Source: Candidatus Woesearchaeota archaeon (GTDB taxonomy: Archaea; Nanobdellota; Nanobdellia; SCGC-AAA011-G17; ARS1403). From it: a stretch of DNA of 45,662 nt. Both the position numbers and the translations under genes were made by a program. The notes beneath the pieces were generated by a model. The model was given only the letters and a program-made list of their open reading frames with translations. It did no database searches and was not told the DNA's origin. Positions 1-45,662 of the stretch are shown here, piece after piece. Each line of letters begins with the position of its first letter. Positions within the stretch are counted from its first letter, which is position 1. The stretch covers positions 1 to 45,662 of the forward strand of contig JAGVZL010000052.1 in the NCBI GenBank assembly GCA_018302505.1, written 5' to 3'.

Positions 1-130
1 TTTATAGATTTTAAAATTATAATAAAATAAAAAACCACTTTAAAATTTTTTTAAGAAATTAAAGTTCCAAACGAAATTAGAGGGGGAGGGTAAAAATCTG
101 AATATTCTATAATATACCTTCTAAATAAGA

Positions 131-144
131 AAAATATATAAAGG
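131..144 (+). promoter_or_regulatory. TATA-box-like element
   Basis: AAAATATATAAAGG ends 21 nt before ATG 165. The same spacing recurs at many genes in this window. Confidence 0.4.
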
Positions 145-164
145 AGTTAGAGAACTAAGGAAAT

Positions 165-431
165 ATGGTTCAAGACGAAAATAAAAAATATTCTAAACAA
201 ATATTAGGTAAAACAGTTGTTTCTAAAACAGGAAAAAGATTTGGTGAAGTGGGAGACATAAGCTTTGAAACAAGAACAGGAGAACTACTCCAGATTTTAT
301 TAAGAAGCCCAACTAGTTATACCGAAGATTTAGATTTAGAGAGATCAAAAGAGGGTGAATTAATTATTCCATTCTCAGCAGTTATAGCAATAGGAGATTT
401 TGTAGTAGTAGCAGAAGAAGATATAATCTAA
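165..431 (+). CDS. PRC-barrel domain protein
   Basis: 88 aa. LGKTVVSKTGKRFGEVGDISFETRTGELLQILL fits the GxxVxxxxGxxlGxVxDhxhDxxtG pattern of PRC barrels. Confidence 0.55.
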   Translation: MVQDENKKYSKQILGKTVVSKTGKRFGEVGDISFETRTGELLQILLRSPTSYTEDLDLERSKEGELIIPFSAVIAIGDFVVVAEEDII

Positions 432-434
432 ACC

Positions 435-444
435 TTTAAAAATA
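435..444 (+). promoter_or_regulatory. TATA-box-like element for lonB
   Basis: TTTAAAAATA ends 21 nt before ATG 465. Confidence 0.45.
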
Positions 445-464
445 CCTTCTTTTCATATATCTTC

Positions 465-2321
465 ATGAATTTCAAAGACACTTCTGAAATAAATGTATCT
501 AATGTTATTATAGACCAAATAATAGGCCAAGATAATGTTATTAATATTATAAAAAAAGCCTCTAAACAAAGGCGCCATGTTCTTCTTATAGGCAATTCAG
601 GTACAGGTAAGTCTATGGCCGGTCAGGGAATGGCAGAACTATTGCCTCAAGAGAAACTAGTTGATATTTTATCTATAGATAACCCCGCAGATGATAATAA
701 CCCATTAATTAAGACCGTTCCAAAAGGAGAAGGTAAAAAAGTAATTCAAAAAGCAAAACTACAAGTAATGTCTTCTATGAAAAATCAAAATTTCATTTTT
801 TTGGTATTATTAATTTTATCTTTAATAACACCCTGGTTAGTAAGGTCAAAATTCGGGGATATAATGGGGGCAGCAAGTTTAATTGGTTCAATGATGGTTT
901 TAGTTTCATATGTTTTATTCATAAATGTTTCAAGAAAAGCCATAATCGGCCAGCAAATCAGAGTTCCAAAACTATTAGTAGACAATTCAACAACAAACAA
1001 AGCCCCATTCATAGATGCATCAGGAGCCCAGGTAGATGCTTTACTTGGAACAGTACTTCACGATCCTTTGCAGAGTGGGGGTTTAGGTACACCCGCCTAT
1101 GAAAGGGTTATCCCAGGATTTGTGCATAAAGCAAACGGTGGAGTTTTATTTATAGATGAAGTAGGTAATTTGCCCCCAACAGCCCAACAGGAACTATTAA
1201 CCGCCCTACAAGAAAAGAAGTTCCCAATCACATGCAGAACTGAAAGATCTTCAGGAGCTTCAGTAGTTACAACACCTGCACCAACTGATTTTGTTTTAAT
1301 TGCAGCAGGAACACCAGACACAATGGAAAATATGCATCCAGCCCTAAGATCAAGAATAAGGGGTTATGGCTATGAAGTATATATGAATAATGATATAGAT
1401 GATAATCAGGAAAACAGAGAAAGAATAGTAAGATTCATAGCACAAGAAATAAGAAAAGACGGAAAGATTCCTCATTTTACAAAAGAAGCTTGTGAATTAA
1501 TTATAGAAGAAGCAAAAAAACGTTCAGGAAGAGCAGGTAAACTAACTTTAAGATTGAGAGAATTAGGAGGTTTAGTTAGGGCAGCAGGAGATTTAGCATT
1601 AGAAGAAAATTCAAAACTTGTAAATCCAGATCACGTACAAAGAGCGAAAGCCTCAGCAAGAACATTAGAACAGCAAATAGCGGATAAATATATCGAGCAG
1701 AAAAAACAATACCAAGTTATTAGAACAAAAGGAGTACAAATAGGAAGGGTTAACGGCCTAGCAGTTTTAGGTTCTGATAATTACTATTCAGGAATTGTCT
1801 TGCCAATAGAGTCAGAAGTAACTCCAGGAGGAAAAAAGGCGGAATTCATAGCAACAGGCCAGTTAGGAAAGATTGCAAAAGAAGCAGTAAAGAATGTGTC
1901 CGCTATAATCCTAAAACATTTTGGAGAAGACCTAAAAGAAAAATATGATATCTTTACTCAATTTATAGGCACTAGTGAAGGAGTTGAAGGGGATTCAGCA
2001 TCAATAGCGGTAGCAACATCTATAGTTTCAGCATTAAAAAATGTTCCTGTTAGACAGGATACAGCAATGACCGGCTCTTTATCTGTTAGAGGAGAAGTTT
2101 TAGCAATAGGAGGAGCAACCGCAAAGATAGAGGCGGCAATAGAAGCAGGAATTCCAAGGGTAATAATCCCAAAGACAAATGAACAGGATATTGTCCTATC
2201 CCCAAAGCAGCTGTCTAAAGTTAAAATTATTCCCGTCTTAACAATTCAGGAAGTACTGAAAGAAGCATTATACTGGAAAGGAAATGAAAAGATTTTGAAG
2301 AAACTAACATCTCGTCGATAA
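465..2321 (+). CDS. lonB: Archaeal membrane-bound Lon protease (LonB type)
   Basis: 618 aa. Walker A is GNSGTGKS. Two hydrophobic helices ([30 protein letters not shown]) sit between Walker A and Walker B (VLFIDE), as in LonB. The protease domain carries GDSASIA. Confidence 0.9.
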
Positions 2322-2328
2322 GGCAACC

Positions 2329-2338
2329 TTTAAATAAA
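2329..2338 (+). promoter_or_regulatory. TATA-box-like element
   Basis: TTTAAATAAA ends 21 nt before the internal ATG 2359. This argues that the true start of the next ORF is 2359, not 2338. Confidence 0.4.
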
Positions 2339-2850
2339 TGGGCACCACACTTATTTCTATGTTTATTAGAATTAAAAAACGTAAAAACGCTAAATATGCC
2401 TATCTAGTAAGAAACCGACGCTATAAGACAAAACCCCGCCATAGACAAAAAGTAGTTAGATATTTAGGGAGAGTTTTAACCCCGGAAAAACAACCCAGAA
2501 TAAAGGGAGATATAACAAATTTAACATTTAAAGAGTCTGTTATTAACCTTCTAAAAACAGAATTGATAAACCACGATTTCAAAGAAAAAAACAACGAATT
2601 CATCCAGGACAATATTAAAGTAAGTATAGAAGATAAGACCGTAACAAAGAATAATAAAATCGTGTCAATAGAATTAAATGAAGGTTTCTTAAACAATTAC
2701 ACATTAAAAGAATTATTAAACTTTGAATTCAATATCAAGCAGCCGCCCTTAATTCAAGGCCATAATTTAGCAAACCTATTAATCTCATCAGGTATTAAAC
2801 TATCTCCATCTAAATTCTTAAAATTATTCAAAAAAATACATAATCCTTAA
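2338..2850 (+). CDS. Hypothetical protein with basic N-terminus (probable start ATG 2359)
   Basis: 170-aa ORF. The N-terminus FIRIKKRKNAKYAYLVRNRRYKTKPRHRQKVVRYLGR is highly basic. I recognised no family. Confidence 0.4.
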   Translation: MGTTLISMFIRIKKRKNAKYAYLVRNRRYKTKPRHRQKVVRYLGRVLTPEKQPRIKGDITNLTFKESVINLLKTELINHDFKEKNNEFIQDNIKVSIEDKTVTKNNKIVSIELNEGFLNNYTLKELLNFEFNIKQPPLIQGHNLANLLISSGIKLSPSKFLKLFKKIHNP

Positions 2851-2856
2851 AAATAA
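2846..2856 (+). promoter_or_regulatory. TATA-box-like element for argS
   Basis: CTTAAAAATAA ends 20 nt before ATG 2876 and overlaps the stop codon of the upstream ORF. Confidence 0.45.
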
Positions 2857-2875
2857 TGCTTTCTTAGTAAATGTT

Positions 2876-4531
2876 ATGAATATAGAATCTATAATTATTA
2901 ATTTATTAAAGAAACAAACAAAATTAAAAGAGATAACTTTAGAAAATCCCCCAGATCCAAAGTTAGGAGATTATGCCTTCCCATGTTTTCAATTGTCTAA
3001 AACATCAAAGAAATCACCGGTAGAAATAGCTAAATCCTTAGAATCTATTAAATTACCAAAAGAGATAGAGAAAGTAAAGGCAATAGGTCCATATCTAAAT
3101 TTTTACATAAACCCAAACCGACTAGCAGAATCAGTAATTAAACAAATCTTAAAAGAAAAAAATAAGTACGGAGCTAAAAAGAATAAGGAAAAAATAATAG
3201 TCGAGTACGTTTCACCCAATACAAATAAATCCCTGCATCTAGGTCACGTCAGAAACGGTCTATTAGGAACAGCATTGTCCAATATTCTACAATCTCAAGG
3301 TTATAATGTGATTAAAGCTTCTCTAAATAATGATAGAGGTACTGGAATGTCAGAAGCAATGTTAGGGTACTTAATGTATCATAAGGGAGAAAACCCCAAA
3401 ACAAAACCCGATCATTTTGTAGCTCAATGCTATGTGGATTATAAACAATCAGAAACTGAAGAAACAAAAGCTAAAGTACAAAAATTAACCCTAGATTGGG
3501 AAAATAATAATAAAGAAGTTAGGGAATTATGGAGCAAACTAACAAAATGGGTTTACCAAGGCTACAAAGAGACATATAAAAACCTAGGTATCGAATTTGA
3601 CAAAGAGTATTACGAATCTAAGATATACACAAAAGGAAAAGAAATTGTTCATCAAGGTCTAAAAAAGGGGATTTTCAAAAAGAAAGACGGGGTAATAATC
3701 GCCAAATTAGAAAAATATAATCTTCCTGATAAGATCTTAATAAAATCTGATGGTACTTCTCTCTACATGACTCAGGATTTATATTTAGCTAAATTAAAAG
3801 AACAGGATTTTAAGATAGATAGATCTATTTACGTAGTAGCTTCAGAACAGGATTTGCATTTTAAGCAATTATTCCAAATATTAGAACTATTAGATTTTAA
3901 AGTGTCAAAAAAATGTTATCATTTAAGTTATGGTTTAGTTAATCTACATTCAGGGAGAATGAAATCCAGGGAAGGAAATGTAATAGATGCAGATGACATA
4001 ATAGAAGAAGTTACGTCTTTAGCAAGAGAAGAATTAAAAAAGAGAGAAGAAAAAGACATAGAAAAGAAAGCAAGAATAATAGGACTGGCAGCATTAAAAT
4101 TCTTCATGCTTAAATTTGATAATGCTACTTCATTTGTTTATGATCCCCAACAATCCTTAAGTTTTGAAGGCGAAACAGGCCCATATTGTCAATACACTTA
4201 CGCAAGAATAAAATCTATTTTAAGGAAATGCAAGACCAAAGTGCCGGTTAAAATTACTGATTTAACGACGGGAGAAGAAAAGAATATTATAATGTTGCTT
4301 TACAAATACCCCAAAGTTCTTGAATATTCAGCTGAAAACTATAAACCACATTTACTTTCAAGATTTATCCTAGATTTATGTCAGGCCTTTAACGAATTTT
4401 ACCATCAACATCAGATATTAAAAGCAGAAAAAGACTTAAAGGTATCAAGGTTAAATCTAATAATCGCAACATCAATAATAATTGAGAATAGCTTAAAACT
4501 ATTAGGAATAGAAACACTGGAATCTATGTAA
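2876..4531 (+). CDS. argS: Arginine--tRNA ligase
   Basis: 551 aa. It has the HIGH-type motif SPNTNKSLHLGHVRN, an MKSREG (KMSK-like) motif, and a C-terminal anticodon-binding region typical of ArgRS. Confidence 0.9.
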   Translation: MNIESIIINLLKKQTKLKEITLENPPDPKLGDYAFPCFQLSKTSKKSPVEIAKSLESIKLPKEIEKVKAIGPYLNFYINPNRLAESVIKQILKEKNKYGAKKNKEKIIVEYVSPNTNKSLHLGHVRNGLLGTALSNILQSQGYNVIKASLNNDRGTGMSEAMLGYLMYHKGENPKTKPDHFVAQCYVDYKQSETEETKAKVQKLTLDWENNNKEVRELWSKLTKWVYQGYKETYKNLGIEFDKEYYESKIYTKGKEIVHQGLKKGIFKKKDGVIIAKLEKYNLPDKILIKSDGTSLYMTQDLYLAKLKEQDFKIDRSIYVVASEQDLHFKQLFQILELLDFKVSKKCYHLSYGLVNLHSGRMKSREGNVIDADDIIEEVTSLAREELKKREEKDIEKKARIIGLAALKFFMLKFDNATSFVYDPQQSLSFEGETGPYCQYTYARIKSILRKCKTKVPVKITDLTTGEEKNIIMLLYKYPKVLEYSAENYKPHLLSRFILDLCQAFNEFYHQHQILKAEKDLKVSRLNLIIATSIIIENSLKLLGIETLESM

Positions 4532-4545
4532 ATCACTATAATAAA

Positions 4546-4555
4546 CTTTAAAAAC
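4546..4555 (+). promoter_or_regulatory. TATA-box-like element
   Basis: CTTTAAAAAC ends 22 nt before ATG 4577. Confidence 0.45.
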
Positions 4556-4576
4556 CCCCCATTCTTAAAAAATATC

Positions 4577-5029
4577 ATGCCAATTGTAGGTTTTAATTTT
4601 GACAAGTTAAGTGTAGAAAGGAAAGCCCCATTACAGAAAGGAATGAAAGCCACCCATAATATTACAATAGATGATATTAAGGAAGAGCCTCTTAATTTAG
4701 GTGAGAAAACTAAAAAACAAGGGTTAAAGTTTTCTTTTGAATATATTGTGGACTATCAGCCAAAGATTGGTGAAGTTCTGATTAAAGGGCATATCCTCTA
4801 TCTTGATGATGAAAAGAAGATAAAAGAAATCGTATCCAAATGGAAAAAAGAAAAGAAGATGGATGCGGATATCACAGCACATTTAATCAACACGGCGATA
4901 ATAAAATCCACGATAAAAGCATTAACTTTAGCTCAGGATTTGAATTTGCCTCCTCATCTACCTATTCCAACAGTTGTTAGAAGACAAGAAACAAAAATCT
5001 CAGATAACGCTAAAGATTATATAGGTTAA
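4577..5029 (+). CDS. Hypothetical protein
   Basis: 150-aa ORF with backbone-like Lys/Ile-rich composition and a promoter box at the canonical spacing. I did not recognise a family with confidence. Confidence 0.4.
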   Translation: MPIVGFNFDKLSVERKAPLQKGMKATHNITIDDIKEEPLNLGEKTKKQGLKFSFEYIVDYQPKIGEVLIKGHILYLDDEKKIKEIVSKWKKEKKMDADITAHLINTAIIKSTIKALTLAQDLNLPPHLPIPTVVRRQETKISDNAKDYIG

Positions 5030-5053
5030 TTCTAAAATAAAAAAGAAGGAATC

Positions 5054-5224
5054 TTAAAGATCCCTAGAAGATACTGTTTTTCTGTTATTTGCTTTTGCTC
5101 TTTGAGCTGCTTTCCTTATCAAATTAGCAACTTCATCGTTAAGTGCATTTGCAAAATCACCAGAGACGTTGCAACCTTCTGCATGGTCCTTTATTTTCGA
5201 TCTTACAACAACCAAATCTGTCAT
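5054..5224 (-). CDS. Small histone-fold-like protein (DUF1931-like), absent from the ORF track
   Basis: My own translation of the minus strand gives MTDLVVVRSKIKDHAEGCNVSGDFANALNDEVANLIRKAAQRAKANNRKTVSSRDL (56 aa). A strong Shine-Dalgarno GAGGTGA sits 4 nt upstream of the ATG. The pattern SGDF..aLnxxVxxlIxkAxxRAkaNxRKTv resembles single histone-fold proteins. Confidence 0.5.
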   Translation of the reverse strand: MTDLVVVRSKIKDHAEGCNVSGDFANALNDEVANLIRKAAQRAKANNRKTVSSRDL

Positions 5225-5373
5225 TATTTCACCTCGCTATGTTATTTTAATAATCTTGGTTTAACTATTTTTCTTTAAATAATTTGTGGTTTACAGCCTC
5301 CAAATAGGCAAAATACTAGGGTTTAAGGATATTAGGAAACCCATAAGGAAATTAGGATATTCGTGAACAATAA

Positions 5374-6018
<645 letters not shown>

Positions 6019-6033
6019 GCCCAAATAGCTCTC

Positions 6034-6040
6034 TTTTTTT
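6034..6040 (+). terminator. Oligo-T tract downstream of ORF ending at 6018
   Basis: A T7 run lies 16 nt after the stop codon. Archaeal termination commonly uses oligo-T. Confidence 0.25.
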
Positions 6041-6080
6041 AATAAAATAACTTTTATTATGAGGAAATAACCAAGAATAC

Positions 6081-6191
6081 CACTCACTTTTGTTATTTAT
6101 CAGAACTATTCACTATATAATCTCTCTTCATACATTCTTTTTTATTATTAGTGCCCCTATATTATCACTCACTTTGTCATTTATCACGAAC
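6081..6191. repeat. Pair of about 26-bp direct repeats (iteron-like)
   Basis: CACTCACTTTTGTTATTTATCAGAAC (6081-6106) and CACTCACTTTGTCATTTATCACGAAC (6166-6191) are near-identical. Confidence 0.8.
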
Positions 6192-6290
6192 TTTTAAAGA
6201 ATTACTATTCGACGAACTTTGTAGGAACAATCTATAGAAACTATAGAACGTTTATAGGATAATTCTTTCAAAGGCCAAGTATTAAATACC

Positions 6291-6369
6291 TTCCTACGGA
6301 CGTCGTAGACGTCTACGACACTTCCTACGACAGTCGTCGACAAGTCGTCGACATATATTTTACCGTCGA
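6291..6369. repeat. CpG-rich repeat/palindrome cluster (candidate operator or origin element)
   Basis: TTCCTACG(G)AC occurs twice (6291-6301, 6322-6331). A perfect 18-bp palindrome GTCGTAGACGTCTACGAC spans 6302-6319. GTCGTCGAC occurs twice (6333-6341, 6344-6352), and CGTCGA occurs at 6364-6369. The cluster lies just upstream of TATA ATATATAAAT (6373-6382). Confidence 0.85.
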
Positions 6370-6403
6370 AAAATATATAAATAAGAAAGTATCTATAAAG
6401 AAC

Positions 6404-6982
6404 ATGTTAAAGTGGTTGATAGGAAATCATGTAAAAAAAGAAATTAAAGATCATTTGAATAATTTACATCTTCACCTAGCACATTCTTTCTCAAATATCA
6501 AAGACGATATCTCAAATATCCATGTACATCTTAAAAATAAAGACCAAAAATTCTTAGAATTAGAACATAAAATTCACTTATTGGAAACAAAATTATTTTA
6601 TGCCTTACAACCTAGGGAAGCTCCAAAACAAATAGCAGAATCAGAAGAAGATGAAGTGGAACTCAAAGAAGAAGCAGTGAGGGTGGATCATGAATTAACC
6701 CATACACAACAAACTATCCTAGCAGCCTTATATCAACTACAATCTCAATTTAACAGTCCCATCTCTTTCAAATCGTTAGCTAAATACCTATACCCCGCAA
6801 AGGACTATACTGCTGTAAGAACCACATTATCAGAATATTTAGACCTCTTAACCGAATATAATCTAGTTTCAAAGAAGAAAGTTGGTAGGGAAACTGTGGC
6901 AAAAACAACGAAAAAAGGTCAAAAGTTAGCCAAATCAATCTTAAAAAATAAAAATAACAAATTAAATATTGAAATAGGTTAA
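6404..6982 (+). CDS. Coiled-coil + winged-helix DNA-binding protein
   Basis: 192 aa. The N-terminus is heptad-like (HLNNLHLHLAHSFSNIKDDISNIHVHLKNKDQKFLELEHKIHLLETKL), followed by an acidic linker and a C-terminal wHTH-like segment (TQQTILAALYQLQ...ISFKSLAKYL...LSEYLDLLTEYNLVSKKKVGRE). A TATA box ends 22 nt upstream. Confidence 0.5.
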   Translation: MLKWLIGNHVKKEIKDHLNNLHLHLAHSFSNIKDDISNIHVHLKNKDQKFLELEHKIHLLETKLFYALQPREAPKQIAESEEDEVELKEEAVRVDHELTHTQQTILAALYQLQSQFNSPISFKSLAKYLYPAKDYTAVRTTLSEYLDLLTEYNLVSKKKVGRETVAKTTKKGQKLAKSILKNKNNKLNIEIG

Positions 6983-7029
6983 CTTATTTCAATTAATTTT
7001 ATATACTTGTTTCACTTTCCATTAAAATA

Positions 7030-7266
7030 ATGACGGAAACTTTGGAAGAAGTGGCGATAAATGATGACGGCTATCCAAGAGTATCTGAAATCTGTTTAAA
7101 TCATATTTTAGGGCTTAATCAACTTTCTCAAGAACAACTTCAAAGACTAATGGAAATAGGAGATCATGATAAATATAAATTCTGTTCAGGCTGCAAACGG
7201 GATTGGGGGAATCAATATTGCCAAGATTATAACCCTTATCTCTTAATAAAAGGAGTTCACACATAA
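7030..7266 (+). CDS. Hypothetical small protein
   Basis: 78-aa ORF with non-backbone composition. It contains CSGC and a further Cys. I recognised no family. Confidence 0.3.
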   Translation: MTETLEEVAINDDGYPRVSEICLNHILGLNQLSQEQLQRLMEIGDHDKYKFCSGCKRDWGNQYCQDYNPYLLIKGVHT

Positions 7267-7316
7267 AAATTCTAAGCAATTCTTAAAATATTTATTCAAC
7301 CAAAAAATTTAAAAAT

Positions 7317-7354
7317 AAGTGTATATTTGTTAGTTAAGTGTATATTTGTTAGTT
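7317..7354. repeat. Perfect 19-bp tandem duplication AAGTGTATATTTGTTAGTT x2
   Basis: 7317-7335 and 7336-7354 are identical. The repeat ends 2 nt before ATG 7357, and each copy carries a TATA-like TATATTT. Confidence 0.95.
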
Positions 7355-7356
7355 AA

Positions 7357-7740
7357 ATGGTAGAAAAAATAAACCATCAAGATATTTCCTTAGATAATGT
7401 GGCTGTTTTGACAGATATGGGCATTAATCAAAGACAAGCCCTAGAAACATTAGCTGTTTTTTCAGATTTAAGGATTGCAATGGCAGTAGTAGGGACTTAT
7501 AAACATCCTCCAACAAAATTGGGTCAAACTTTTGGAGATTATGATCATTATCTTACCCAAATTATATATGCAATATCAGGTATATCTCCCCCTTCTGATG
7601 AGCTTACTTTATATGAAGATGAAGTTGCAGAGCGGACTACAATGGTTTCAGAAAGAGAATTACATCAAGATCGTTATAGGGACAGACCTTGGAATTCTAG
7701 CCATTTTTATGAGCATTTAGCATCCAGATTAGGAGAATAA
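7357..7740 (+). CDS. Hypothetical protein (possible UBA-like N-terminal segment)
   Basis: 127 aa. DISLDNVAVLTDMGINQRQALETLAVFSDLRIAMAVV weakly resembles a UBA-type three-helix motif. Composition is non-backbone (Arg/Asp/His/Tyr-rich). Confidence 0.35.
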   Translation: MVEKINHQDISLDNVAVLTDMGINQRQALETLAVFSDLRIAMAVVGTYKHPPTKLGQTFGDYDHYLTQIIYAISGISPPSDELTLYEDEVAERTTMVSERELHQDRYRDRPWNSSHFYEHLASRLGE

Positions 7741-7941
7741 AACTTTTAAGCAAAAACTAAAACTTTTATTTTAATTAAAATCATTCTAAAAATGTAATAC
7801 TCTTCCTAATCTCTTAGGTAAAATGTCCCAAAACATGCCTAAAACGTAATATTTCCACCAAGTATTACATTCAAATTCAAATTTTGCCACTACAAGGCTT
7901 GTACATAAACTATATAAACTAATTCGTCTAATGCTAATTAG

Positions 7942-8784
7942 ATGAAAAATGATGAGGTGATAGAAAAAGTAGAAAGAGAATTAAAATTGTTAGGGCTTAG
8001 TCCTAGAACCATTAGCTCTTATCAACTATATCTTAAAGAACTATTCAAATTTACTGGAAAACTTCATTCAAGAATTCAGTTTAAAGATATTAAGCAATTC
8101 TTAGAATATTTAACTTTAGAAAAAAACTATTCCGGCTCAAGTTTAAACATCGTGAGATCAGCAATTTCTTTCTATTATGAGAAAATGTTAGAAAAATATC
8201 CTATTAGTAAGATAAGGGTTAAGAAAGTAGGCAAAAAACTTCCAGGAGTCTTAACAAAACAAGAAGTAAAAAAAATAATTGATGTAGCCGATAGCCTAAG
8301 AGATAAATTAATAGTTCAAATAATGTATTCCTGTGGTTTAAGGGTTTCCGAAGCTACAAACCTAAAATTAGAAGACTTAGATACCTCTAGAATGGTTGGC
8401 ATTATTAGGTCTGGAAAAGGAAACAAAGATAGGGCAATTCAATTAAACACACCATTAGTAAACAATATTGAAGCTTATCTCAAAACTAAAAAACTACCTT
8501 CAAAATTCATATTTTCAAAAACAAATGGAACACCTTACACTACTAGATCTTTTCAGATTATCATAAAAAAACTAGCAGAAAAAGCAGGAATAACAAAAAG
8601 GGTCCATTCCCATATATTTAGACATGCTTTTGGAACTCATTTAGTTGAAAAAGGAATAAACATTGTAAGGGTGCAGGGAATGATGGGTCATTCTAATTTG
8701 GAAACAACAAAAACTTATGTTAATCTATCTGCTGAGCAATTTAAAGGAGTTGGAAATTTATTGGATGATTTGGAAGAAGAATGA
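7942..8784 (+). CDS. Tyrosine recombinase / integrase (XerA/XerC-D family)
   Basis: 280 aa. Catalytic signature: GLRVSEATNL (Arg), KGNKDRAI (Lys), HSHIFRHAFGTHL (His-x-x-Arg), GHSNLETTKTYVNL (His...Tyr). Confidence 0.85.
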   Translation: MKNDEVIEKVERELKLLGLSPRTISSYQLYLKELFKFTGKLHSRIQFKDIKQFLEYLTLEKNYSGSSLNIVRSAISFYYEKMLEKYPISKIRVKKVGKKLPGVLTKQEVKKIIDVADSLRDKLIVQIMYSCGLRVSEATNLKLEDLDTSRMVGIIRSGKGNKDRAIQLNTPLVNNIEAYLKTKKLPSKFIFSKTNGTPYTTRSFQIIIKKLAEKAGITKRVHSHIFRHAFGTHLVEKGINIVRVQGMMGHSNLETTKTYVNLSAEQFKGVGNLLDDLEEE

Positions 8785-9323
8785 AAGACACAATATCTGT
8801 CAAGACAATAGAAATGGTGCAAGACATATTTCAACAAGGAGATGAAAGATATAACGATTATCAAAGTGCAATAGATGTTGCAGAATTCATAGATAATAAT
8901 GCAATAATAGTAGAGAAAAAAGAAATAGATGCTGTAAAAATTCCTAAAAAAGAAATAGACGAAATAAATGGACCTCAGCAATATTACAAAGCACTGGCAA
9001 AAAGAGTCTCAGATAAGAAAGGTTACAGATTTATAGGCTATGAAAAAAATTTCCCTGGCGGAATAGTTGATGCTCTAGCAGAAGATACTTCCGGAAATAA
9101 AATTGCCATAGAATGCTGTTCATGCAGGATTTCCAAGGCAATAAGCTACTTAGAAGAAGAAAACACTATTTTATGGATATTATCTATTTCAGATAAACCA
9201 ATAGAAGTTACAAAATACCCCCTATTTATAATCAAAAGAGGCCCAAATTGGGATGCTGTCTATAAAAGATATAATGGCTGGAGAATAAATTTAATTAAAA
9301 ACGTTAAAAGTCCAAGGGATTAA
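8781..9323 (+). CDS. Hypothetical protein coupled to the recombinase gene
   Basis: 180 aa. Its start overlaps the recombinase stop (ATGA at 8781-8784). The C-terminal half (GIVDALAED..NKIAIECCS) could be a degenerate PD-(D/E)xK fold, but I cannot support that firmly. Confidence 0.4.
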   Translation: MKDTISVKTIEMVQDIFQQGDERYNDYQSAIDVAEFIDNNAIIVEKKEIDAVKIPKKEIDEINGPQQYYKALAKRVSDKKGYRFIGYEKNFPGGIVDALAEDTSGNKIAIECCSCRISKAISYLEEENTILWILSISDKPIEVTKYPLFIIKRGPNWDAVYKRYNGWRINLIKNVKSPRD

Positions 9324-9598
9324 CTTTTTTTGTAAATATTGTCATGATGGTCATAATCAGTAAAATAAATGAAATCTTTTTGTTTATCATAAGAAAACAC
9401 AAGCACAAAAGATTTTTTAATATGTACACTTTTAAATAATTGTAATGGATTCCTCAGGTTCTTATAATGCTCAGGATCATCACAATTAATAATTTCTTTA
9501 ATTTTATTCAGAATCTGCCCATAAGCATCTTTATCTTTTTTTGAAATTTTCTCCAATGTTTTTTCTAGATTTTTGCTTAATTTATAAGGACGAGCCAT
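9320..9598 (-). CDS. RelE/ParE-superfamily toxin (type II TA)
   Basis: 92 aa. The pattern LEKISKKDKDAY..ILNKIKEI...HYKNL..PLQLFKSVHIKKSFVLVFSYD....IYFTDYDHHDNIYK matches RelE/StbE-like toxins. It lies 1 nt downstream of a small antitoxin-like ORF. Confidence 0.6.
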   Translation of the reverse strand: MARPYKLSKNLEKTLEKISKKDKDAYGQILNKIKEIINCDDPEHYKNLRNPLQLFKSVHIKKSFVLVFSYDKQKDFIYFTDYDHHDNIYKKS

Positions 9599-9599
9599 T

Positions 9600-9845
9600 T
9601 TAACCCGACTCTATTTTCTTTCTCAATTCTTCTATAGATCTAAAAGTTTCACCATAACCTTCTTTCTCAATTCTCTTTATTTTTTCAATATATTCAGGCC
9701 TTAACTCAGGTTCTAGAAGTTCTTCTCCATAGCCCATAGTTACTAGTTCTATTGCTTCTGACTTGTCTTTCAAATTATGCTTTGCTTTTACTATGTTTAA
9801 TATATGATTTGCATTCTTGCTAATGTTTATTATTGCCTGTACCAT
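9600..9845 (-). CDS. Putative antitoxin (DUF2683-like archaeal family)
   Basis: 81 aa. MVQAIINISKNANHILNIVKAKHNLKDKSEAIELV...LEPELRPEYIEKIK resembles the archaeal DUF2683 / RHH-like antitoxin pattern. It sits immediately upstream of the RelE-like ORF. Confidence 0.5.
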   Translation of the reverse strand: MVQAIINISKNANHILNIVKAKHNLKDKSEAIELVTMGYGEELLEPELRPEYIEKIKRIEKEGYGETFRSIEELRKKIESG

Positions 9846-9881
9846 ATTAACATGATATTAATATAATATTTATAAAGTTTT

Positions 9882-10082
9882 CTACACACTATCATAACCA
9901 CATAAAACAATATCTGGTTTTTTAATACCTTTAAAATATTTGCAGATTGAGACATTTTTAACAGCGCATTTATGTTTATTCGTATTTTCTTCTTCATTCC
10001 AGGGGCATTTATCCTGTTTCCAGGAAACATCTTTTTGTGTTATTAGATCAATATCCATGTTTGCACCTTTCAGTTGTTTCAT
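9882..10082 (-). CDS. Small Cys-containing hypothetical protein
   Basis: 66 aa with 4 Cys (KCPW, HKCAV, SICKY, VLCGY). It is on the same strand as the TA pair and upstream of it. Confidence 0.3.
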   Translation of the reverse strand: MKQLKGANMDIDLITQKDVSWKQDKCPWNEEENTNKHKCAVKNVSICKYFKGIKKPDIVLCGYDSV

Positions 10083-10144
10083 AGAATTGTCCTAAATTAA
10101 CAAATCTTAAAAACTTTCTTGTCTTATAAAATTCTGATGTTAAA

Positions 10145-10300
10145 ATGAATATGGTAGATGTAATATCTTTCGTAGTTTTGTGGATTATAGCCAGTTTGAT
10201 CTGGGCCATATGGTTGGATGGAGTTTATACACCGATAGCAGGAGTAATTACCGCAGGTATAGCTTCTGGCGGATTTAAATTAATATTCCATAATAAATAA
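10145..10300 (+). CDS. Possible small membrane protein (not in ORF track)
   Basis: My own translation gives MNMVDVISFVVLWIIASLIWAIWLDGVYTPIAGVITAGIASGGFKLIFHNK (51 aa, two hydrophobic segments). It ends 1 nt before the MazG-like ATG. Promoter spacing is not canonical, so support is weak. Confidence 0.25.
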   Translation: MNMVDVISFVVLWIIASLIWAIWLDGVYTPIAGVITAGIASGGFKLIFHNK

Positions 10301-10301
10301 A

Positions 10302-10661
10302 ATGGACAAAAAAACAAATCTCCACGAATTAAAAGAAAAAATAAAGAAATTTTGTGAAGAAAGAGACTGGGATCAATATCACAATGCAAAAGAGTTATCT
10401 ATCGGGATTATTACAGAGGCTTCTGAATTATTGGAACATTTCAGATTCAAATCAGAAAAAGAAATAGAAGAAATGTTCAAAAACGAAAAGAGAGAACAAA
10501 TTTCAGAGGAATTAATAGACACTCTTTACTTTATCTTGAGATTCGCACAAAAATACAATATAGATTTAACAATCGAATTAAATAAAAAGATGGAAAAGAA
10601 TCATAAAAAATATCCAATAGACAAAATCAAGGGAAGCAATAAAAAATATACTGAAATATGA
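10302..10661 (+). CDS. mazG: MazG-like nucleoside-triphosphate pyrophosphohydrolase (all-alpha NTP-PPase, DCTPP1-like)
   Basis: 119 aa. It carries the typical ERDWDQYHNAKELSIGIITEASELLEHF and EELIDTLYFILRFAQKYNIDL..ELNKKMEKNHKKYP metal-binding helices. The TATA-like TTTAAATTAA ends 19 nt upstream. Confidence 0.8.
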   Translation: MDKKTNLHELKEKIKKFCEERDWDQYHNAKELSIGIITEASELLEHFRFKSEKEIEEMFKNEKREQISEELIDTLYFILRFAQKYNIDLTIELNKKMEKNHKKYPIDKIKGSNKKYTEI

Positions 10662-12535
10662 GACTCTACGAAGACGCAGTTAAAGCATTCAAAGAAGATG
10701 TAACACAAAATAAGATAGCAGATAAGATTTCAAATAGATATCAGGATTATTATAAAAAAAAAGCAAGTATTTCAGAAGTTAGATCTTGGACTAATTCTTT
10801 AAATTTTGTAAAAAACGTCTTAGAATACGCACCCATTGAAGAAAATAAGATTATTGTTGAATATGAATTACCTTACTCGGAAAAAAGAATAGATGTTTTA
10901 ATATTTGGAAAAGATGCACAAGGAAATGAAAATATTGTAGTTATAGAACTAAAACAATGGTCAAATGAAAATGTAGATGATTCTGAGCATGAAGGTAATG
11001 TAAGGGTAGATTACGGAAAAGCTAAGGTGGAGTTGCCTCATCCATCTTTACAGGTAGAAGGGTATTGCTGGCATCTAAGGGATTTCTTAACTGTTTTTGA
11101 TGAAAAACCACAAATCTTACTAAATGCTTGTATTTATTGTCATAATTATAATAAAGGAGAAAATGAAGTTCTTTATTTGCCCAAATTCAAAAAAGACCTT
11201 GAAACTTATCCGGTCTTCTCAAAACAAGAAATGAAAGACCTTGGAGAATTTCTTAAAACAAAATTATCCTCAGACTCAGGCTTAGAAGTTTTTGGAAGAT
11301 TCACCCACAGCATTTTACGACCTTCTAAAAAATTAATGGAACATACAGGAGAAATGATTAATGAACAAAAAATATTCAACTTAATTGATGAACAAATTAC
11401 TTCCTATAATGCAATTATGCATCAAGCTAAAAATTTAGCTCAATCAAAAGAAAAATCCGTTATAATAATTAAAGGCGGACCTGGAACCGGAAAATCTGTA
11501 ATAGCCTTAGAAGTAATGGGGGAGTTATTAAGAAGAGAAATTAGTGTTATCCATGCAACAGGTTCTTCAGCATTTACAAATACTTTAAGAAAAATTCTCG
11601 GACCCAGATGTGCAAACCAATTTAAGTTCTTCAATAGTTTTATTGATAAATCAAAATTTAAAGAAAATGAATTCGATGTTTTAATTTGCGATGAAGCACA
11701 TAGAATTAGAAAAACAAGCGATAGTATGTATACACAAAAACATCTTAGAACAGGAGAACCGCAAATAAATGAACTTATTAGGGTAGCTAAATTAATTATC
11801 TTTTTTATAGATGAACACCAAGTTGTTAGACCTAATGAACTCGGAAGTGTTAATTTAATAAAAAAAGCGACAGAAACTTTTGATGCTAAAATTTATGAAA
11901 TGCCGGAATTAAAAACACAGTTTAGATGTGGTGGCTCAGGAAATTATTTAGAAAAAATTGAAAAAGTATTAAGGATCTACGAAGAAGGTGCAGACATCGA
12001 ACTCGATGAAGAAACAAAAATGGAATTCAAAATTGTAGATTCTCCTCACGAATTAAAAAGATTAATTGACCAAAAGAATAGAGAAAAGAAGAATTCAGCA
12101 AGAATGGTTGCAGGGTTCTGTTGGCCATGGAGTAAACCGAATAGGGATGGTTCTTTAGTTAATGATGTTAAAATAAATGATTTTGAAATGCCTTGGGAGA
12201 ATAAAGATGAATTTTGGAGATGGGCAACCGAAGATTCCGGAATGGATCAAGTTGGGACAGTCTACACTTCTCAAGGATTTGAATTTGATTATATTGGAGT
12301 TATTTTCGGAAATGATCTAGTCTGGAATAAAGAAACAAAAAGCTGGTACGCAAAACCTGAAAATTCTTGTGATAGTGCTGCTAAGAGGGGAAATGATGAA
12401 TTCGCAAAACATCTAAAAAACGTTTATAGAGTTTTATTAACAAGAGCCCACAAAGGAGTCTTTGTTTATTTCATTGACGAAACTACTAAAGAATATTTTA
12501 AAGAGAATGCTAAGAAGCTAGGATTTAAAGTCTAA
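10658..12535 (+). CDS. DUF2075-type protein: N-terminal PD-(D/E)xK-like nuclease + Schlafen-group-3-type SF1 helicase/ATPase
   Basis: 625 aa. The N-terminus has EKRIDVLIFGKD...VVIELKQW (D...ExK). Walker A is GGPGTGKS and Walker B is LICDEAHR. The C-terminal VYTSQGFEFDYIGVIFG and YRVLLTRAHKGVFVYF are typical of DUF2075. The start overlaps the MazG stop (ATGA 10658-10661). Confidence 0.8.
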   Translation: MRLYEDAVKAFKEDVTQNKIADKISNRYQDYYKKKASISEVRSWTNSLNFVKNVLEYAPIEENKIIVEYELPYSEKRIDVLIFGKDAQGNENIVVIELKQWSNENVDDSEHEGNVRVDYGKAKVELPHPSLQVEGYCWHLRDFLTVFDEKPQILLNACIYCHNYNKGENEVLYLPKFKKDLETYPVFSKQEMKDLGEFLKTKLSSDSGLEVFGRFTHSILRPSKKLMEHTGEMINEQKIFNLIDEQITSYNAIMHQAKNLAQSKEKSVIIIKGGPGTGKSVIALEVMGELLRREISVIHATGSSAFTNTLRKILGPRCANQFKFFNSFIDKSKFKENEFDVLICDEAHRIRKTSDSMYTQKHLRTGEPQINELIRVAKLIIFFIDEHQVVRPNELGSVNLIKKATETFDAKIYEMPELKTQFRCGGSGNYLEKIEKVLRIYEEGADIELDEETKMEFKIVDSPHELKRLIDQKNREKKNSARMVAGFCWPWSKPNRDGSLVNDVKINDFEMPWENKDEFWRWATEDSGMDQVGTVYTSQGFEFDYIGVIFGNDLVWNKETKSWYAKPENSCDSAAKRGNDEFAKHLKNVYRVLLTRAHKGVFVYFIDETTKEYFKENAKKLGFKV

Positions 12536-13189
12536 CCAGTTCCAAAAACTATCTTTACCAATTATAACATGGTCTAAAACTAATATTCCTAATATTTCAC
12601 CGGTTTCTATGATTTTTTTTGTGATTTCTATATCCTCTTCTGATGGTGCAGGATCTCCGGATGGATGATTATGTACAAGCATTATACTAAAAGAATTTTC
12701 TTTAATAGCAGCCTTAAAAACTTCTCTTGGATGTATCAAAGAAGCATTCAAAGTACCAATACAAATCCTATGAACTTTATTAACACAATTTTTAGTATCT
12801 AAGCAAACTACATACAAATGCTCTTCATTATAGTCTTTAACTCTATTAACAAACATATCAAAAATATCTTTAGCACTTTTAATCTCTTTTTTATTAAACC
12901 CACCATTAACTAATGTTCCATATCTTTTGCATAATTGAATTAAGCTTAAAATCTTTAAAGCAGCTACTTTATCATTATTGCATTCTTTTTTAAGAACTTC
13001 AAAGCCAATATCATAAATCTTATTCAAGTTATATTTTTTTAATAATTTATTAGTAAATTCTAAAATACTGGCATCTTTAACTTTTCCAAGAACAATAGCC
13101 AATAATTCATAATCGCTTAAAACCCCAGCACCATATTTAATTAACCTCTCACTAGGCCTGTCATAAAAAGCTATTTCTTTAATCTTCAT
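12518..13189 (-). CDS. radC: RadC-like JAB/MPN domain protein
   Basis: 223 aa. It has the JAMM motif MLVHNHPSGDPAPSEEDIEITKK, the N-terminal RPSERLIKYGAGVLSDYELLAIVLG HhH-like region, and a TATA box at canonical spacing. Confidence 0.85.
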   Translation of the reverse strand: MKIKEIAFYDRPSERLIKYGAGVLSDYELLAIVLGKVKDASILEFTNKLLKKYNLNKIYDIGFEVLKKECNNDKVAALKILSLIQLCKRYGTLVNGGFNKKEIKSAKDIFDMFVNRVKDYNEEHLYVVCLDTKNCVNKVHRICIGTLNASLIHPREVFKAAIKENSFSIMLVHNHPSGDPAPSEEDIEITKKIIETGEILGILVLDHVIIGKDSFWNWLDFKS

Positions 13190-13278
13190 TTATCTAAACT
13201 TAAATTTTTGCTTTAAAAAGATTAATAGAATTTAAACTATATTTTAGAATTAACAAAAGTAACACCATGGAGACTTCT

Positions 13279-13677
13279 TTATTCAGAAAAACTCAATTTC
13301 CAATCAGTTTCTCTTTGAGTAATATCTTCCAAATGTTTAGGGTCTATTCCAATTCTATAATCCCCACTATTTCCAAAAAATCTAACATTTTTTCTATCTA
13401 TATCTACTTCCGCCCTGCCAGCCCCACTCATCCTATATTCAATAGCGGGTTTTCCAAGCCACGCCCCTCTTCTAAAGTTCATTGATGGGATAGAATCTCC
13501 ACTACTCCTCCCCCTAATCCATTCGCAATCATAAACAATATCATGTTCTATTAAAATCCTATGGAGTATTTGGCCATGCATTGTTCCTTTATCTCCAAAC
13601 AATAAATCAGGAGTACCATTAACATATACCTGAACTATTTTATATTCTCCAGATCGAACAGGCCATAAAACTCTCAT
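13279..13677 (-). CDS. Hypothetical protein (non-backbone composition)
   Basis: 132-aa ORF that is Arg/Gly/Asp-rich. I recognised no family. I preferred it over the overlapping plus-strand ORF 13267..13485, which is low-complexity. Confidence 0.4.
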   Translation of the reverse strand: MRVLWPVRSGEYKIVQVYVNGTPDLLFGDKGTMHGQILHRILIEHDIVYDCEWIRGRSSGDSIPSMNFRRGAWLGKPAIEYRMSGAGRAEVDIDRKNVRFFGNSGDYRIGIDPKHLEDITQRETDWKLSFSE

Positions 13678-13908
13678 TCTAGAGGGTGGTAAATTATGGC
13701 ATCTAAAGATAATTCTAAAACCTCTAAAGCATAAGAGATAGAAGAAATAGCAGAAGAGGCTGGGAAATTACTCAAGGAAGCCAAAAGATTATTCTTTCTT
13801 TGATTTCTTACCAACTTTAGAAGTTCTTTCTAACAAAGAGATAAGTTTTAAATCAATTTTTCTGTTAGAACCTATATTTTTAATAAGCAGATTGAATTGA
13901 TATTTACT

Positions 13909-14275
13909 ATGAAAACTCTCTCACTAAAACAGCCTTACGCAGAATTAATTTTACAAGGAAAGAAAAAAATAGAACTAAGAACTTGGAATACTAAATTTAG
14001 AGGAGAATTCTATATTCACGCTTCATTAACTGCTGATAAAAAAAGCAATGGAAAGATTCAGCTTTAAAGAATTGCCTTTAGGATATATCTTAGGAAAAGC
14101 AACTTTAGTTGATGTTAAAAAATATGAAACTGAATGACAGCATAAAAAAGACAAAGATTTGCATCTAGCTTCATCCTCCTGGGGAAACTATGGTTTTATC
14201 TTAAAAAATCCAAAAAGAATTGCTCCAATAAAAACAAAAGGAAAATTAAATTTCTGGGAATATAAGATTCAATAA
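13909..14275 (+). pseudogene. ASCH-domain gene disrupted by a frameshift and an in-frame TGA
   Basis: MKTLSLKQPYAELILQGKKKIELRTWNTKFRGEFYIHAS (frame 1) breaks at an A7 run (14038-14044). Frame 2 continues AMERFSFKELPLGYILGKATLVDVKKYETE, then TGA (14135-14137), then QHKKDKDLHLASSSWGNYGFILKNPKRIAPIKTKGKLNFWEYKIQ. Together these reconstruct a full ASCH fold. Confidence 0.7.
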
Positions 14276-14329
14276 AGTATATTTTAGAAAGTAAGAAATT
14301 TTAAATATCATTATCTATTAATTTAAATA

Positions 14330-14998
14330 ATGCAAGGATACACATCTAATGAAGCGTACTCTTTATTCCTGAATTATATTTTTCTTTCGAGAGAAGATTT
14401 GGGAGCACAGTCTGCAGATCCAGAAGAGAATCCAGAAACTGCAGAAAAAGATAACTTTCTAAATTCTTATTTAGCAGCCACATTAACTTCAAGATTAAGT
14501 GCAAAAGTAAAACCAGCAAGAATAGAAGAGATTTCAACAATAGTTGGTTCAGATGAAGGACCAAGATTAAGAATTTTAAGATTACAAAGAGAAGCAGATC
14601 AAGGTTTAATTTTTCATGGGGTTTTTACAGAAACACCTAAAGATTATGAAACAGTAGGAATAGCATATAGTTCGGCAGCAGGAATTTGTAATAAACTACA
14701 AGATCCAACAGGAGAAATATTTGCATATATTGATGAAAATCTGGATTTTTGTATAGGGTTGCTCCATCATTTAAGTATTGCATATTTAGCAGCCCATGGA
14801 GTTTCAGAAGCACAATTGCATAGAATGACGTTAGCACAAACACCAGATGAATCATTAGACTCTTTTCTAGATTATTATCATATATATCTAAACGAAACAG
14901 ATCAAGAAAAAAGAAATCTATTAGTTCAACATCTCCAGGAATCAAGAGAAGTAGCACAACAATTAAATCCTAAACTTATTTTTCCTATTATAGAATAA
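14330..14998 (+). CDS. Hypothetical protein (non-backbone composition)
   Basis: 222-aa ORF that is Ala/Leu/Glu/Gln-rich. I recognised no family. Confidence 0.4.
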   Translation: MQGYTSNEAYSLFLNYIFLSREDLGAQSADPEENPETAEKDNFLNSYLAATLTSRLSAKVKPARIEEISTIVGSDEGPRLRILRLQREADQGLIFHGVFTETPKDYETVGIAYSSAAGICNKLQDPTGEIFAYIDENLDFCIGLLHHLSIAYLAAHGVSEAQLHRMTLAQTPDESLDSFLDYYHIYLNETDQEKRNLLVQHLQESREVAQQLNPKLIFPIIE

Positions 14999-15015
14999 TT
15001 TCAAAACACCGCAAT

Positions 15016-15186
15016 TCACATCTTCTTTTTAACATTTCTCGGCACAGGCACTTTCTTAATAGAATTTACATTAACTTTTTTTAAATTACTAGTTCTTGAA
15101 TAGAAGTCAGCTAAATAAACCTCTCTAGAAAAAACTGGAAGTTCTTTTCCACTAGGTTGTCCTTCATAAGGTATTAATTCATCCAT
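15016..15186 (-). CDS. Possible small protein (not in ORF track)
   Basis: My own translation gives MDELIPYEGQPSGKELPVFSREVYLADFYSRTSNLKKVNVNSIKKVPVPRNVKKKM (56 aa). It lies 49 nt downstream of ORF 15236..15841 on the same strand. Confidence 0.25.
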   Translation of the reverse strand: MDELIPYEGQPSGKELPVFSREVYLADFYSRTSNLKKVNVNSIKKVPVPRNVKKKM

Positions 15187-15235
15187 TTTATCTTTATCAC
15201 AGAACTTTTTTTATTTTATTAACAAATTTAGCCTT

Positions 15236-15841
15236 TTAAATTTTACTTTTTAAGAAATCGCACGCTTTATTCCCTAAGTAAACTCCGAATTCATCATATA
15301 TCCTTCCACCTAAATAAATCCTCTTTCCCGAAATCTCCCCGGGGGAAATAGTTAGACTATCCCAATCCACAGGAACTTGTAAAAATCTCAAAACATCAGG
15401 AGGAACGTAAAATAATCTTCCGCTTTCTCCGTCGCGAAGATACAAATCAGACCTATTATCAACTTTTCCAATTAAGCTGCCATTGGTTGCTCCACTATTT
15501 ATAACCCTCTCTCCTCTAGTCATCATAAATATCTGTCCTCTTAATTTTTCAACATCATTTCTAAACATTAAAACAGCGCCAACAGAATCAAAAGTGCTTG
15601 TCCTATAATGGATTCTTTCAAAAGGAGTGTCTTCAAAGCCCGGAACAAAATTTCTAAAGCAATAATCCAATACTTCATCGTCTAAAGCTTCTCCTTCTAT
15701 TAATCTTAAAGCAATATCATTCTCTAATTCTCCTCTTTCTTGATTTAAATCCCAATGGGTCATATCATCAAAAGAATTACCCTTATCAGCCAGATACAAT
15801 TCCATGGCGATCTCTATTTTTTCAGCTAAATTTTCTTCCAT
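15236..15841 (-). CDS. Hypothetical protein (non-backbone composition)
   Basis: 201-aa ORF with an acidic N-terminal half and a Gly/Arg-rich C-terminal half. A TATA-like box lies about 24 nt upstream of the ATG. I recognised no family. Confidence 0.45.
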   Translation of the reverse strand: MEENLAEKIEIAMELYLADKGNSFDDMTHWDLNQERGELENDIALRLIEGEALDDEVLDYCFRNFVPGFEDTPFERIHYRTSTFDSVGAVLMFRNDVEKLRGQIFMMTRGERVINSGATNGSLIGKVDNRSDLYLRDGESGRLFYVPPDVLRFLQVPVDWDSLTISPGEISGKRIYLGGRIYDEFGVYLGNKACDFLKSKI

Positions 15842-15947
15842 AAGATAAACCCATTTTTTGCAATTTAAAAAAACTATTAAAAAACAAACTATATTTTAGA
15901 AAATCTCACATTAGTGAGTCTCATAATCAAATAGATACTTAATAAAT

Positions 15948-16172
15948 CTATAATAAACTTCTTACAAAATGTCCAATTTCTTGATAGTAGTAAATAGCAA
16001 GTATACAAGGGGGCAGGTATTTGGCGCCATAAAACAGGGCTTCAGAAGCATAAGAAATCCCAACTTCCAAATCCGGTCTGGGTCTTCCTCTAATCGCAAC
16101 ATTAGCTTCATGCCACTTTTTATCTCCAGAAATGGGCACTAAGAATCTCACAAGTTCATCTAAATTATCCAT
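15948..16172 (-). CDS. Hypothetical small protein (ORF track starts at TTG 16193; ATG 16172 preferred)
   Basis: On the minus strand, TTTAAAAAT (16193-16201) ends 21 nt before ATG 16172, which fits the window-wide promoter spacing. The protein begins MDNLDELVRFLVPISGDKKWHEAN. Confidence 0.3.
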   Translation of the reverse strand: MDNLDELVRFLVPISGDKKWHEANVAIRGRPRPDLEVGISYASEALFYGAKYLPPCILAIYYYQEIGHFVRSLL

Positions 16173-16215
16173 ACTGCAACGATGTGTTTCCAATTTTTAA
16201 ATCTTTTTAGACAGT

Positions 16216-16452
16216 CTATCCTAACATACATCTTTCTCTACTAGGAAATTTTCCAGTAACTACAGTTTCATAAGCCCATCTTAAAATTCTATAACCATCA
16301 CTCAAATAATTTCTTAACTCTACCTTATCTTCATCAGCAATTAATACAGCACCAATAACATAAACCGGAGAGATAATTGTAGCTAATGTAGCAGCACTCC
16401 CCCAAACAAGTCTTTTTTTCCTGTCTAAATTAATTTCAACTAAGTCATTCAT
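16216..16452 (-). CDS. Single-pass membrane miniprotein
   Basis: 78 aa with one hydrophobic helix, WGSAATLATIISPVYVIGAVLIA. Its start overlaps the stop of the upstream ORF (ATGAATGA). Confidence 0.35.
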   Translation of the reverse strand: MNDLVEINLDRKKRLVWGSAATLATIISPVYVIGAVLIADEDKVELRNYLSDGYRILRWAYETVVTGKFPSRERCMLG

Positions 16453-16654
16453 TTTCTAAAGAAGGGTCTCTAAAAGCAAGTTCTTCTAATCCATTTAATA
16501 TACCCCTATTTATATCTCCCATATATCCTAAAAATTCTCTATAATCCCCTCTCATTATAGCTCTGCCAGCACCGACTCCTAAAAATAAAGGATAAGCAAT
16601 AATCATCCCGCTAACACAAAGTCCTGTTCTTAATTTATCTCCTAAGTCGCTCAT
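16445..16654 (-). CDS. Single-pass membrane miniprotein
   Basis: 69 aa with one hydrophobic helix, GLCVSGMIIAYPLFLGVGAG. A Shine-Dalgarno GGAGGAT sits 5 nt upstream of the ATG. Confidence 0.35.
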   Translation of the reverse strand: MSDLGDKLRTGLCVSGMIIAYPLFLGVGAGRAIMRGDYREFLGYMGDINRGILNGLEELAFRDPSLENE

Positions 16655-16776
16655 TTTAATCCTCCAGACAAGTTTGATTAAATCATTAAGGAAAATAGTA
16701 TTTTAAAAACTTTCTAAAAATAACCATTTATCACAAATACCCAACTAATTTTTAAACTTAACTTTTAGAAAAATTC

Positions 16777-16833
16777 TATACACACGATGTGTATTTAAAA
16801 CATAAGATCTAAATAGTAATTTATACACACGAT
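16777..16833. promoter_or_regulatory. Candidate operator repeats upstream of the doc operon
   Basis: The 12-bp direct repeat TATACACACGAT occurs at 16777-16788 and 16822-16833. The first copy is embedded in the inverted repeat TACACA-CGA-TGTGTA (16779-16793). The second copy ends 5 nt before ATG 16838. Confidence 0.45.
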
Positions 16834-16837
16834 ATTT

Positions 16838-17176
16838 ATGAATCTAACAAAAAAAGATATTGTAGCAATAAACGAGAAATTTGCTTCAGGTCACTTTGAG
16901 AACGAATCAAGCTTAAATTTTGCATTAAAGCATTCAAAACACTCAATTGCCTGGACAAAGCAGTTAGCTTATTTAATTAGGGCCGTCTTAATAGACCACG
17001 TTTTTGTTGATGCCAATAAAAGAACTTCATATACATTATTGCTAACCTTTGTAGAGTTAAATGATTGGAATATTGATGAAAAACAAGCAGTAGAGATAAT
17101 AAAGAGTTTAGTATTAAAAAAAGAAAAAAGCATAACTAACATTCAAAGGAGGGTAGAAAATGCCATCACAAAGTGA
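16838..17176 (+). CDS. doc: Doc (death-on-curing) family toxin, Fic fold
   Basis: 112 aa. It has the Doc-type motif HVFVDANKRTS, i.e. HxFx(D/N)(A/G)NKR. Confidence 0.75.
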   Translation: MNLTKKDIVAINEKFASGHFENESSLNFALKHSKHSIAWTKQLAYLIRAVLIDHVFVDANKRTSYTLLLTFVELNDWNIDEKQAVEIIKSLVLKKEKSITNIQRRVENAITK

Positions 17177-17396
17177 GTTTCTAAAAAATGCACTAAAAAT
17201 AATAAAAGAGAAACCTTCAGGATTCAAAGCATTAGAAGAGTTTGAAAAAACAGGAAGAACAATCTTAAAAACAAGATTAAATTTCACAATAGACAGAGAA
17301 ACAGCCAGAAAATTTAGGGATTACTGCAGGAAACATAAGCTAAACATGTCTAAAGAAGTTGAGAATTTAATTAAAAAGAGAATTAATTTAAACTAA
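17160..17396 (+). CDS. Ribbon-helix-helix-like putative antitoxin
   Basis: 78 aa. RLNFTIDRETARKFRDYCRKHKLNMSKEVENLIKK has a CopG/RHH-like pattern. It overlaps the doc 3' end by 17 nt. Confidence 0.5.
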   Translation: MPSQSEFLKNALKIIKEKPSGFKALEEFEKTGRTILKTRLNFTIDRETARKFRDYCRKHKLNMSKEVENLIKKRINLN

Positions 17397-17411
17397 AAAA
17401 TTATATTTTCA

Positions 17412-17660
17412 CTAACGAAGTTTATATCTTAACACTTCCTCTCTAAAAGGATGATACCCGCCCCTTCCATCATCATATAGATAAGTAGTTCTTATTTCCC
17501 TGATTCCTCTAGATATTCTTTCTACAGGATCACTCTCTCCAATCCCAACCATCCAGCCGTCAATACTAAACCATCTAACATCATTATACCTTCCATTACA
17601 AGTCTTTTCTCTTTCAGGTTCAAAGAGCCATGGATAAAAAACAACTTCGCTTCCAGCCAT
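17412..17660 (-). CDS. Hypothetical protein (non-backbone composition)
   Basis: 82-aa ORF that is Arg/Gly/Glu/Trp-rich. I recognised no family. Confidence 0.35.
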   Translation of the reverse strand: MAGSEVVFYPWLFEPEREKTCNGRYNDVRWFSIDGWMVGIGESDPVERISRGIREIRTTYLYDDGRGGYHPFREEVLRYKLR

Positions 17661-17711
17661 AGACTAATCTAAATAAGTAAATCTTTTATAATTTTCCAAA
17701 AGAAAAAATGG

Positions 17712-17909
17712 CTATTTTGTAGCCATCTTTATAGCCCACAACGCAGATAGACCTACTAAAACATAAACAAGTCTTTCCAGCCAGGCTACGGATCCTAGGA
17801 TAACGTTCACCAAGTTAAAATTGAAAGCACCAACTAATCCCCAATTAACTCCTCCAACAATAACAAGAACTAAAGTTACCCGGTCCAATACGCTTTTTTT
17901 ATCAGCCAT
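17712..17909 (-). CDS. DUF378-family small membrane protein
   Basis: 65 aa. VIVGGVNWGLVGAFNFNLV...LVYVLVGLSALW matches the DUF378 pattern. A Shine-Dalgarno GAGGTGAT sits upstream. Confidence 0.65.
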   Translation of the reverse strand: MADKKSVLDRVTLVLVIVGGVNWGLVGAFNFNLVNVILGSVAWLERLVYVLVGLSALWAIKMATK

Positions 17910-17970
17910 GGAATCACCTCTATAAAATCTATATTTTAGCTATATATAAAATTAACTGGAAAAATAAGTT

Positions 17971-17980
17971 TTTTATATAA
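17971..17980 (+). promoter_or_regulatory. TATA-box-like element for xerA
   Basis: TTTTATATAA ends 20 nt before ATG 18000. Confidence 0.45.
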
Positions 17981-17999
17981 GTTCGTATAATCCAAAAAG

Positions 18000-18827
18000 A
18001 TGGATAAAGAAGAATTTTTAAAAAAATTAGAAGCAGAATTAAAAATTTCAAGCAATTCCACACATACAATCCGGAACTATTTATCTTCTAATAAATTTTT
18101 ATTGGATTTTGCAAATAAGACTCCGGAGGAGATTACTCATGAGGATGTTAAATCCTACTTAGCTGAAAAACTAAATAACGCTTCCTCAATGACTAAGATC
18201 TTATTTTTATCCGCAATTAAATATTCTTTCTCAAATATTCTTAAAAAAGATATAACAATAGATATTAAAAGACCGAAAAAAGAAAAGAAAATTCCTTCTG
18301 TTCTATCAAAAGAAGAAGTTAAAAGTTTAATGGATTCAATTCAAAATAAAAAATCAAAGTTGATGGTTTCTTTAACTTACGCTGCAGGTTTAAGGGTTTC
18401 AGAATTGGTAAATTTAAAGACCCATGATTTTGACTTTACTCAAAAAACAGGGCATATTAGGCAGGATAAAGGAAGAAAAGACAGAATCTTTAATATCCCG
18501 GAGAATTTATTGGAAGATTTGCAAAAACAAGCTGAAAAACAAAAAGAAAAGAACCAATTATTTTTATTTTCAAGTTTTAAAGGTCAGATGACCACAAGAA
18601 ATATTCAAAAAATAGTTTCAAAAGTAGCTAAGAAAGTAGGGATAGAAAAGGAAGTTCATCCTCATACATTAAGACATTCTTTCGCGACGCATTTATTGGA
18701 AAACGGAACTGATATCAGGCACATTCAAAAGCTATTAGGTCATAGTTCGTTAAATACAACTCAAGTTTATACAAATATTTCAGCAGAGCAGATAAAGAAG
18801 ATTAAAAGCCCAATAGATAGTCCTTAA
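18000..18827 (+). CDS. xerA: Tyrosine recombinase XerA-like
   Basis: 275 aa. Motifs: GLRVSELVNL, KGRKDRIF, HPHTLRHSFATHL, LGHSSLNTTQVYTNI. Size and N-terminal SAM-like domain are typical of archaeal XerA. Confidence 0.8.
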   Translation: MDKEEFLKKLEAELKISSNSTHTIRNYLSSNKFLLDFANKTPEEITHEDVKSYLAEKLNNASSMTKILFLSAIKYSFSNILKKDITIDIKRPKKEKKIPSVLSKEEVKSLMDSIQNKKSKLMVSLTYAAGLRVSELVNLKTHDFDFTQKTGHIRQDKGRKDRIFNIPENLLEDLQKQAEKQKEKNQLFLFSSFKGQMTTRNIQKIVSKVAKKVGIEKEVHPHTLRHSFATHLLENGTDIRHIQKLLGHSSLNTTQVYTNISAEQIKKIKSPIDSP

Positions 18828-18838
18828 ATTTCAATACT

Positions 18839-19612
18839 TTATTCTAACAACCTATCATAAGCAACATTAACCTTACTCGCCAAAAATTCGTAAGCTAAAT
18901 CTTCTTCAAGTGTAACTTTTGTACTTCTCTTAATTCTCTGATTATATGCTTGAATAGCAGTAGATAATAAATCAAAATAAAGGTGCCTTTCTCCCTCTTC
19001 TATTATAGCAGGTGGATATCCAGACATATTCAATAATACATTTTGAACCATCCGGGCAGTTCTCCCATTTCCATCCATAAATGGATGTATCCTTACTAAG
19101 TGGATATGTGCATGAACTGCTTTTTCTAAAGGCAAATCGATTCCCTTGTTTTCAAATAGGAACATATTTAATTCACTTTCTATTTGGTCAGCTTCTGGCG
19201 GGACCTGACCCCCATAAAGTACCATTTCCCTCCTAATCCCCCTAACAACATCCGGTTCAATTTTTCTGGCTATCGCTGTAAAATATTCAGTAGTGAACTC
19301 TCCATCATCAGGGAATATAATTTTAGCAAGGGTCCACGCATTTGCCAGCCTTGTAGTAGCCCTCTGCAAATCTTTTCGAGCGATTCTTTGTGCCCTTTTT
19401 GGCAAATCTCGTATATGTGCTAATGGGAACTCAATTCTTGCAGAATGAGCAATATGTCTTAAATCTTCGGGACGGGTTAATTGTGCCTCTCTACCCAATC
19501 CCCTTCTAGACACCTTATAATTAACTAAATTTAAAGTTGGATCTTCCAAAGTCTTCTTCCTTTTCCCTTCTATCTCCAAGTATAGGTTTCTTAAATTCAC
19601 TGATCTTGACAT
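18839..19612 (-). CDS. fic: Fic family protein (AMPylase-type Fido domain)
   Basis: 257 aa. It has the canonical motif HPFMDGNGRTARM, i.e. HxFx(D/E)GNGRxxR. A TATA box ends 21 nt upstream. Composition is non-backbone. Confidence 0.85.
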   Translation of the reverse strand: MSRSVNLRNLYLEIEGKRKKTLEDPTLNLVNYKVSRRGLGREAQLTRPEDLRHIAHSARIEFPLAHIRDLPKRAQRIARKDLQRATTRLANAWTLAKIIFPDDGEFTTEYFTAIARKIEPDVVRGIRREMVLYGGQVPPEADQIESELNMFLFENKGIDLPLEKAVHAHIHLVRIHPFMDGNGRTARMVQNVLLNMSGYPPAIIEEGERHLYFDLLSTAIQAYNQRIKRSTKVTLEEDLAYEFLASKVNVAYDRLLE

Positions 19613-19786
19613 AAATCAAAGTAGGAATCAAACATTTATAAATTTAACTATTTTGTAACCCTTAATTAGTGGTATCAAGATAAGGTTTATACAAATCTGG
19701 TTCTTTTTAAAATATTTACACCAATTAACAATAACTTTAAATACTTTAAAGCCTTCACTATCGTCGACAAAAAGGGAGGTGTCAAA

Positions 19787-19936
19787 ATGGGAAAGATAGT
19801 TGTTAAGAACGCAGTTACAAGAAAGCCTGGACATTTATACTATATTGATGGACAAGGCAATGTATGTGAAGCAGTTATGGCAAGAGGCGGAAGAAAGAAA
19901 AAAGCTACAAAAAAAACTACAAAAAAGAGGAAATAA
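19787..19936 (+). CDS. Small basic protein (not in ORF track)
   Basis: My own translation gives MGKIVVKNAVTRKPGHLYYIDGQGNVCEAVMARGGRKKKATKKTTKKRK (49 aa). A strong Shine-Dalgarno GGAGGTG lies 6 nt upstream and a T-rich tract follows the stop. I preferred it over the out-of-frame ORF 19800..20009. Confidence 0.5.
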   Translation: MGKIVVKNAVTRKPGHLYYIDGQGNVCEAVMARGGRKKKATKKTTKKRK

Positions 19937-19955
19937 TTTTCTCCTCTTCTTTTTT
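19937..19955 (+). terminator. Pyrimidine/oligo-T tract after the small basic protein gene
   Basis: TTTTCTCCTCTTCTTTTTT follows the TAA directly. Confidence 0.3.
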
Positions 19956-20012
19956 ATAAATAAAATCTATTCTCCGATAGGTTTATCAATTTTCTTTTTC
20001 TGTTTCTAATTA

Positions 20013-20603
20013 ATGGGTATAAATTCATCTTACGAATCTAAAAAAGGAGAAATTAAACAAAGATTAAAAGAATTTAAACAAAATAAAGATTATTTTTATG
20101 AATTATGTTTTTGTTTGTTGACGCCGCAAAGTAGCGCAAGAGGAGCGGATTATTGTATCCAAAAATTAAAAGAATTAGATTTTAAAAACAAAGATATTAA
20201 TCCTGTTCCGATTTTAATTCAAAGGATAAGATTTCATAACAATAAAGGCACTTACTTGTTGGAATTCAAAAAGAATCAAGAAAATATTTTTAAAAATTTA
20301 AATGGAATTAAAGATAATAAAGAAAAAAGAATGTACTTAGTAAAAAATGTGAAAGGCTTGGGATTAAAAGAAGCATCTCATTTCTTAAGAAATACAGGTC
20401 ATGAAAATTTAGCAATCTTAGACAGGCATATTCTAAAAAATTTAGCTAAATTAAATATTATTGAACTGCCGAAGACATTAACACCGAAAATTTATTTTGA
20501 AATAGAAAATAAATTCCAGAATTTCTCTAAAGAAGTTAACATTCCGATGGATGAATTAGATTTATTATTCTGGTCAATGGAAACCGGAGAAATATTCAAA
20601 TGA
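20013..20603 (+). CDS. ogg: N-glycosylase/DNA lyase (archaeal Ogg2-type 8-oxoguanine glycosylase)
   Basis: 196 aa. The HhH-GPD region GLGLKEASHFLRNTGHENLAILDRHILK closely matches archaeal Ogg. Confidence 0.75.
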   Translation: MGINSSYESKKGEIKQRLKEFKQNKDYFYELCFCLLTPQSSARGADYCIQKLKELDFKNKDINPVPILIQRIRFHNNKGTYLLEFKKNQENIFKNLNGIKDNKEKRMYLVKNVKGLGLKEASHFLRNTGHENLAILDRHILKNLAKLNIIELPKTLTPKIYFEIENKFQNFSKEVNIPMDELDLLFWSMETGEIFK

Positions 20604-21202
20604 ATTATCTAGACCAATTAAGAGAATTAGAAAAATTAGGAAACTCCATGATTCGTTTGGCAGCAGAAGAATGGGATCAACATTGGAAAATCTTGATTTC
20701 CACAATAATGTCTGCAAGAACAAGAGATGAAGTTACAATCCGGATAGCGAATAATTTATTTAAAAAATATCCAACAGTAGAAAAATTAGCTAAAGCGGAA
20801 TTAAAAGAAATTGAAAAAATAATAAAGCCAGTTAATTTTTACAAAAATAAAAGTAAAAACATTTTGAATTGTGCTAAAACTTTAATTGAAGAGCACAAAG
20901 GAATTATTCCATTAACATTTGAAGAATTACTTAAGCTTCCAGGTGTCGGAAGAAAAACCGCCAATGTATTTTTATCAGAAATAGGAATAGTTGCTGTAGG
21001 GATAGATACCCATGTTCATTACATAAGCAATAAATTAGGATGGACTAAAAATAAAACTCAGAAAGGAATAGAAGAAGATTTAAAAAAATTATTTCCCAAA
21101 AGTATATGGAAAGAAATAAATCCTATCTTAGTGAGGTTTGGAAAAACTTATACAAGCAGAAAGAAAAAAGATGGATTATTAGAAAAAATAAAATCTATCT
21201 AA
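20600..21202 (+). CDS. nth: Endonuclease III-like HhH-GPD glycosylase lacking the C-terminal Cys cluster
   Basis: 200 aa. It has ILISTIMSARTRDE, LPGVGRKTANVFLSE (catalytic Lys) and GIDTHVHYISNKLGW (Asp). The C-terminus has no Cys. The start overlaps the ogg stop (ATGA). Confidence 0.8.
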   Translation: MNYLDQLRELEKLGNSMIRLAAEEWDQHWKILISTIMSARTRDEVTIRIANNLFKKYPTVEKLAKAELKEIEKIIKPVNFYKNKSKNILNCAKTLIEEHKGIIPLTFEELLKLPGVGRKTANVFLSEIGIVAVGIDTHVHYISNKLGWTKNKTQKGIEEDLKKLFPKSIWKEINPILVRFGKTYTSRKKKDGLLEKIKSI

Positions 21203-21241
21203 TCAATAAGCGATAATTATAAATACTTCTTTTTATAAAAA

Positions 21242-21481
21242 ATGGTTATGGAAAAAAGATTAGTTTTATTCAGGTTGGAAGGATGTCCATACTGTAAAAA
21301 AGCGGAAAAAGCATTAGATTCTAAAGGATTAAAATATAAAAAGATAGAAGTTCCTTCAAGTAAAGCAGAGAGAACATTACTAAAACAATTATCAGGCCAG
21401 GATTCAGTTCCTGTTCTATTGGATGTTATCGGTTCAAAGAGCCAGGATGATGACATTTTGGAATGGTTAGAAAATCAATGA
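21242..21481 (+). CDS. Glutaredoxin/NrdH-like small redoxin
   Basis: 79 aa. It has the CPYC active site in the LFRLEGCPYCKKAEKAL context and VPVL further on. The start may be ATG 21248 by TATA spacing. Confidence 0.7.
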   Translation: MVMEKRLVLFRLEGCPYCKKAEKALDSKGLKYKKIEVPSSKAERTLLKQLSGQDSVPVLLDVIGSKSQDDDILEWLENQ

Positions 21482-21666
21482 ATATCTAATTCATACGTCC
21501 TTATTTTTGCAACCTCAATCCCAACCCCAGACTCAACTATTTCCCATGAACTGATAGTACTTAACTTCCCTACTAAATCCCTTCCTCTTTCGCCGCTGGG
21601 GACATAAATATGGTTAACACCATCCCCATGATTCAATCTATAAATATCAAATAACTCTTCTTCCAT
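21475..21666 (-). CDS. Hypothetical small protein (start ATG 21666 preferred)
   Basis: MEEELFDIYRLNHGDGVNHIYVPSGERGRD... lies downstream of the wHTH gene. Composition is non-backbone. Confidence 0.3.
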   Translation of the reverse strand: MEEELFDIYRLNHGDGVNHIYVPSGERGRDLVGKLSTISSWEIVESGVGIEVAKIRTYELDIH

Positions 21667-21688
21667 TTTTAAAAATAAAAAATAAGGA

Positions 21689-21958
21689 TTATAAAATATC
21701 CTTAATTCGTCCAATATACTCAGCAATTTTATTGCCAGGTTCTGTTAATTTAATTGTTTTTATTCTTCCCTGCTTTTCAAAGCTTACTAATTTTGCTCTT
21801 TCCATCTCTTGCAGAATTTTTACAGTGTGGGAGTACGTACAATCTACTTCCTTAGCTAAAACACTTCCATATCTATTCCTTGTATTCTTTTTCAAAGCTA
21901 CTAATATCATAGCCGGTTTTCTTCTAAAAAACACTTCGAAAATATCTTTTTTACTCAT
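21689..21958 (-). CDS. Winged-helix transcriptional regulator (ArsR/MarR-like)
   Basis: 89 aa. RYGSVLAKEVDCTYSHTVKILQEMERAKLVSFEKQGRIKTIKLTEPG is a wHTH pattern. Confidence 0.6.
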   Translation of the reverse strand: MSKKDIFEVFFRRKPAMILVALKKNTRNRYGSVLAKEVDCTYSHTVKILQEMERAKLVSFEKQGRIKTIKLTEPGNKIAEYIGRIKDIL

Positions 21959-22083
21959 CTTTTTCCCCCTACACCTCTTCTCTAAAACTTATGTTTAGAT
22001 ATATATTTAAATACTTATCGGTAAGAAGAGTTTTCTTCTAAAACCCTAAATTGCAACGATATAAACCCATTATAACCAATAAG

Positions 22084-22093
22084 TTTAAATAAA
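22084..22093 (+). promoter_or_regulatory. TATA-box-like element for serS
   Basis: TTTAAATAAA ends 22 nt before ATG 22115. Confidence 0.45.
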
Positions 22094-22114
22094 TTTATCT
22101 TATCTTTTACTTGC

Positions 22115-23386
22115 ATGTTCAATATAAAATTAATAAGAGAACATCCGGAAATTGTCAAGCAGAACCTAAAGAAAAAACAGGCTAGTATGGATGATTTTCT
22201 AAAAGTAATCGACTTAGATAAGAGATATTTAAAGTTAAAACAAAATGTTGAGAGCTTAAGAAACCAAAGAAATGTTGCTTCTTCTGAAATAAATGAACTG
22301 CAAAAACAAGGGAAAAATATAAAGGAAAAGATTAAGGAAGTAAAAGAAATCCCTTCGAGGATTGAAGACATTGAAAACAAAATTGAAAAAATAAGAAAAG
22401 AATTAGACTATTATTTGCATAGAATCCCTAACATAATGCATCCTGAAGTCCCTATAGGGAAAGATAGTTCTGAAAATAAAATTATCAAAAAATTTGGAAT
22501 AATACAAAAATTTAATTTCCCAGTTCTAAATCATGTTGAATTAGGGGAAAAATTAGGTTTATTTGATTTTGAAGCCTCGGCAGAAACCTCAGGAAATGGT
22601 TTTTACTATCTTAAAGGAAGATTAGCATTGTTAAACCGGGCCTTAATTAATTTCGTTATAGATATAATGGAGTCTAAAGGTTATACCTACATTGAACCGC
22701 CTTTAATGGTAAATAAGAGGATAGAAGTTGCAAAAGGTGATTTCGATGCTTTTGAAAAAGCTCTTTACAAAATAGAAAACGAGGATCTATACATGATTCC
22801 AACTTCAGAAGATGCGATTTTAGGAATGATGATGGACAAACATATCCAACCAGAAAAACTACCGTTAAGAATATTTTCTTATTCAATGTGTTTCAGAAAA
22901 GAAATAGGAAGTCATGGAATCAATGAAAAGGGATTATGGAGAACTCATCAATTCAACAAAGTAGAGCAGTTTATTTTCTGCAAACCTGAAGATTCATGGA
23001 AATTCTATGAAGAACTAAGAAAAAATTCAGAAGAACTATTCCAGAAATTAAAATTACCATACAGAATTGTAGAATGTTGCACCGGAGATTTAGCCTTATG
23101 GAAAGCAAAATCAGAAGATATAGAAGTTTACAGACCTACAACTAAAGATTATGGAGAAGTAACCTCTCTAAGTAATTGTACAGATTATCAAGCCAGAGAT
23201 TTGAATATTAAATTTAAAAACGACAAAGGGGAAAATGAAGTAGTTCACACTTTGAATAATACAGCAATGGCTACCTCAAGAGCTTTGGTGGCAATAATGG
23301 AAAATTATCAGCAAAAAGATGGTTCTATAAAAATCCCTGAAGTTCTACAGAAATATACCGGATTTAAAGAAATAAAGCCACAATAG
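22115..23386 (+). CDS. serS: Serine--tRNA ligase
   Basis: 423 aa. It has the N-terminal coiled-coil arm and class II motifs FRKEIGSHG, RTHQFNKVEQF and NNTAMATSRALVAIMENYQ. Confidence 0.92.
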   Translation: MFNIKLIREHPEIVKQNLKKKQASMDDFLKVIDLDKRYLKLKQNVESLRNQRNVASSEINELQKQGKNIKEKIKEVKEIPSRIEDIENKIEKIRKELDYYLHRIPNIMHPEVPIGKDSSENKIIKKFGIIQKFNFPVLNHVELGEKLGLFDFEASAETSGNGFYYLKGRLALLNRALINFVIDIMESKGYTYIEPPLMVNKRIEVAKGDFDAFEKALYKIENEDLYMIPTSEDAILGMMMDKHIQPEKLPLRIFSYSMCFRKEIGSHGINEKGLWRTHQFNKVEQFIFCKPEDSWKFYEELRKNSEELFQKLKLPYRIVECCTGDLALWKAKSEDIEVYRPTTKDYGEVTSLSNCTDYQARDLNIKFKNDKGENEVVHTLNNTAMATSRALVAIMENYQQKDGSIKIPEVLQKYTGFKEIKPQ

Positions 23387-23422
23387 AAATCTTTTTAATT
23401 CTGACTCTATTTAATATTTAAT

Positions 23423-23692
23423 ATGAGAAAAACAAAAGAACAATTGGAAAGGGATATTGAATTAGGGGAAAAAGACGAAGACATCTACACCGGGGAAGGC
23501 AGGGAAGTTGCAGAAGATGAAGATGAAATTAGTGATGTAGAAGAAGGATTCATGGAAGGATATGAGGAAGATGAAAACGCTGCAAAATGCGCCAAATGCC
23601 GAAAAATCCTAGGTGAAGATTTCATAGAAGAAGAAATAGATGGAGAAATGTTAAGATTCTGCTCAGAAAAATGTGCACTAAAATATGGTTAA
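23423..23692 (+). CDS. Acidic protein with C-terminal zinc-ribbon (TRASH/FCS-like)
   Basis: 89 aa. The N-terminal region is acidic. CAKCRK...FCSEKCALKY provides a four-Cys motif. Confidence 0.4.
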   Translation: MRKTKEQLERDIELGEKDEDIYTGEGREVAEDEDEISDVEEGFMEGYEEDENAAKCAKCRKILGEDFIEEEIDGEMLRFCSEKCALKYG

Positions 23693-24296
23693 GAGAAAAA
23701 CATTGAGGGTATTAGCCGCGGCAGATATTCATGGAGATAGGACTTTAGCAAGAAAATTAGCCTTGAAAGCAAAAAAAGAAAACGTAGATTTGGTTATTTT
23801 ATGCGGTGATTTAACAGGACCGACAGAGACTAATAATCTTATCAAGCCGTTTAAAGATGCAAAGAAAAAAGTTTTATTAATCCCGGGGAATCATGATTCC
23901 TTTGCAACCGCGGATTTCTTGGCTGAAATTTACGGGGTTAGGAATATTCATGGTTATTCTGTAAAGTATGATGATATTGGATTTTTCGGGGCAGGAGGTG
24001 CAGATATAGGTCCAGGAAGAATATCTGAAAAAGAATTATTTGCAACTTTATCAAAGGCATATTCAGGACTAAAAGGATTAAAGAAAAAGATAATGGTAAC
24101 CCATATGCATCCAGCAAATTCAAAATCTGAATTCTCAGGCTTCAAAGGGAGCAATTCAATAACAAAAGCAATAGAAAAATTTAAACCGGATTTCTTATTA
24201 CATGGTCATATTCATGAAGGTGCCGGAATAGAAGAAAAAATAGGTTCTACAAAAGTAATTAACGTAGGCAGAGAGGGAAGAATATTAGAATTCTAA
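23685..24296 (+). CDS. Calcineurin-like metallophosphoesterase
   Basis: 203 aa. Motifs: AADIHGD, CGDLTG, PGNHD, THMHP, GHIHEG. Confidence 0.8.
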   Translation: MVKRKTLRVLAAADIHGDRTLARKLALKAKKENVDLVILCGDLTGPTETNNLIKPFKDAKKKVLLIPGNHDSFATADFLAEIYGVRNIHGYSVKYDDIGFFGAGGADIGPGRISEKELFATLSKAYSGLKGLKKKIMVTHMHPANSKSEFSGFKGSNSITKAIEKFKPDFLLHGHIHEGAGIEEKIGSTKVINVGREGRILEF

Positions 24297-24348
24297 ATAC
24301 TAACATTTTTATAACTTTCTTTTCCCATATTCTAATCTATATATTAAA

Positions 24349-26553
24349 ATGCCTGAATTAATAATCTCAGAAAAACCAAGTGCAGCTAAACGTATTGCTG
24401 CAGCTTTGGCAGATACAAAACCCTCTGAAAACAAGATAGGTAAAGTAAAATATTATGAACTAACGCATAAAAATAAAAAAATTTATGTTGTTTGTGCAGT
24501 TGGTCATTTATACGCTTTAACAGAAAAAGAAAAAAAAGGTTGGACTTATCCGACTTTCGATGTTGTTTGGAAACCAGCATATGAAGTAAATAAAGAAGCG
24601 GATTTCACAAAAGATTATATCAAGGTAATAGAGAAAATAGCTAAATCTTCTGATAAGTTTACAGTTGCAACAGATTATGACCAGGAAGGAGAAGTTATCG
24701 GATTAAACGCTTTAAGATACGCATGCAAGCAAAAATCCGGCCAGAGAATGAAATTCTCAACTTTAACAAAAGATGAGCTAATCCAAAGCTACGAGAATGC
24801 TTCTAAAACTTTAGACAAGCCGCAGGCCGAAGCAGGAGAAACAAGACATTTTTTAGATTATTTTTACGGCATCAATCTATCTAGAGCTTTAACTTTGGCT
24901 GTTAAAAATGCAGGTTCTTTCAAGATATTATCAACAGGACGTGTTCAGGGGCCGACATTGGCATTATTATCTAAAAGAGAAGAAGAAATCTCAAAGTTCA
25001 AGCCAGAACCATTCTGGGAGATAGAATTTCAGGGCAAAACAAAAAAAGATGACATTACAGCCTGGCATAAAAACGGAAAGATAAAAGATAAAACAACAGT
25101 AAATGAGATTCTTAAAAAAACAAAAGGAAAAAAAGCATTTATTTCTTCAGTAAATGTAAAAACTTACAATCAAAAACCGCCATGCCCATTTGATCTAACA
25201 ACTTTGCAAATAGAAGCTTATAGGGTATTAAATATTTCTCCAAAACTAACATTAGCATTTGCACAACAATTATACACATCAGGAAGGATATCTTATCCAA
25301 GGACATCATCCCAAAAATTGCCTCCTTCTTTAGGCTATGAAAAAATATTAAAAAAGATAGCAAAACAGCCAGCATTTCAAAAATTAGCTGAAGAATTATT
25401 ATCAAAGCCAAATTTAACTCCAAATGAAGGAATGAAAACAGATCCAGCTCATCCGGCAATTTATCCAACAGGTTTGCCATTTAACGGATCAGGGAAATCA
25501 AAAGACTTATACGAATTAATTGTCCGGAGGTTTTTAGCTACATTTTCAGACCCGGCAAAGAGAGAAACAATTACAGCTGTTATAGATGTTAATAAAGAAG
25601 AGTTCATAGCTTCTGGGACAAGGACAATAGAAAAAGGCTGGCATAAATTTTATGGAAGGTTTGCAGTATTCAAAGAAGAAACCTTGCCGGAATTGGAAGA
25701 AAAAGAGGAATTAAAAGTTAAAAAAATTGAATCTCATGAAAAAGAAACTCAGCCTCCAAAAAGATATACCCCAGCTTCGATAATTAAAGAATTAGAGAAA
25801 CAAAATTTAGGAACAAAGTCAACAAGAGCCCAAATAATAGATTCATTATACCAAAGACATTATGTTCAGGACACTTCATTAAAAGTTACAGATTTAGGAT
25901 TAAAGACAAATAATACCCTAAAGAAATATTGTCCGGAAATCATAGATGCAAAATTAACAAGGCATTTCGAAATAGATTTAGATAAAATCAGGGAAAAAGA
26001 GAAAGATGGAGATAAAGTTCTCGAGGAGTCTAAAAAAATATTAATTAAACTATTAAAACATTTTAAACAAAACGAAATAAAAATAGGAAAAGAATTAATC
26101 AAAGCTAATAGGGAAACACAAGATCAAAATAATTTATTAGGTTCTTGTCCAATATGCAAGAAAGGAACACTAAATATTAAGAAAGGAAAATTTGGCTTCT
26201 TTGTTTCATGTGATAAATATGAAGAGGGATGCAATACAACATTCTCAATACCCGCGGGAGCGTTTGCTAAAGGCACAGGGAAATTATGCAAAGACTGTGA
26301 ATACCCATTAATCCAGTTAATAAAAAAAGGAAAAAGGCCTCAGGAAACATGCATCAATCCAAAATGTAAATCTAAAAAAGTGGATAAAAAATTATTATTA
26401 GAAAAAAGAAAATGCCCTAAATGCGGTTCAGAATTAATAATCAGAAACAGTATGTATGGTCAGTTCTTTGCATGTCCAGGCTATCCAAAATGCAGGCATA
26501 CAGAGCCTATAGAAAAGTTTAAGAAGAAAAAAGAGGCTAAGAAAATCCAATGA
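24349..26553 (+). CDS. topA: DNA topoisomerase, type IA, with C-terminal zinc ribbons
   Basis: 734 aa. It has the Toprim start LIISEKPS, DYDQEGE, the active-site Tyr context GRISYPRTSSQKL, and three or four CxxC...CxxC zinc-ribbon modules at the C-terminus. Confidence 0.9.
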   Translation: MPELIISEKPSAAKRIAAALADTKPSENKIGKVKYYELTHKNKKIYVVCAVGHLYALTEKEKKGWTYPTFDVVWKPAYEVNKEADFTKDYIKVIEKIAKSSDKFTVATDYDQEGEVIGLNALRYACKQKSGQRMKFSTLTKDELIQSYENASKTLDKPQAEAGETRHFLDYFYGINLSRALTLAVKNAGSFKILSTGRVQGPTLALLSKREEEISKFKPEPFWEIEFQGKTKKDDITAWHKNGKIKDKTTVNEILKKTKGKKAFISSVNVKTYNQKPPCPFDLTTLQIEAYRVLNISPKLTLAFAQQLYTSGRISYPRTSSQKLPPSLGYEKILKKIAKQPAFQKLAEELLSKPNLTPNEGMKTDPAHPAIYPTGLPFNGSGKSKDLYELIVRRFLATFSDPAKRETITAVIDVNKEEFIASGTRTIEKGWHKFYGRFAVFKEETLPELEEKEELKVKKIESHEKETQPPKRYTPASIIKELEKQNLGTKSTRAQIIDSLYQRHYVQDTSLKVTDLGLKTNNTLKKYCPEIIDAKLTRHFEIDLDKIREKEKDGDKVLEESKKILIKLLKHFKQNEIKIGKELIKANRETQDQNNLLGSCPICKKGTLNIKKGKFGFFVSCDKYEEGCNTTFSIPAGAFAKGTGKLCKDCEYPLIQLIKKGKRPQETCINPKCKSKKVDKKLLLEKRKCPKCGSELIIRNSMYGQFFACPGYPKCRHTEPIEKFKKKKEAKKIQ

Positions 26554-27242
26554 GTTCAATTTTAAAATTATTTTCAAGATTTATTGGTAAGACTTTAATA
26601 TCAACCTCTTTAACATTTTTCATACTGACTTTCTTTGCAATTCCCTTAGCTGAAAATGTAGGGGTAATAACAGAATCTATAGATGCAGAAGTTTTATTGG
26701 AAGATGTAATGGAGAATTCAGATATAACCTTAGAAGAAGCCAGAACATTATGTAATAAAAATCCAAGTTTAGAAGAATGTGAAATAATAGAAAATCCTAA
26801 AGTGTTATTAGAAGAGCAGTTAAAGCCGGTTATGGAAACAGCAGAAGAAATTAAGCCGGTATTACTTGCAGGAAGATGGATCTCAATAATTATTTTTATT
26901 TTAGGTATTGGATTATTATATTTGGGGACATTCAACATTTATGAAACCGCTTATAAAACATCAATAACAACCTTCTTTACTTCATTAATATACTCAATAT
27001 TTTATAAATTATCTGGGAACATAATCCCATCAATAGCGCAAAACTTAGCTTCCGGAAATAAAGAAGTTCCACAGGCTTTGTTGGATATGGCAGTTAAAGC
27101 AATCCAAAATTGGATACAAATCCCAATAAACGAAGTCTTTACTTTATGTTTAATATTAATGGGGATTTCATTGCCAATAGCGATTGCATCTTATATTCTA
27201 AAAAACAAACAACAAAAAGGGACTAAGAAGTCTGAGAAATAA
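26550..27242 (+). CDS. Membrane protein, function unknown
   Basis: 230 aa with several hydrophobic helices. The start overlaps the topA stop (ATGA). Confidence 0.4.
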   Translation: MSSILKLFSRFIGKTLISTSLTFFILTFFAIPLAENVGVITESIDAEVLLEDVMENSDITLEEARTLCNKNPSLEECEIIENPKVLLEEQLKPVMETAEEIKPVLLAGRWISIIIFILGIGLLYLGTFNIYETAYKTSITTFFTSLIYSIFYKLSGNIIPSIAQNLASGNKEVPQALLDMAVKAIQNWIQIPINEVFTLCLILMGISLPIAIASYILKNKQQKGTKKSEK

Positions 27243-27849
27243 ATCCATCATTCCCGATATCAAATAAGATTTCTCTTTTTTCAGGTTTTTCTAAAACTAA
27301 TCTCCTTGGATCTTTTTCTAATTTTATTAAACATTTACTCCAGTTTCTAAACATATTCCCGCCTACAACACTAATATCTTTAGTTTCAAAATTCTGGTAA
27401 ATCTGATTTGTAATCAAGACACTAGTTCCTTTAGAACATAAATCACTCAAAATGTTAAACTGTTTATGAATCTCATTATTTGCTTCTTTTGAATTCTTTT
27501 TCAACTCTAGCCTATAATGGACCCCTATAGTATCTAAAATAACTAAATCAATTTTAGATTTTAACAAACGATTCAATTGTTTTGTTTGCTCTTTCAAATT
27601 CTTAGGTTTCAAAACAAAAATATTCTTTAGAGCTTCTTTATTATTTCCCGCTAATTGCATAACTCTTTCAATATTAAAGCTATTTTCAGAATCGATATAA
27701 ACTACTTTTTTATTATTTAAAGACCGATGTATTGCAGCTTCTTTAGCTAAAGTTGTTTTCCCACTTGCAGGAGCCCCATAAACACAGCTAATTTCTTTCC
27801 TTTTGCCCTGTAAAACTTCCATTAACAGCTCAGAATCGGATTTTATCAT
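27223..27849 (-). CDS. radB: DNA repair and recombination protein RadB
   Basis: 208 aa. VYGAPASGKTTLA (Walker A), VVYIDSENSFNIERVMQLA, LVILDTIGVHYR and VLITNQIY align by eye with Pyrococcus RadB. Confidence 0.8.
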   Translation of the reverse strand: MIKSDSELLMEVLQGKRKEISCVYGAPASGKTTLAKEAAIHRSLNNKKVVYIDSENSFNIERVMQLAGNNKEALKNIFVLKPKNLKEQTKQLNRLLKSKIDLVILDTIGVHYRLELKKNSKEANNEIHKQFNILSDLCSKGTSVLITNQIYQNFETKDISVVGGNMFRNWSKCLIKLEKDPRRLVLEKPEKREILFDIGNDGFISQTS

Positions 27850-27869
27850 CTCTTAATTAAGATAAGAAT

Positions 27870-27879
27870 CTTTAAAAAC
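27870..27879 (+). promoter_or_regulatory. TATA-box-like element for cbf5
   Basis: CTTTAAAAAC ends 23 nt before ATG 27902. This supports 27902 rather than TTG 27884 as the start. Confidence 0.45.
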
Positions 27880-27901
27880 ATTATTGAGACTAATTAGATA
27901 T

Positions 27902-28799
27902 ATGCCAGTATTAATAAAAAAAGAAGCAAAGACAAATAACAAGTTTGGATGCAATCCTTTAGAAAGAACTACTGAAACTTTGATAAAATATGGACTAGTA
28001 AATATCAATAAACAACAAGGTCCAACAAGCCATCAAGTCTCAGATATGGTCCAAAAAATACTAAACATAAATAAAGCGGGGCATTCAGGCACGCTCGACC
28101 CTAATGTTACGGGCTGTTTAGTAATTGCATTAGATAAAGCTACAAGAGTTATAGATACTTTGCTAAAAGAAGGAAAGGAATATGTCTGTTTAATGAGAAT
28201 TCATTCTGAAAATAGAACAATTACCTCCTGTAAGGTCCGCAATTAAAAGACAGTTAAGAACCAGGGAAATTTATGATTTAAAGATTCTAGAATTAGATGG
28301 CCAGAATATTCTATTCAGAGTAAAATGTCAGGCAGGAACCTATATTAGAAAACTTTGTCATGATATCGGTTTAAGCCTTGGAACTAATGCTCATATGGTT
28401 CAGTTAGTAAGAACTCAAGTAGGACCATTTAATGATAAAAATTGGCATTCTCTGCATGATTTAAAAGACGCATATGAAACCTACAAAGAAGGAAATGATA
28501 AATTACTAAGAGAAATAATCGTTCCAATAGAATTCTCAGTGCAGACCCTTCCAAGAATATGGGTCTTTGACTCTACAGTAGACCCTTTATGCCATGGTGC
28601 GGATTTATCCATGCCAGGAATCTCAAAATTAGAGGATTATATAGAAGAAAGAGATTTAGTAGCTATTTTAACGTTAAAAAATGAATTAATCTGTCTAGGG
28701 GAATCTTTAACTACCGCTAAAAAAATGTATAAGAATTCATCCGGCAGAGCAGTAAAAACAAAAAAAGTATTTATGGAAAGAAAAACCTATACTAATTAA
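27902..28799 (+). pseudogene. cbf5: tRNA/rRNA pseudouridine synthase Cbf5 (TruB family + PUA), interrupted by a frameshift and a short internal deletion
   Basis: The N-terminal part (frame 2) reads KAGHSGTLDPNVTGCLVIALDKATRV...KEGKEYVCLMRIH and then stops at 28244-28246. Frame 0 is open from 28197 and reads EFILKIEQLPPVRSAIKRQLRTREIYDL...AGTYIRKLCHDIG...PUA domain, running to 28799. The roughly 13-16 residues normally found between the MHLH and EFxGxIxQ motifs are missing. Confidence 0.8.
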
Positions 28800-29370
28800 T
28801 TCCAGCTTCTAATAGAGTATTATTCTCTCTAGATTTTAAAACACCTTCAGAAATATCTTTAGACGTAACGTAAGATTTAGGTACAGTAATGTAAATTCTT
28901 TCAACATTATCCCAATAATCGTATATTTCAATTTCAAAAAGTTCTTCATCTTCAGGAACATCAAAGACAATTATCCCGCTATGAGCCCCACCAGGAAAAA
29001 CGGTCTTATCCCATTGAATTAAATTACTTAAGTAGAAACCAGCTTTCAAGTCAGGAAAATATTTTTTATCATTGCTGTCAATAATATTTATTCTTGGTGA
29101 AAAAATATAATCGTGTTCTCCTTTGTTCTCTATTTTAAAATAAACAAGGTAAAATATTCCGCTTGCTTTTTTACTAACACTGCTTTCTCCAATCTCATTA
29201 TAACTTTCAACTTTTTCAACTGTATATGAAATTCCGTTTAATACAATCTTGCTGCCCACACTCCCATATTTATTTTCTTTAGTGGCAACTTCTTTTTTTG
29301 TATAGGTGGTTTTTTCACTAGCACACCCGCTAATTAAAATTAATAAAACAAAAACTAAAAATAATCTCAT
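28792..29370 (-). CDS. Lipoprotein, DUF4352-like Ig-fold domain
   Basis: 192 aa. It has a signal peptide with lipobox LISGC. FYLVYFKIENKGEHDY...GGAHSGIIVFDVPED matches the DUF4352 pattern. Confidence 0.55.
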   Translation of the reverse strand: MRLFLVFVLLILISGCASEKTTYTKKEVATKENKYGSVGSKIVLNGISYTVEKVESYNEIGESSVSKKASGIFYLVYFKIENKGEHDYIFSPRINIIDSNDKKYFPDLKAGFYLSNLIQWDKTVFPGGAHSGIIVFDVPEDEELFEIEIYDYWDNVERIYITVPKSYVTSKDISEGVLKSRENNTLLEAGIN

Positions 29371-29490
29371 AAAATAAAAAAAACTTATTAACTATTTAAT
29401 TCTTATTATCTCTATAAAGGCTATTTGATAGTCTATACTTTAGAATAGTTACAAATATTTATATATTAACTAATATACAATTTTACCTAT

Positions 29491-29820
29491 ATGGCAAAAA
29501 GAGGTAATAGCATGGTTTCAAAGGGCCAGTTAGGAGCTTGGTCTTTTATCCTTGGATTAGCATTAGCCATTATATTAGCATTTGTTAATGTTGATTTAGG
29601 TTGGCTATTAATCCTACTAGGAGTAGTAGTAGGTTTGTTGAATGTCCAGGATAAAGAGATTACCAATTTCTTATTAGCTTCTTTAGCATTGATAGGAGTA
29701 GGATCTGCAGGAATTAGCATCTTAGGAATTCCATTAATTTTAGACAACGTTGTAAGATTCGTTTCTCCAGCAATGATAATTGTAGCAGTTAAGGCAATAT
29801 ATGAAATTGGTAGAAAATAA
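29491..29820 (+). CDS. Small multi-pass membrane protein
   Basis: 109 aa with three hydrophobic helices. I preferred it over the antisense ORF 29487..29747. Confidence 0.4.
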   Translation: MAKRGNSMVSKGQLGAWSFILGLALAIILAFVNVDLGWLLILLGVVVGLLNVQDKEITNFLLASLALIGVGSAGISILGIPLILDNVVRFVSPAMIIVAVKAIYEIGRK

Positions 29821-29870
29821 TTCTTTATTTTTTTATTTTTTTAAATTTTATTAGTCAAATTTATACTAAA

Positions 29871-30422
29871 TTATATAAAATCAGAAATCTTATGTTTTAC
29901 TTCTTCATGCAACAACCATAATACTAAGAGCATAGCATCCAATCCTTGAAAGAAAGTCCCTCCAAATTTATCCATTGGAATCAAATTTAGATTGAATATG
30001 TAATTTGAAAAAGGATAGAAAGGTCTTAAACCACCGGATAAAAATCCATCTAAAACTAAATGCATTACAGTGCCGAATATTATTGCTAAAAATATATAAT
30101 TAAGTTTGAGTTTATACTTATTCAAGAATTTTAGCTTAACATTACTAGTCAAAAAATACAAAACTAAGAATATTAAAGGAAAAAAAATAGCATGAGTATA
30201 TGTCCTATGAAAATCACTAATAGCAAAATCTCTAAACAAATTAAAAATATAAAAAAACAGAATATCTATATCAGGTAATAACCCAGCTAAGCCAACAATA
30301 TAAACATAATGCAGGCTAAATTTTTTCTTAGCAAAATAATCTCTATAAATATCGGCTAGGATAGCAGGTATTAAAATATGAGTTACAGCTAAAGGCATAT
30401 AAAGATTTAAAACCTTGCTCAT
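29871..30422 (-). CDS. Membrane-bound metal-dependent hydrolase (DUF457/YdjM-like)
   Basis: 183 aa, polytopic. It has the conserved HRTYTHAIFFPL motif and His/Asp residues near helix ends. Confidence 0.55.
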   Translation of the reverse strand: MSKVLNLYMPLAVTHILIPAILADIYRDYFAKKKFSLHYVYIVGLAGLLPDIDILFFYIFNLFRDFAISDFHRTYTHAIFFPLIFLVLYFLTSNVKLKFLNKYKLKLNYIFLAIIFGTVMHLVLDGFLSGGLRPFYPFSNYIFNLNLIPMDKFGGTFFQGLDAMLLVLWLLHEEVKHKISDFI

Positions 30423-30436
30423 TATTAAAGTTTGTT

Positions 30437-31387
30437 ATGAAATATTTTGTTACAACATTTGAAGGAGCGGAAGATATAGTAGAAAAAGAGATAAAAGAAA
30501 GAGTAAAAGCAAAAATCGAAAAACAAAAAGGTTTCTTAATCTTAGATAAAAAAGAAGATTTAGAGAATCTAAGATCAATAGTAAGAACAGGAGTTTATCT
30601 AAAACACTTTAAAGTTAAAGATTTAAAAGATTATAAAAAACAAATTAAAGACATTGATTTTTCTTTCATAAATGAAGAATTTGCAGTTTATTGTGAACGT
30701 CTAGGAAATCATAAATTCTCTTCAAAGGAGATTGAAATAGCAACAGCTGAAAAAATAAAAGCAAAAGTTAATCTAACTTCTCCTAAAGTATTAGTCTATA
30801 TTAAAATTAGAGATGAAGATTGTTTAATAGGAACAGATTTATTCCAAAAGAGGATTGATAAACCGGATTACAGGATAAAACCCCATCCCAATTCATTAAA
30901 TTCAGCCATAGCTTATATAGGACTAAACTTTTCAGAATATAAACCAAAGAATTCAATATTAGACTTTTTTTGCGGCTCAGGAATAATACCAATAGAAGCG
31001 GCATTAATGGGCGGAAAAGAAGTTTACGCTTCAGACAACCAATATTATTGCACCGAGGCTGCAAGTATAAATTCAAAAGTTGCAGGAGTAAAAATAAATC
31101 TCTCAAAAACTAAATTAGAAGATATTAATAAAAAATTCAAGAAGAAATTTGATTTTATAGTAACAGACCCGCCAATAGCAACATTTAGAGGATTAAATGA
31201 TATTTATTATTTATATGATATTATGTTCGAAAAAGCTTTTACTCTGCTAAAACCAAAAGGAACTTTCACAATCATAACTACAAGACCTCAACCCTTAATT
31301 GAAGATTCTGGAAAATTTAAATTAAAAAAACAGTTAATTTTAGATAAGAATAGCTTGAAATATTATATCCTTATTTTTAAGAAATAG
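30437..31387 (+). CDS. THUMP-domain RNA (guanine-N2-type) methyltransferase
   Basis: 316 aa. It has an N-terminal THUMP-like region, the SAM-binding motif ILDFFCGSGIIPIEAAL, and the catalytic motif IVTDPPIA. Confidence 0.7.
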   Translation: MKYFVTTFEGAEDIVEKEIKERVKAKIEKQKGFLILDKKEDLENLRSIVRTGVYLKHFKVKDLKDYKKQIKDIDFSFINEEFAVYCERLGNHKFSSKEIEIATAEKIKAKVNLTSPKVLVYIKIRDEDCLIGTDLFQKRIDKPDYRIKPHPNSLNSAIAYIGLNFSEYKPKNSILDFFCGSGIIPIEAALMGGKEVYASDNQYYCTEAASINSKVAGVKINLSKTKLEDINKKFKKKFDFIVTDPPIATFRGLNDIYYLYDIMFEKAFTLLKPKGTFTIITTRPQPLIEDSGKFKLKKQLILDKNSLKYYILIFKK

Positions 31388-31492
31388 AATCTTATTTTAT
31401 AATCACAATCACGGGAACGTATAATTCTTCCTTAGATAATCTTATTCATAAAAAATAATGGTAAATTCATTCATTAATCTTATTAATAAATT

Positions 31493-31885
31493 TTAATTGT
31501 CCTCATAAATCCTAATAGCATTGTCCCATGAAGGAGATGTATCCTCATTTTGTCTTGGAGCTCTGCTTGGGAATTTAGACCATCCCGATCTCACTACAGC
31601 TTCTTTCTTTTCCTGCACAGTTCTTCCTATTTCTTCTAAATCACACCCACTAATCAAAATTAACTCAAGAACCCTTTTAGTACCCTTACCAATCCCCTTA
31701 ATAGCTAACCTGTCAAAACTTCCATATTCCTGAAAAAATCTTGCTAAATCAATACTAGATTCAGCAATCCTTCTTTTTAAAGTTCTATAAGTATCAGTAC
31801 ACCTACTATTCGGAGCAACAATTGTATAATACATATCTGCTAATTCTCTATTTGCATAATTTCTTTCTACCATTTTAATACTCAC
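31493..31885 (-). CDS. Stand-alone helix-hairpin-helix protein resembling the PolX N-terminal (8-kDa) domain
   Basis: 130 aa. NRELADMYYTIV....YRTLKRRIAESSIDLA....GSFDRLAIKGIGKGTKRVLELILISG parallels N.eIA..l..ia..l......Y.rAa..i...l...l..l.GIG..ia.kI.E in PolX enzymes. Composition is non-backbone. Confidence 0.35.
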   Translation of the reverse strand: MSIKMVERNYANRELADMYYTIVAPNSRCTDTYRTLKRRIAESSIDLARFFQEYGSFDRLAIKGIGKGTKRVLELILISGCDLEEIGRTVQEKKEAVVRSGWSKFPSRAPRQNEDTSPSWDNAIRIYEDN

Positions 31886-31997
31886 TATTATCTAAATTGT
31901 GATATCTCTCTATATAACTAATTTTTACCTTATATAACAGTATTAAATACAATAATAGATAGAAATATTTATATATTACCTTACATATACTATACCT

Positions 31998-32672
31998 ATG
32001 TGGAAAGCGATATTCGAAGGTTCGCATAAAACCTGTATAATTGCCCCTAGGTGCAAAAGATATAGCGTGACTGATTTTGTATATCTGCTTAATGCATGGG
32101 AAGAAAATAATAAATTTTATTATACTGAGGCACATATATTACAAGGGACAGAACAAAACAAAGAATTATTTGTTAATGATTTTAAAAAAGAAAAAACAAA
32201 TAAAAAATTTGAAAGAAAAGGTAATTTTATTATTACCTTAACAGAAAGACCCGGTTGGATGGCAGCATATATGCCTTTATGGGATAAAAGAATAATTCAA
32301 ACAAAACCTGTTATTCAAAAACAGGATGGAATGGAAGTTTGGGAAATGGCCTCTTGGGATAAAGAACCATTAATTAACATTTTACATAGACTTCCAAAAG
32401 AGTTTAAGATTAAAATTAAATCAATACAGCAAACAAAATTAGATGAATTATTTTTGCCGCATATAATGCCGAAATTAAGCAATAAACAAAAAGAAGCAAT
32501 CCAATTAGCCGTTAAAGAGGGTTATTTTGATTTTCCAAGAAAAATTAACTTAGAGGGCATAGCTAAAAGAATGAAAATTTCAAAGCAAACATTACAACAA
32601 CACCTAAGGATAGCCGAAAAAAAGTTAGTTCCTTTTTTAACTGAAAATATATTGGATGAGAATTATGTTTAA
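31998..32672 (+). CDS. HTH_10 (Bat-type) DNA-binding protein
   Basis: 224 aa. The C-terminus LSNKQKEAIQLAVKEGYFDFPRKINLEGIAKRMKISKQTLQQHLRIAEKKLV is the classical archaeal HTH_10 signature. Confidence 0.6.
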   Translation: MWKAIFEGSHKTCIIAPRCKRYSVTDFVYLLNAWEENNKFYYTEAHILQGTEQNKELFVNDFKKEKTNKKFERKGNFIITLTERPGWMAAYMPLWDKRIIQTKPVIQKQDGMEVWEMASWDKEPLINILHRLPKEFKIKIKSIQQTKLDELFLPHIMPKLSNKQKEAIQLAVKEGYFDFPRKINLEGIAKRMKISKQTLQQHLRIAEKKLVPFLTENILDENYV

Positions 32673-33876
32673 AATAACTGAGAAAGATATTTTAGAAGTC
32701 TATAAGGAAGATGGAAAAATAAAAGAATATGATTATTGTATAGATTACATTAAATTTATGGACACAGAATCAAAAAAAACAATTAAGGAAATTAAAAACA
32801 GATTCTGTGTTAGTTATAATTCCTTATTAAGGTGGAAATCTAATAAAAGAATACCCTATGGGATAAAATGTCTTAATTTTTTAAAAGAGAAAAAATTATT
32901 ACCCTATTATCCGAACGAAATAACTGCTAGAATTGTAGGTCTTTTACATGGAGATGGCTATTTGACAGAAAGTTTAGGCAGTTTTGGATTTGTTTCTAAA
33001 GACGAAAAGATGTTATTATCTATAAAAAAAGATGTAAAAAAAGAATTTAAAATAAAAATGAATCTAAAGAAAAAAAGGGACATAGGAAATATTGAGTTTA
33101 TTAATGGTAAAAAAGTTTCAGTAAAAGTTCCAACTTATGAATTAAGATATAATAGTAAAGGGTTAGGTTCATTATTGTTTAAATTAGGCGTGCCTAAAGG
33201 AAGAAAAATATATCAAAAAACAAGAATACCTAAGTGGGTAATGGAAGGAAAAAAAGAAATTAAAAAATCTTTCCTTCAAGGATTATTTGATTCTGAATTA
33301 TCTAATTCTTCAATTTCAACATATAAAGGACATAAAAATAATTTAGGAAGCCCTAGAATGGAAATGGGTAAGGAAAAAAAATTAATATGGAATTTAAACG
33401 AATATTTATTGCAAATAAGATCTTTATTAAAAAGATTTAAGATAAATTCAACTATCTCCTGTCCAAGAAATTATAGCTATGGAAAAATATCTCTCACACT
33501 AAAAATCAAAAATAATCTTATAAATATTTACAATTTTATTGACAAAATTGGTTTTTATTATAATATCTTAAGAGTAAAAAGAGCGAAATATATAAAAAAA
33601 TTAATATTAGAGAAAATTAAAAAAAAGAATTCCGTTTATAAAATTTTAGAATATTGTAAAAGTAAACCCTATTTTACAATAAAAAACCTTGAGAATGACC
33701 TAGGGATCAATACTAGTTCCTCTAAGACATGGGGAATTTATTTAAAAAAATATGGTTTTGTAATTAGGGAAATGACTGAAAATAGAGTGTTTAAATATTT
33801 TCCCAAATTGAACAAAATAAACCAAATAATTAAAAACCCACTTCTTTTAGAAGGATTACCAAAGATACAGAAATAA
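32656..33876 (+). CDS. Free-standing double-motif LAGLIDADG homing-endonuclease-like protein
   Basis: 406 aa with two LAGLIDADG-type motifs, IVGLLHGDGYL and FLQGLFDSELS, about 110 aa apart. It overlaps the HTH_10 gene by 17 nt and ends 1 nt before lysK. Confidence 0.7.
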   Translation: MRIMFKITEKDILEVYKEDGKIKEYDYCIDYIKFMDTESKKTIKEIKNRFCVSYNSLLRWKSNKRIPYGIKCLNFLKEKKLLPYYPNEITARIVGLLHGDGYLTESLGSFGFVSKDEKMLLSIKKDVKKEFKIKMNLKKKRDIGNIEFINGKKVSVKVPTYELRYNSKGLGSLLFKLGVPKGRKIYQKTRIPKWVMEGKKEIKKSFLQGLFDSELSNSSISTYKGHKNNLGSPRMEMGKEKKLIWNLNEYLLQIRSLLKRFKINSTISCPRNYSYGKISLTLKIKNNLINIYNFIDKIGFYYNILRVKRAKYIKKLILEKIKKKNSVYKILEYCKSKPYFTIKNLENDLGINTSSSKTWGIYLKKYGFVIREMTENRVFKYFPKLNKINQIIKNPLLLEGLPKIQK

Positions 33877-33877
33877 A

Positions 33878-35416
33878 ATGGAAAAAAAAGAACAATATCA
33901 TTGGGCGGATGAAACAGCAAACAGAGTAATTAAAGAGAAAGGAAATAAACCAAGTTACACAGTTGCGGCAGGAATAACTCCTTCAGGAACAGTACATATA
34001 GGAAATTTTAGGGAAATAATAACTGTAGATTTAGTAGTAAGGGCATTAAAACATAAAGAAAAGAAAGTACGATTTATCTATTCCTGGGATGATTATGATA
34101 GATTCAGAAAAGTTCCCGGAAATGTTCCCAAAGAATTTGAAAAACATTTAGGTATGCCAGTATCAGAAGTGCCAGACCCTTGGAAATGCCATAAATCTTA
34201 TGCTGAACATTTTGAAAAAGAGCTTGAACAGTCCTTGCACCCAACAGGGATTAAACCAGAATTTATTAGGCAAAATGAAATGTATAAATCTTGTAAATAC
34301 TCGAAGGGTCTTAAAACAATGTTAAAAAATAAAGATGAAATAATAATGATTTTAAATAAGCATAAAAATGAACATTTATTAGTAGACTGGTATCCTGTAA
34401 TAATTTATTGCAGTAAATGTAAAAAAGATTTTACAAAAATATTACATTATGATGGAGAATACGAAATAGAATACGAATGTGAATGTGGCCATAAAGAAAA
34501 AATAGATTTTAGAAAAAATGGAAATATCAAAGGTACTTGGAGGTCAGAATGGCCAATGCGTTGGGCTTATGAAAAAGTCGATTTTGAACCTGGCGGAAAA
34601 GATCATAGTACTGCAGGCGGAAGTTATGATACAGGAAAAGAAATAGTAAAAATATACAACTGGACCGCGCCAACCTATCAATTATATGACTTTGTAAGTA
34701 TTAAGGGGAAAGGTGGAAAAATCTCTTCATCAAAAGGTGATGTAGTTACCATAAAAGATTGTTTGGAAATTTATGAACCTGAAGTCCTACGTTTTTTATT
34801 CGCAGGAACAAGACCTAATACTGAATTTTCAATATCATTTGATGCAGATGTAATTAAAATTTACGCAGATTTTGATAAGTTAGAAAGAATTTATTTTGGT
34901 GAAGAGGAGATATCAAAAGAAAAATTAGCAAAACAAAAAAGAATTTATGAATTATCTATGATAGATCTTCCTAAGAAAATGCCTTTCCAGCCAAGTTTCA
35001 GACATTTATCTATGTTAGTCCAGGTTCATAAAGGCAATATCGAAAAAGTTTTAGAATATTATCAGAAAGACGATAGGACTAAAAAACGAGCTGAATTAGC
35101 ATGGAATTGGATTCAGAAATATGCCCCTGAAGAATTTAGATTTGAATTGCAGGAAAAAGTTAATATTCCATTAAAAGAACAGGAGAAAAAAGCATTACGT
35201 ATATTGTCTAAAAAATTAAGAGAAAGGAATTATGATGAAGAAACATTATTTGAAGAATTTTATTCTATCTGCCAGGAATCAAATATAAAAAATACCGACT
35301 TCTTTACAGCAGCATATAAGGTGTTAATCAACAAAGAAAAAGGTCCAAGATTAGCTTCTTTTATTTTAGCTATAGGAAAAGATAAAGTAATAAAAGTTTT
35401 AGAGACAATAAAATGA
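33878..35416 (+). CDS. lysK: Lysine--tRNA ligase, class I
   Basis: 512 aa. It has HIGH-type TVHIGNFRE, KMSKS-type KISSSKG, and a zinc-binding CSKC...CECG insert typical of archaeal class I LysRS. Confidence 0.9.
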   Translation: MEKKEQYHWADETANRVIKEKGNKPSYTVAAGITPSGTVHIGNFREIITVDLVVRALKHKEKKVRFIYSWDDYDRFRKVPGNVPKEFEKHLGMPVSEVPDPWKCHKSYAEHFEKELEQSLHPTGIKPEFIRQNEMYKSCKYSKGLKTMLKNKDEIIMILNKHKNEHLLVDWYPVIIYCSKCKKDFTKILHYDGEYEIEYECECGHKEKIDFRKNGNIKGTWRSEWPMRWAYEKVDFEPGGKDHSTAGGSYDTGKEIVKIYNWTAPTYQLYDFVSIKGKGGKISSSKGDVVTIKDCLEIYEPEVLRFLFAGTRPNTEFSISFDADVIKIYADFDKLERIYFGEEEISKEKLAKQKRIYELSMIDLPKKMPFQPSFRHLSMLVQVHKGNIEKVLEYYQKDDRTKKRAELAWNWIQKYAPEEFRFELQEKVNIPLKEQEKKALRILSKKLRERNYDEETLFEEFYSICQESNIKNTDFFTAAYKVLINKEKGPRLASFILAIGKDKVIKVLETIK

Positions 35417-35514
35417 ATGATTTACTACTATGGATACTATCAATAATTGGATTATTAGTTTTATGGTTTGTTTTATTCGGTCAAAAGAGATATAATGAAC
35501 TAATGAAAAAATGA
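35413..35514 (+). CDS. Possible 33-aa membrane miniprotein (not in ORF track)
   Basis: MNDLLLWILSIIGLLVLWFVLFGQKRYNELMKK. Its ATG overlaps the lysK stop (ATGA), and its stop overlaps the acyP ATG (ATGA). Confidence 0.25.
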   Translation: MNDLLLWILSIIGLLVLWFVLFGQKRYNELMKK

Positions 35515-35780
35515 AAAGGATTCATGTAATAATCAAAGGCAAAGTAATTGGTGTTTTTTTCAGAAAGTTCATAAAAGAAAATGCTGATAAATTAAAAATT
35601 AAAGGCTGGGTTAAAAATGAAAAAGATTATGTTGAGGTTGTTTTCGAAGGTAAAGAAGTGAATTTAAGAAAAATTCTAAGCCTTTGTCATAGAGGACCTC
35701 CTTCTGCGAGTGTAGAAAGATTAAATTTTAAGGAAGAAATTATAAAAGGAGAAAAATCCTTTAAGATATTAAAAAGTTAA
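35511..35780 (+). CDS. acyP: Acylphosphatase
   Basis: 89 aa. It has VIIKGKVIGVFFRKF, GWVKNEKDYVEVVFEG and GPPSASV motifs. Confidence 0.8.
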   Translation: MKRIHVIIKGKVIGVFFRKFIKENADKLKIKGWVKNEKDYVEVVFEGKEVNLRKILSLCHRGPPSASVERLNFKEEIIKGEKSFKILKS

Positions 35781-35826
35781 CTATAGATAATTTTATAAGG
35801 CTTTTTATAGGTAAAAAGAATTAAAA

Positions 35827-36684
35827 ATGTCCTATGCTACCAAAGGGAGTGGAAATGGTAAAGATGTTAAAGTAGTCCAATCATTAGATGGATGCATACT
35901 TAAAGATGATGGCCTTATTATAGAATTCTTTGGACCTCCAAAATCTGGAAAATCATGGCAAATTAAGAGACTAATCGAAAGATTACAGACAGACCCCAAA
36001 TTTAGGGATATTAGACCAAATTTTGATTATAGGGTTTTTAAATTTAGTATAAAAGATGAACTTAGCAAGGAAGATAGATATGAATTTCATATGTGTTATG
36101 TTACCTCCCACCATCATAATTTAGATAGGGTAAGAAGAAAAAGAAAGCATTCTGATGTTCAATTGAAAGGATTGGATTTAATAATTGCCGATAGAGGTCC
36201 AATAGATGATAATAGTTTTGCCCATACGTGGTATGAATTAGGCAAAATGACAGATGATGAGAGGGATAGAGCATTACTTTTATCTGCCGAAGCGGAAAGT
36301 TGGGTAAACGCATCTATCTTAATGTATGTTTCCCCAGAAGAGGCATTAAGAAGAGAAGATGAACAAACCTTGGAAGTAGTGGGACACAAAAGAAGGGGCG
36401 AAGTAATGAATGAACCCACATTAAAACAATTGTGTGGATTTTATGGGTTTACTATATCTGGTAATAGGTATAGGATAGTGAATAGTTTTACAGGGAAAAG
36501 GCAAGATGTAAAACTTGCACAAAGAACTCCTATATCTGTTGATGGAGAGAAAGGATCCAAAGAAAACAATGCAGATTATATCTATGATGAAGTGTTTAAA
36601 TTGTTTGTTCCAACAAGCTCGGAATATAGACCTAATGGGGAAGGTAATCCCAATAATACATATTCGGAGGTTGCAAAGGTATAA
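35827..36684 (+). CDS. P-loop kinase, deoxynucleoside/nucleotide-kinase-like
   Basis: 285 aa. It has the P-loop FFGPPKSGKS, a DR motif LIIADRGPIDDNSF, and a basic lid-like GHKRRGEVMNE. Composition is non-backbone. Confidence 0.4.
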   Translation: MSYATKGSGNGKDVKVVQSLDGCILKDDGLIIEFFGPPKSGKSWQIKRLIERLQTDPKFRDIRPNFDYRVFKFSIKDELSKEDRYEFHMCYVTSHHHNLDRVRRKRKHSDVQLKGLDLIIADRGPIDDNSFAHTWYELGKMTDDERDRALLLSAEAESWVNASILMYVSPEEALRREDEQTLEVVGHKRRGEVMNEPTLKQLCGFYGFTISGNRYRIVNSFTGKRQDVKLAQRTPISVDGEKGSKENNADYIYDEVFKLFVPTSSEYRPNGEGNPNNTYSEVAKV

Positions 36685-36722
36685 GCATAAATTATATATT
36701 CTAATTCTTTTTTTAGTAAATT

Positions 36723-37151
36723 ATGAATTTAAAAGCTAAAGGCACTAGACTGGAAAGGGAATTATTGCACATGTTTCACAAAGAAGGGTTTTCTCCAATG
36801 AGGGCAGCAGGTTCCGGAAGTACAATTTTGCCATGTGCAGATCTGATTGTTGCTGGAAAAGAAAGAATTTTGGCAATTGAATGTAAGGGTGGAAAAGGCA
36901 AAAGATATATTGAAAAAAGACAAGTTGATGAATTGGTTGAATTTTCTAAGAATTTTAATGCAGAACCATGGGTAGCAACCAGATTTGATAATAATCAATG
37001 GTGGTTTATAGAAATCGATGTTTTAAAAAAAAGTAAAGGTGGAAATTATATAATAAGTTTAGAAGAATCTAAAAAGATAGGAAGAACATTTGAAGAGATT
37101 TTAAAATATAAAAAAGACACAAGCTTCAGAGATTTATTAAATAAAAATTAA
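36723..37151 (+). CDS. hjc: Holliday junction resolvase Hjc
   Basis: 142 aa. It has KGTRLERELLHMFHKEGFSPMRAAGSG and the PD-(D/E)xK core ADLIVAGKERILAIECKG. A TATA box ends 23 nt upstream. Confidence 0.85.
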   Translation: MNLKAKGTRLERELLHMFHKEGFSPMRAAGSGSTILPCADLIVAGKERILAIECKGGKGKRYIEKRQVDELVEFSKNFNAEPWVATRFDNNQWWFIEIDVLKKSKGGNYIISLEESKKIGRTFEEILKYKKDTSFRDLLNKN

Positions 37152-38356
37152 GAAATATCCGTAACTGTTTCCCAAGGGAAATATCCATCAACAGGCTCCC
37201 TGCCAAAATGTCCACCACTAGCAGTTACTAAATATATCGGTCTCTTTAAATCAAAACGCTCAATAATTGCTCGCGGTCTAAGGTCAAATATCTCTCTTAA
37301 TCTTACTGCAAGTTCATTATCATAACTTTCTCCTTTATCTGTCATAACTTCAAAATCATCCGGTTCAGCTTTTCCAATAGTATAAGCTACCCTTACTTGA
37401 CATTTCCTTGCAAGCCCGTTAGCAACAACACTCTTTGCCATATGTCTCATCATATAATGCCCAGACCGATCAACCTTACTAGGATCTTTTCCACTAAAAG
37501 CCCCGCCACCATGAGGAATCCTCCCACCATAAGTATCCACAATTATTTTTCTTCCAGTAACACCGGAATCGCCCAATGGACCGCCGATTTCAAATCTTCC
37601 AGTTCCATTAATATTCTGACTTTCCATATGTGAGAAACCTAATCCCTTAGAAGCCTTCAAAATAACATCTTCCATCAAAACAATTCGCAATTCTTCATAT
37701 CCAACATCCTCATCATGTTGTGCAGCAAGAGTAACATTCTCTAAATAAAATTCTCCTTCTTCTTCCATTCGAATTGTAACTTGCGATTTACAATCAGGCC
37801 TTAACCAAGGAGCAGCTCCACTTCTCCTATATTCATTTAATCTATCAATTAAATTTCTTGCTAAAATATAGGACATAGGCATAAGTTCTCTAGTTTCATC
37901 ACAAGCAAAACCATACATCATTCCTTGATCTCCAGCACCCTGTTCATGGCATTGGCTAATATTTACACCCCGTGCAATATCTTGACTTTGGGTGGTTATA
38001 TGAGTCCTAATAACACATCTTTCAGGATCAATTCCTTCTTCAGCACTACGATATCCAATATTTCTAATAGTCCCTCTTACCAAAGCTTCAATATCAAATT
38101 CAGCTCTAGTAGTGATTTCACCAACCAAATTTACAGTCCCAGATTTGGTCCTATTCTCACCACAATCCTCTAAATAAGTTTCATCATCATCTGTAAACCA
38201 TTTCCCATCTCTTAACCCTGCTTTAACAGCAGTTTCAAGTGCAACTCTAGATTCCGGATCTTGATCTAAACATGCATCAAGTACAGCATCAGAAATTTGG
38301 TCGCAAAGTTTATCAGGATGTCCAGCACCGACGAATTCACTAGTAAATCTTCTCAT
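37148..38356 (-). CDS. metK: S-adenosylmethionine synthetase, bacterial/eukaryal MetK type
   Basis: 402 aa. It has GHPDKLCDQISDAVLDA, GAGDQGMMYGFA, GGGAFSGKDPSKVDRSG and ASGGHFGR. GC is visibly higher than in the neighbours. Confidence 0.92.
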   Translation of the reverse strand: MRRFTSEFVGAGHPDKLCDQISDAVLDACLDQDPESRVALETAVKAGLRDGKWFTDDDETYLEDCGENRTKSGTVNLVGEITTRAEFDIEALVRGTIRNIGYRSAEEGIDPERCVIRTHITTQSQDIARGVNISQCHEQGAGDQGMMYGFACDETRELMPMSYILARNLIDRLNEYRRSGAAPWLRPDCKSQVTIRMEEEGEFYLENVTLAAQHDEDVGYEELRIVLMEDVILKASKGLGFSHMESQNINGTGRFEIGGPLGDSGVTGRKIIVDTYGGRIPHGGGAFSGKDPSKVDRSGHYMMRHMAKSVVANGLARKCQVRVAYTIGKAEPDDFEVMTDKGESYDNELAVRLREIFDLRPRAIIERFDLKRPIYLVTASGGHFGREPVDGYFPWETVTDIS

Positions 38357-38444
38357 AAAAATAAGATAAACTAATATCTTTATAAATATTTATTTAATAC
38401 AAAGATTAGAAACAAATAAATATGTTACTATTTTAGAATAGTTT

Positions 38445-40214
38445 ATGATTATATTACAAAAAACAGCAATTTTTTTCATATTTTCGCTTTTTTTAGTAAA
38501 TATAGCCTATGCAGAGATACAAATAACAGAAGTAATGTTTGACCCGAACTGTTCAGATTCTTATTGCGAGTATATAGAGCTTTATAATAATGCTTCTGAC
38601 TCGGTTAATATAACAAGCTGGACTATAGGTGATTTGAGTTCAAATGACACTTTGGAAGAAGCAATTATCCCAAGCTACTCTTTTGCCTTAATAACAGACC
38701 AGGATTCAAGAATTTATAATTATTATACGATTCTTTTCCCAATAACCTGGATTTATGTGGATGACAGTTCAATAGGAAGCGGATTAGGCACGCCAGAAAC
38801 TATTTCACTGTATGATGAATCTCTTAATTTAATAGACCAAATGAATTACAGCGGAACAACAAACGGAGATAGTTTAAGTTTAGTCAATGGAATATTTCAG
38901 CAATCAACCCCCACTCCTGGAAGCCAAAATGAAGACGAAGAAACAGCGGATTATTCTAAGATCTCAGTAACAGAATTTCTGCCAAATCCCGAAGGGGATG
39001 ATGGCGCTACTACTCCTAATGGAGAATGGATTGAGCTTTACAATTCAGGAAATTTAAATTTGGATTTGATAGGGTTAGAGTTTTATGACAATGTTGGTTC
39101 AGACCCAGATATAATAGTATCAAATACTTCTACTTTAGATGGGACAATAATAACATCAAATTCATATAAGGTTGTTTACACAAACGGAATTTCAAGTTTC
39201 TTAAATAATGATGGATATGAAAAAATAACTTTAAAGGATATTTTTGGAGAAATTATAGATGAAATAACATACTCGGATTCGGATGAAGGAGTTTCATGGT
39301 CTTTGTCAGAGGGAAAATGGCAGAGAACAACACCCACTCCCGGATATAAAAATGAGGATAATAAAACTTCAACTCAGTCAGAACTGAAAATCGAAGAAAT
39401 TTATGATTTAGGGAGCGATAAGAAAGCTGAATGGGGGGATATAATAAGACCTAAGATTTTCGCCTACAAAGGGAATACTAACAAAGAAGTAGTTTGGATA
39501 TGGATAGAAAATGATGAAGTAAGAGTAACTAAAAAAAGCAAGTTTGATTTATACCAAAAATTCCAAAATACAACCTTAACATACCCATTAATGATACCCG
39601 ATAATTGCAATAGTGAATTTTTAAGCGGAAATTATAAACTAATTGTTGATGGGCTGGATGCAAGAGATGAAGCCATTTTAGAAATAAGGGACAAGCCGTT
39701 ATGTAAAGACTCAGAAAAAGCACCAAGAGTAAGTAATCTGGAATATTCTTTTTCATCTATTTCAAAAGAAGTTGTTTCGGAAGAAAAATTTACAACCGAA
39801 ATTTTATTAAAAAATAATTTAGATGAGGAAATAAATTTAGATTTGTGGTCTTATCCTTATTTTGGAAGCCAGCAGTATGTGGTGTCGGATGAAAAGGAAA
39901 ATTTGCAAAAAGTCTCAGTGATGCCTAAAGAAGAGAAGGTTATAAAATTAGAGAATATCTTGCCGGAAGTAAAGAGGGACACAATAAACTTTAAAGTAAA
40001 ATTGCAAAAAGAAGGTCTTAAAACAGCATATGAATTGAAAGAAACATTAAAAGTTAAGCAGAATTCAAAACCTTCAGAAACACTTAAAAACCCTATTACT
40101 GGCTACACGGTGTATGAAAGTAGCGGTGAAAAAACCAAGCGTTCAGCCATTTTCATATTTAATGGCTTATTGGTAATGCTGTTCATCTTTGTACTGATAA
40201 AAAATGGAACTTAA
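38445..40214 (+). CDS. Secreted, C-terminally anchored protein with two lamin-tail (LTD) domains
   Basis: 589 aa with a signal peptide. LTD signatures are ITEVMFDPN..CEYIELYN and VTEFLPNPEGDD...GEWIELYNSG. Each module ends in TPTPG(S/Y)(Q/K)NED. A C-terminal TM helix is present. Confidence 0.7.
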   Translation: MIILQKTAIFFIFSLFLVNIAYAEIQITEVMFDPNCSDSYCEYIELYNNASDSVNITSWTIGDLSSNDTLEEAIIPSYSFALITDQDSRIYNYYTILFPITWIYVDDSSIGSGLGTPETISLYDESLNLIDQMNYSGTTNGDSLSLVNGIFQQSTPTPGSQNEDEETADYSKISVTEFLPNPEGDDGATTPNGEWIELYNSGNLNLDLIGLEFYDNVGSDPDIIVSNTSTLDGTIITSNSYKVVYTNGISSFLNNDGYEKITLKDIFGEIIDEITYSDSDEGVSWSLSEGKWQRTTPTPGYKNEDNKTSTQSELKIEEIYDLGSDKKAEWGDIIRPKIFAYKGNTNKEVVWIWIENDEVRVTKKSKFDLYQKFQNTTLTYPLMIPDNCNSEFLSGNYKLIVDGLDARDEAILEIRDKPLCKDSEKAPRVSNLEYSFSSISKEVVSEEKFTTEILLKNNLDEEINLDLWSYPYFGSQQYVVSDEKENLQKVSVMPKEEKVIKLENILPEVKRDTINFKVKLQKEGLKTAYELKETLKVKQNSKPSETLKNPITGYTVYESSGEKTKRSAIFIFNGLLVMLFIFVLIKNGT

Positions 40215-40602
40215 AATTAAAGCAATTATAGAAATCTTGGGAAAACCAAAAGACCACGTAGAAAAAACAATAGCTAATGTTGTAGAAGAGCTGAAAAAAA
40301 GAGAAGGTCTAACACTAATTAACGAAAAAATAGCAAAAACTAAAAAATTAGAAACTTTCTTTTCTTCTTATGTAGAAGTGGAATTAAAGCTTTCCACCAT
40401 GGATCAATTAATAGATTTTTGTTTTGATTTCCTGCCAAGCAATATAGAAATTATAGAACCTGAAGAGATGAATTTAGATTCACATTTATTAGCAGAATAT
40501 ATGAATGACCTATTAGCAAAATTACATCAGCAAAGTATGATTATAAGAAACATGCATGCTGAAAATTTGGTAATGAAGCAAAAACTCGGATTAACTAAAT
40601 AA
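40204..40602 (+). CDS. Hypothetical cytoplasmic protein
   Basis: 132 aa. It overlaps the upstream gene by 11 nt. I recognised no family. Confidence 0.35.
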   Translation: MELKIKAIIEILGKPKDHVEKTIANVVEELKKREGLTLINEKIAKTKKLETFFSSYVEVELKLSTMDQLIDFCFDFLPSNIEIIEPEEMNLDSHLLAEYMNDLLAKLHQQSMIIRNMHAENLVMKQKLGLTK

Positions 40603-42417
40603 TTATTTTTTCCCCAATAATCTCTCTAAGTCTTTCATACTTTGGTCTAGATCTTTTTCTATGCTACTGACTATTCCAGGTTTTTTTCTCGGGGTACTTG
40701 CGACTCTCGGTTGATAATTCTGGGGTTTGGACTGATTCAATCTAGGAGTATATTTTGCTTGAGGACCTGGTTTATTTCCAAACTTTAATTTTAACAATCC
40801 TTTTTTATATGCTAAGAACCCTCCACCAAATAAAATTATTAACATTAATAACACCATTAAAGACCAAAATAAAACACTCCTTCCTTCGTCACTGCTCCCG
40901 CTAGTTGAAGTGCCTGTTGTTCCAGTGCCGCCTAAATCTACTTCGCCTCTTGAAGAAGTATCGCTTACAGGACATCCATCACCGCTAACATCTATGCATT
41001 GCCCGATAGCATCTCTTTTACCTTCACAGCCCTCAGCTGTAGTGCAGATATTGCCTAAACTGCTAGCGTCACTATCCCCGCTAGGATCATTTCTAGTAGT
41101 TATTCCAACAGTTTCATCCCAGGGGTCCCGGTCATCTTCATTGTCTACTCCATCTCCGTCAATATCACTGTCTTCTTTATTTACAAATCCATCCCTGTCA
41201 TAATCATCATCACCATCTAAAACTCCATTATTGTTTGTATCAGGATTTCTGGAATTATTATCGATACCATTCAGCAACCCATCCCCATCAATATCACTGT
41301 CATCACTATCACAGGTATTATCTCCATCTAAATCAGGACAGCCTGAAGAGCTTGAAGTATAACTGCCGCCGTACATTACTAAAGCAGTCTGTTCAACATT
41401 ACAATTTGGTTTTGGCCAGCATCCATCATTATGTCTTCTTGAAGCAACCCAATTATCCACACCGCTAATAATACTATTAGGTTTTAATAAATTATAAATT
41501 AAAACAGTTGTTGTTAGGTCTGCAGTTCCCCAGAACCCAGCTGAATTTTTTTCTTGAGCTAACGAAGTTAAATATTGATTGTCATTTGTTACTTTAAACA
41601 AAAATGCCTTCTCCTTTAACCCTAAATTGCTTTGTCCAACCAGCCAGCTGGGATCGCCGCTCTTGCCAATTTTATTTAGAGTATAAAGTACATATCCGGT
41701 AGTTTCAGTATCGCAACTTCCGCTTCTATATGTTGCACCCCAGCATGGGTCTCCAAATGAAACAGTTATATTCTTTTTTCCATGCTCTTCCTGTTTTATA
41801 AAATAATTCTCAACACCACTAACATCTTTTTTATTTATCAGACTTAACACAGGGGTGCTGCCCAAACTACTGCAGTCCAAATTAAGGCTCGAAGTTGTAG
41901 AAGTTAAAATACCAGAATCAACATTAAACCATGGAACATATCCCTGGCTTGTATCTATAGAAACACCAAGACTAGAATCTAAATCATAGTTAGTCAAAAC
42001 ACAGCTTCCAGCAACACTCGATACAACCTGCACAAACCATTGGTTGCTTGCAGTTGGCAATTCTCCTGTAAAAACAATACTTCTGGAATTTAATAACCAA
42101 GTTCCGGCAGTATTAACTATATTAGCATTATTCCCCACTTCATGCAATGCTAAAACTGCAACAGCCGTATCCTTTACATTACAGCTATTGGTTAACATAC
42201 AATTCTCTAAAGAGATTATTAAACTCCTTGAGCCATTTAAAACTAAATTTTCATAACCCTGCTCTTTATCCAAAGCTAATATACTATAAGCAGTTTCTCT
42301 AATATTTCCCCAAGAACCCTGAGTATTCCTATCAGCTATCCAATCTGCCTCGCTAGAAGCCCCTGCAGTACCAATTAAAATTATTAAAATGAAGAGTAAT
42401 ATCCCCTTTTTATACAT
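40603..42417 (-). CDS. Surface protein: prenyltransferase/terpene-cyclase-like alpha-toroid repeats + thrombospondin type-3-like Ca-binding repeats + TM anchor
   Basis: 604 aa with a signal peptide. Repeats of the type QGSWGNIRETAYSILAL and NVKDTAVAVLAL are present. An Asp-rich tract reads DLDGDNTCDSDDSDIDGDGLLNGID...DYDRDGFVNKEDSDIDGDGVDNEDD. It ends with a C-terminal TM helix and a basic tail. Confidence 0.6.
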   Translation of the reverse strand: MYKKGILLFILIILIGTAGASSEADWIADRNTQGSWGNIRETAYSILALDKEQGYENLVLNGSRSLIISLENCMLTNSCNVKDTAVAVLALHEVGNNANIVNTAGTWLLNSRSIVFTGELPTASNQWFVQVVSSVAGSCVLTNYDLDSSLGVSIDTSQGYVPWFNVDSGILTSTTSSLNLDCSSLGSTPVLSLINKKDVSGVENYFIKQEEHGKKNITVSFGDPCWGATYRSGSCDTETTGYVLYTLNKIGKSGDPSWLVGQSNLGLKEKAFLFKVTNDNQYLTSLAQEKNSAGFWGTADLTTTVLIYNLLKPNSIISGVDNWVASRRHNDGCWPKPNCNVEQTALVMYGGSYTSSSSGCPDLDGDNTCDSDDSDIDGDGLLNGIDNNSRNPDTNNNGVLDGDDDYDRDGFVNKEDSDIDGDGVDNEDDRDPWDETVGITTRNDPSGDSDASSLGNICTTAEGCEGKRDAIGQCIDVSGDGCPVSDTSSRGEVDLGGTGTTGTSTSGSSDEGRSVLFWSLMVLLMLIILFGGGFLAYKKGLLKLKFGNKPGPQAKYTPRLNQSKPQNYQPRVASTPRKKPGIVSSIEKDLDQSMKDLERLLGKK

Positions 42418-42480
42418 TGAATCACCTTTTAATATCCATTATAGTTAAGATTATATAAATCTATTTCTATATAAATTTTT

Positions 42481-43026
42481 ATGAAATTAACCAATTTAGT
42501 GTATCTTTCAAGAGGAAAAAGAAGCAATGTTTATACAACGATTTATAAGAAAAAGAAAGTGGCGGTAAAATATTCTCATAGAGCGGAGATAGAAGCTTAT
42601 TGGTTAAAAAAACTTTCAAAACTAAATTTTATCCCTAAACTAATCTCTTCAGACAATAAAAGGATAATCTATGAATTTATTGAAGGAGAAACCATTGATA
42701 AATATTTAGAAAATTCTAAGAATCCAATTCTAATCTTAAAACAAATTCTAAAACAATGTTATGAGCTTGATAAATTAAAAATAAATAAAAAAGAATTAAC
42801 AAATCCTTACAAACATATTTTAATTAAAAACAAGAAATCTAAAATGATTGATTTCGAAAGATGTTATGAAACAGATAATCCAAAAAATGTTACACAGTTT
42901 TGTGAATATTTAATGAGGAAAAAAATAATAAATAGAAAAAATTTAACACCATTGTTAAAAAATTATAAAAAGAATAAAACTAAGAAAAATTTCGAAAAAA
43001 TTCTGAGATTTAATACACAACATTAA
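42481..43026 (+). CDS. Small protein-kinase-like (Bud32/RIO-like) protein with a degenerate catalytic loop
   Basis: 181 aa. It has the Gly-loop region LSRGKRSNVY, a VAVK Lys, and IDFERC in place of DFG. The HGD of the catalytic loop is replaced by NKKE. Confidence 0.45.
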   Translation: MKLTNLVYLSRGKRSNVYTTIYKKKKVAVKYSHRAEIEAYWLKKLSKLNFIPKLISSDNKRIIYEFIEGETIDKYLENSKNPILILKQILKQCYELDKLKINKKELTNPYKHILIKNKKSKMIDFERCYETDNPKNVTQFCEYLMRKKIINRKNLTPLLKNYKKNKTKKNFEKILRFNTQH

Positions 43027-43388
43027 ACAATTGCTTTCTCTGAAGGTAGAAATTCATTAACTGCTAGAATACCATCTTGATTTTTCATGCCAAGGTCTTG
43101 TTTGGTCAAGAACCAGGCAAATTTCAAGAAATTCTGGGTAATTGCATTATCTAAATTTAACTTATACATATCAGACTTTCCGACTTTTCTTGTCTTAATA
43201 ATTACCCCTCTTTCCAAAAATTCACCAAAAAAACTTTTCAGGGAATTATAACTGATGTTTGCTTCTCTTGCCATATCCGTCATATTAAAATCAAAAAAAT
43301 GATTTCCAATTAAAAAATCCAAAAATCTCAATTTTGGTGTATCTCCCAAATATTCCAAAAATGCCGATTTGTTTTTCATATTTTTCAT
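43023..43388 (-). CDS. Winged-helix transcriptional regulator
   Basis: 121 aa. LRFLDFLIGNHFFDFNMTDMAREANISYNSLKSFFGEFLERGVIIKTRKVGKSDMYKLN is a wHTH pattern. Confidence 0.55.
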   Translation of the reverse strand: MKNMKNKSAFLEYLGDTPKLRFLDFLIGNHFFDFNMTDMAREANISYNSLKSFFGEFLERGVIIKTRKVGKSDMYKLNLDNAITQNFLKFAWFLTKQDLGMKNQDGILAVNEFLPSEKAIV

Positions 43389-43480
43389 GATATTTCCTTA
43401 ATTTATAAAACTTTCTATCCTAGATGTTTAAACTGTCAAAACTAGAAACATTTAAATAAAACATAACTTTCAGAGAATTA

Positions 43481-43738
43481 ATGAAAAAAGAGAAAGCGCA
43501 ACTTATGTTCAAACTTGCTTATTCAAAAAAGAATTGAGGAGCAAAATATGATAGGCTAGAACACTTTAAGAGATTTTCAAATTTAAAAGAAATAGTAAAA
43601 GAATTAGAAAATGTTGGATGGCTGATTGTAAGAAAAAAATCAAATTACACAGGAATCTCTCTCAATCCAATGTTCAAAAAAGAAATTATTGAGTTTATCG
43701 AAGAGCAAATGCCAGAAATTAGAGGGCAGGTAAAATAA
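43481..43738 (+). pseudogene. Small wHTH-like ORF with an in-frame TGA (43535-43537)
   Basis: My own translation gives MKKEKAQLMFKLAYSKKN, then a stop, then GAKYDRLEHFKRFSNLKEIVKELENVGWLIVRKKSNYTGISLNP... in the same frame. There is no in-frame ATG/GTG/TTG shortly after the stop. Confidence 0.3.
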
Positions 43739-43808
43739 CAAAATAAACCAATGGAAAACCAAGAAATAGAAATTGGATTAAAAAATAAAATCCATATTCT
43801 TAATACAA

Positions 43809-45662
43809 TTATTTATTCGAAATTCTTGTTTTCCTTCTAGGTTTTTTCTGTTGTTTCAGCATTCTTAATTTTCTCAAAGAAAAATTAACAGGGTTCTTGC
43901 ATTTACTGCAAATTTCTTCAGGGCATTTAATCCCCAAATCTGCATAATAAGCGGGGTTTGTGCAGTTAGGGGGCAAGATTTTTTCTTTATGTTGCCTGTG
44001 CCAGTTTAGTTGAGAAATAATATACCCTTCTTTCAAAGGCTCTCTGTTTTTTTGATTCCATTCTTTAACAATTTTTTCAATAGAATCCATGTCCCAGCTC
44101 AAACTCTTTAAGAAATTTAATAATATAAACAAAAATCTTTTCTTGCCATCCCCCATACCTTTCAATCCCATTTGGATGCAGGGGGGCCAATGTTCAGCCT
44201 TGACTGCCATTTGTGGCGTTTCAAACTCTCTTTTGGTTTTAATTTCTCCTTCAGGAAGGATAAACCTTTTTTTCTTTAAAGCATCAAATGCCTGCATTAT
44301 TAATTGCCCGGCTTCATAACCTTCAACTTTCTTAGGTAAAAAATCTCTATCAGTTTTCACATTTTCAATTTTAGCTATATTTAAATTAAAATTCTTTATA
44401 TTATTAGGATATATAGGAATACTCACAAGTCCTTTCTTTTCATTAAGGGAGTAAGAAGCTCGATATAAATGTCTTGAAGCAATCAAAACAGAATCTATTC
44501 CAACAACGGAAAATGGGTTAAAGATATTCTTTTCAAACAATTCTTCTTTTTTCTTATCAACAGCTTTAGCAATATCTTCTATTTTAGATAAATTAAGTAT
44601 TCTTTCTCTTAAAGGGTCTTTAATCATATTTTTTAGATATTCGGCAATTACTCTAACTCCTTCAGGGAATAAATCTTTAGTTTCTTTGCCGTCTACAGAA
44701 GGAGGAAAAGATTCAAAAGGAATGCCTATATGAAATCCACTACCTCCAGAAAATTTAACACCAATATTCTTGATATCGTGAAATTTTAAAGCTTCAACTA
44801 GTAGTTCTGTAGTTAGTTTAGAATATTCTAAAAACTTAGTATCTACATCTAAACAGTTATGAGTAAAAATTCCGTCTCCATGTAAAAAATTATGATATTT
44901 TTCAGTTTCTATATCATAAAATAATCCCCTATATTCAAAAACTTCTATTTTTTTAATTTTGATAGGAAATAAATCACTTTTAAGTATTTTGGATAAATAT
45001 TCATTAGCAGCTAATTTTGCTAATTTTTTATTCAGTCCAGATTTTAATCTTATAGCCCTATACAAATTACTTTGAATAATCCTATTTTTTAATAGTTTTA
45101 TCTTAGTTTTATCTAAAAAAGGTGGATAGATATTATGAATTGAAGGATGATTTATCTTCTTTCTGGTAAACTTTATATTTTTCTTATCTATAAAAGAGAT
45201 GCCACAACAACGATTAAATCTTTCAATACCTTCCTCTCCAGATATCCTAATAACGTTCTTTCTTTCACCATGTCTTGAGATATTATGATGAATTCCCATT
45301 TTCAAAAATAGAAATATTAGTCCATTCATCAAATCCCTACTCGCCGTTAAGGAAGATATACTAATTCCATAATTATTTGATTCTAATCTTGGATGACCAT
45401 CTCCTGTAAAATATCCCGAAAGAATTCCTCCAACAAAACCTGTAGGTGCAGAATATACCCAATAAGGAATTTTTTTACAAGTGGATAAATGACCAAAACC
45501 AAGAATATCTTTATAGATTATCGGAAGTAATGTATCACTAAATCTAACTTTTAAAGATTTATCTTTTTTATGTTTATGACTTATATTATATTTATAATTT
45601 GTTTTAAAAATTTTGTTAGTTAAATCTATTACCTCTTTAGCTTCTTTAATTTCTGAAATATT
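43809..45662 (-). CDS. priS: DNA primase, PriS catalytic domain fused to a PriL-like Cys-rich C-terminal domain, interrupted by an intein (5' end outside the window)
   Basis: The ORF track starts at TTG 45332, but my translation shows the frame stays open to the window edge. C-extein motifs are LDVD (motif I), FSGGSGFH (motif II) and IDSVLIASRHLYRASYSLNEKKG (motif III). These are followed by HWPPCIQ...PPNC...KCPEEICSKC. Confidence 0.8.
   Translation of the reverse strand, partial: NISEIKEAKEVIDLTNKIFKTNYKYNISHKHKKDKSLKVRFSDTLLPIIYKDILGFGHLSTCKKIPYWVYSAPTGFVGGILSGYFTGDGHPRLESNNYGISISSLTASRDLMNGLIFLFLKMGIHHNISRHGERKNVIRISGEEGIERFNRCCGISFIDKKNIKFTRKKINHPSIHNIYPPFLDKTKIKLLKNRIIQSNLYRAIRLKSGLNKKLAKLAANEYLSKILKSDLFPIKIKKIEVFEYRGLFYDIETEKYHNFLHGDGIFTHNCLDVDTKFLEYSKLTTELLVEALKFHDIKNIGVKFSGGSGFHIGIPFESFPPSVDGKETKDLFPEGVRVIAEYLKNMIKDPLRERILNLSKIEDIAKAVDKKKEELFEKNIFNPFSVVGIDSVLIASRHLYRASYSLNEKKGLVSIPIYPNNIKNFNLNIAKIENVKTDRDFLPKKVEGYEAGQLIMQAFDALKKKRFILPEGEIKTKREFETPQMAVKAEHWPPCIQMGLKGMGDGKKRFLFILLNFLKSLSWDMDSIEKIVKEWNQKNREPLKEGYIISQLNWHRQHKEKILPPNCTNPAYYADLGIKCPEEICSKCKNPVNFSLRKLRMLKQQKKPRRKTRISNK
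44856..45662 (-). mobile_element. Intein with LAGLIDADG homing-endonuclease domain (partial; N-terminal splicing region lies beyond the window)
   Basis: C-terminal splicing blocks: VFEYRGLFYDIETEKYHNFLHGDGIFTHN, followed by the +1 Cys (TGT at 44853-44855). The endonuclease motif GILSGYFTGDGH lies at about 45393-45431. At least 269 codons of intein are visible. Confidence 0.75.

Follow-up and report, generated by a model that had tools for sequence, protein, structure and literature searches.

A conserved CpG-rich array of phased half-sites upstream of a winged-helix gene in DPANN archaea, a putative cis-regulatory element

MarR-type and archaeal winged-helix autoregulators, such as MepR, OhrR, BldR and the Lrs14-type proteins, are encoded directly behind a dyad-symmetric site that is located at their own promoter. 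A different arrangement is found in the TubR-tubC (pBtoxis), ParR-parC (plasmid R1) and AspA (Sulfolobus pNOB8) systems, in which several phased repeats of ~10-12 bp lie directly upstream of the gene that encodes the binder. In the RepA logic of iteron plasmids a single word occurs in two arrangements beside a winged-helix gene, an inverted repeat that acts as a dimer operator and direct repeats of 17-22 bp that act as monomer iterons. Archaeal dif, the site associated with XerA, is AT-rich, does not lie beside xerA and has a 6-bp spacer between imperfect inverted arms of 11 bp each (Cortez et al. 2010, PMC2958812). Lastly, the sites of Ptr2 (Methanocaldococcus) and the GvpE UAS (haloarchaea) are composed of two half-sites, and adjoin the upstream side of BRE/TATA in archaeal promoters. 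DPANN archaea cannot be grown alone, and to our knowledge almost nothing is known about how their genes are regulated.

Here we describe a CpG-rich cluster of repeats in an AT-rich DPANN archaeon, contained in a 45.6-kb window (i.e. the whole stretch of DNA that was analyzed). The cluster is a strongly conserved, putative cis-regulatory array of a known kind, and the protein family encoded beside it is uncharacterized but widespread in DPANN. It is probably a multi-site operator array through which the winged-helix protein B, possibly together with a second winged-helix protein, A, controls B’s own promoter. As with MarR-type operators, a dyad-symmetric site lies at the promoter of the winged-helix gene, directly ahead of it, and the C-terminal half of B matches MarR-family structures, including the MepR-DNA complex. 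However, B lacks the MarR-type dimerization and ligand domain and instead has an N-terminal helix of 67 residues followed by an acidic linker, and its DNA contains not one palindrome but six or seven phased half-sites of mixed orientation, positioned mostly upstream of BRE/TATA. The repeats are phased and placed as in the TubR, ParR and AspA systems, the cooperative coating of the array that we propose is also a feature of these systems, and the fold matches of B include TubR and AspA; unlike these systems, the locus contains no partner NTPase gene, is chromosomal and is syntenic with ArgRS. It shares with iteron plasmids the use of one word in both inverted and direct arrangements beside a winged-helix gene, whereas its units are only 7-11 bp long, it has no conserved AT-rich unwinding element and no replication genes, and it does not reside on a plasmid or virus. 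The sites of Ptr2 and GvpE are similarly placed relative to BRE/TATA, but these proteins belong to unrelated families (Lrp/AsnC and GvpE) and their sites do not form an array. A literature search returned no paper that contains the 18-bp palindrome at the center of the cluster, and no paper found on DPANN winged-helix regulators describes the B family.

The cluster spans positions 6291-6369 and contains 12 CpG in 79 bp, as compared to five or fewer in every other 80-bp stretch of the window. The window as a whole has a G+C content of 31% and a CpG observed/expected (O/E) ratio of 0.51, and the Poisson expectation of finding so CpG-dense a stretch anywhere within it is ~3e-5. Our starting point was a sequence-only reading of the same DNA, which had described a CpG-rich cluster in CpG-poor DNA; this description is borne out, and the repeats, the 18-bp palindrome and the TATA-like box that it listed were all placed correctly. 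The letters at 6291-6369 read TTCCTACGGAC GTCGTAGACGTCTACGAC AC TTCCTACGAC A GTCGTCGAC AA GTCGTCGAC ATATATTTTAC CGTCGA, and are identical in contigs from four independent public metagenome runs (groundwater and soil). Specifically, the repeats reduce to six or seven copies of one 7-bp half-site, C(T/G)ACGAC (reverse complement GTCGTAG or GTCGTCG), and the features of the cluster and of the adjoining spacer are as follows.

6079-6196, + strand: second conserved box, two copies 85 bp apart, (A/C)CACTCACTTT..ATTTATCA.GAACT, directly after gene A; a separate spacer element.
6208-6227, - strand: possible distal inverted partial copy, TTCGACGAAC + TTTGTAGGAA, complementary to TTCCTACAAA; 63 bp upstream of the array.
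6291-6301, + strand: unit 1, TTCCTACGGAC; half-site CTACG(G)AC from 6294, direct, with one extra base.
From 6302, inverted: unit 2, GTCGTAG.
6302-6319: palindrome, perfect over 18 bp, with halves GTCGTAGAC and GTCTACGAC; the convergent pair of units 2 (inverted) and 3 (direct).
From 6313, direct: unit 3, CTACGAC.
6322-6331, + strand: unit 4, TTCCTACGAC; CTACGAC from 6325, direct, 12 bp past the start of unit 3.
6333-6341, + strand: unit 5, GTCGTCGAC; CGTCGAC from 6335, one mismatch to CGACGAC.
6344-6352, + strand: unit 6, GTCGTCGAC; CGTCGAC from 6346, one mismatch.
6363-6369, + strand: partial unit, CCGTCGA (CGTCGA at 6364-6369), fused to the BRE-like CGAAAAA.
6370-6384, + strand: BRE/TATA of gene B, AAAATATATAAATAA; TATA-like AAATATATAAATAA at 6371-6384, ~30 nt before the ATG at 6404.

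Units 1 and 2 together form a 15-bp quasi-palindrome, CTACGGACGTCGTAG, and at unit 1 the relatives carry either the same form or its exact reverse complement, CTACGACGTCCGTAG. The starts of the direct units 3-6 (6313, 6325, 6335 and 6346) are separated by 12, 10 and 11 bp, or about one helical turn, which would place these units on one face of the helix. Unit 6 repeats unit 5 in tandem with a period of 11 bp (AGTCGTCGACA twice). Relatives have GTCGACGAC at the position of unit 5, and the number of distal units of the unit-5/6 kind differs among them, from one to four copies. The partial unit is located between the mirrored AT arms ATATATTTT and AAAATATAT (6353-6378); it is present in the window and in the related loci L025 and L015, takes the form GTCGAAAAC in L026 and L029, and is absent in L027, L028 and L014. 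The half-site is strongly concentrated in the cluster, as CKACGAC has five exact matches in the window, all at 6302-6350, with 0.52 expected (0 of 100 shuffles), and GTCGTCGAC at up to one mismatch has seven matches with 0.43 expected (0 of 100 shuffles). The repeated 10-mer TTCCTACGAC shows no enrichment of its own in the window at up to two mismatches; it was rejected as an independent motif and corresponds to the CTACGAC half-site plus context.

TATA-like words in the window peak at -30 from start codons, ~30 nt being the modal distance, and the TATA-like box of gene B lies at this distance from the ATG at 6404, implying that the B transcript is probably leaderless or has a very short leader. 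The genes concerned are listed below.

5374-6018, + strand: gene A, same architecture as B and its distant paralogue.
6404-6982, + strand: gene B, 192 aa, the proposed binder of the array.
Gene order in the window up to the A-B spacer: LonB, 170-aa ORF, ArgRS, 150-aa ORF, 56-aa histone-fold-like ORF (other strand), A, spacer.
Gene order after the spacer: B, two small ORFs, tyrosine recombinase at 7942.

An AlphaFold2 model of B, built with 14 homologues, has a mean pLDDT of 79.8, rising above 90 in the winged helix and over residues 100-180. It consists of a long N-terminal helix (2-68), a disordered acidic linker (71-94), a MarR-like winged helix (~95-168) with the H-H-H-strand-strand wing order of that fold, and a basic C-terminal helix (170-191). 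When the model was compared to the PDB using Foldseek, the matches included AF1382 (E 3e-4) and the MepR-DNA complex (1.6e-3), with target-normalized TM scores of 0.56-0.78; SSV1 F-93, Sso10a-2 and BldR were also matched, and AspA (4rs8) and TubR (6aht) appeared lower down. Searches with the B sequence gave no Pfam or NCBIfam assignment, and the thresholds of the MarR family (PF01047 / PF12802 and relatives) were not reached; the sub-threshold matches were DUF6293_C (20.2 bits), HTH_45 (15.7 bits) and Sso10a_fam (17.1 bits; cut-off, 60). When 1.84 billion cluster representatives were searched with a profile, 282 family members were recovered at E<=1e-3, of which 175 reach E<=1e-10; almost all are 170-230 aa long and align end to end, so that a family without a Pfam model comprises at least 175 clusters at 50% identity. 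Within the family, conservation is highest in the predicted recognition helix, K133-x-Y135-x-x-x-R139-T-T-L-S143-E-Y145.

Gene A gives weak DnaD_N / HTH_36-type matches, and in the window it is missing 65 nt, including its ATG, as compared to L003 and four public runs. BLASTP of A against B found nothing, while a profile-profile alignment (hhalign) joined them with 95.5% probability (E 1.5e-8 over 114 columns); by this match and the shared architecture, A and B are old paralogues. Different repeat words surround the promoter of A, namely TTAAGCA, TTCAACA and ATCAACA in lineages other than L036, and A site words also occur inside the A coding sequence, in the DNA that encodes the linker. The recognition-helix region of A varies between lineages, and the helix of B is kept.

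The order LonB/ArgRS - ORF - (small ORF) - A - spacer - B is shared by L008, L022, L025, L026, L027, L031 and L036, and the B proteins of these syntenic relatives are 28-75% identical to that of the window. By this recurrence A and B belong to a conserved chromosomal backbone beside ArgRS, and are not cargo of the mobile or accessory island that had been proposed for 5225-19700. The DNA after B is variable and contains small ORFs, Fic, PIN/TA or PHP genes. The recombinase at 7942 scores as an NCBIfam XerA equivalog (222.6 bits against a cut-off of 220), and in L022, L008, L034/35 and L036, too, B is followed after 1-2 kb by an Xer-type gene, which thus recurs in five lineages. With respect to nomenclature, the nearly identical contig L003 is labelled Nanoarchaeota archaeon, and B homologues are labelled Candidatus Woesearchaeota.

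To learn how the array has evolved, the DNA upstream of B was compared in 15 Woesearchaeota/Nanoarchaeota loci, i.e. the window and 14 relatives; P0022 / L033, a longer relative that is differently placed and has no array, was left out. In all 15 loci, CpG-containing words are clustered immediately ahead of a BRE/TATA that hardly varies. The array, built from C[TG]ACGAC or a lineage variant of it, stops 15-25 bp upstream of this BRE/TATA, which itself lies at ~-30 of the B ATG, and it is kept even where B is only ~30% identical. The A-B spacer measures 385 bp in the window and 270-420 bp across the loci. When 10 spacers were aligned with MAFFT, conservation was confined to three blocks, namely the array (~55 bp), with the sequence TCCTACG..CGTCGTAGACG(T/C)C(T/G)ACGACACTTCCTACGACAGTCG(A/T)CGACA, the BRE/TATA, and one box after gene A, with the sequence CCCTCACTTT..TTTATC.GAACT; over the other 200-300 bp even the window and L025, whose B is 75% identical, have diverged. 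The best-conserved stretch of the spacer is the block TCCTACGACAGTCG(A/T)CGACA at unit 4, and the BRE/TATA is almost invariant in 10 of 11 aligned relatives, the exception being L008. Counts of C[TG]ACGAC show a ~200-fold enrichment, with 42 copies in the 2.7 kb upstream of B and 7 in the remaining 88.7 kb of these loci. Of the eight relatives’ loci that were checked, seven have their CpG-densest 80 bp directly upstream of B; the exception is L027, where the proximal array ranks second to another copy of the array located further upstream.

The exact 18-bp palindrome is also present in L003, L008, L025 and L014, and in L008 it is retained although B is 30% identical. Its place is taken in L031 and L032, relatives of L008, by four or five direct GTCTACGAC-like units, and the half-site GTCTACGAC persists in L008 and L031, where B is 30% identical. 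Across 11 relatives 77.8% of the dyad cells are kept and the core pairs are nearly invariant, and the direct units are spaced 10-12 or 19-21 bp apart in all lineages. Co-variation of recognition helix and word is seen in two distant lineages only: L034/35, where the words are CGTCA(G/T) and the helix reads RSM instead of RTT, and L036, where the word is TTCGACAAAC / TTCGAC(A/G)AAC and the helix reads RST..SSY; both lineages preserve the same architecture. Among species-representative genomes the palindrome has 13 matches, 11 of which are chance occurrences in GC-rich bacteria. A viral or plasmid origin of the cluster was rejected, as a search of 2.9 million viral contigs gave no match to the palindrome.

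These data argue for the operator, one of several roles that the sequence-only reading had put forward. This option is well supported: position, half-site word and phasing are conserved in relatives, within 45 kb the sites occur only at the B promoter, and no relative with the same genes lacks the cluster; concerns that the words might be common elsewhere are removed by the window and the related loci, where they are not. In all 15 loci the sites stand at the promoter of the putative regulator’s own gene; in the aligned spacers they are conserved above their surroundings and thus leave a phylogenetic footprint, and the dyad symmetry of the palindrome fits a dimeric binder. The pattern looks like that of a cooperatively bound, sequence-specific site that has evolved together with its reader. 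In the mechanism that we propose, B would dimerize or oligomerize via its long N-terminal helix, and the dimer would place two winged-helix domains on the 18-bp palindrome, which would act as the nucleation site. Further B molecules would then fill the phased direct repeats cooperatively on the same face of the DNA, and the resulting nucleoprotein complex could extend to BRE/TATA, setting the access of TBP/TFB to B’s own leaderless promoter and thereby exerting feedback control. We judge negative feedback more likely than positive feedback, as the BRE and the last unit run into each other in roughly half the lineages; however, sites located mostly upstream of BRE/TATA are commoner for archaeal activators than for repressors. 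We infer that the array is bound by B and not by A or a third factor, and likewise infer the cooperativity and the sign of regulation. The locus offers a testable candidate protein-DNA pair, composed of a 192-aa protein from an unannotated family and a defined 60-bp site with the half-site C(T/G)ACGAC, a half-site that is conserved over deep divergence.

A caution regarding B as the binder is that gene A is always encoded next door. The array could instead be read by A or by an unlinked factor, which would place B in a cascade rather than in a feedback loop. A homologous winged-helix protein is encoded directly upstream in every case, and in L036 the A-array word, TTCGACAGC, resembles the B-upstream word TTCGAC(A/G)AAC. 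However, the A words of the other lineages are unrelated to CTACGAC, and they differ between close relatives with identical B arrays, as the window and L025 share the B array yet have different A words. Moreover, the helix and array of B are both conserved, whereas the helix and words of A are both variable. We therefore favor B as the reader and consider the reading by A or an unlinked factor unlikely. The difference between the A and B words fits an arrangement in which each paralogue would read its own array.

The same features could alternatively reflect a structural function. In this case the array would mainly be a chromosome-maintenance site (centromere-like, chromatin-nucleating or domain-boundary) and promoter control would be a by-product; by analogy to TubR-tubC, ParR-parC and the AspA-palindrome complex, the coiled-coil winged-helix proteins A and B might assemble into a higher-order complex. 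Phased direct repeats of 10-12 bp directly upstream of the binder’s own promoter are indeed what parC and tubC show, and they are present here upstream of the adaptor-like gene B. The LonB-ArgRS-DUF-histone-like-A-B locus, with XerA 1-2 kb beyond, is syntenic across deep lineages, and the occurrence of A site words within the A coding sequence also accords with a structural role, as do the matches to TubR and AspA. These matches are nevertheless to a generic MarR-like winged helix, with E values of ~1e-2, and no ParA/ParM/TubZ-type NTPase gene is located near the array in the window or in any relative’s locus, where the neighbors are small ORFs, XerA, TA genes and Fic. Thus, of the recombinase or partition site that had been suggested from the letters, the partition-like part retains the phased repeats but lacks the NTPase gene, and the recombinase part fails as discussed below. 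The array also cannot be distinguished from an ordinary autoregulatory operator, and we regard a mainly structural function as rather improbable.

A broader version of this idea, to which we give similarly little weight, would unite A, B, the CpG array, the CTCACTTT boxes after A, and the A words in promoter and linker-coding DNA into a conserved Woese-/Nanoarchaeota chromosome-maintenance locus. The coiled-coil winged-helix proteins would nucleate on the palindrome and polymerize along the phased repeats, and might form a centromere-like, boundary or dif-control complex beside the XerA gene and the variable gene cassettes. If true, the locus would represent a new chromosome-organizing module beside XerA.

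The presence of an XerA-equivalog gene 1.6 kb downstream, its recurrence 1-2 kb past B in L022, L008, L034/35 and L036, and the variable gene content past B raise the question of whether the palindrome is itself a dif or att site for the recombinase at 7942. Like dif, it is a palindromic element in a locus with an XerA-type gene. Its geometry differs, as it has no spacer, and the arms cannot be extended under a 6+6+6 reading; it is not covered by any inverted repeat of the 11-6-11 form, and its likeness to the dif consensus (13-14/28) equals the window background. The 45.6 kb contain no further copy of the palindrome, and no CKACGAC outside the cluster, that could provide a second att end; the variable DNA starts past gene B and not at the cluster, and a highly conserved stretch at the xerA start is a better candidate for an Xer site. 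A recombination site is therefore highly improbable, and the array is better explained as an operator.

A replication origin was likewise among the early suggestions. Under this proposal the CpG words would be ORB- or iteron-like initiator boxes that flank an AT-rich unwinding region in the spacer. The inverted partial copy at 6208-6227 does face the array across 63 AT-rich bp, the combination of an inverted repeat and direct repeats recalls iteron replicons, and A has its weak DnaD_N / HTH_36-type match. Against this, no Orc1/Cdc6 gene is present among the ORFs of the 45-kb window or beside any relative’s locus, even L025 retains neither the inverted copy nor the AT-rich gap, the array is anchored to the TATA box and not to an AT-rich tract, and viral contigs lack the palindrome. 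We consequently attach very little probability to an origin. In L008, TTCGTCGAAC and GTTCGACGAAC flank the palindrome.

Finally, the cluster contains SalI (GTCGAC), AatII (GACGTC) and TaqI (TCGA) words, TCGA and ACGT are depleted in the genome (O/E 0.38 and 0.29), and a perfect palindrome can extrude a hairpin. It could thus be a cluster of restriction or methylation targets, as had been suggested, or a structured RNA or DNA hairpin. A target cluster cannot explain why distant relatives retain the same architecture with changed words (CGTCA; TTCGACAAAC), and no DNA methyltransferase or endonuclease gene was identified among the ORFs scanned, the sole methylase-like ORF encoding a THUMP-type RNA methylase. 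With regard to a hairpin, no Rfam family matched, folding is not better than that of shuffled sequence (z = -0.55), and 7 of 11 relatives have lost the A:T pair at palindrome position 6 (pair 52-59), with no compensating change. Both possibilities are, in our judgment, hardly credible, which leaves the operator array as the reading that we prefer.

CTCTCACTTTT boxes are also seen in the A-B locus. In metatranscriptomes of the same studies (four runs), only low-complexity (AAGC)n matches were obtained and nothing from the locus. Elsewhere in the window, TCGTCGACA has one extra copy at 19761, ahead of an ORF for a basic protein of 49 aa, with 0.02 expected, which hints at a possible second target.

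The region comprising the ArgRS gene, a 150-aa ORF, in some cases a 56-aa histone-fold ORF, and genes A and B is arranged in the same order across deep Woese- and Nanoarchaeota lineages, as revealed by comparison of window positions 2876-6982 with the related loci L008, L022, L025, L026, L027, L031 and L036. Here gene B (6404-6982) encodes the coiled-coil, MarR-like winged-helix protein proposed to bind the CpG array at 6291-6369, and gene A (5374-6018) encodes its distant paralogue. Because the order from ArgRS to B is syntenic, the variable accessory region starts after gene B, at about 6983, rather than at position 5225.

Gene A carries short repeated words. In every lineage (the window, L003, L025, L022, L026, L027, L028, L008, L031 and L036), the word that is repeated around the gene A promoter or leader is the same as that repeated in the DNA encoding the linker of the A protein, where the repeats lie immediately 3' of the invariant sequence GGAAATGAAGGGGTC (encoding GNEGV). 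The word itself takes a different form in each of the groups listed below.

Repeats associated with gene A and the words that they contain
Window 5384-5412 and 5625-5656: gene A repeats
L003 (near-identical contig) 4500-4700, minus strand: gene A repeats
Window clade: word TTAAGCAAGCA
L025, L026 and L022: word TTCAACAAACA
L008 and L031: word ATCAACAA
L036: word TTCGACAGC

One stretch of gene A, an (AAGC)8 tract, encodes the peptide SKQASKQ. Since the promoter/leader word recurs in linker-coding DNA in every lineage, this tract looks like more than a slippage-prone repeat, namely like an array of sites that acts at the DNA level and dictates the linker peptide. The leader repeats also coincide with a difference between the window and other contigs, as 65 nt present in L003 and in contigs from four public runs are absent at window position 5412/5413. 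The missing segment contains one 11-bp leader repeat, as well as the gene A ATG and its first nine codons, and as a result gene A in the window has no canonical start before the GTG at 5593. The most probable cause is that the repeat collapsed during assembly or that the window represents a variant with a deletion in it.

A second conserved motif, (A/C)CTCTCACTTT, is located just 3' of gene A in one to four copies in all lineages examined, with four present in L036; in close relatives it is followed by ..ATTTATCA.GAACT.

Window 6079-6111: second conserved motif
Window 6164-6196: second conserved motif

This motif may be a site for A or for another factor. Further downstream, the gene B TATA box is mirrored by an inverted copy (window 6353-6378, ATATATTTT-ACCGTCGA-AAAATATAT) that is kept only in the closest relatives and may either act as a divergent promoter or belong to the operator.

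Words of the CpG array also occur elsewhere. A third exact copy of TCGTCGACA is found at window 19761-19769 (0.02 expected by chance), 18 nt upstream of a Shine-Dalgarno-led 49-aa basic ORF (19787-19936), and may be another site targeted by the factor that would bind the array. At L026 597-614, the ArgRS codons for TVVDADD are written GTCGTAGACGCCGACGAC, near-identical to that locus's own predicted operator, and five other relatives have AT-rich codons at this position; the L026 stretch is either a chance resemblance or an auxiliary intragenic site. The array can also be duplicated, as the A-B spacer of L027 contains two copies (1740-1830 and 1890-1960, with 15 and 10 CpG per 80 bp, respectively).

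Both tyrosine recombinases in the window (7942-8784 and 18000-18827) score above the NCBIfam XerA equivalog cut-off of 220 bits, at 222.6 and 235.5 bits, respectively, so that each is at most a candidate for the housekeeping XerA. The 60 nt upstream of the XerA-type gene at 7942 are nearly identical in the window (7880-7948) and L022 (5665-5730), even though the B proteins of these loci are only 47% identical. Within these nucleotides, a weak 11-6-11 repeat resembling dif, AATTCGTCTAA-TGCTAA-TTAGATGAAAA (8/11), overlaps the xerA start codon, and the stretch appears a better candidate Xer site than the CpG cluster.

Follow-up and report, generated by a model that had tools for sequence, protein, structure and literature searches.

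Among the phage defence systems described in bacteria, Nhi of Staphylococcus epidermidis (SERP2475; Bari et al. 2022) attacks phage replication intermediates and degrades them. Both Nhi and an Nhi-like protein from Bacillus cereus (SG141; Millman et al. 2022) have a nuclease plus DUF2075 architecture and are protective against phages. In each, a PD-(D/E)xK-type nuclease and a DUF2075 superfamily 1 (SF1) helicase reside on one polypeptide, and the gene acts as a single-gene system without a MazG partner. The same helicase family, PF09848, forms the C-terminus of the group-3 Schlafen proteins (SLFN5, SLFN11, SLFN13 and SLFN14), which have an antiviral role and from which the Pfam name derives; papers on bacterial Schlafen defence deal with the RNase domain, not the DUF2075 helicase. 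Enzymes that hydrolyse nucleotides are also found in a defence context, as in the nucleotide-pool defences based on dCTP deaminase or dGTPase.

A pyrophosphatase gene paired with a DUF2075 gene has been considered before. Table S2 of Millman et al. 2022 (bioRxiv 10.1101/2022.05.11.491447) lists this pair, picked from defence-island statistics, as the candidate 'Pyrophosphatase', with constructs SG192 from Bacillus firmus LK28 and SG193 from B. thuringiensis Lr3/2. When SG192 was expressed from its native promoter in E. coli and B. subtilis and challenged with 26 phages, defence was not observed, and the cloning of SG193 failed. Published tests of the MazG-DUF2075 pair therefore stand at one negative (SG192) and zero positive results, and the candidate did not go on to be named or validated as a system.

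Here we describe a copy of this pair from a DPANN archaeon. The window is a 45,662-nucleotide stretch of DNA from a Candidatus Woesearchaeota archaeon (GenBank assembly GCA_018302505.1, contig JAGVZL010000052.1), and Table 1 lists its relevant features. The MazG stop and helicase start codons overlap by 4 nt as ATGA (ATG 10658-10660, TGA 10659-10661), and the helicase and RadC genes converge with an 18-nt overlap (12518-12535). These two overlaps, the four open reading frames (ORFs) and the motifs named in the initial annotation, which was made from the DNA letters alone, were all found where it had placed them, and each of its domain assignments (MazG-like, SLFN-g3/DUF2075, NERD and RadC) is backed by a profile match.

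Table 1. Features of the MazG and nuclease-helicase locus and of its surroundings in the window.
Feature	Position	Strand	Basis
Tyrosine recombinase, left side of variable island	7942-8784	+	Pfam Phage_integrase, E 3.8e-44
YafQ/RelE-type toxin	9320-9598	-	NCBIfam TIGR00053 YafQ, E 9.6e-17
DUF2683 antitoxin, paired with the YafQ/RelE-type toxin	9600-9845	-	Pfam, E 2.8e-11
51-aa hydrophobic ORF	10145-10300	+	ORF list; ends 1 nt 5' of the MazG start
MazG-like all-alpha NTP pyrophosphohydrolase, 119 aa, DCTPP1/RS21-C6 homologue	10302-10661	+	Pfam PF12643, PDB matches
Predicted nuclease-helicase, 625 aa: NERD/PD-(D/E)xK-like N-terminus and DUF2075 (SLFN-g3) SF1-type helicase C-terminus	10658-12535	+	Pfam
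Nuclease-like core of the 625-aa protein, residues ~50-150	10805-11107	+	NERD match
Helicase/ATPase domain of the 625-aa protein, residues 266-607	11453-12478	+	PF09848 match
RadC-like JAB protein, 223 aa	12518-13189	-	Pfam RadC, NCBIfam PRK00024
Second tyrosine recombinase, right side of island	18000-18827	+	Pfam Phage_integrase, E 4.6e-44
Fic protein, right side of island	18839-19612	-	Pfam Fic, E 7.3e-15; PADLOC SoFic, E 9.4e-16

The smaller protein of the pair matches the MazG-like family PF12643, whose cut-off of 27 bits it exceeds with 45.5 (E 9e-12), and, over residues 6-119, the structures of mouse RS21-C6 (2a3q, E 5.3e-17) and dCTP pyrophosphatase 1 (6sqw, E 5.5e-17). Like DCTPP1/RS21-C6 (2a3q, 6sqw, 2oig), it is predicted to be an all-alpha MazG-type NTP pyrophosphatase with an ExxE...ExxD site. 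The metal-binding tetrad E39, E42, E70 and D73 aligns with the matching mouse residues, and W23, F49 and F77 occupy the positions of the mouse aromatic residues W47, W73 and Y102. No variation was seen at the tetrad, W23, H27 or K96 in 49 helicase-linked MazG homologues. Mammalian DCTPP1 prefers dCTP and 5-modified dCTPs, and house-cleaning is the classical role of DCTPP1 and MazG enzymes. While eukaryotic DCTPP1 fulfils this role without a helicase partner, the window MazG has one. Its enzyme family, the all-alpha NTP-PPases, and its predicted chemistry, pyrophosphohydrolysis, also differ from those of dCTP deaminase or dGTPase; those enzymes are stand-alone effectors, whereas the window MazG is proposed to be accessory to the nuclease-helicase.

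Turning to the larger protein, the helicase assignment is strong. PF09848 is matched from end to end (profile positions 1-354 of 354) with an E-value of 4.5e-88 and a score of 296.3 bits, well above the cut-off of 24. The motifs comprise the Walker A sequence GGPGTGKS (residues 273-280), motif II (D345-E346-A-H348-R349) within LICDEAHR (residues 342-349), Q421/R423, T537-Q539-G540-E542 and R591/R596. All of these are invariant or nearly so among 77 homologues, with no variation in Walker A, in DEAH (345-348) or at the arginine-finger residues. The N-terminal region carries a nuclease-like signature, D79...E97-L-K99, within a match to NERD (PF08378) over residues 50-150 that is marginal at 24.6 bits, the cut-off being 22.1 (E 3.8e-5). 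Residues E68, R77, D79, E97, K99, Q100 and W101 are unchanged throughout the 77 sequences, which are 36-79 % identical, and E40, E68, D79, E97 and K99 are still invariant in a more divergent set of 30-53 % identity. These alignments suggest E68, D79, E97 and K99, with E40 upstream, as the putative catalytic residues of the nuclease-like core. Residues expected to be catalytic are thus invariant for all three predicted activities: nuclease, helicase and MazG. The nuclease fold itself was not supported by the AF2 model, in which pLDDT falls below 50 over residues 71-99, and a PDB profile search returned spurious matches only; both results weaken a defence reading that relies on a nuclease.

How does the pair compare with the systems introduced above? 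The window MazG shares 49 % identity with the pyrophosphatase of SG192 (E 3e-27), and the window helicase is 34 % identical to the SG192 DUF2075 protein over 414 aa from residue 1, nuclease-like region included (E 2e-67). In SG192 the gene order is that of the window, a small pyrophosphatase followed by a DUF2075 protein of ~640 aa, while in SG193 it is reversed. Both constructs come from Bacillus and the window copy from a DPANN archaeon (Woesearchaeota). Judged by sequence, with the genes adjacent and both proteins homologous over their length, the window pair belongs with the 'Pyrophosphatase' candidate. The initial annotation knew of no named system with this pairing, but the 2022 table shows that it had already been recognised as a candidate.

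The resemblance to Nhi is more remote. The window protein is predicted to have the same nuclease and helicase combination, yet the Nhi proteins lack the MazG partner that it possesses. The PADLOC model for Nhi matches at an E-value of 7.7e-15 over residues 242-407 only, and the protein is 20 % identical to the SG141 Nhi-like protein (E 8e-7), which carries the motif variants GEPGAGKT and DEAQR. Its kinship with these two Nhi proteins, both of them validated, therefore appears to be distant, at the level of a superfamily rather than of one family. Its best PADLOC match is PDC-S41 (E 2.1e-25; AbiO follows Nhi at 7.7e-14), whose profile is of similar length at 657 positions. That match spans residues 3-312 only, and PDC-S41 itself consists of one gene and is an unvalidated candidate, of which the literature searched made no mention. 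As for the Schlafens, Pfam PF09848 and the Nhi literature bear out the connection of DUF2075 to both the Schlafen helicase and Nhi that the initial annotation drew. The Schlafen-type label suits the helicase domain family and does not extend to a Schlafen RNase core, since no Schlafen-core or AlbA_2 match was found at E<=0.01 in Pfam and the N-terminus matches NERD instead. The protein was accordingly ruled out as a Schlafen.

The association of the two genes was examined in 80 helicase loci, each from a different GTDB species, and in a reciprocal set of 75 MazG loci. Of the 80 helicase loci, 55 contain a MazG-like gene, and in 50 this gene adjoins the helicase in one orientation or another. 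It lies immediately 5' of the helicase on the same strand in 44, with the identical 4-nt overlap in 14 of those 44. Since MazG is downstream, convergent or divergent in 6 further loci, the linkage outlasts rearrangement. Conversely, the helicase is immediately 3' of MazG in 58 of the 75 MazG loci. The linkage is seen in most helicase clades, and MazG is the sole neighbour family common to more than 9 of the 80 helicase loci; no other neighbour is conserved around the helicase there. The pairing is far from chance, and the adjacency noted in the initial annotation is strongly conserved in archaea as well as bacteria, whichever of the two genes the count starts from. At the other extreme, 25 of the 80 helicase loci, including one entire Chloroflexia clade, have no MazG nearby. 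MazG is thus dispensable for some members of the helicase family, which weakens the case for a two-gene defence module.

These counts also bear on a toxin-antitoxin or abortive-infection logic, whereby the nuclease-helicase would be toxic and MazG would serve as its regulator or antitoxin, keeping the level of a nucleotide activator or substrate down for as long as infection has not shifted the pool. The gene layout would suit this idea, with a small gene set 5' of a large effector and coupled to it in translation, a pattern familiar from toxin-antitoxin operons. The failed cloning of SG193 is compatible with toxicity, and nucleotide-controlled defence effectors are known. However, the many helicase homologues that stand without MazG indicate that the helicase is not obligatorily toxic, and the same MazG subfamily is also found beside McrBC-like and other nucleases, where a general role in the nucleotide pool fits better. 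We consider this explanation very unlikely.

Two further genes adjoin the pair in the window. The RadC-like protein is well supported (PF04002, E 8.7e-40, 135.9 bits against a cut-off of 22.1; PRK00024, E 5.3e-54, 183.1 bits against a cut-off of 180), and the JAB metal motif (HxHPSG...D) is present in its translation as HNHPSGDPAPSEED. A convergent, overlapping RadC gene recurs at the loci L092/L093, L094, L001 and L002, where the helicases are 75-88 % identical to that of the window, and RadC is adjacent to the helicase in 5 of the 80 loci overall. The flanking RadC gene of the initial annotation is therefore conserved in its convergent position among the closest DPANN relatives only: a lineage-specific companion outside the core of the module. 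The proposed 51-aa membrane miniprotein is likewise real as a hydrophobic ORF, being annotated as a gene in contigs of the same population, and is probably co-transcribed with the pair at the window locus. It does not hold up as part of the module, as tblastn found no homologue in other loci and it is missing 5' of MazG in L092, L094, L001 and L002.

The wider neighbourhood is that of a variable genomic island. In the window, integrase genes flank the island in which the Woesearchaeota copy sits alongside the YafQ/DUF2683 toxin-antitoxin pair and a SoFic-like gene, and other strains of the same population have an extra MNT-HEPN pair beside RadC. In L092, a DndB-domain gene lies 1.1 kb 5' with a radical-SAM gene in between. 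On a Priestia plasmid, a restriction endonuclease, MutT, DUF3578, MazG, DUF2075 and a type I RM system are consecutive. Among the genes that flank the 80 loci are HNH_2 (10 genes), restriction endonucleases of type I and of the methyl-directed type IV, BrxP, DrmD and BrxH. MazG copies lacking the helicase adjoin McrB/McrC-like (PDC-M26), HNH, SNF2 and Eco57I-type genes. Both the module and the MazG subfamily are thus repeatedly placed beside type IV restriction endonucleases, McrBC-like pairs and HNH_2 nucleases. In qualitative terms, restriction genes of the HNH, type IV or McrBC-like kinds are frequent at the flanks of the pair, which agrees with the candidate defence module of the initial annotation. 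Taken as a whole, the initial interpretation is partly supported: it stands with respect to domains, linkage and a defence-rich context, and needs correction with respect to the novelty of the pairing, the 51-aa ORF, the reach of RadC and the closeness to Schlafen and Nhi proteins. The pair is patchy across the phylogeny, and its neighbourhood differs at every locus.

Since tyrosine recombinases stand on both sides of the window locus and toxin-antitoxin genes share the interval, the pair could instead have arrived with the integrase island and serve a mobile element in replication, maintenance, anti-restriction or competitor exclusion, with no part in host defence. RadC-like JAB genes are frequent cargo of mobile elements, phage MazG proteins are known auxiliary genes, and homologues occur in 110 plasmid records. 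Yet only 4 of 50,697 phage records contain homologues, so that the pair is almost missing from phages, and 91 of these 110 plasmids have been classed as large, non-mobilizable replicons. Across 160 loci, no replication, relaxase or capsid gene is a consistent companion, and competitor exclusion would be mechanistically the same as defence. A role confined to mobile elements is distinctly improbable.

Another possibility is a DNA repair or replication-stress module, in which a Dna2- or AddAB-like nuclease-helicase would act on damaged ends or stalled forks as MazG clears damaged or non-canonical dNTPs. In a Foldseek search, the fold of the 625-aa protein groups with the SF1B helicases Dda, RecD2, Dna2 and Upf1, with UvrD also among the neighbours and SLFN14 at rank 18. 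The house-cleaning nature of DCTPP1 and MazG enzymes points the same way, as do the MutT and RadC genes that sometimes adjoin the pair. In about 10 of the 80 helicase-family members the protein ends in a LexA-like S24 domain whose Ser-Lys dyad is intact, and this suggests control of the RecA*/SOS type. The helicase has more than 7,600 homologues, and the best 120 of them, across DPANN archaea and bacteria, are 58-88 % identical. This is unusually high for a defence gene and, like the negative SG192 screen against 26 phages, weakens a defence reading while suiting repair. Nevertheless, the patchy phyletic distribution, the residence on plasmids and integrase-flanked islands, and the change of neighbourhood from locus to locus speak against a repair module, and the flanks hold restriction and defence genes rather than repair operons. 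In a strain of the same population (L091) the helicase gene is broken into two, which would be unexpected for a core repair gene. Repair in place of immunity is an unlikely reading.

A plausible reading remains that MazG and the nuclease-helicase form an antiviral module, as supported by their conserved linkage, the conserved catalytic residues, the restriction-gene context, the rarity in phages and the precedent of Nhi. More specifically, we favour, with a probability of roughly 0.55, a horizontally mobile, self-contained two-gene variant of Nhi-type defence that joins a nuclease-helicase effector to a MazG partner for modified nucleotides. The effector would be the 625-aa Nhi- or Dna2-like enzyme, in which the ATP-driven DUF2075 SF1-type motor would move a PD-(D/E)xK/NERD-type nuclease along foreign DNA and degrade it. 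The DCTPP1-like pyrophosphatase would be its dedicated partner, and the two proteins may be coupled physically or through regulation. The substrate of MazG would most likely be non-canonical (base-modified) dNTPs, which could be handled in one of two ways. MazG may clear modified dNTPs made by viruses to protect their DNA. Alternatively, it may sanitise the host pool of modified nucleotides freed by the degradation of foreign DNA; with the pool cleaned, host DNA itself would be spared as a target. The pair is thus possibly an as yet unvalidated variant of Nhi-type defence aimed at modified nucleotides.

In its broadest and rather doubtful form, this defence reading would extend to DPANN archaea, CPR bacteria and most bacterial phyla, and the pair would be a pan-prokaryotic form of immunity with a specialisation for viruses whose DNA is chemically modified. 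Modified dNTPs would be destroyed by the DCTPP1-like enzyme, or recycled ones kept out of host DNA; the invader would be cut to pieces by the nuclease-helicase, and some versions would be activated by LexA-like self-cleavage. Such a specialisation would account for the lack of a phenotype on a standard phage panel. If true, the pair would provide a prokaryotic precedent for DCTPP1-type pool sanitation joined to Schlafen-type helicases.

The MazG-like gene and the DUF2075 nuclease-helicase gene are joined by an ATGA overlap, in which the ATG of the helicase gene overlaps the TGA of the MazG gene, and a convergent RadC gene overlaps the helicase gene by 18 nt. The ORFs and both overlaps match the initial annotation, whose domain assignments were all recovered by Pfam (as MazG-like, DUF2075, NERD for the nuclease-like N-terminus, and RadC/JAB). 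Within the 625-aa protein, residues 266-607 match the entire SLFN-g3_helicase/DUF2075 profile PF09848 (E 4.5e-88), and a NERD nuclease-related domain at residues 50-150 lies barely over the cut-off (E 3.8e-5). PADLOC adds matches to the candidate PDC-S41 (2e-25) in the N-terminal half, to Nhi (7.7e-15) over residues 242-407 alone, and to AbiO (7.7e-14). The 119-aa protein aligns with PDB entry 2a3q over residues 6-119 (E 5.3e-17), including the ExxE...ExxD metal site, and is, judged by its sequence, clearly a homologue of mammalian dCTP pyrophosphatase 1/RS21-C6 (DCTPP1).

Features of the window in and around the variable island that holds the pair
Feature	Position	Strand	Evidence or remark
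Perfect 19-nt tandem duplication (TAAGTGTATATTTGTTAGT x2)	7316-7353		just upstream of 127-aa ORF at 7357
Tyrosine recombinase	7942-8784		left side of island
180-aa ORF	8781-9323	+	weak NucS_C/PD-(D/E)xK-like match, E 0.003
YafQ/RelE toxin and DUF2683 antitoxin	9320-9845		island gene pair
66-aa cysteine-rich ORF	9882-10082	-	divergent from 51-aa ORF/MazG operon
51-aa hydrophobic ORF	10145-10300	+	ORF listing
MazG-like protein, 119 aa	10302-10661	+	Pfam PF12643, E 9e-12
Nuclease-helicase, 625 aa	10658-12535	+	Pfam PF09848 and NERD
RadC/JAB protein, 223 aa	12518-13189	-	Pfam RadC/JAB, E 8.7e-40
Near-palindromic 18-mer TATACACACGATGTGTAT, two copies 45 nt apart	16777-16839		upstream of ORF at 16838
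112-aa ORF	16838-17176	+	weak Fic match
Tyrosine recombinase	18000-18827		right side of island
Fic protein	18839-19612	-	island gene beside second integrase; PADLOC SoFic model, E 9.4e-16

The predicted active sites of both proteins are strongly conserved. Among 77 helicase homologues, E68, R77, D79, E97, K99, Q100 and W101 are invariant, as are the Walker A residues, D345-E346, H348, R349, Q421, R423, Q539, G540 and E542, with S280, R591 and R596 nearly so; the nuclease signature and E40 stay invariant in a set 30-53 % identical to the window protein. In MazG, E39, E42, E70 and D73 are invariant across 49 helicase-linked proteins. An AF2 model of the 625-aa protein, of moderate confidence from a 25-sequence alignment (pLDDT 69.8, below 50 in the nuclease core), is usable for the helicase fold alone, and this part resembles the SF1B enzymes Dda, RecD2, Dna2, Upf1, IGHMBP2 and nsp13, with SLFN14 at rank 18. 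Since the nuclease core is modelled so poorly, the putative nuclease fold is supported by the motif and the NERD match rather than by structure. Profile searches of the PDB gave only designed armadillo-repeat matches for the N-terminal domain, all spurious, and the HelD P-loop as the sole match for the whole protein. Both the Dna2-like fold and the high sequence conservation speak for the main rival reading, a repair or house-cleaning role of the pair, which we nonetheless consider unlikely.

The pairing itself is strongly conserved. A homologue search returned more than 7,600 helicase homologues. Among the best 120, identity is 58-99 % and the labels come from Thermotogae and several DPANN groups. 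When clustered at 50 % identity (E <= 1e-10), the specific N-terminal domain gives about 680 clusters. A species-level scan with one genome per GTDB species gave 80 helicase loci (36-79 % identity) spread over highly diverse archaea and bacteria, and an HMM built from MazG homologues placed a MazG gene in 55 of them. That gene is immediately upstream of the helicase and co-directional with it in 44 loci, at a spacing of -4 to +50 nt and, in 14 of these, the same 4-nt overlap as in the window; it is adjacent but rearranged in six more (downstream in L059, L069 and L071, convergent in L060, divergent in L056 and L058). When neighbouring ORFs were clustered all-against-all, MazG was the sole conserved neighbour (53 loci), the next family reaching 9. 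Most helicase clades show the linkage, the chief exception being one Chloroflexia clade. Reciprocally, 80 metagenomic loci were retrieved by the MazG protein, and the helicase follows directly downstream in 58 of the 75 with room for it. Since MazG-type genes are rare in genomes, we infer that adjacency at such frequencies cannot be chance. The adjacency, noted initially in this one genome, extends beyond it and is real and ancient. Pairwise identities of helicase and MazG correlate modestly, and with r only 0.34 they were not taken as evidence of co-evolution.

Several variants of the family were observed. When DPANN archaea are compared with bacterial records, identity is 60-88 % for each of the two proteins, the bacteria being labelled Thermotogae among the helicase matches and Falkowbacteria among those of MazG, where alone CPR labels occur; such cross-domain identity is unusually high for defence genes and suggests recent transfer among episymbiont-type organisms. 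Tandem DUF2075 nuclease-helicase paralogues are found in L012, L031, L040 and L081 (Hymenobacter plasmid NZ_CP114769), and an enterobacterial three-gene version (L069) gave no megablast match in all complete E. coli genomes. About one in eight helicases (~10/80) is an ORF of 777-841 aa with a C-terminal, LexA/UmuD-like Peptidase_S24 domain (L008, L012, L013, L021, L027, L034, L044, L047, L050 and L069). The Ser-Lys dyad is retained in these fusions, the GxSM serine and (V/I)K lysine aligning with LexA S119 and K156, and an A-(A/C)-G-like stretch is present where the LexA cleavage site falls, which suggests that RecA*-type self-cleavage may turn the protein on or off. The LexA-like fusion is a further point for a repair role.

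Turning to the neighbourhoods, 149 genes lie directly beside the module across the 80 loci; among them are 10 HNH_2 endonucleases, 5 RadC genes, type I restriction subunits, BrxP, DrmD, BrxH and DUF3427-type type IV methyl-directed restriction enzymes (E down to 1.9e-262). Genes assigned through their clusters as HNH_2, McrBC-like or type IV occur within 6 kb in 15/80 loci. On a Priestia plasmid the order is restriction endonuclease, MutT, DUF3578, MazG, DUF2075 and then a type I RM system. L092, with a helicase 88 % identical to that of the window, has a radical-SAM gene and, beyond it at 1.1 kb upstream, a DndB-domain gene. MazG genes of this subfamily that stand without the helicase likewise have restriction-type neighbours, namely McrB-like AAA_5 plus DUF2357/PDDEXK_7 (PADLOC PDC-M26A/B), or a Cas4-like nuclease, or an SNF2 helicase, HNH protein or Eco57I-type enzyme. 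Hardly any phage records carry homologues (4/50,697), and homologues occur on 110 plasmids. The module is associated with defence islands in a qualitative sense, and contexts so patchy, mobile and restriction-rich argue against a repair role. The RadC/JAB flank of the initial annotation is present in the window, but RadC is a lineage-specific companion of the module.

Other recurrent neighbours were also recorded. A TPR protein carrying a metallopeptidase-like HExxH motif is encoded upstream of the helicase in L032, L041, L050, L063, L069, L079 and L081, and upstream of MazG-McrBC-like genes in L133, L156 and L160; the L069 and L133 copies are 41 % identical, PADLOC gave no match, and the protein is a second recurrent partner of helicase and MazG. 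McrB/McrC-like pairs of the PDC-M26A/B type stand beside MazG or the whole module in L133 (3501-7357), L156, L160, L016 (1187-5607) and L045 (8051-13071). Immediately upstream of MazG, 16 loci, many of them DPANN, encode a Cas4-like PD-(D/E)xK nuclease (PDDEXK_1; PADLOC Cas4 E 1e-10), whether the helicase is present or not (L002 4988-5644, L094 1-228, L096, L097, L131 and L166 among the 16). The closest relatives L094 and L002 carry it, whereas the window has the 51-aa ORF in that position. This hydrophobic ORF, noted at first as a possible membrane miniprotein next to the pair, does exist, but tblastn found no homologue in the other loci and it was ruled out as a component.

LonB, ArgRS and SerRS genes and a G+C content of about 30 % give the window an archaeal character, and identical proteins in public records are labelled Candidatus Woesearchaeota. 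Its module resides in a variable island between two tyrosine recombinases, together with the YafQ/RelE-DUF2683 gene pair and the Fic protein, and service to the mobile element itself is a lesser alternative for the pair. A direct-repeat search for att sites around both integrases gave short AT-rich matches only, none convincing, and the window has neither tRNA genes nor Rfam matches that might serve as integration-site markers. Other samples yielded contigs of the window's population, and these reveal strain-level flux around the module. The position between RadC and a 132-aa gene is a strain-variable hot spot: L084, L085, L087 and L090 carry an MNT (NTP_transf_2/Polbeta) and HEPN toxin-antitoxin pair (about 13014-14125 in L084) where the window, at 13190-13278, has none, and L086 has different genes there. 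In L091 (10357-12234) the helicase gene is split into two called ORFs, 331 and 269 aa long, reflecting either a pseudogene or an assembly error. As for smaller ORFs, the 180-aa one overlaps the integrase stop codon by 4 nt and may encode a nuclease coupled to the recombinase, the 112-aa one, 1.7 kb from the Fic protein, may be a fragment, and the 66-aa one, for which a gene was predicted in each same-population contig, had no match in a family search.

No paper on DUF2075 with MazG, Nhi-like with MazG or PDC-S41 was found in the literature searched, and the sole trace is a supplementary table (Millman et al. 2022, Table S2; bioRxiv 10.1101/2022.05.11.491447). There, the candidate 'Pyrophosphatase' construct SG192 from Bacillus firmus LK28 comprises a 98-aa pyrophosphatase and a 643-aa DUF2075 protein, both homologous over their length to the window proteins (DUF2075 protein 34 % identity, E 2e-67; MazG 49 % identity, E 3e-27). 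Its 'observed defense' entry is 'x', and for SG193 from B. thuringiensis the entry is 'Cloning failed'. Candidates in that study were picked by defence-island statistics and, each under its native promoter, tested against 26 phages in E. coli and B. subtilis. The pairing had therefore been noticed, and tried once without phenotype, and is still unnamed. Reading it as a defence candidate was reasonable but not original, and one negative experimental test stands against it; the negative screen also favours repair. Nhi of S. epidermidis and 'Nhi-like' of B. cereus (SG141) are validated single-gene defences that share the nuclease plus DUF2075 architecture. The window protein is only distantly related to them (20 % identity, E 8e-7 to SG141). 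Membership tests rejected it as a Schlafen and suggested that it is not a bona fide Nhi family member.

We favour, at a probability of about 0.55, the pair as a two-gene variant of Nhi-type nuclease-helicase immunity. The helicase-nuclease would be the effector that degrades DNA, and the DCTPP1-like enzyme would act on non-canonical dNTPs. Mammalian DCTPP1 prefers 5-modified dCTPs, and this preference, the invariant active site and the recurrent modification-dependent restriction neighbours are consistent with such a role. MazG could either deplete the modified dNTPs on which viruses depend or keep modified nucleotides, freed by degradation of invader DNA, out of host DNA. If the phage panel was poor in modified genomes, this mechanism would account for the negative SG192 screen. 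Toxin-antitoxin-like control exerted by MazG is another lesser alternative.

If functional, the pair would be among the more widespread unvalidated defence modules and one of the few common to DPANN archaea and bacteria at 60-80 % identity. To our knowledge, archaeal defence other than CRISPR and restriction-modification is poorly charted. The Schlafen helicase domain and DCTPP1, the two families that the pair joins, have relatives in humans that are antiviral or protect the genome, and the pair's recurrent type IV restriction neighbours lead to the idea of action on modified nucleotides, which could explain the negative screen. The pair represents a widespread, unvalidated cross-domain module that carries a specific testable hypothesis.

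Follow-up and report, generated by a model that had tools for sequence, protein, structure and literature searches.

What kind of element interrupts an archaeal primase gene at the end of the DNA analysed here (45,662 nucleotides, hereafter the window), and is it still able to splice and to move? The host is a low-GC DPANN (Woesearchaeota-like) groundwater archaeon. From the sequence comparisons described below we consider it very likely (probability about 0.93) that a canonical class-1 intein, equipped with a LAGLIDADG homing endonuclease domain and represented in the window by its C-terminal half, is inserted in frame inside motif I of a DPANN monomeric primase. Scans of the window for tRNA genes and Rfam families gave zero matches, and in the surroundings of the two integrase genes no convincing att-like direct repeats were detected.

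Open reading frame at the window edge and its continuation

The preliminary description proposed that the primase frame is open to the edge of the window, that the TTG start at 45332 is internal and that the N-terminal splice junction and the N-extein lie outside. All three points were borne out. On the minus strand no stop codon occurs from 45662 to the stop codon at 43809-43811, and the open frame runs past the TTG to 45662. Six sibling contigs from groundwater metagenomes (L001-L006) match the window up to base 45662 with 99.0-99.9% identity, the closest (L001) aligning over 7,854 bp at 99.885% identity and with zero gaps. On these contigs the frame extends 333 codons past the window edge (999 nucleotides, L001 5150-6148), and these codons encode an ATG start, a 92-amino-acid N-extein (...IRKGWDL), Cys1, block B and the first LAGLIDADG motif. 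Neither a missing upstream splicing domain or N-extein nor an early closure of the frame was encountered, both being contradicted on all six sibling contigs. The N-terminal half of the intein was read from these near-identical contigs and not from the window molecule itself. The uninterrupted frame of 2,853 nucleotides recurs unchanged on at least six contigs, which stem from different samples and assemblers, and divergent inteins occupy the same primase site in the genomes of three GTDB species.

According to the sibling contigs, the precursor is 950 amino acids long and comprises an intein of 510 amino acids and a spliced product of 440 amino acids. The window encodes intein residues 242-510, corresponding to residues 334-602 of the precursor; the 241 N-terminal intein residues and the 92-amino-acid N-extein lie beyond its edge. 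The range 44853-45662 given originally for the element equals this window part of the intein plus the codon of Cys+1. The GC content of the intein is 24.8% versus 31.6-34.8% for the exteins. The features of the intein in the window are as follows (basis in brackets):

44856..45662, minus strand: C-terminal 269 of the 510 intein residues (open frame, identity with L001, HMM matches)
45393..45428, minus strand: second LAGLIDADG motif (GILSGYFTGDGH), carries the conserved acidic Asp421, precursor numbering (PF14528; aligned to the second motif of PI-PkoII, 2cw7)
45045..45155, minus strand: conserved segment between endonuclease core and block F (INHPSIHNIYPPF ... NLYRAIRL) (invariant columns in site-a inteins)
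44883..44942, minus strand: block F (VFEYRGLFYDIETEKYHNFL), including the block F Asp, D583 (PF14890 and TIGR01443 alignments)
44856..44879, minus strand: block G (GDGIFTHN) and C-terminal splice junction (translation; H601 and N602 invariant)
44859-44861 and 44856-44858, minus strand: penultimate His and terminal Asn, respectively (translation)
44853..44855, minus strand: Cys+1, first residue of the C-extein and nucleophile of the trans-thioesterification (translation, comparison of homologues)

Splicing and endonuclease residues of the intein

All residues expected for splicing are present: Cys1, a Ser-x-x-His in block B, the block F Asp, the penultimate His, the terminal Asn and Cys+1. Cys1 corresponds to Cys93 (CLPSFEKILI) in the intein-bearing protein P0001 and in L001-L006 and is kept in the five full-length alleles with an intein at this site (site a). 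Block B reads IHVSDDHPLL; its His is kept in all five full-length alleles, and a Ser takes the place of the usual Thr, which is found at this position in most inteins. In the window, blocks F and G end in ...YDIETEKYHNFLHGDGIFTHN followed by Cys, and the peptide at the C-terminal junction is ...VFEYRGLFYDIETEKYHNFLHGDGIFTHN followed by CLDVD. The assignment of blocks F and G with a terminal His-Asn and a Cys at +1, made earlier from the letters alone, was confirmed by translation and by the intein C-terminus model TIGR01443, which scores 30.6 bits on the window fragment alone (cut-off 15.6, E 2.7e-7). The splicing domain model PF14890 reaches 34.0 bits on the window fragment, just below its cut-off of 35.8 because half of the domain is absent, and 83.2 bits on the full-length sibling protein. 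D583, H601, N602 and C603 are invariant across the site-a inteins, as are Y582, T586, N591 and F592 of block F.

The LAGLIDADG motif that had been noticed upstream of the junction is the one at 45393-45428 and turned out to be the second of two. The first motif, KLIGYYLSEG with Glu321, lies just outside the window and was read on the sibling contigs; the second, GILSGYFTGDG with Asp421, follows about 100 residues later. E321 and D421 are invariant in the six site-a alleles, as is the G420-D421-G422 stretch. The LAGLIDADG_3 model (PF14528) scores 37.5 bits on the window fragment (cut-off 22.5, E 2.9e-9; range 37.5-42.9). The segment at 45045..45155 contains another set of invariant residues (H505, P506, S507, H509, P513, P514, F515, N532, L533, R535, A536, R538 and L539) and may be a DNA-binding or 'stirrup'-like region.

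These residues allow a standard route of splicing to be proposed. An N-S acyl shift at Cys1 would be followed by transfer of the N-extein to Cys+1, cyclisation of Asn602 would free the intein, and an S-N shift would yield a 440-amino-acid primase reading GWDL-CLDVD, so that the metal-binding Asp pair would be assembled solely after splicing. The freed intein would cut intein-free primase alleles at the sequence coding for motif I, and repair off the intein-bearing copy would spread the element. Since the target codes for a catalytic motif that the host cannot dispense with, such a site would be stable.

The host primase and the site of insertion

The host protein had been described as an archaeal primase of the PriS type. 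The primase identity stands, but the protein is not a classical PriS: it is most likely a PriS-PriL fusion DNA primase of the monomeric type that characterises DPANN cluster II archaea. The archaeo-eukaryotic primase (AEP) domain's motifs I, II and III, defined as hhhDhD/E, sxH and hD/E, respectively (PMC10250227), all lie within the C-extein encoded in the window:

44283..44855, minus strand: part of the AEP (PriS-like) catalytic domain, C-extein (PF01896, AF2 model and Foldseek)
44841..44849, minus strand: AEP motif I, D-V-D of hhhDhD (D95 and D97 invariant in 35 intein-free homologues; start of PF01896)
44730-44756, minus strand: motif II, KFSGGSGFH, within the AEP domain of the C-extein
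44469-44504, minus strand: motif III with RH segment (VGIDSVLIASRH), within the AEP domain of the C-extein
43809..44282, minus strand: region similar to the PriL C-terminal domain, with stop codon at 43809-43811 (PF04104, NF002588 PriL, family profile)

D95, D97, H134 and D213 are invariant in the 35 intein-free homologues. PF01896 scores 23.0 bits on the window fragment, below its cut-off of 26.8, versus 29.2 bits on the intein-free allele P0003. An AF2 model of the primase (pLDDT 87.1) retrieved Prim-PolC, LigD-pol, Pyrococcus PriS and human PRIM1 in Foldseek with a probability of 1.00; by this predicted fold and by its motifs, the extein is an AEP primase. For the C-terminal region, PF04104 gave 19.4-21.5 bits, slightly below its cut-off of 22.4, NF002588 (PriL) also matches, and a profile of the primase family matched the PriL of P. 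abyssi (9f26_B) with an E-value of 7e-6. The PriL-like region has conserved cysteines (C828, C900, C913, C918 and C921 in precursor numbering), and C318, C390 and C408 are invariant among the 35 intein-free homologues, with a putative role in Fe-S binding. A PDB sequence search with the intein-free primase alone gave zero matches, and the 35-sequence profile matched PriL and human PRIM1, though in the C-terminal parts only; the insertion site was therefore placed by motif conservation, Pfam coordinates, AF2 and Foldseek.

The intein was originally placed immediately before motif I. Motif I is indeed the location, but the insertion lies inside it, two residues upstream of the first catalytic Asp: Cys+1 is itself a motif I residue, taking a hydrophobic position of hhhDhD, so the intein is within the motif and not in front of it. 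Among the 120 matches listed, the 84 intein-free sequences that match GW[DE] have I, V, L, M or F at the +1 position, with two having D and none having Cys, whereas five intein-bearing GW[DE]-matching sequences and the fragment P0002 have Cys.

The precision of the insertion was confirmed by comparison with intein-free primases. P0003 is 440 amino acids long, the length of the spliced product, and 94.3% identical to it, and the alignment has one clean gap, between GWD(A/L) and (I/C)LDVD. Seven of the 25 extein differences fall within 16 residues of the junction; together with the empty P0003 allele and the patchy distribution, this is indirect evidence for cleavage of the intein-free site and homing. 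Since a DNA record for P0003 was lacking, the more distant L007, an intein-free allele in the same gene neighbourhood, was used for the comparison at the DNA level. Its empty site reads ...GGTTGGGATGCA directly followed by ATACTTGATGTGGAT..., and 41 of 60 nucleotides around the site are identical, which is too divergent for defining the endonuclease target.

Distribution, alternative explanations and related systems

When the intein alone served as query in a word-indexed homologue search, only four proteins were returned and known relatives were missed, probably because the Lys/Ile-rich intein sequence swamped the word filter; relatives of the intein were gathered instead by a full profile scan with HMMER. 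About 536 representatives of the DPANN monomeric primases scored E<1e-30 in profile scanning. Besides site a, inside motif I, two more inteins were found in the primases of relatives, one before the S-G-x-x-G-F-H of motif II (site b) and one after motif III in a conserved segment, between P-Y and S-x-x-E-K (site c). One fragment, P0121, has an internal deletion within a site-a intein. Splicing and endonuclease residues are kept among site-a inteins that are just 34-63% identical to each other; their exteins are 38-54% identical. The extein of P0001 is 94% identical to the intein-free allele and 42-54% identical to the other intein-bearing exteins, and such patchiness of inteins among primases fits homing or recurrent loss.

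The same data can be read in other ways. A splicing-competent intein with an immobile endonuclease, inherited vertically and occasionally lost, precise deletion from an essential motif being rare, would be expected to diverge together with its host, and the two identity ranges are indeed similar. In line with this, the comparable divergence gives no support to recent transfer among the sampled lineages, some of which could have an inactive endonuclease; moreover, the pattern-matching homologues listed include no intein-free allele with Cys at +1. We nevertheless regard this explanation as unlikely, though it keeps some weight, as the acidic residues of the LAGLIDADG motifs and many other endonuclease positions are invariant in alleles down to 34% identity, an invariance that suggests selection on the endonuclease. 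An intein-free allele so close to an intein-bearing one also speaks against it, as does the pair P0001 and P0004, whose inteins (63% identical) are closer than their exteins (54%).

A regulatory role, in which conditional splicing gates the primase active site, for instance by a disulfide between Cys1 and Cys+1 that serves as a redox trap, is improbable in our judgement. Cys is present at positions 1 and +1 in six of six site-a alleles, the insertion parts the Asp pair from the remainder of the motif I strand, and redox-trapped or stress-sensitive splicing has reportedly been described for other replication inteins such as that of mycobacterial DnaB; however, Cys1/Cys+1 is the commonest intein configuration, close relatives do without the intein, and sequence data do not bear on conditional splicing directly. 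That the window breaks off within the element, together with the deletion in P0121, might point to an artefact, either a chimeric assembly or a free-standing endonuclease gene or other insertion that pseudogenises the primase. This is highly improbable given the identical frame on independent contigs, the divergent versions at the same site in three species, the absence of a stop codon and the canonical, conserved splice-junction residues. Assembly chimera, free-standing endonuclease gene and non-splicing Hint/BIL domain were excluded on the basis of the open frame on many contigs and the junction of His-Asn with Cys. A canonical homing intein, apparently at an undescribed site, thus remains our preferred reading.

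Inteins concentrate in the active sites of replisome proteins, and the DPANN monomeric primase inteins, at three sites in or near catalytic motifs, bring the last major enzyme of the archaeal replisome into this pattern. The suggestion that motif I could be a new insertion point agrees with our literature searches, in which no report of an intein in an archaeal primase was found, and with the drawing of the replisome in a 2015 census, where the archaeal primase, shown in grey, counts among the key replisome proteins that lack inteins (Novikova et al., 2015, PMC4760082). It is probable, if well short of certain, that the DPANN primase is an intein host at three independent sites and that site a is an undescribed insertion point where an AEP active site comes together solely through splicing. 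The primase intein reveals no new mechanism. Annotation pipelines call such proteins of 880-1,050 amino acids hypothetical or overlook their primase domain, since PF01896 then scores under its cut-off, and DPANN phylogenies built from primase require removal of the intein. Being mesophilic, with Cys at positions 1 and +1 and a new target sequence, the intein could also serve as a reagent, whether its splicing or the specificity of its endonuclease is put to use.

PI-PkoII, the Pol-2 intein of DNA polymerase B of Thermococcus kodakarensis (PDB 2cw7/2cw8), is the best sequence match of solved structure (2cw7, E 1e-11, with an alignment that takes in both LAGLIDADG motifs as well as the C-terminal splice region), followed by the PolII, RadA and CDC21 mini-inteins. 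Foldseek with the model of the full 950-amino-acid precursor placed PI-PkoII (E 6.6e-16), TliVMA, PI-PfuI and PI-SceI on top; this AF2 model is poor (pLDDT 59.9, from a six-sequence alignment) and its fold matches give weak support. These four share with the primase intein a Hint domain split by a two-motif LAGLIDADG endonuclease and an extra segment before block F. PI-PkoII likewise resides in a replication enzyme, but in a family-B polymerase motif instead of AEP primase motif I, at about 16% identity, and in a hyperthermophile instead of a mesophilic, AT-rich DPANN archaeon.

Inteins of the PolD large subunit (DP2/PolII) match the primase intein in its N-terminal Hint region (the Pab PolII mini-intein, 2lcj, and Pho PolII, 5bkh; E 3e-6 to 1e-4), and a DP2 intein that has an endonuclease domain (L011, from an uncultured archaeon) shares with the primase intein 26% identity over 405 residues and the FG.L.G.YL motif. 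PolII inteins differ in extein and site, and the solved ones are mini-inteins without an endonuclease. The host architecture resembles NEQ395 of Nanoarchaeum equitans, a monomeric PriS-PriL primase of DPANN cluster II with AEP motifs hhhDhD, sxH and hD followed by a PriL-CTD-like domain in about 440 amino acids (Raymann et al., 2014). Unlike the NEQ395-type primase as described, the gene studied here is interrupted by a 510-amino-acid intein; the word 'intein' has no occurrences in the NEQ395 paper or in a 2026 phylogeny of DPANN primases. Inteins of bacterial and phage DnaG/TOPRIM primases target a functionally equivalent replisome enzyme at different insertion sites, and as the DnaG/TOPRIM fold is unrelated to that of AEP, these are separate sites and independent invasions.

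Primase frame and intein in the window and on sibling contigs

Translation of the minus strand showed a frame without stop codon from the window edge (45662) to the stop codon at 43809-43811. Because this frame is open to the edge, the TTG start at 45332 in the ORF list is internal, as the preliminary description had stated. The junction between intein and C-extein reads ...VFEYRGLFYDIETEKYHNFLHGDGIFTHN|CLDVDTKF..., and the His-Asn terminus, the Cys at +1 and the upstream LAGLIDADG motif described earlier are all present in the translation:

45393-45428, minus strand, LAGLIDADG motif GILSGYFTGDGH
44859-44861, minus strand, penultimate intein His
44856-44858, minus strand, terminal intein Asn
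44853-44855, minus strand, Cys+1
44841-44849, minus strand, D-V-D triplet

The window fragment alone passed the thresholds of TIGR01443 (intein_Cterm; 30.6 bits, threshold 15.6) and PF14528 (LAGLIDADG_3; 37.5 bits, threshold 22.5). PF14890 (Intein_splicing) remained just under its threshold (34.0 against 35.8 bits) because the window holds only half of that domain; the full precursor reaches 83.2 bits. The intein signal in the window fragment is far beyond chance.

A homologue search identified a precursor of 950 amino acids (P0001), which differs at two positions from the 617 residues encoded in the window and is encoded on six contigs (L001-L006); these come from several metagenome assemblies of groundwater and other origin. 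The window aligns to these contigs without gaps up to base 45662 (window 37809-45662 against L001 6149-14002: 99.885% identity), and the downstream gene order is shared (ORFs of 121, 181 and 604 amino acids, then MJ0538-like, LTD and SAM synthetase genes). On L001-L006 the frame runs 333 codons farther upstream, to an ATG, and encodes, outside the window:

N-extein, 92 amino acids, ending ...IRKGWDL
Cys1 (CLPSFEKILI)
block B, IHVSDDHPLL, with Ser where Thr is usual
first LAGLIDADG motif, KLIGYYLSEG

In all, the intein spans 510 amino acids (residues 93-602 of the precursor); intein residues 242-510 are inside the window. The preliminary description had allowed that the frame might close, or lack an N-extein and N-terminal splicing domain, beyond the window; since the sibling contigs carry N-extein, Cys1, block B and an open frame, this is not the case, the evidence coming from near-identical contigs and not from the window molecule.

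Insertion site and host primase

Removal of residues 93-602 from P0001 leaves exactly 440 amino acids, the length of the intein-free primase P0003, with 94.3% identity. In the alignment with intein-free homologues the intein is one block between GWD(A/L) and (I/C)LDVD, which bears out the precise insertion proposed. Another intein-free primase (P0005, 76% identical) lies in a matching neighbourhood on contig L007, with prefoldin upstream and genes for a 603-amino-acid protein, an MJ0538-like protein and LTD downstream.

D95, D97, H134 and D213 are invariant in 35 intein-free homologues and correspond to motifs I (hhhDhD), II (sxH) and III (hD) of archaeo-eukaryotic primases (AEP), as described in work on the N. 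equitans enzyme (PMC10250227). In an AF2 model (pLDDT 87.1) of the primase lacking the intein, the insertion site falls where the beta-strand bearing D95 and D97 (residues 92-97) begins; this model matches Prim-PolC, LigD polymerase, Pyrococcus PriS and human PRIM1 with probability 1.00. Motif conservation, alignment and strand placement therefore position the intein inside motif I, two residues ahead of the first catalytic Asp. The location given previously, immediately before the catalytic DxD, is right in that the intein adjoins the catalytic Asp pair, but it lies within the motif and not ahead of it. Cys+1 stands in for a hydrophobic motif I residue: among the 120 homologues listed, the 84 intein-free sequences matching GW[DE] have I, V, L, M or F at +1 (D in two) and never Cys, which is found there only in intein-bearing alleles.

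PriL models also pick up the C-extein (PF04104 with 21.5 bits, slightly short of its threshold of 22.4; NF002588), and the primase family profile matches P. abyssi PriL (E 7e-6). From these PriL-type matches, the host would be the monomeric PriS-PriL fusion primase of DPANN cluster II archaea; the earlier designation PriS is correct as to an AEP primase by motifs and fold, but not as to a classical PriS. In DPANN cluster II, according to Raymann et al. (2014; cited in bioRxiv 10.64898/2026.06.17.729505), a monomeric primase of this kind takes the place of the two-subunit enzyme; NEQ395 is an example (PMC10250227). The named homologues are from Nanoarchaeota or Woesearchaeota MAGs.

The window has a GC content of 30.9%, and its other genes are housekeeping genes (LonB, ArgRS, SerRS, class-I LysRS, TopA). 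No ORF of at least 60 amino acids lies in the roughly 420 nt that separate the primase stop from the next ORF (43389-43808); this gap is kept in the siblings and left empty by the gene calls in L001-L004. The 604-amino-acid ORF (40603-42417, minus strand), whose synteny next to the primase is conserved, encodes a signal-like segment at the N terminus, a transmembrane segment at the C terminus and an Asp-rich repeat region of calcium-binding type (DLDGDNTCDSDDSDIDGDG...), with no Pfam family on record in the sibling contigs. Two XerC/phage-integrase-family genes (7942-8784 and 18000-18827, plus strand; PF00589, ~150 bits each) bracket a stretch with, among others, a Schlafen-group-3-like helicase gene (10658-12535, plus strand; PF09848, 296 bits). 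This stretch may be an integrated element or defence island; no convincing direct repeats flanking the two integrase genes were found.

Intein distribution and proposed mechanism

A full HMMER scan with the precursor profile was performed against 1.84 billion representatives. Among the best 150 matches listed, the motif I intein (site a) was found in P0006 and in the fragments P0002 and P0121; it is present in three GTDB genomes, groundwater Woesearchaeota or 'archaeon' MAGs. An intein ahead of motif II (site b; ...KF|SVTG(D/E)TP...LLHN|SG.KGFH) was found in P0124, P0132, P0137 and P0158 among these matches, and one in a conserved stretch downstream of motif III (site c; ...PY|SV.F.EPI...LLHN|S(L/I)(H/N)(E/P)K) in P0127 and P0197; the homologue search added P0062 (site b) and P0015 (site c). 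Inteins at sites b and c have Ser1, Ser+1 and LAGLIDADG domains. The DPANN monomeric primase is thus an intein host at three sites that lie within or beside its catalytic motifs. P0121, a fragment of 326 amino acids for which no contig is recorded, has a near-identical N-extein and intein in which two KIK repeats flank an internal deletion (…KIKQDKIK|YKNTNVSKF…) that takes out block B; either degradation of the intein or a fault in assembly could account for it.

Identity of the P0001 extein is 94% with an intein-free allele and only 42-54% with other site-a exteins; intein presence in the primase tree is thus patchy, as would be expected for homing and/or recurrent loss. Overall, intein and extein divergences are similar; in the P0001/P0004 pair the inteins are 63% identical versus 54% for the exteins. 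Spliced P0001 and P0003 differ at 25 positions, seven of them at most 16 residues from the junction, a clustering that may weakly hint at co-conversion.

Based on established class-1 intein chemistry and LAGLIDADG homing, splicing would start with an N-S acyl shift at Cys1, after which trans-thioesterification would move the N-extein to Cys+1, Asn602 would cyclise to a succinimide and an S-N shift would yield the 440-amino-acid primase with GWDL-CLDVD. The freed 59-kDa intein, a predicted endonuclease, would cut intein-free alleles at the motif I coding sequence, and repair would copy the intein into the cut allele.

Novelty and relation to known inteins

No report of an intein in an archaeo-eukaryotic or DPANN primase was found in the openly accessible literature, and inteins are unmentioned in the papers on NEQ395 (PMC10250227) and DPANN primase. 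Novikova et al. (2015; PMC4760082) place 'Pri, primase' among the critical archaeal replisome proteins without inteins and report primase inteins from bacterial DnaG alone, which is unrelated to archaeal primase; mycobacteriophage 'primase' inteins likewise sit in TOPRIM proteins. The earlier suggestion of a new insertion point agrees with this literature. Public databases already contain the intein-bearing primases, either without a name or as 'hypothetical protein'. The element is a canonical intein at an insertion point and in a host that are apparently undescribed so far.

The six site-a inteins share only 34-63% identity, with conservation of Cys1, the block B His, D583, H601, N602, C603, the LAGLIDADG acidic residues E321 and D421 and a distinctive INHPS.H..YPPF ... 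NLYRAIRL segment. GC content drops clearly within the one ORF at the intein (24.8%; L001 5426-6955, window part 44856-45662), the N-extein having 34.8% and the C-extein 31.6%.

For the whole precursor AF2 gave a poor model (pLDDT 59.9), for which Foldseek ranked PI-PkoII, TliVMA, PI-PfuI and PI-SceI highest, with mini-inteins and I-DmoI-type endonucleases next. A distant relative of the primase intein, 26% identical over 405 residues, is present in the PolD large subunit (DP2) of an uncultured archaeon MAG (L011 340-4998, plus strand); it apparently ends ...GGLITID|CDGDED, lacking the usual His-Asn. The PolII, RadA and CDC21 mini-inteins match the N-terminal Hint part of the primase intein, and the closest solved structure by sequence is PI-PkoII (2cw7; E 1e-11), whose alignment takes in the two LAGLIDADG motifs as well as the splicing region at the C terminus.
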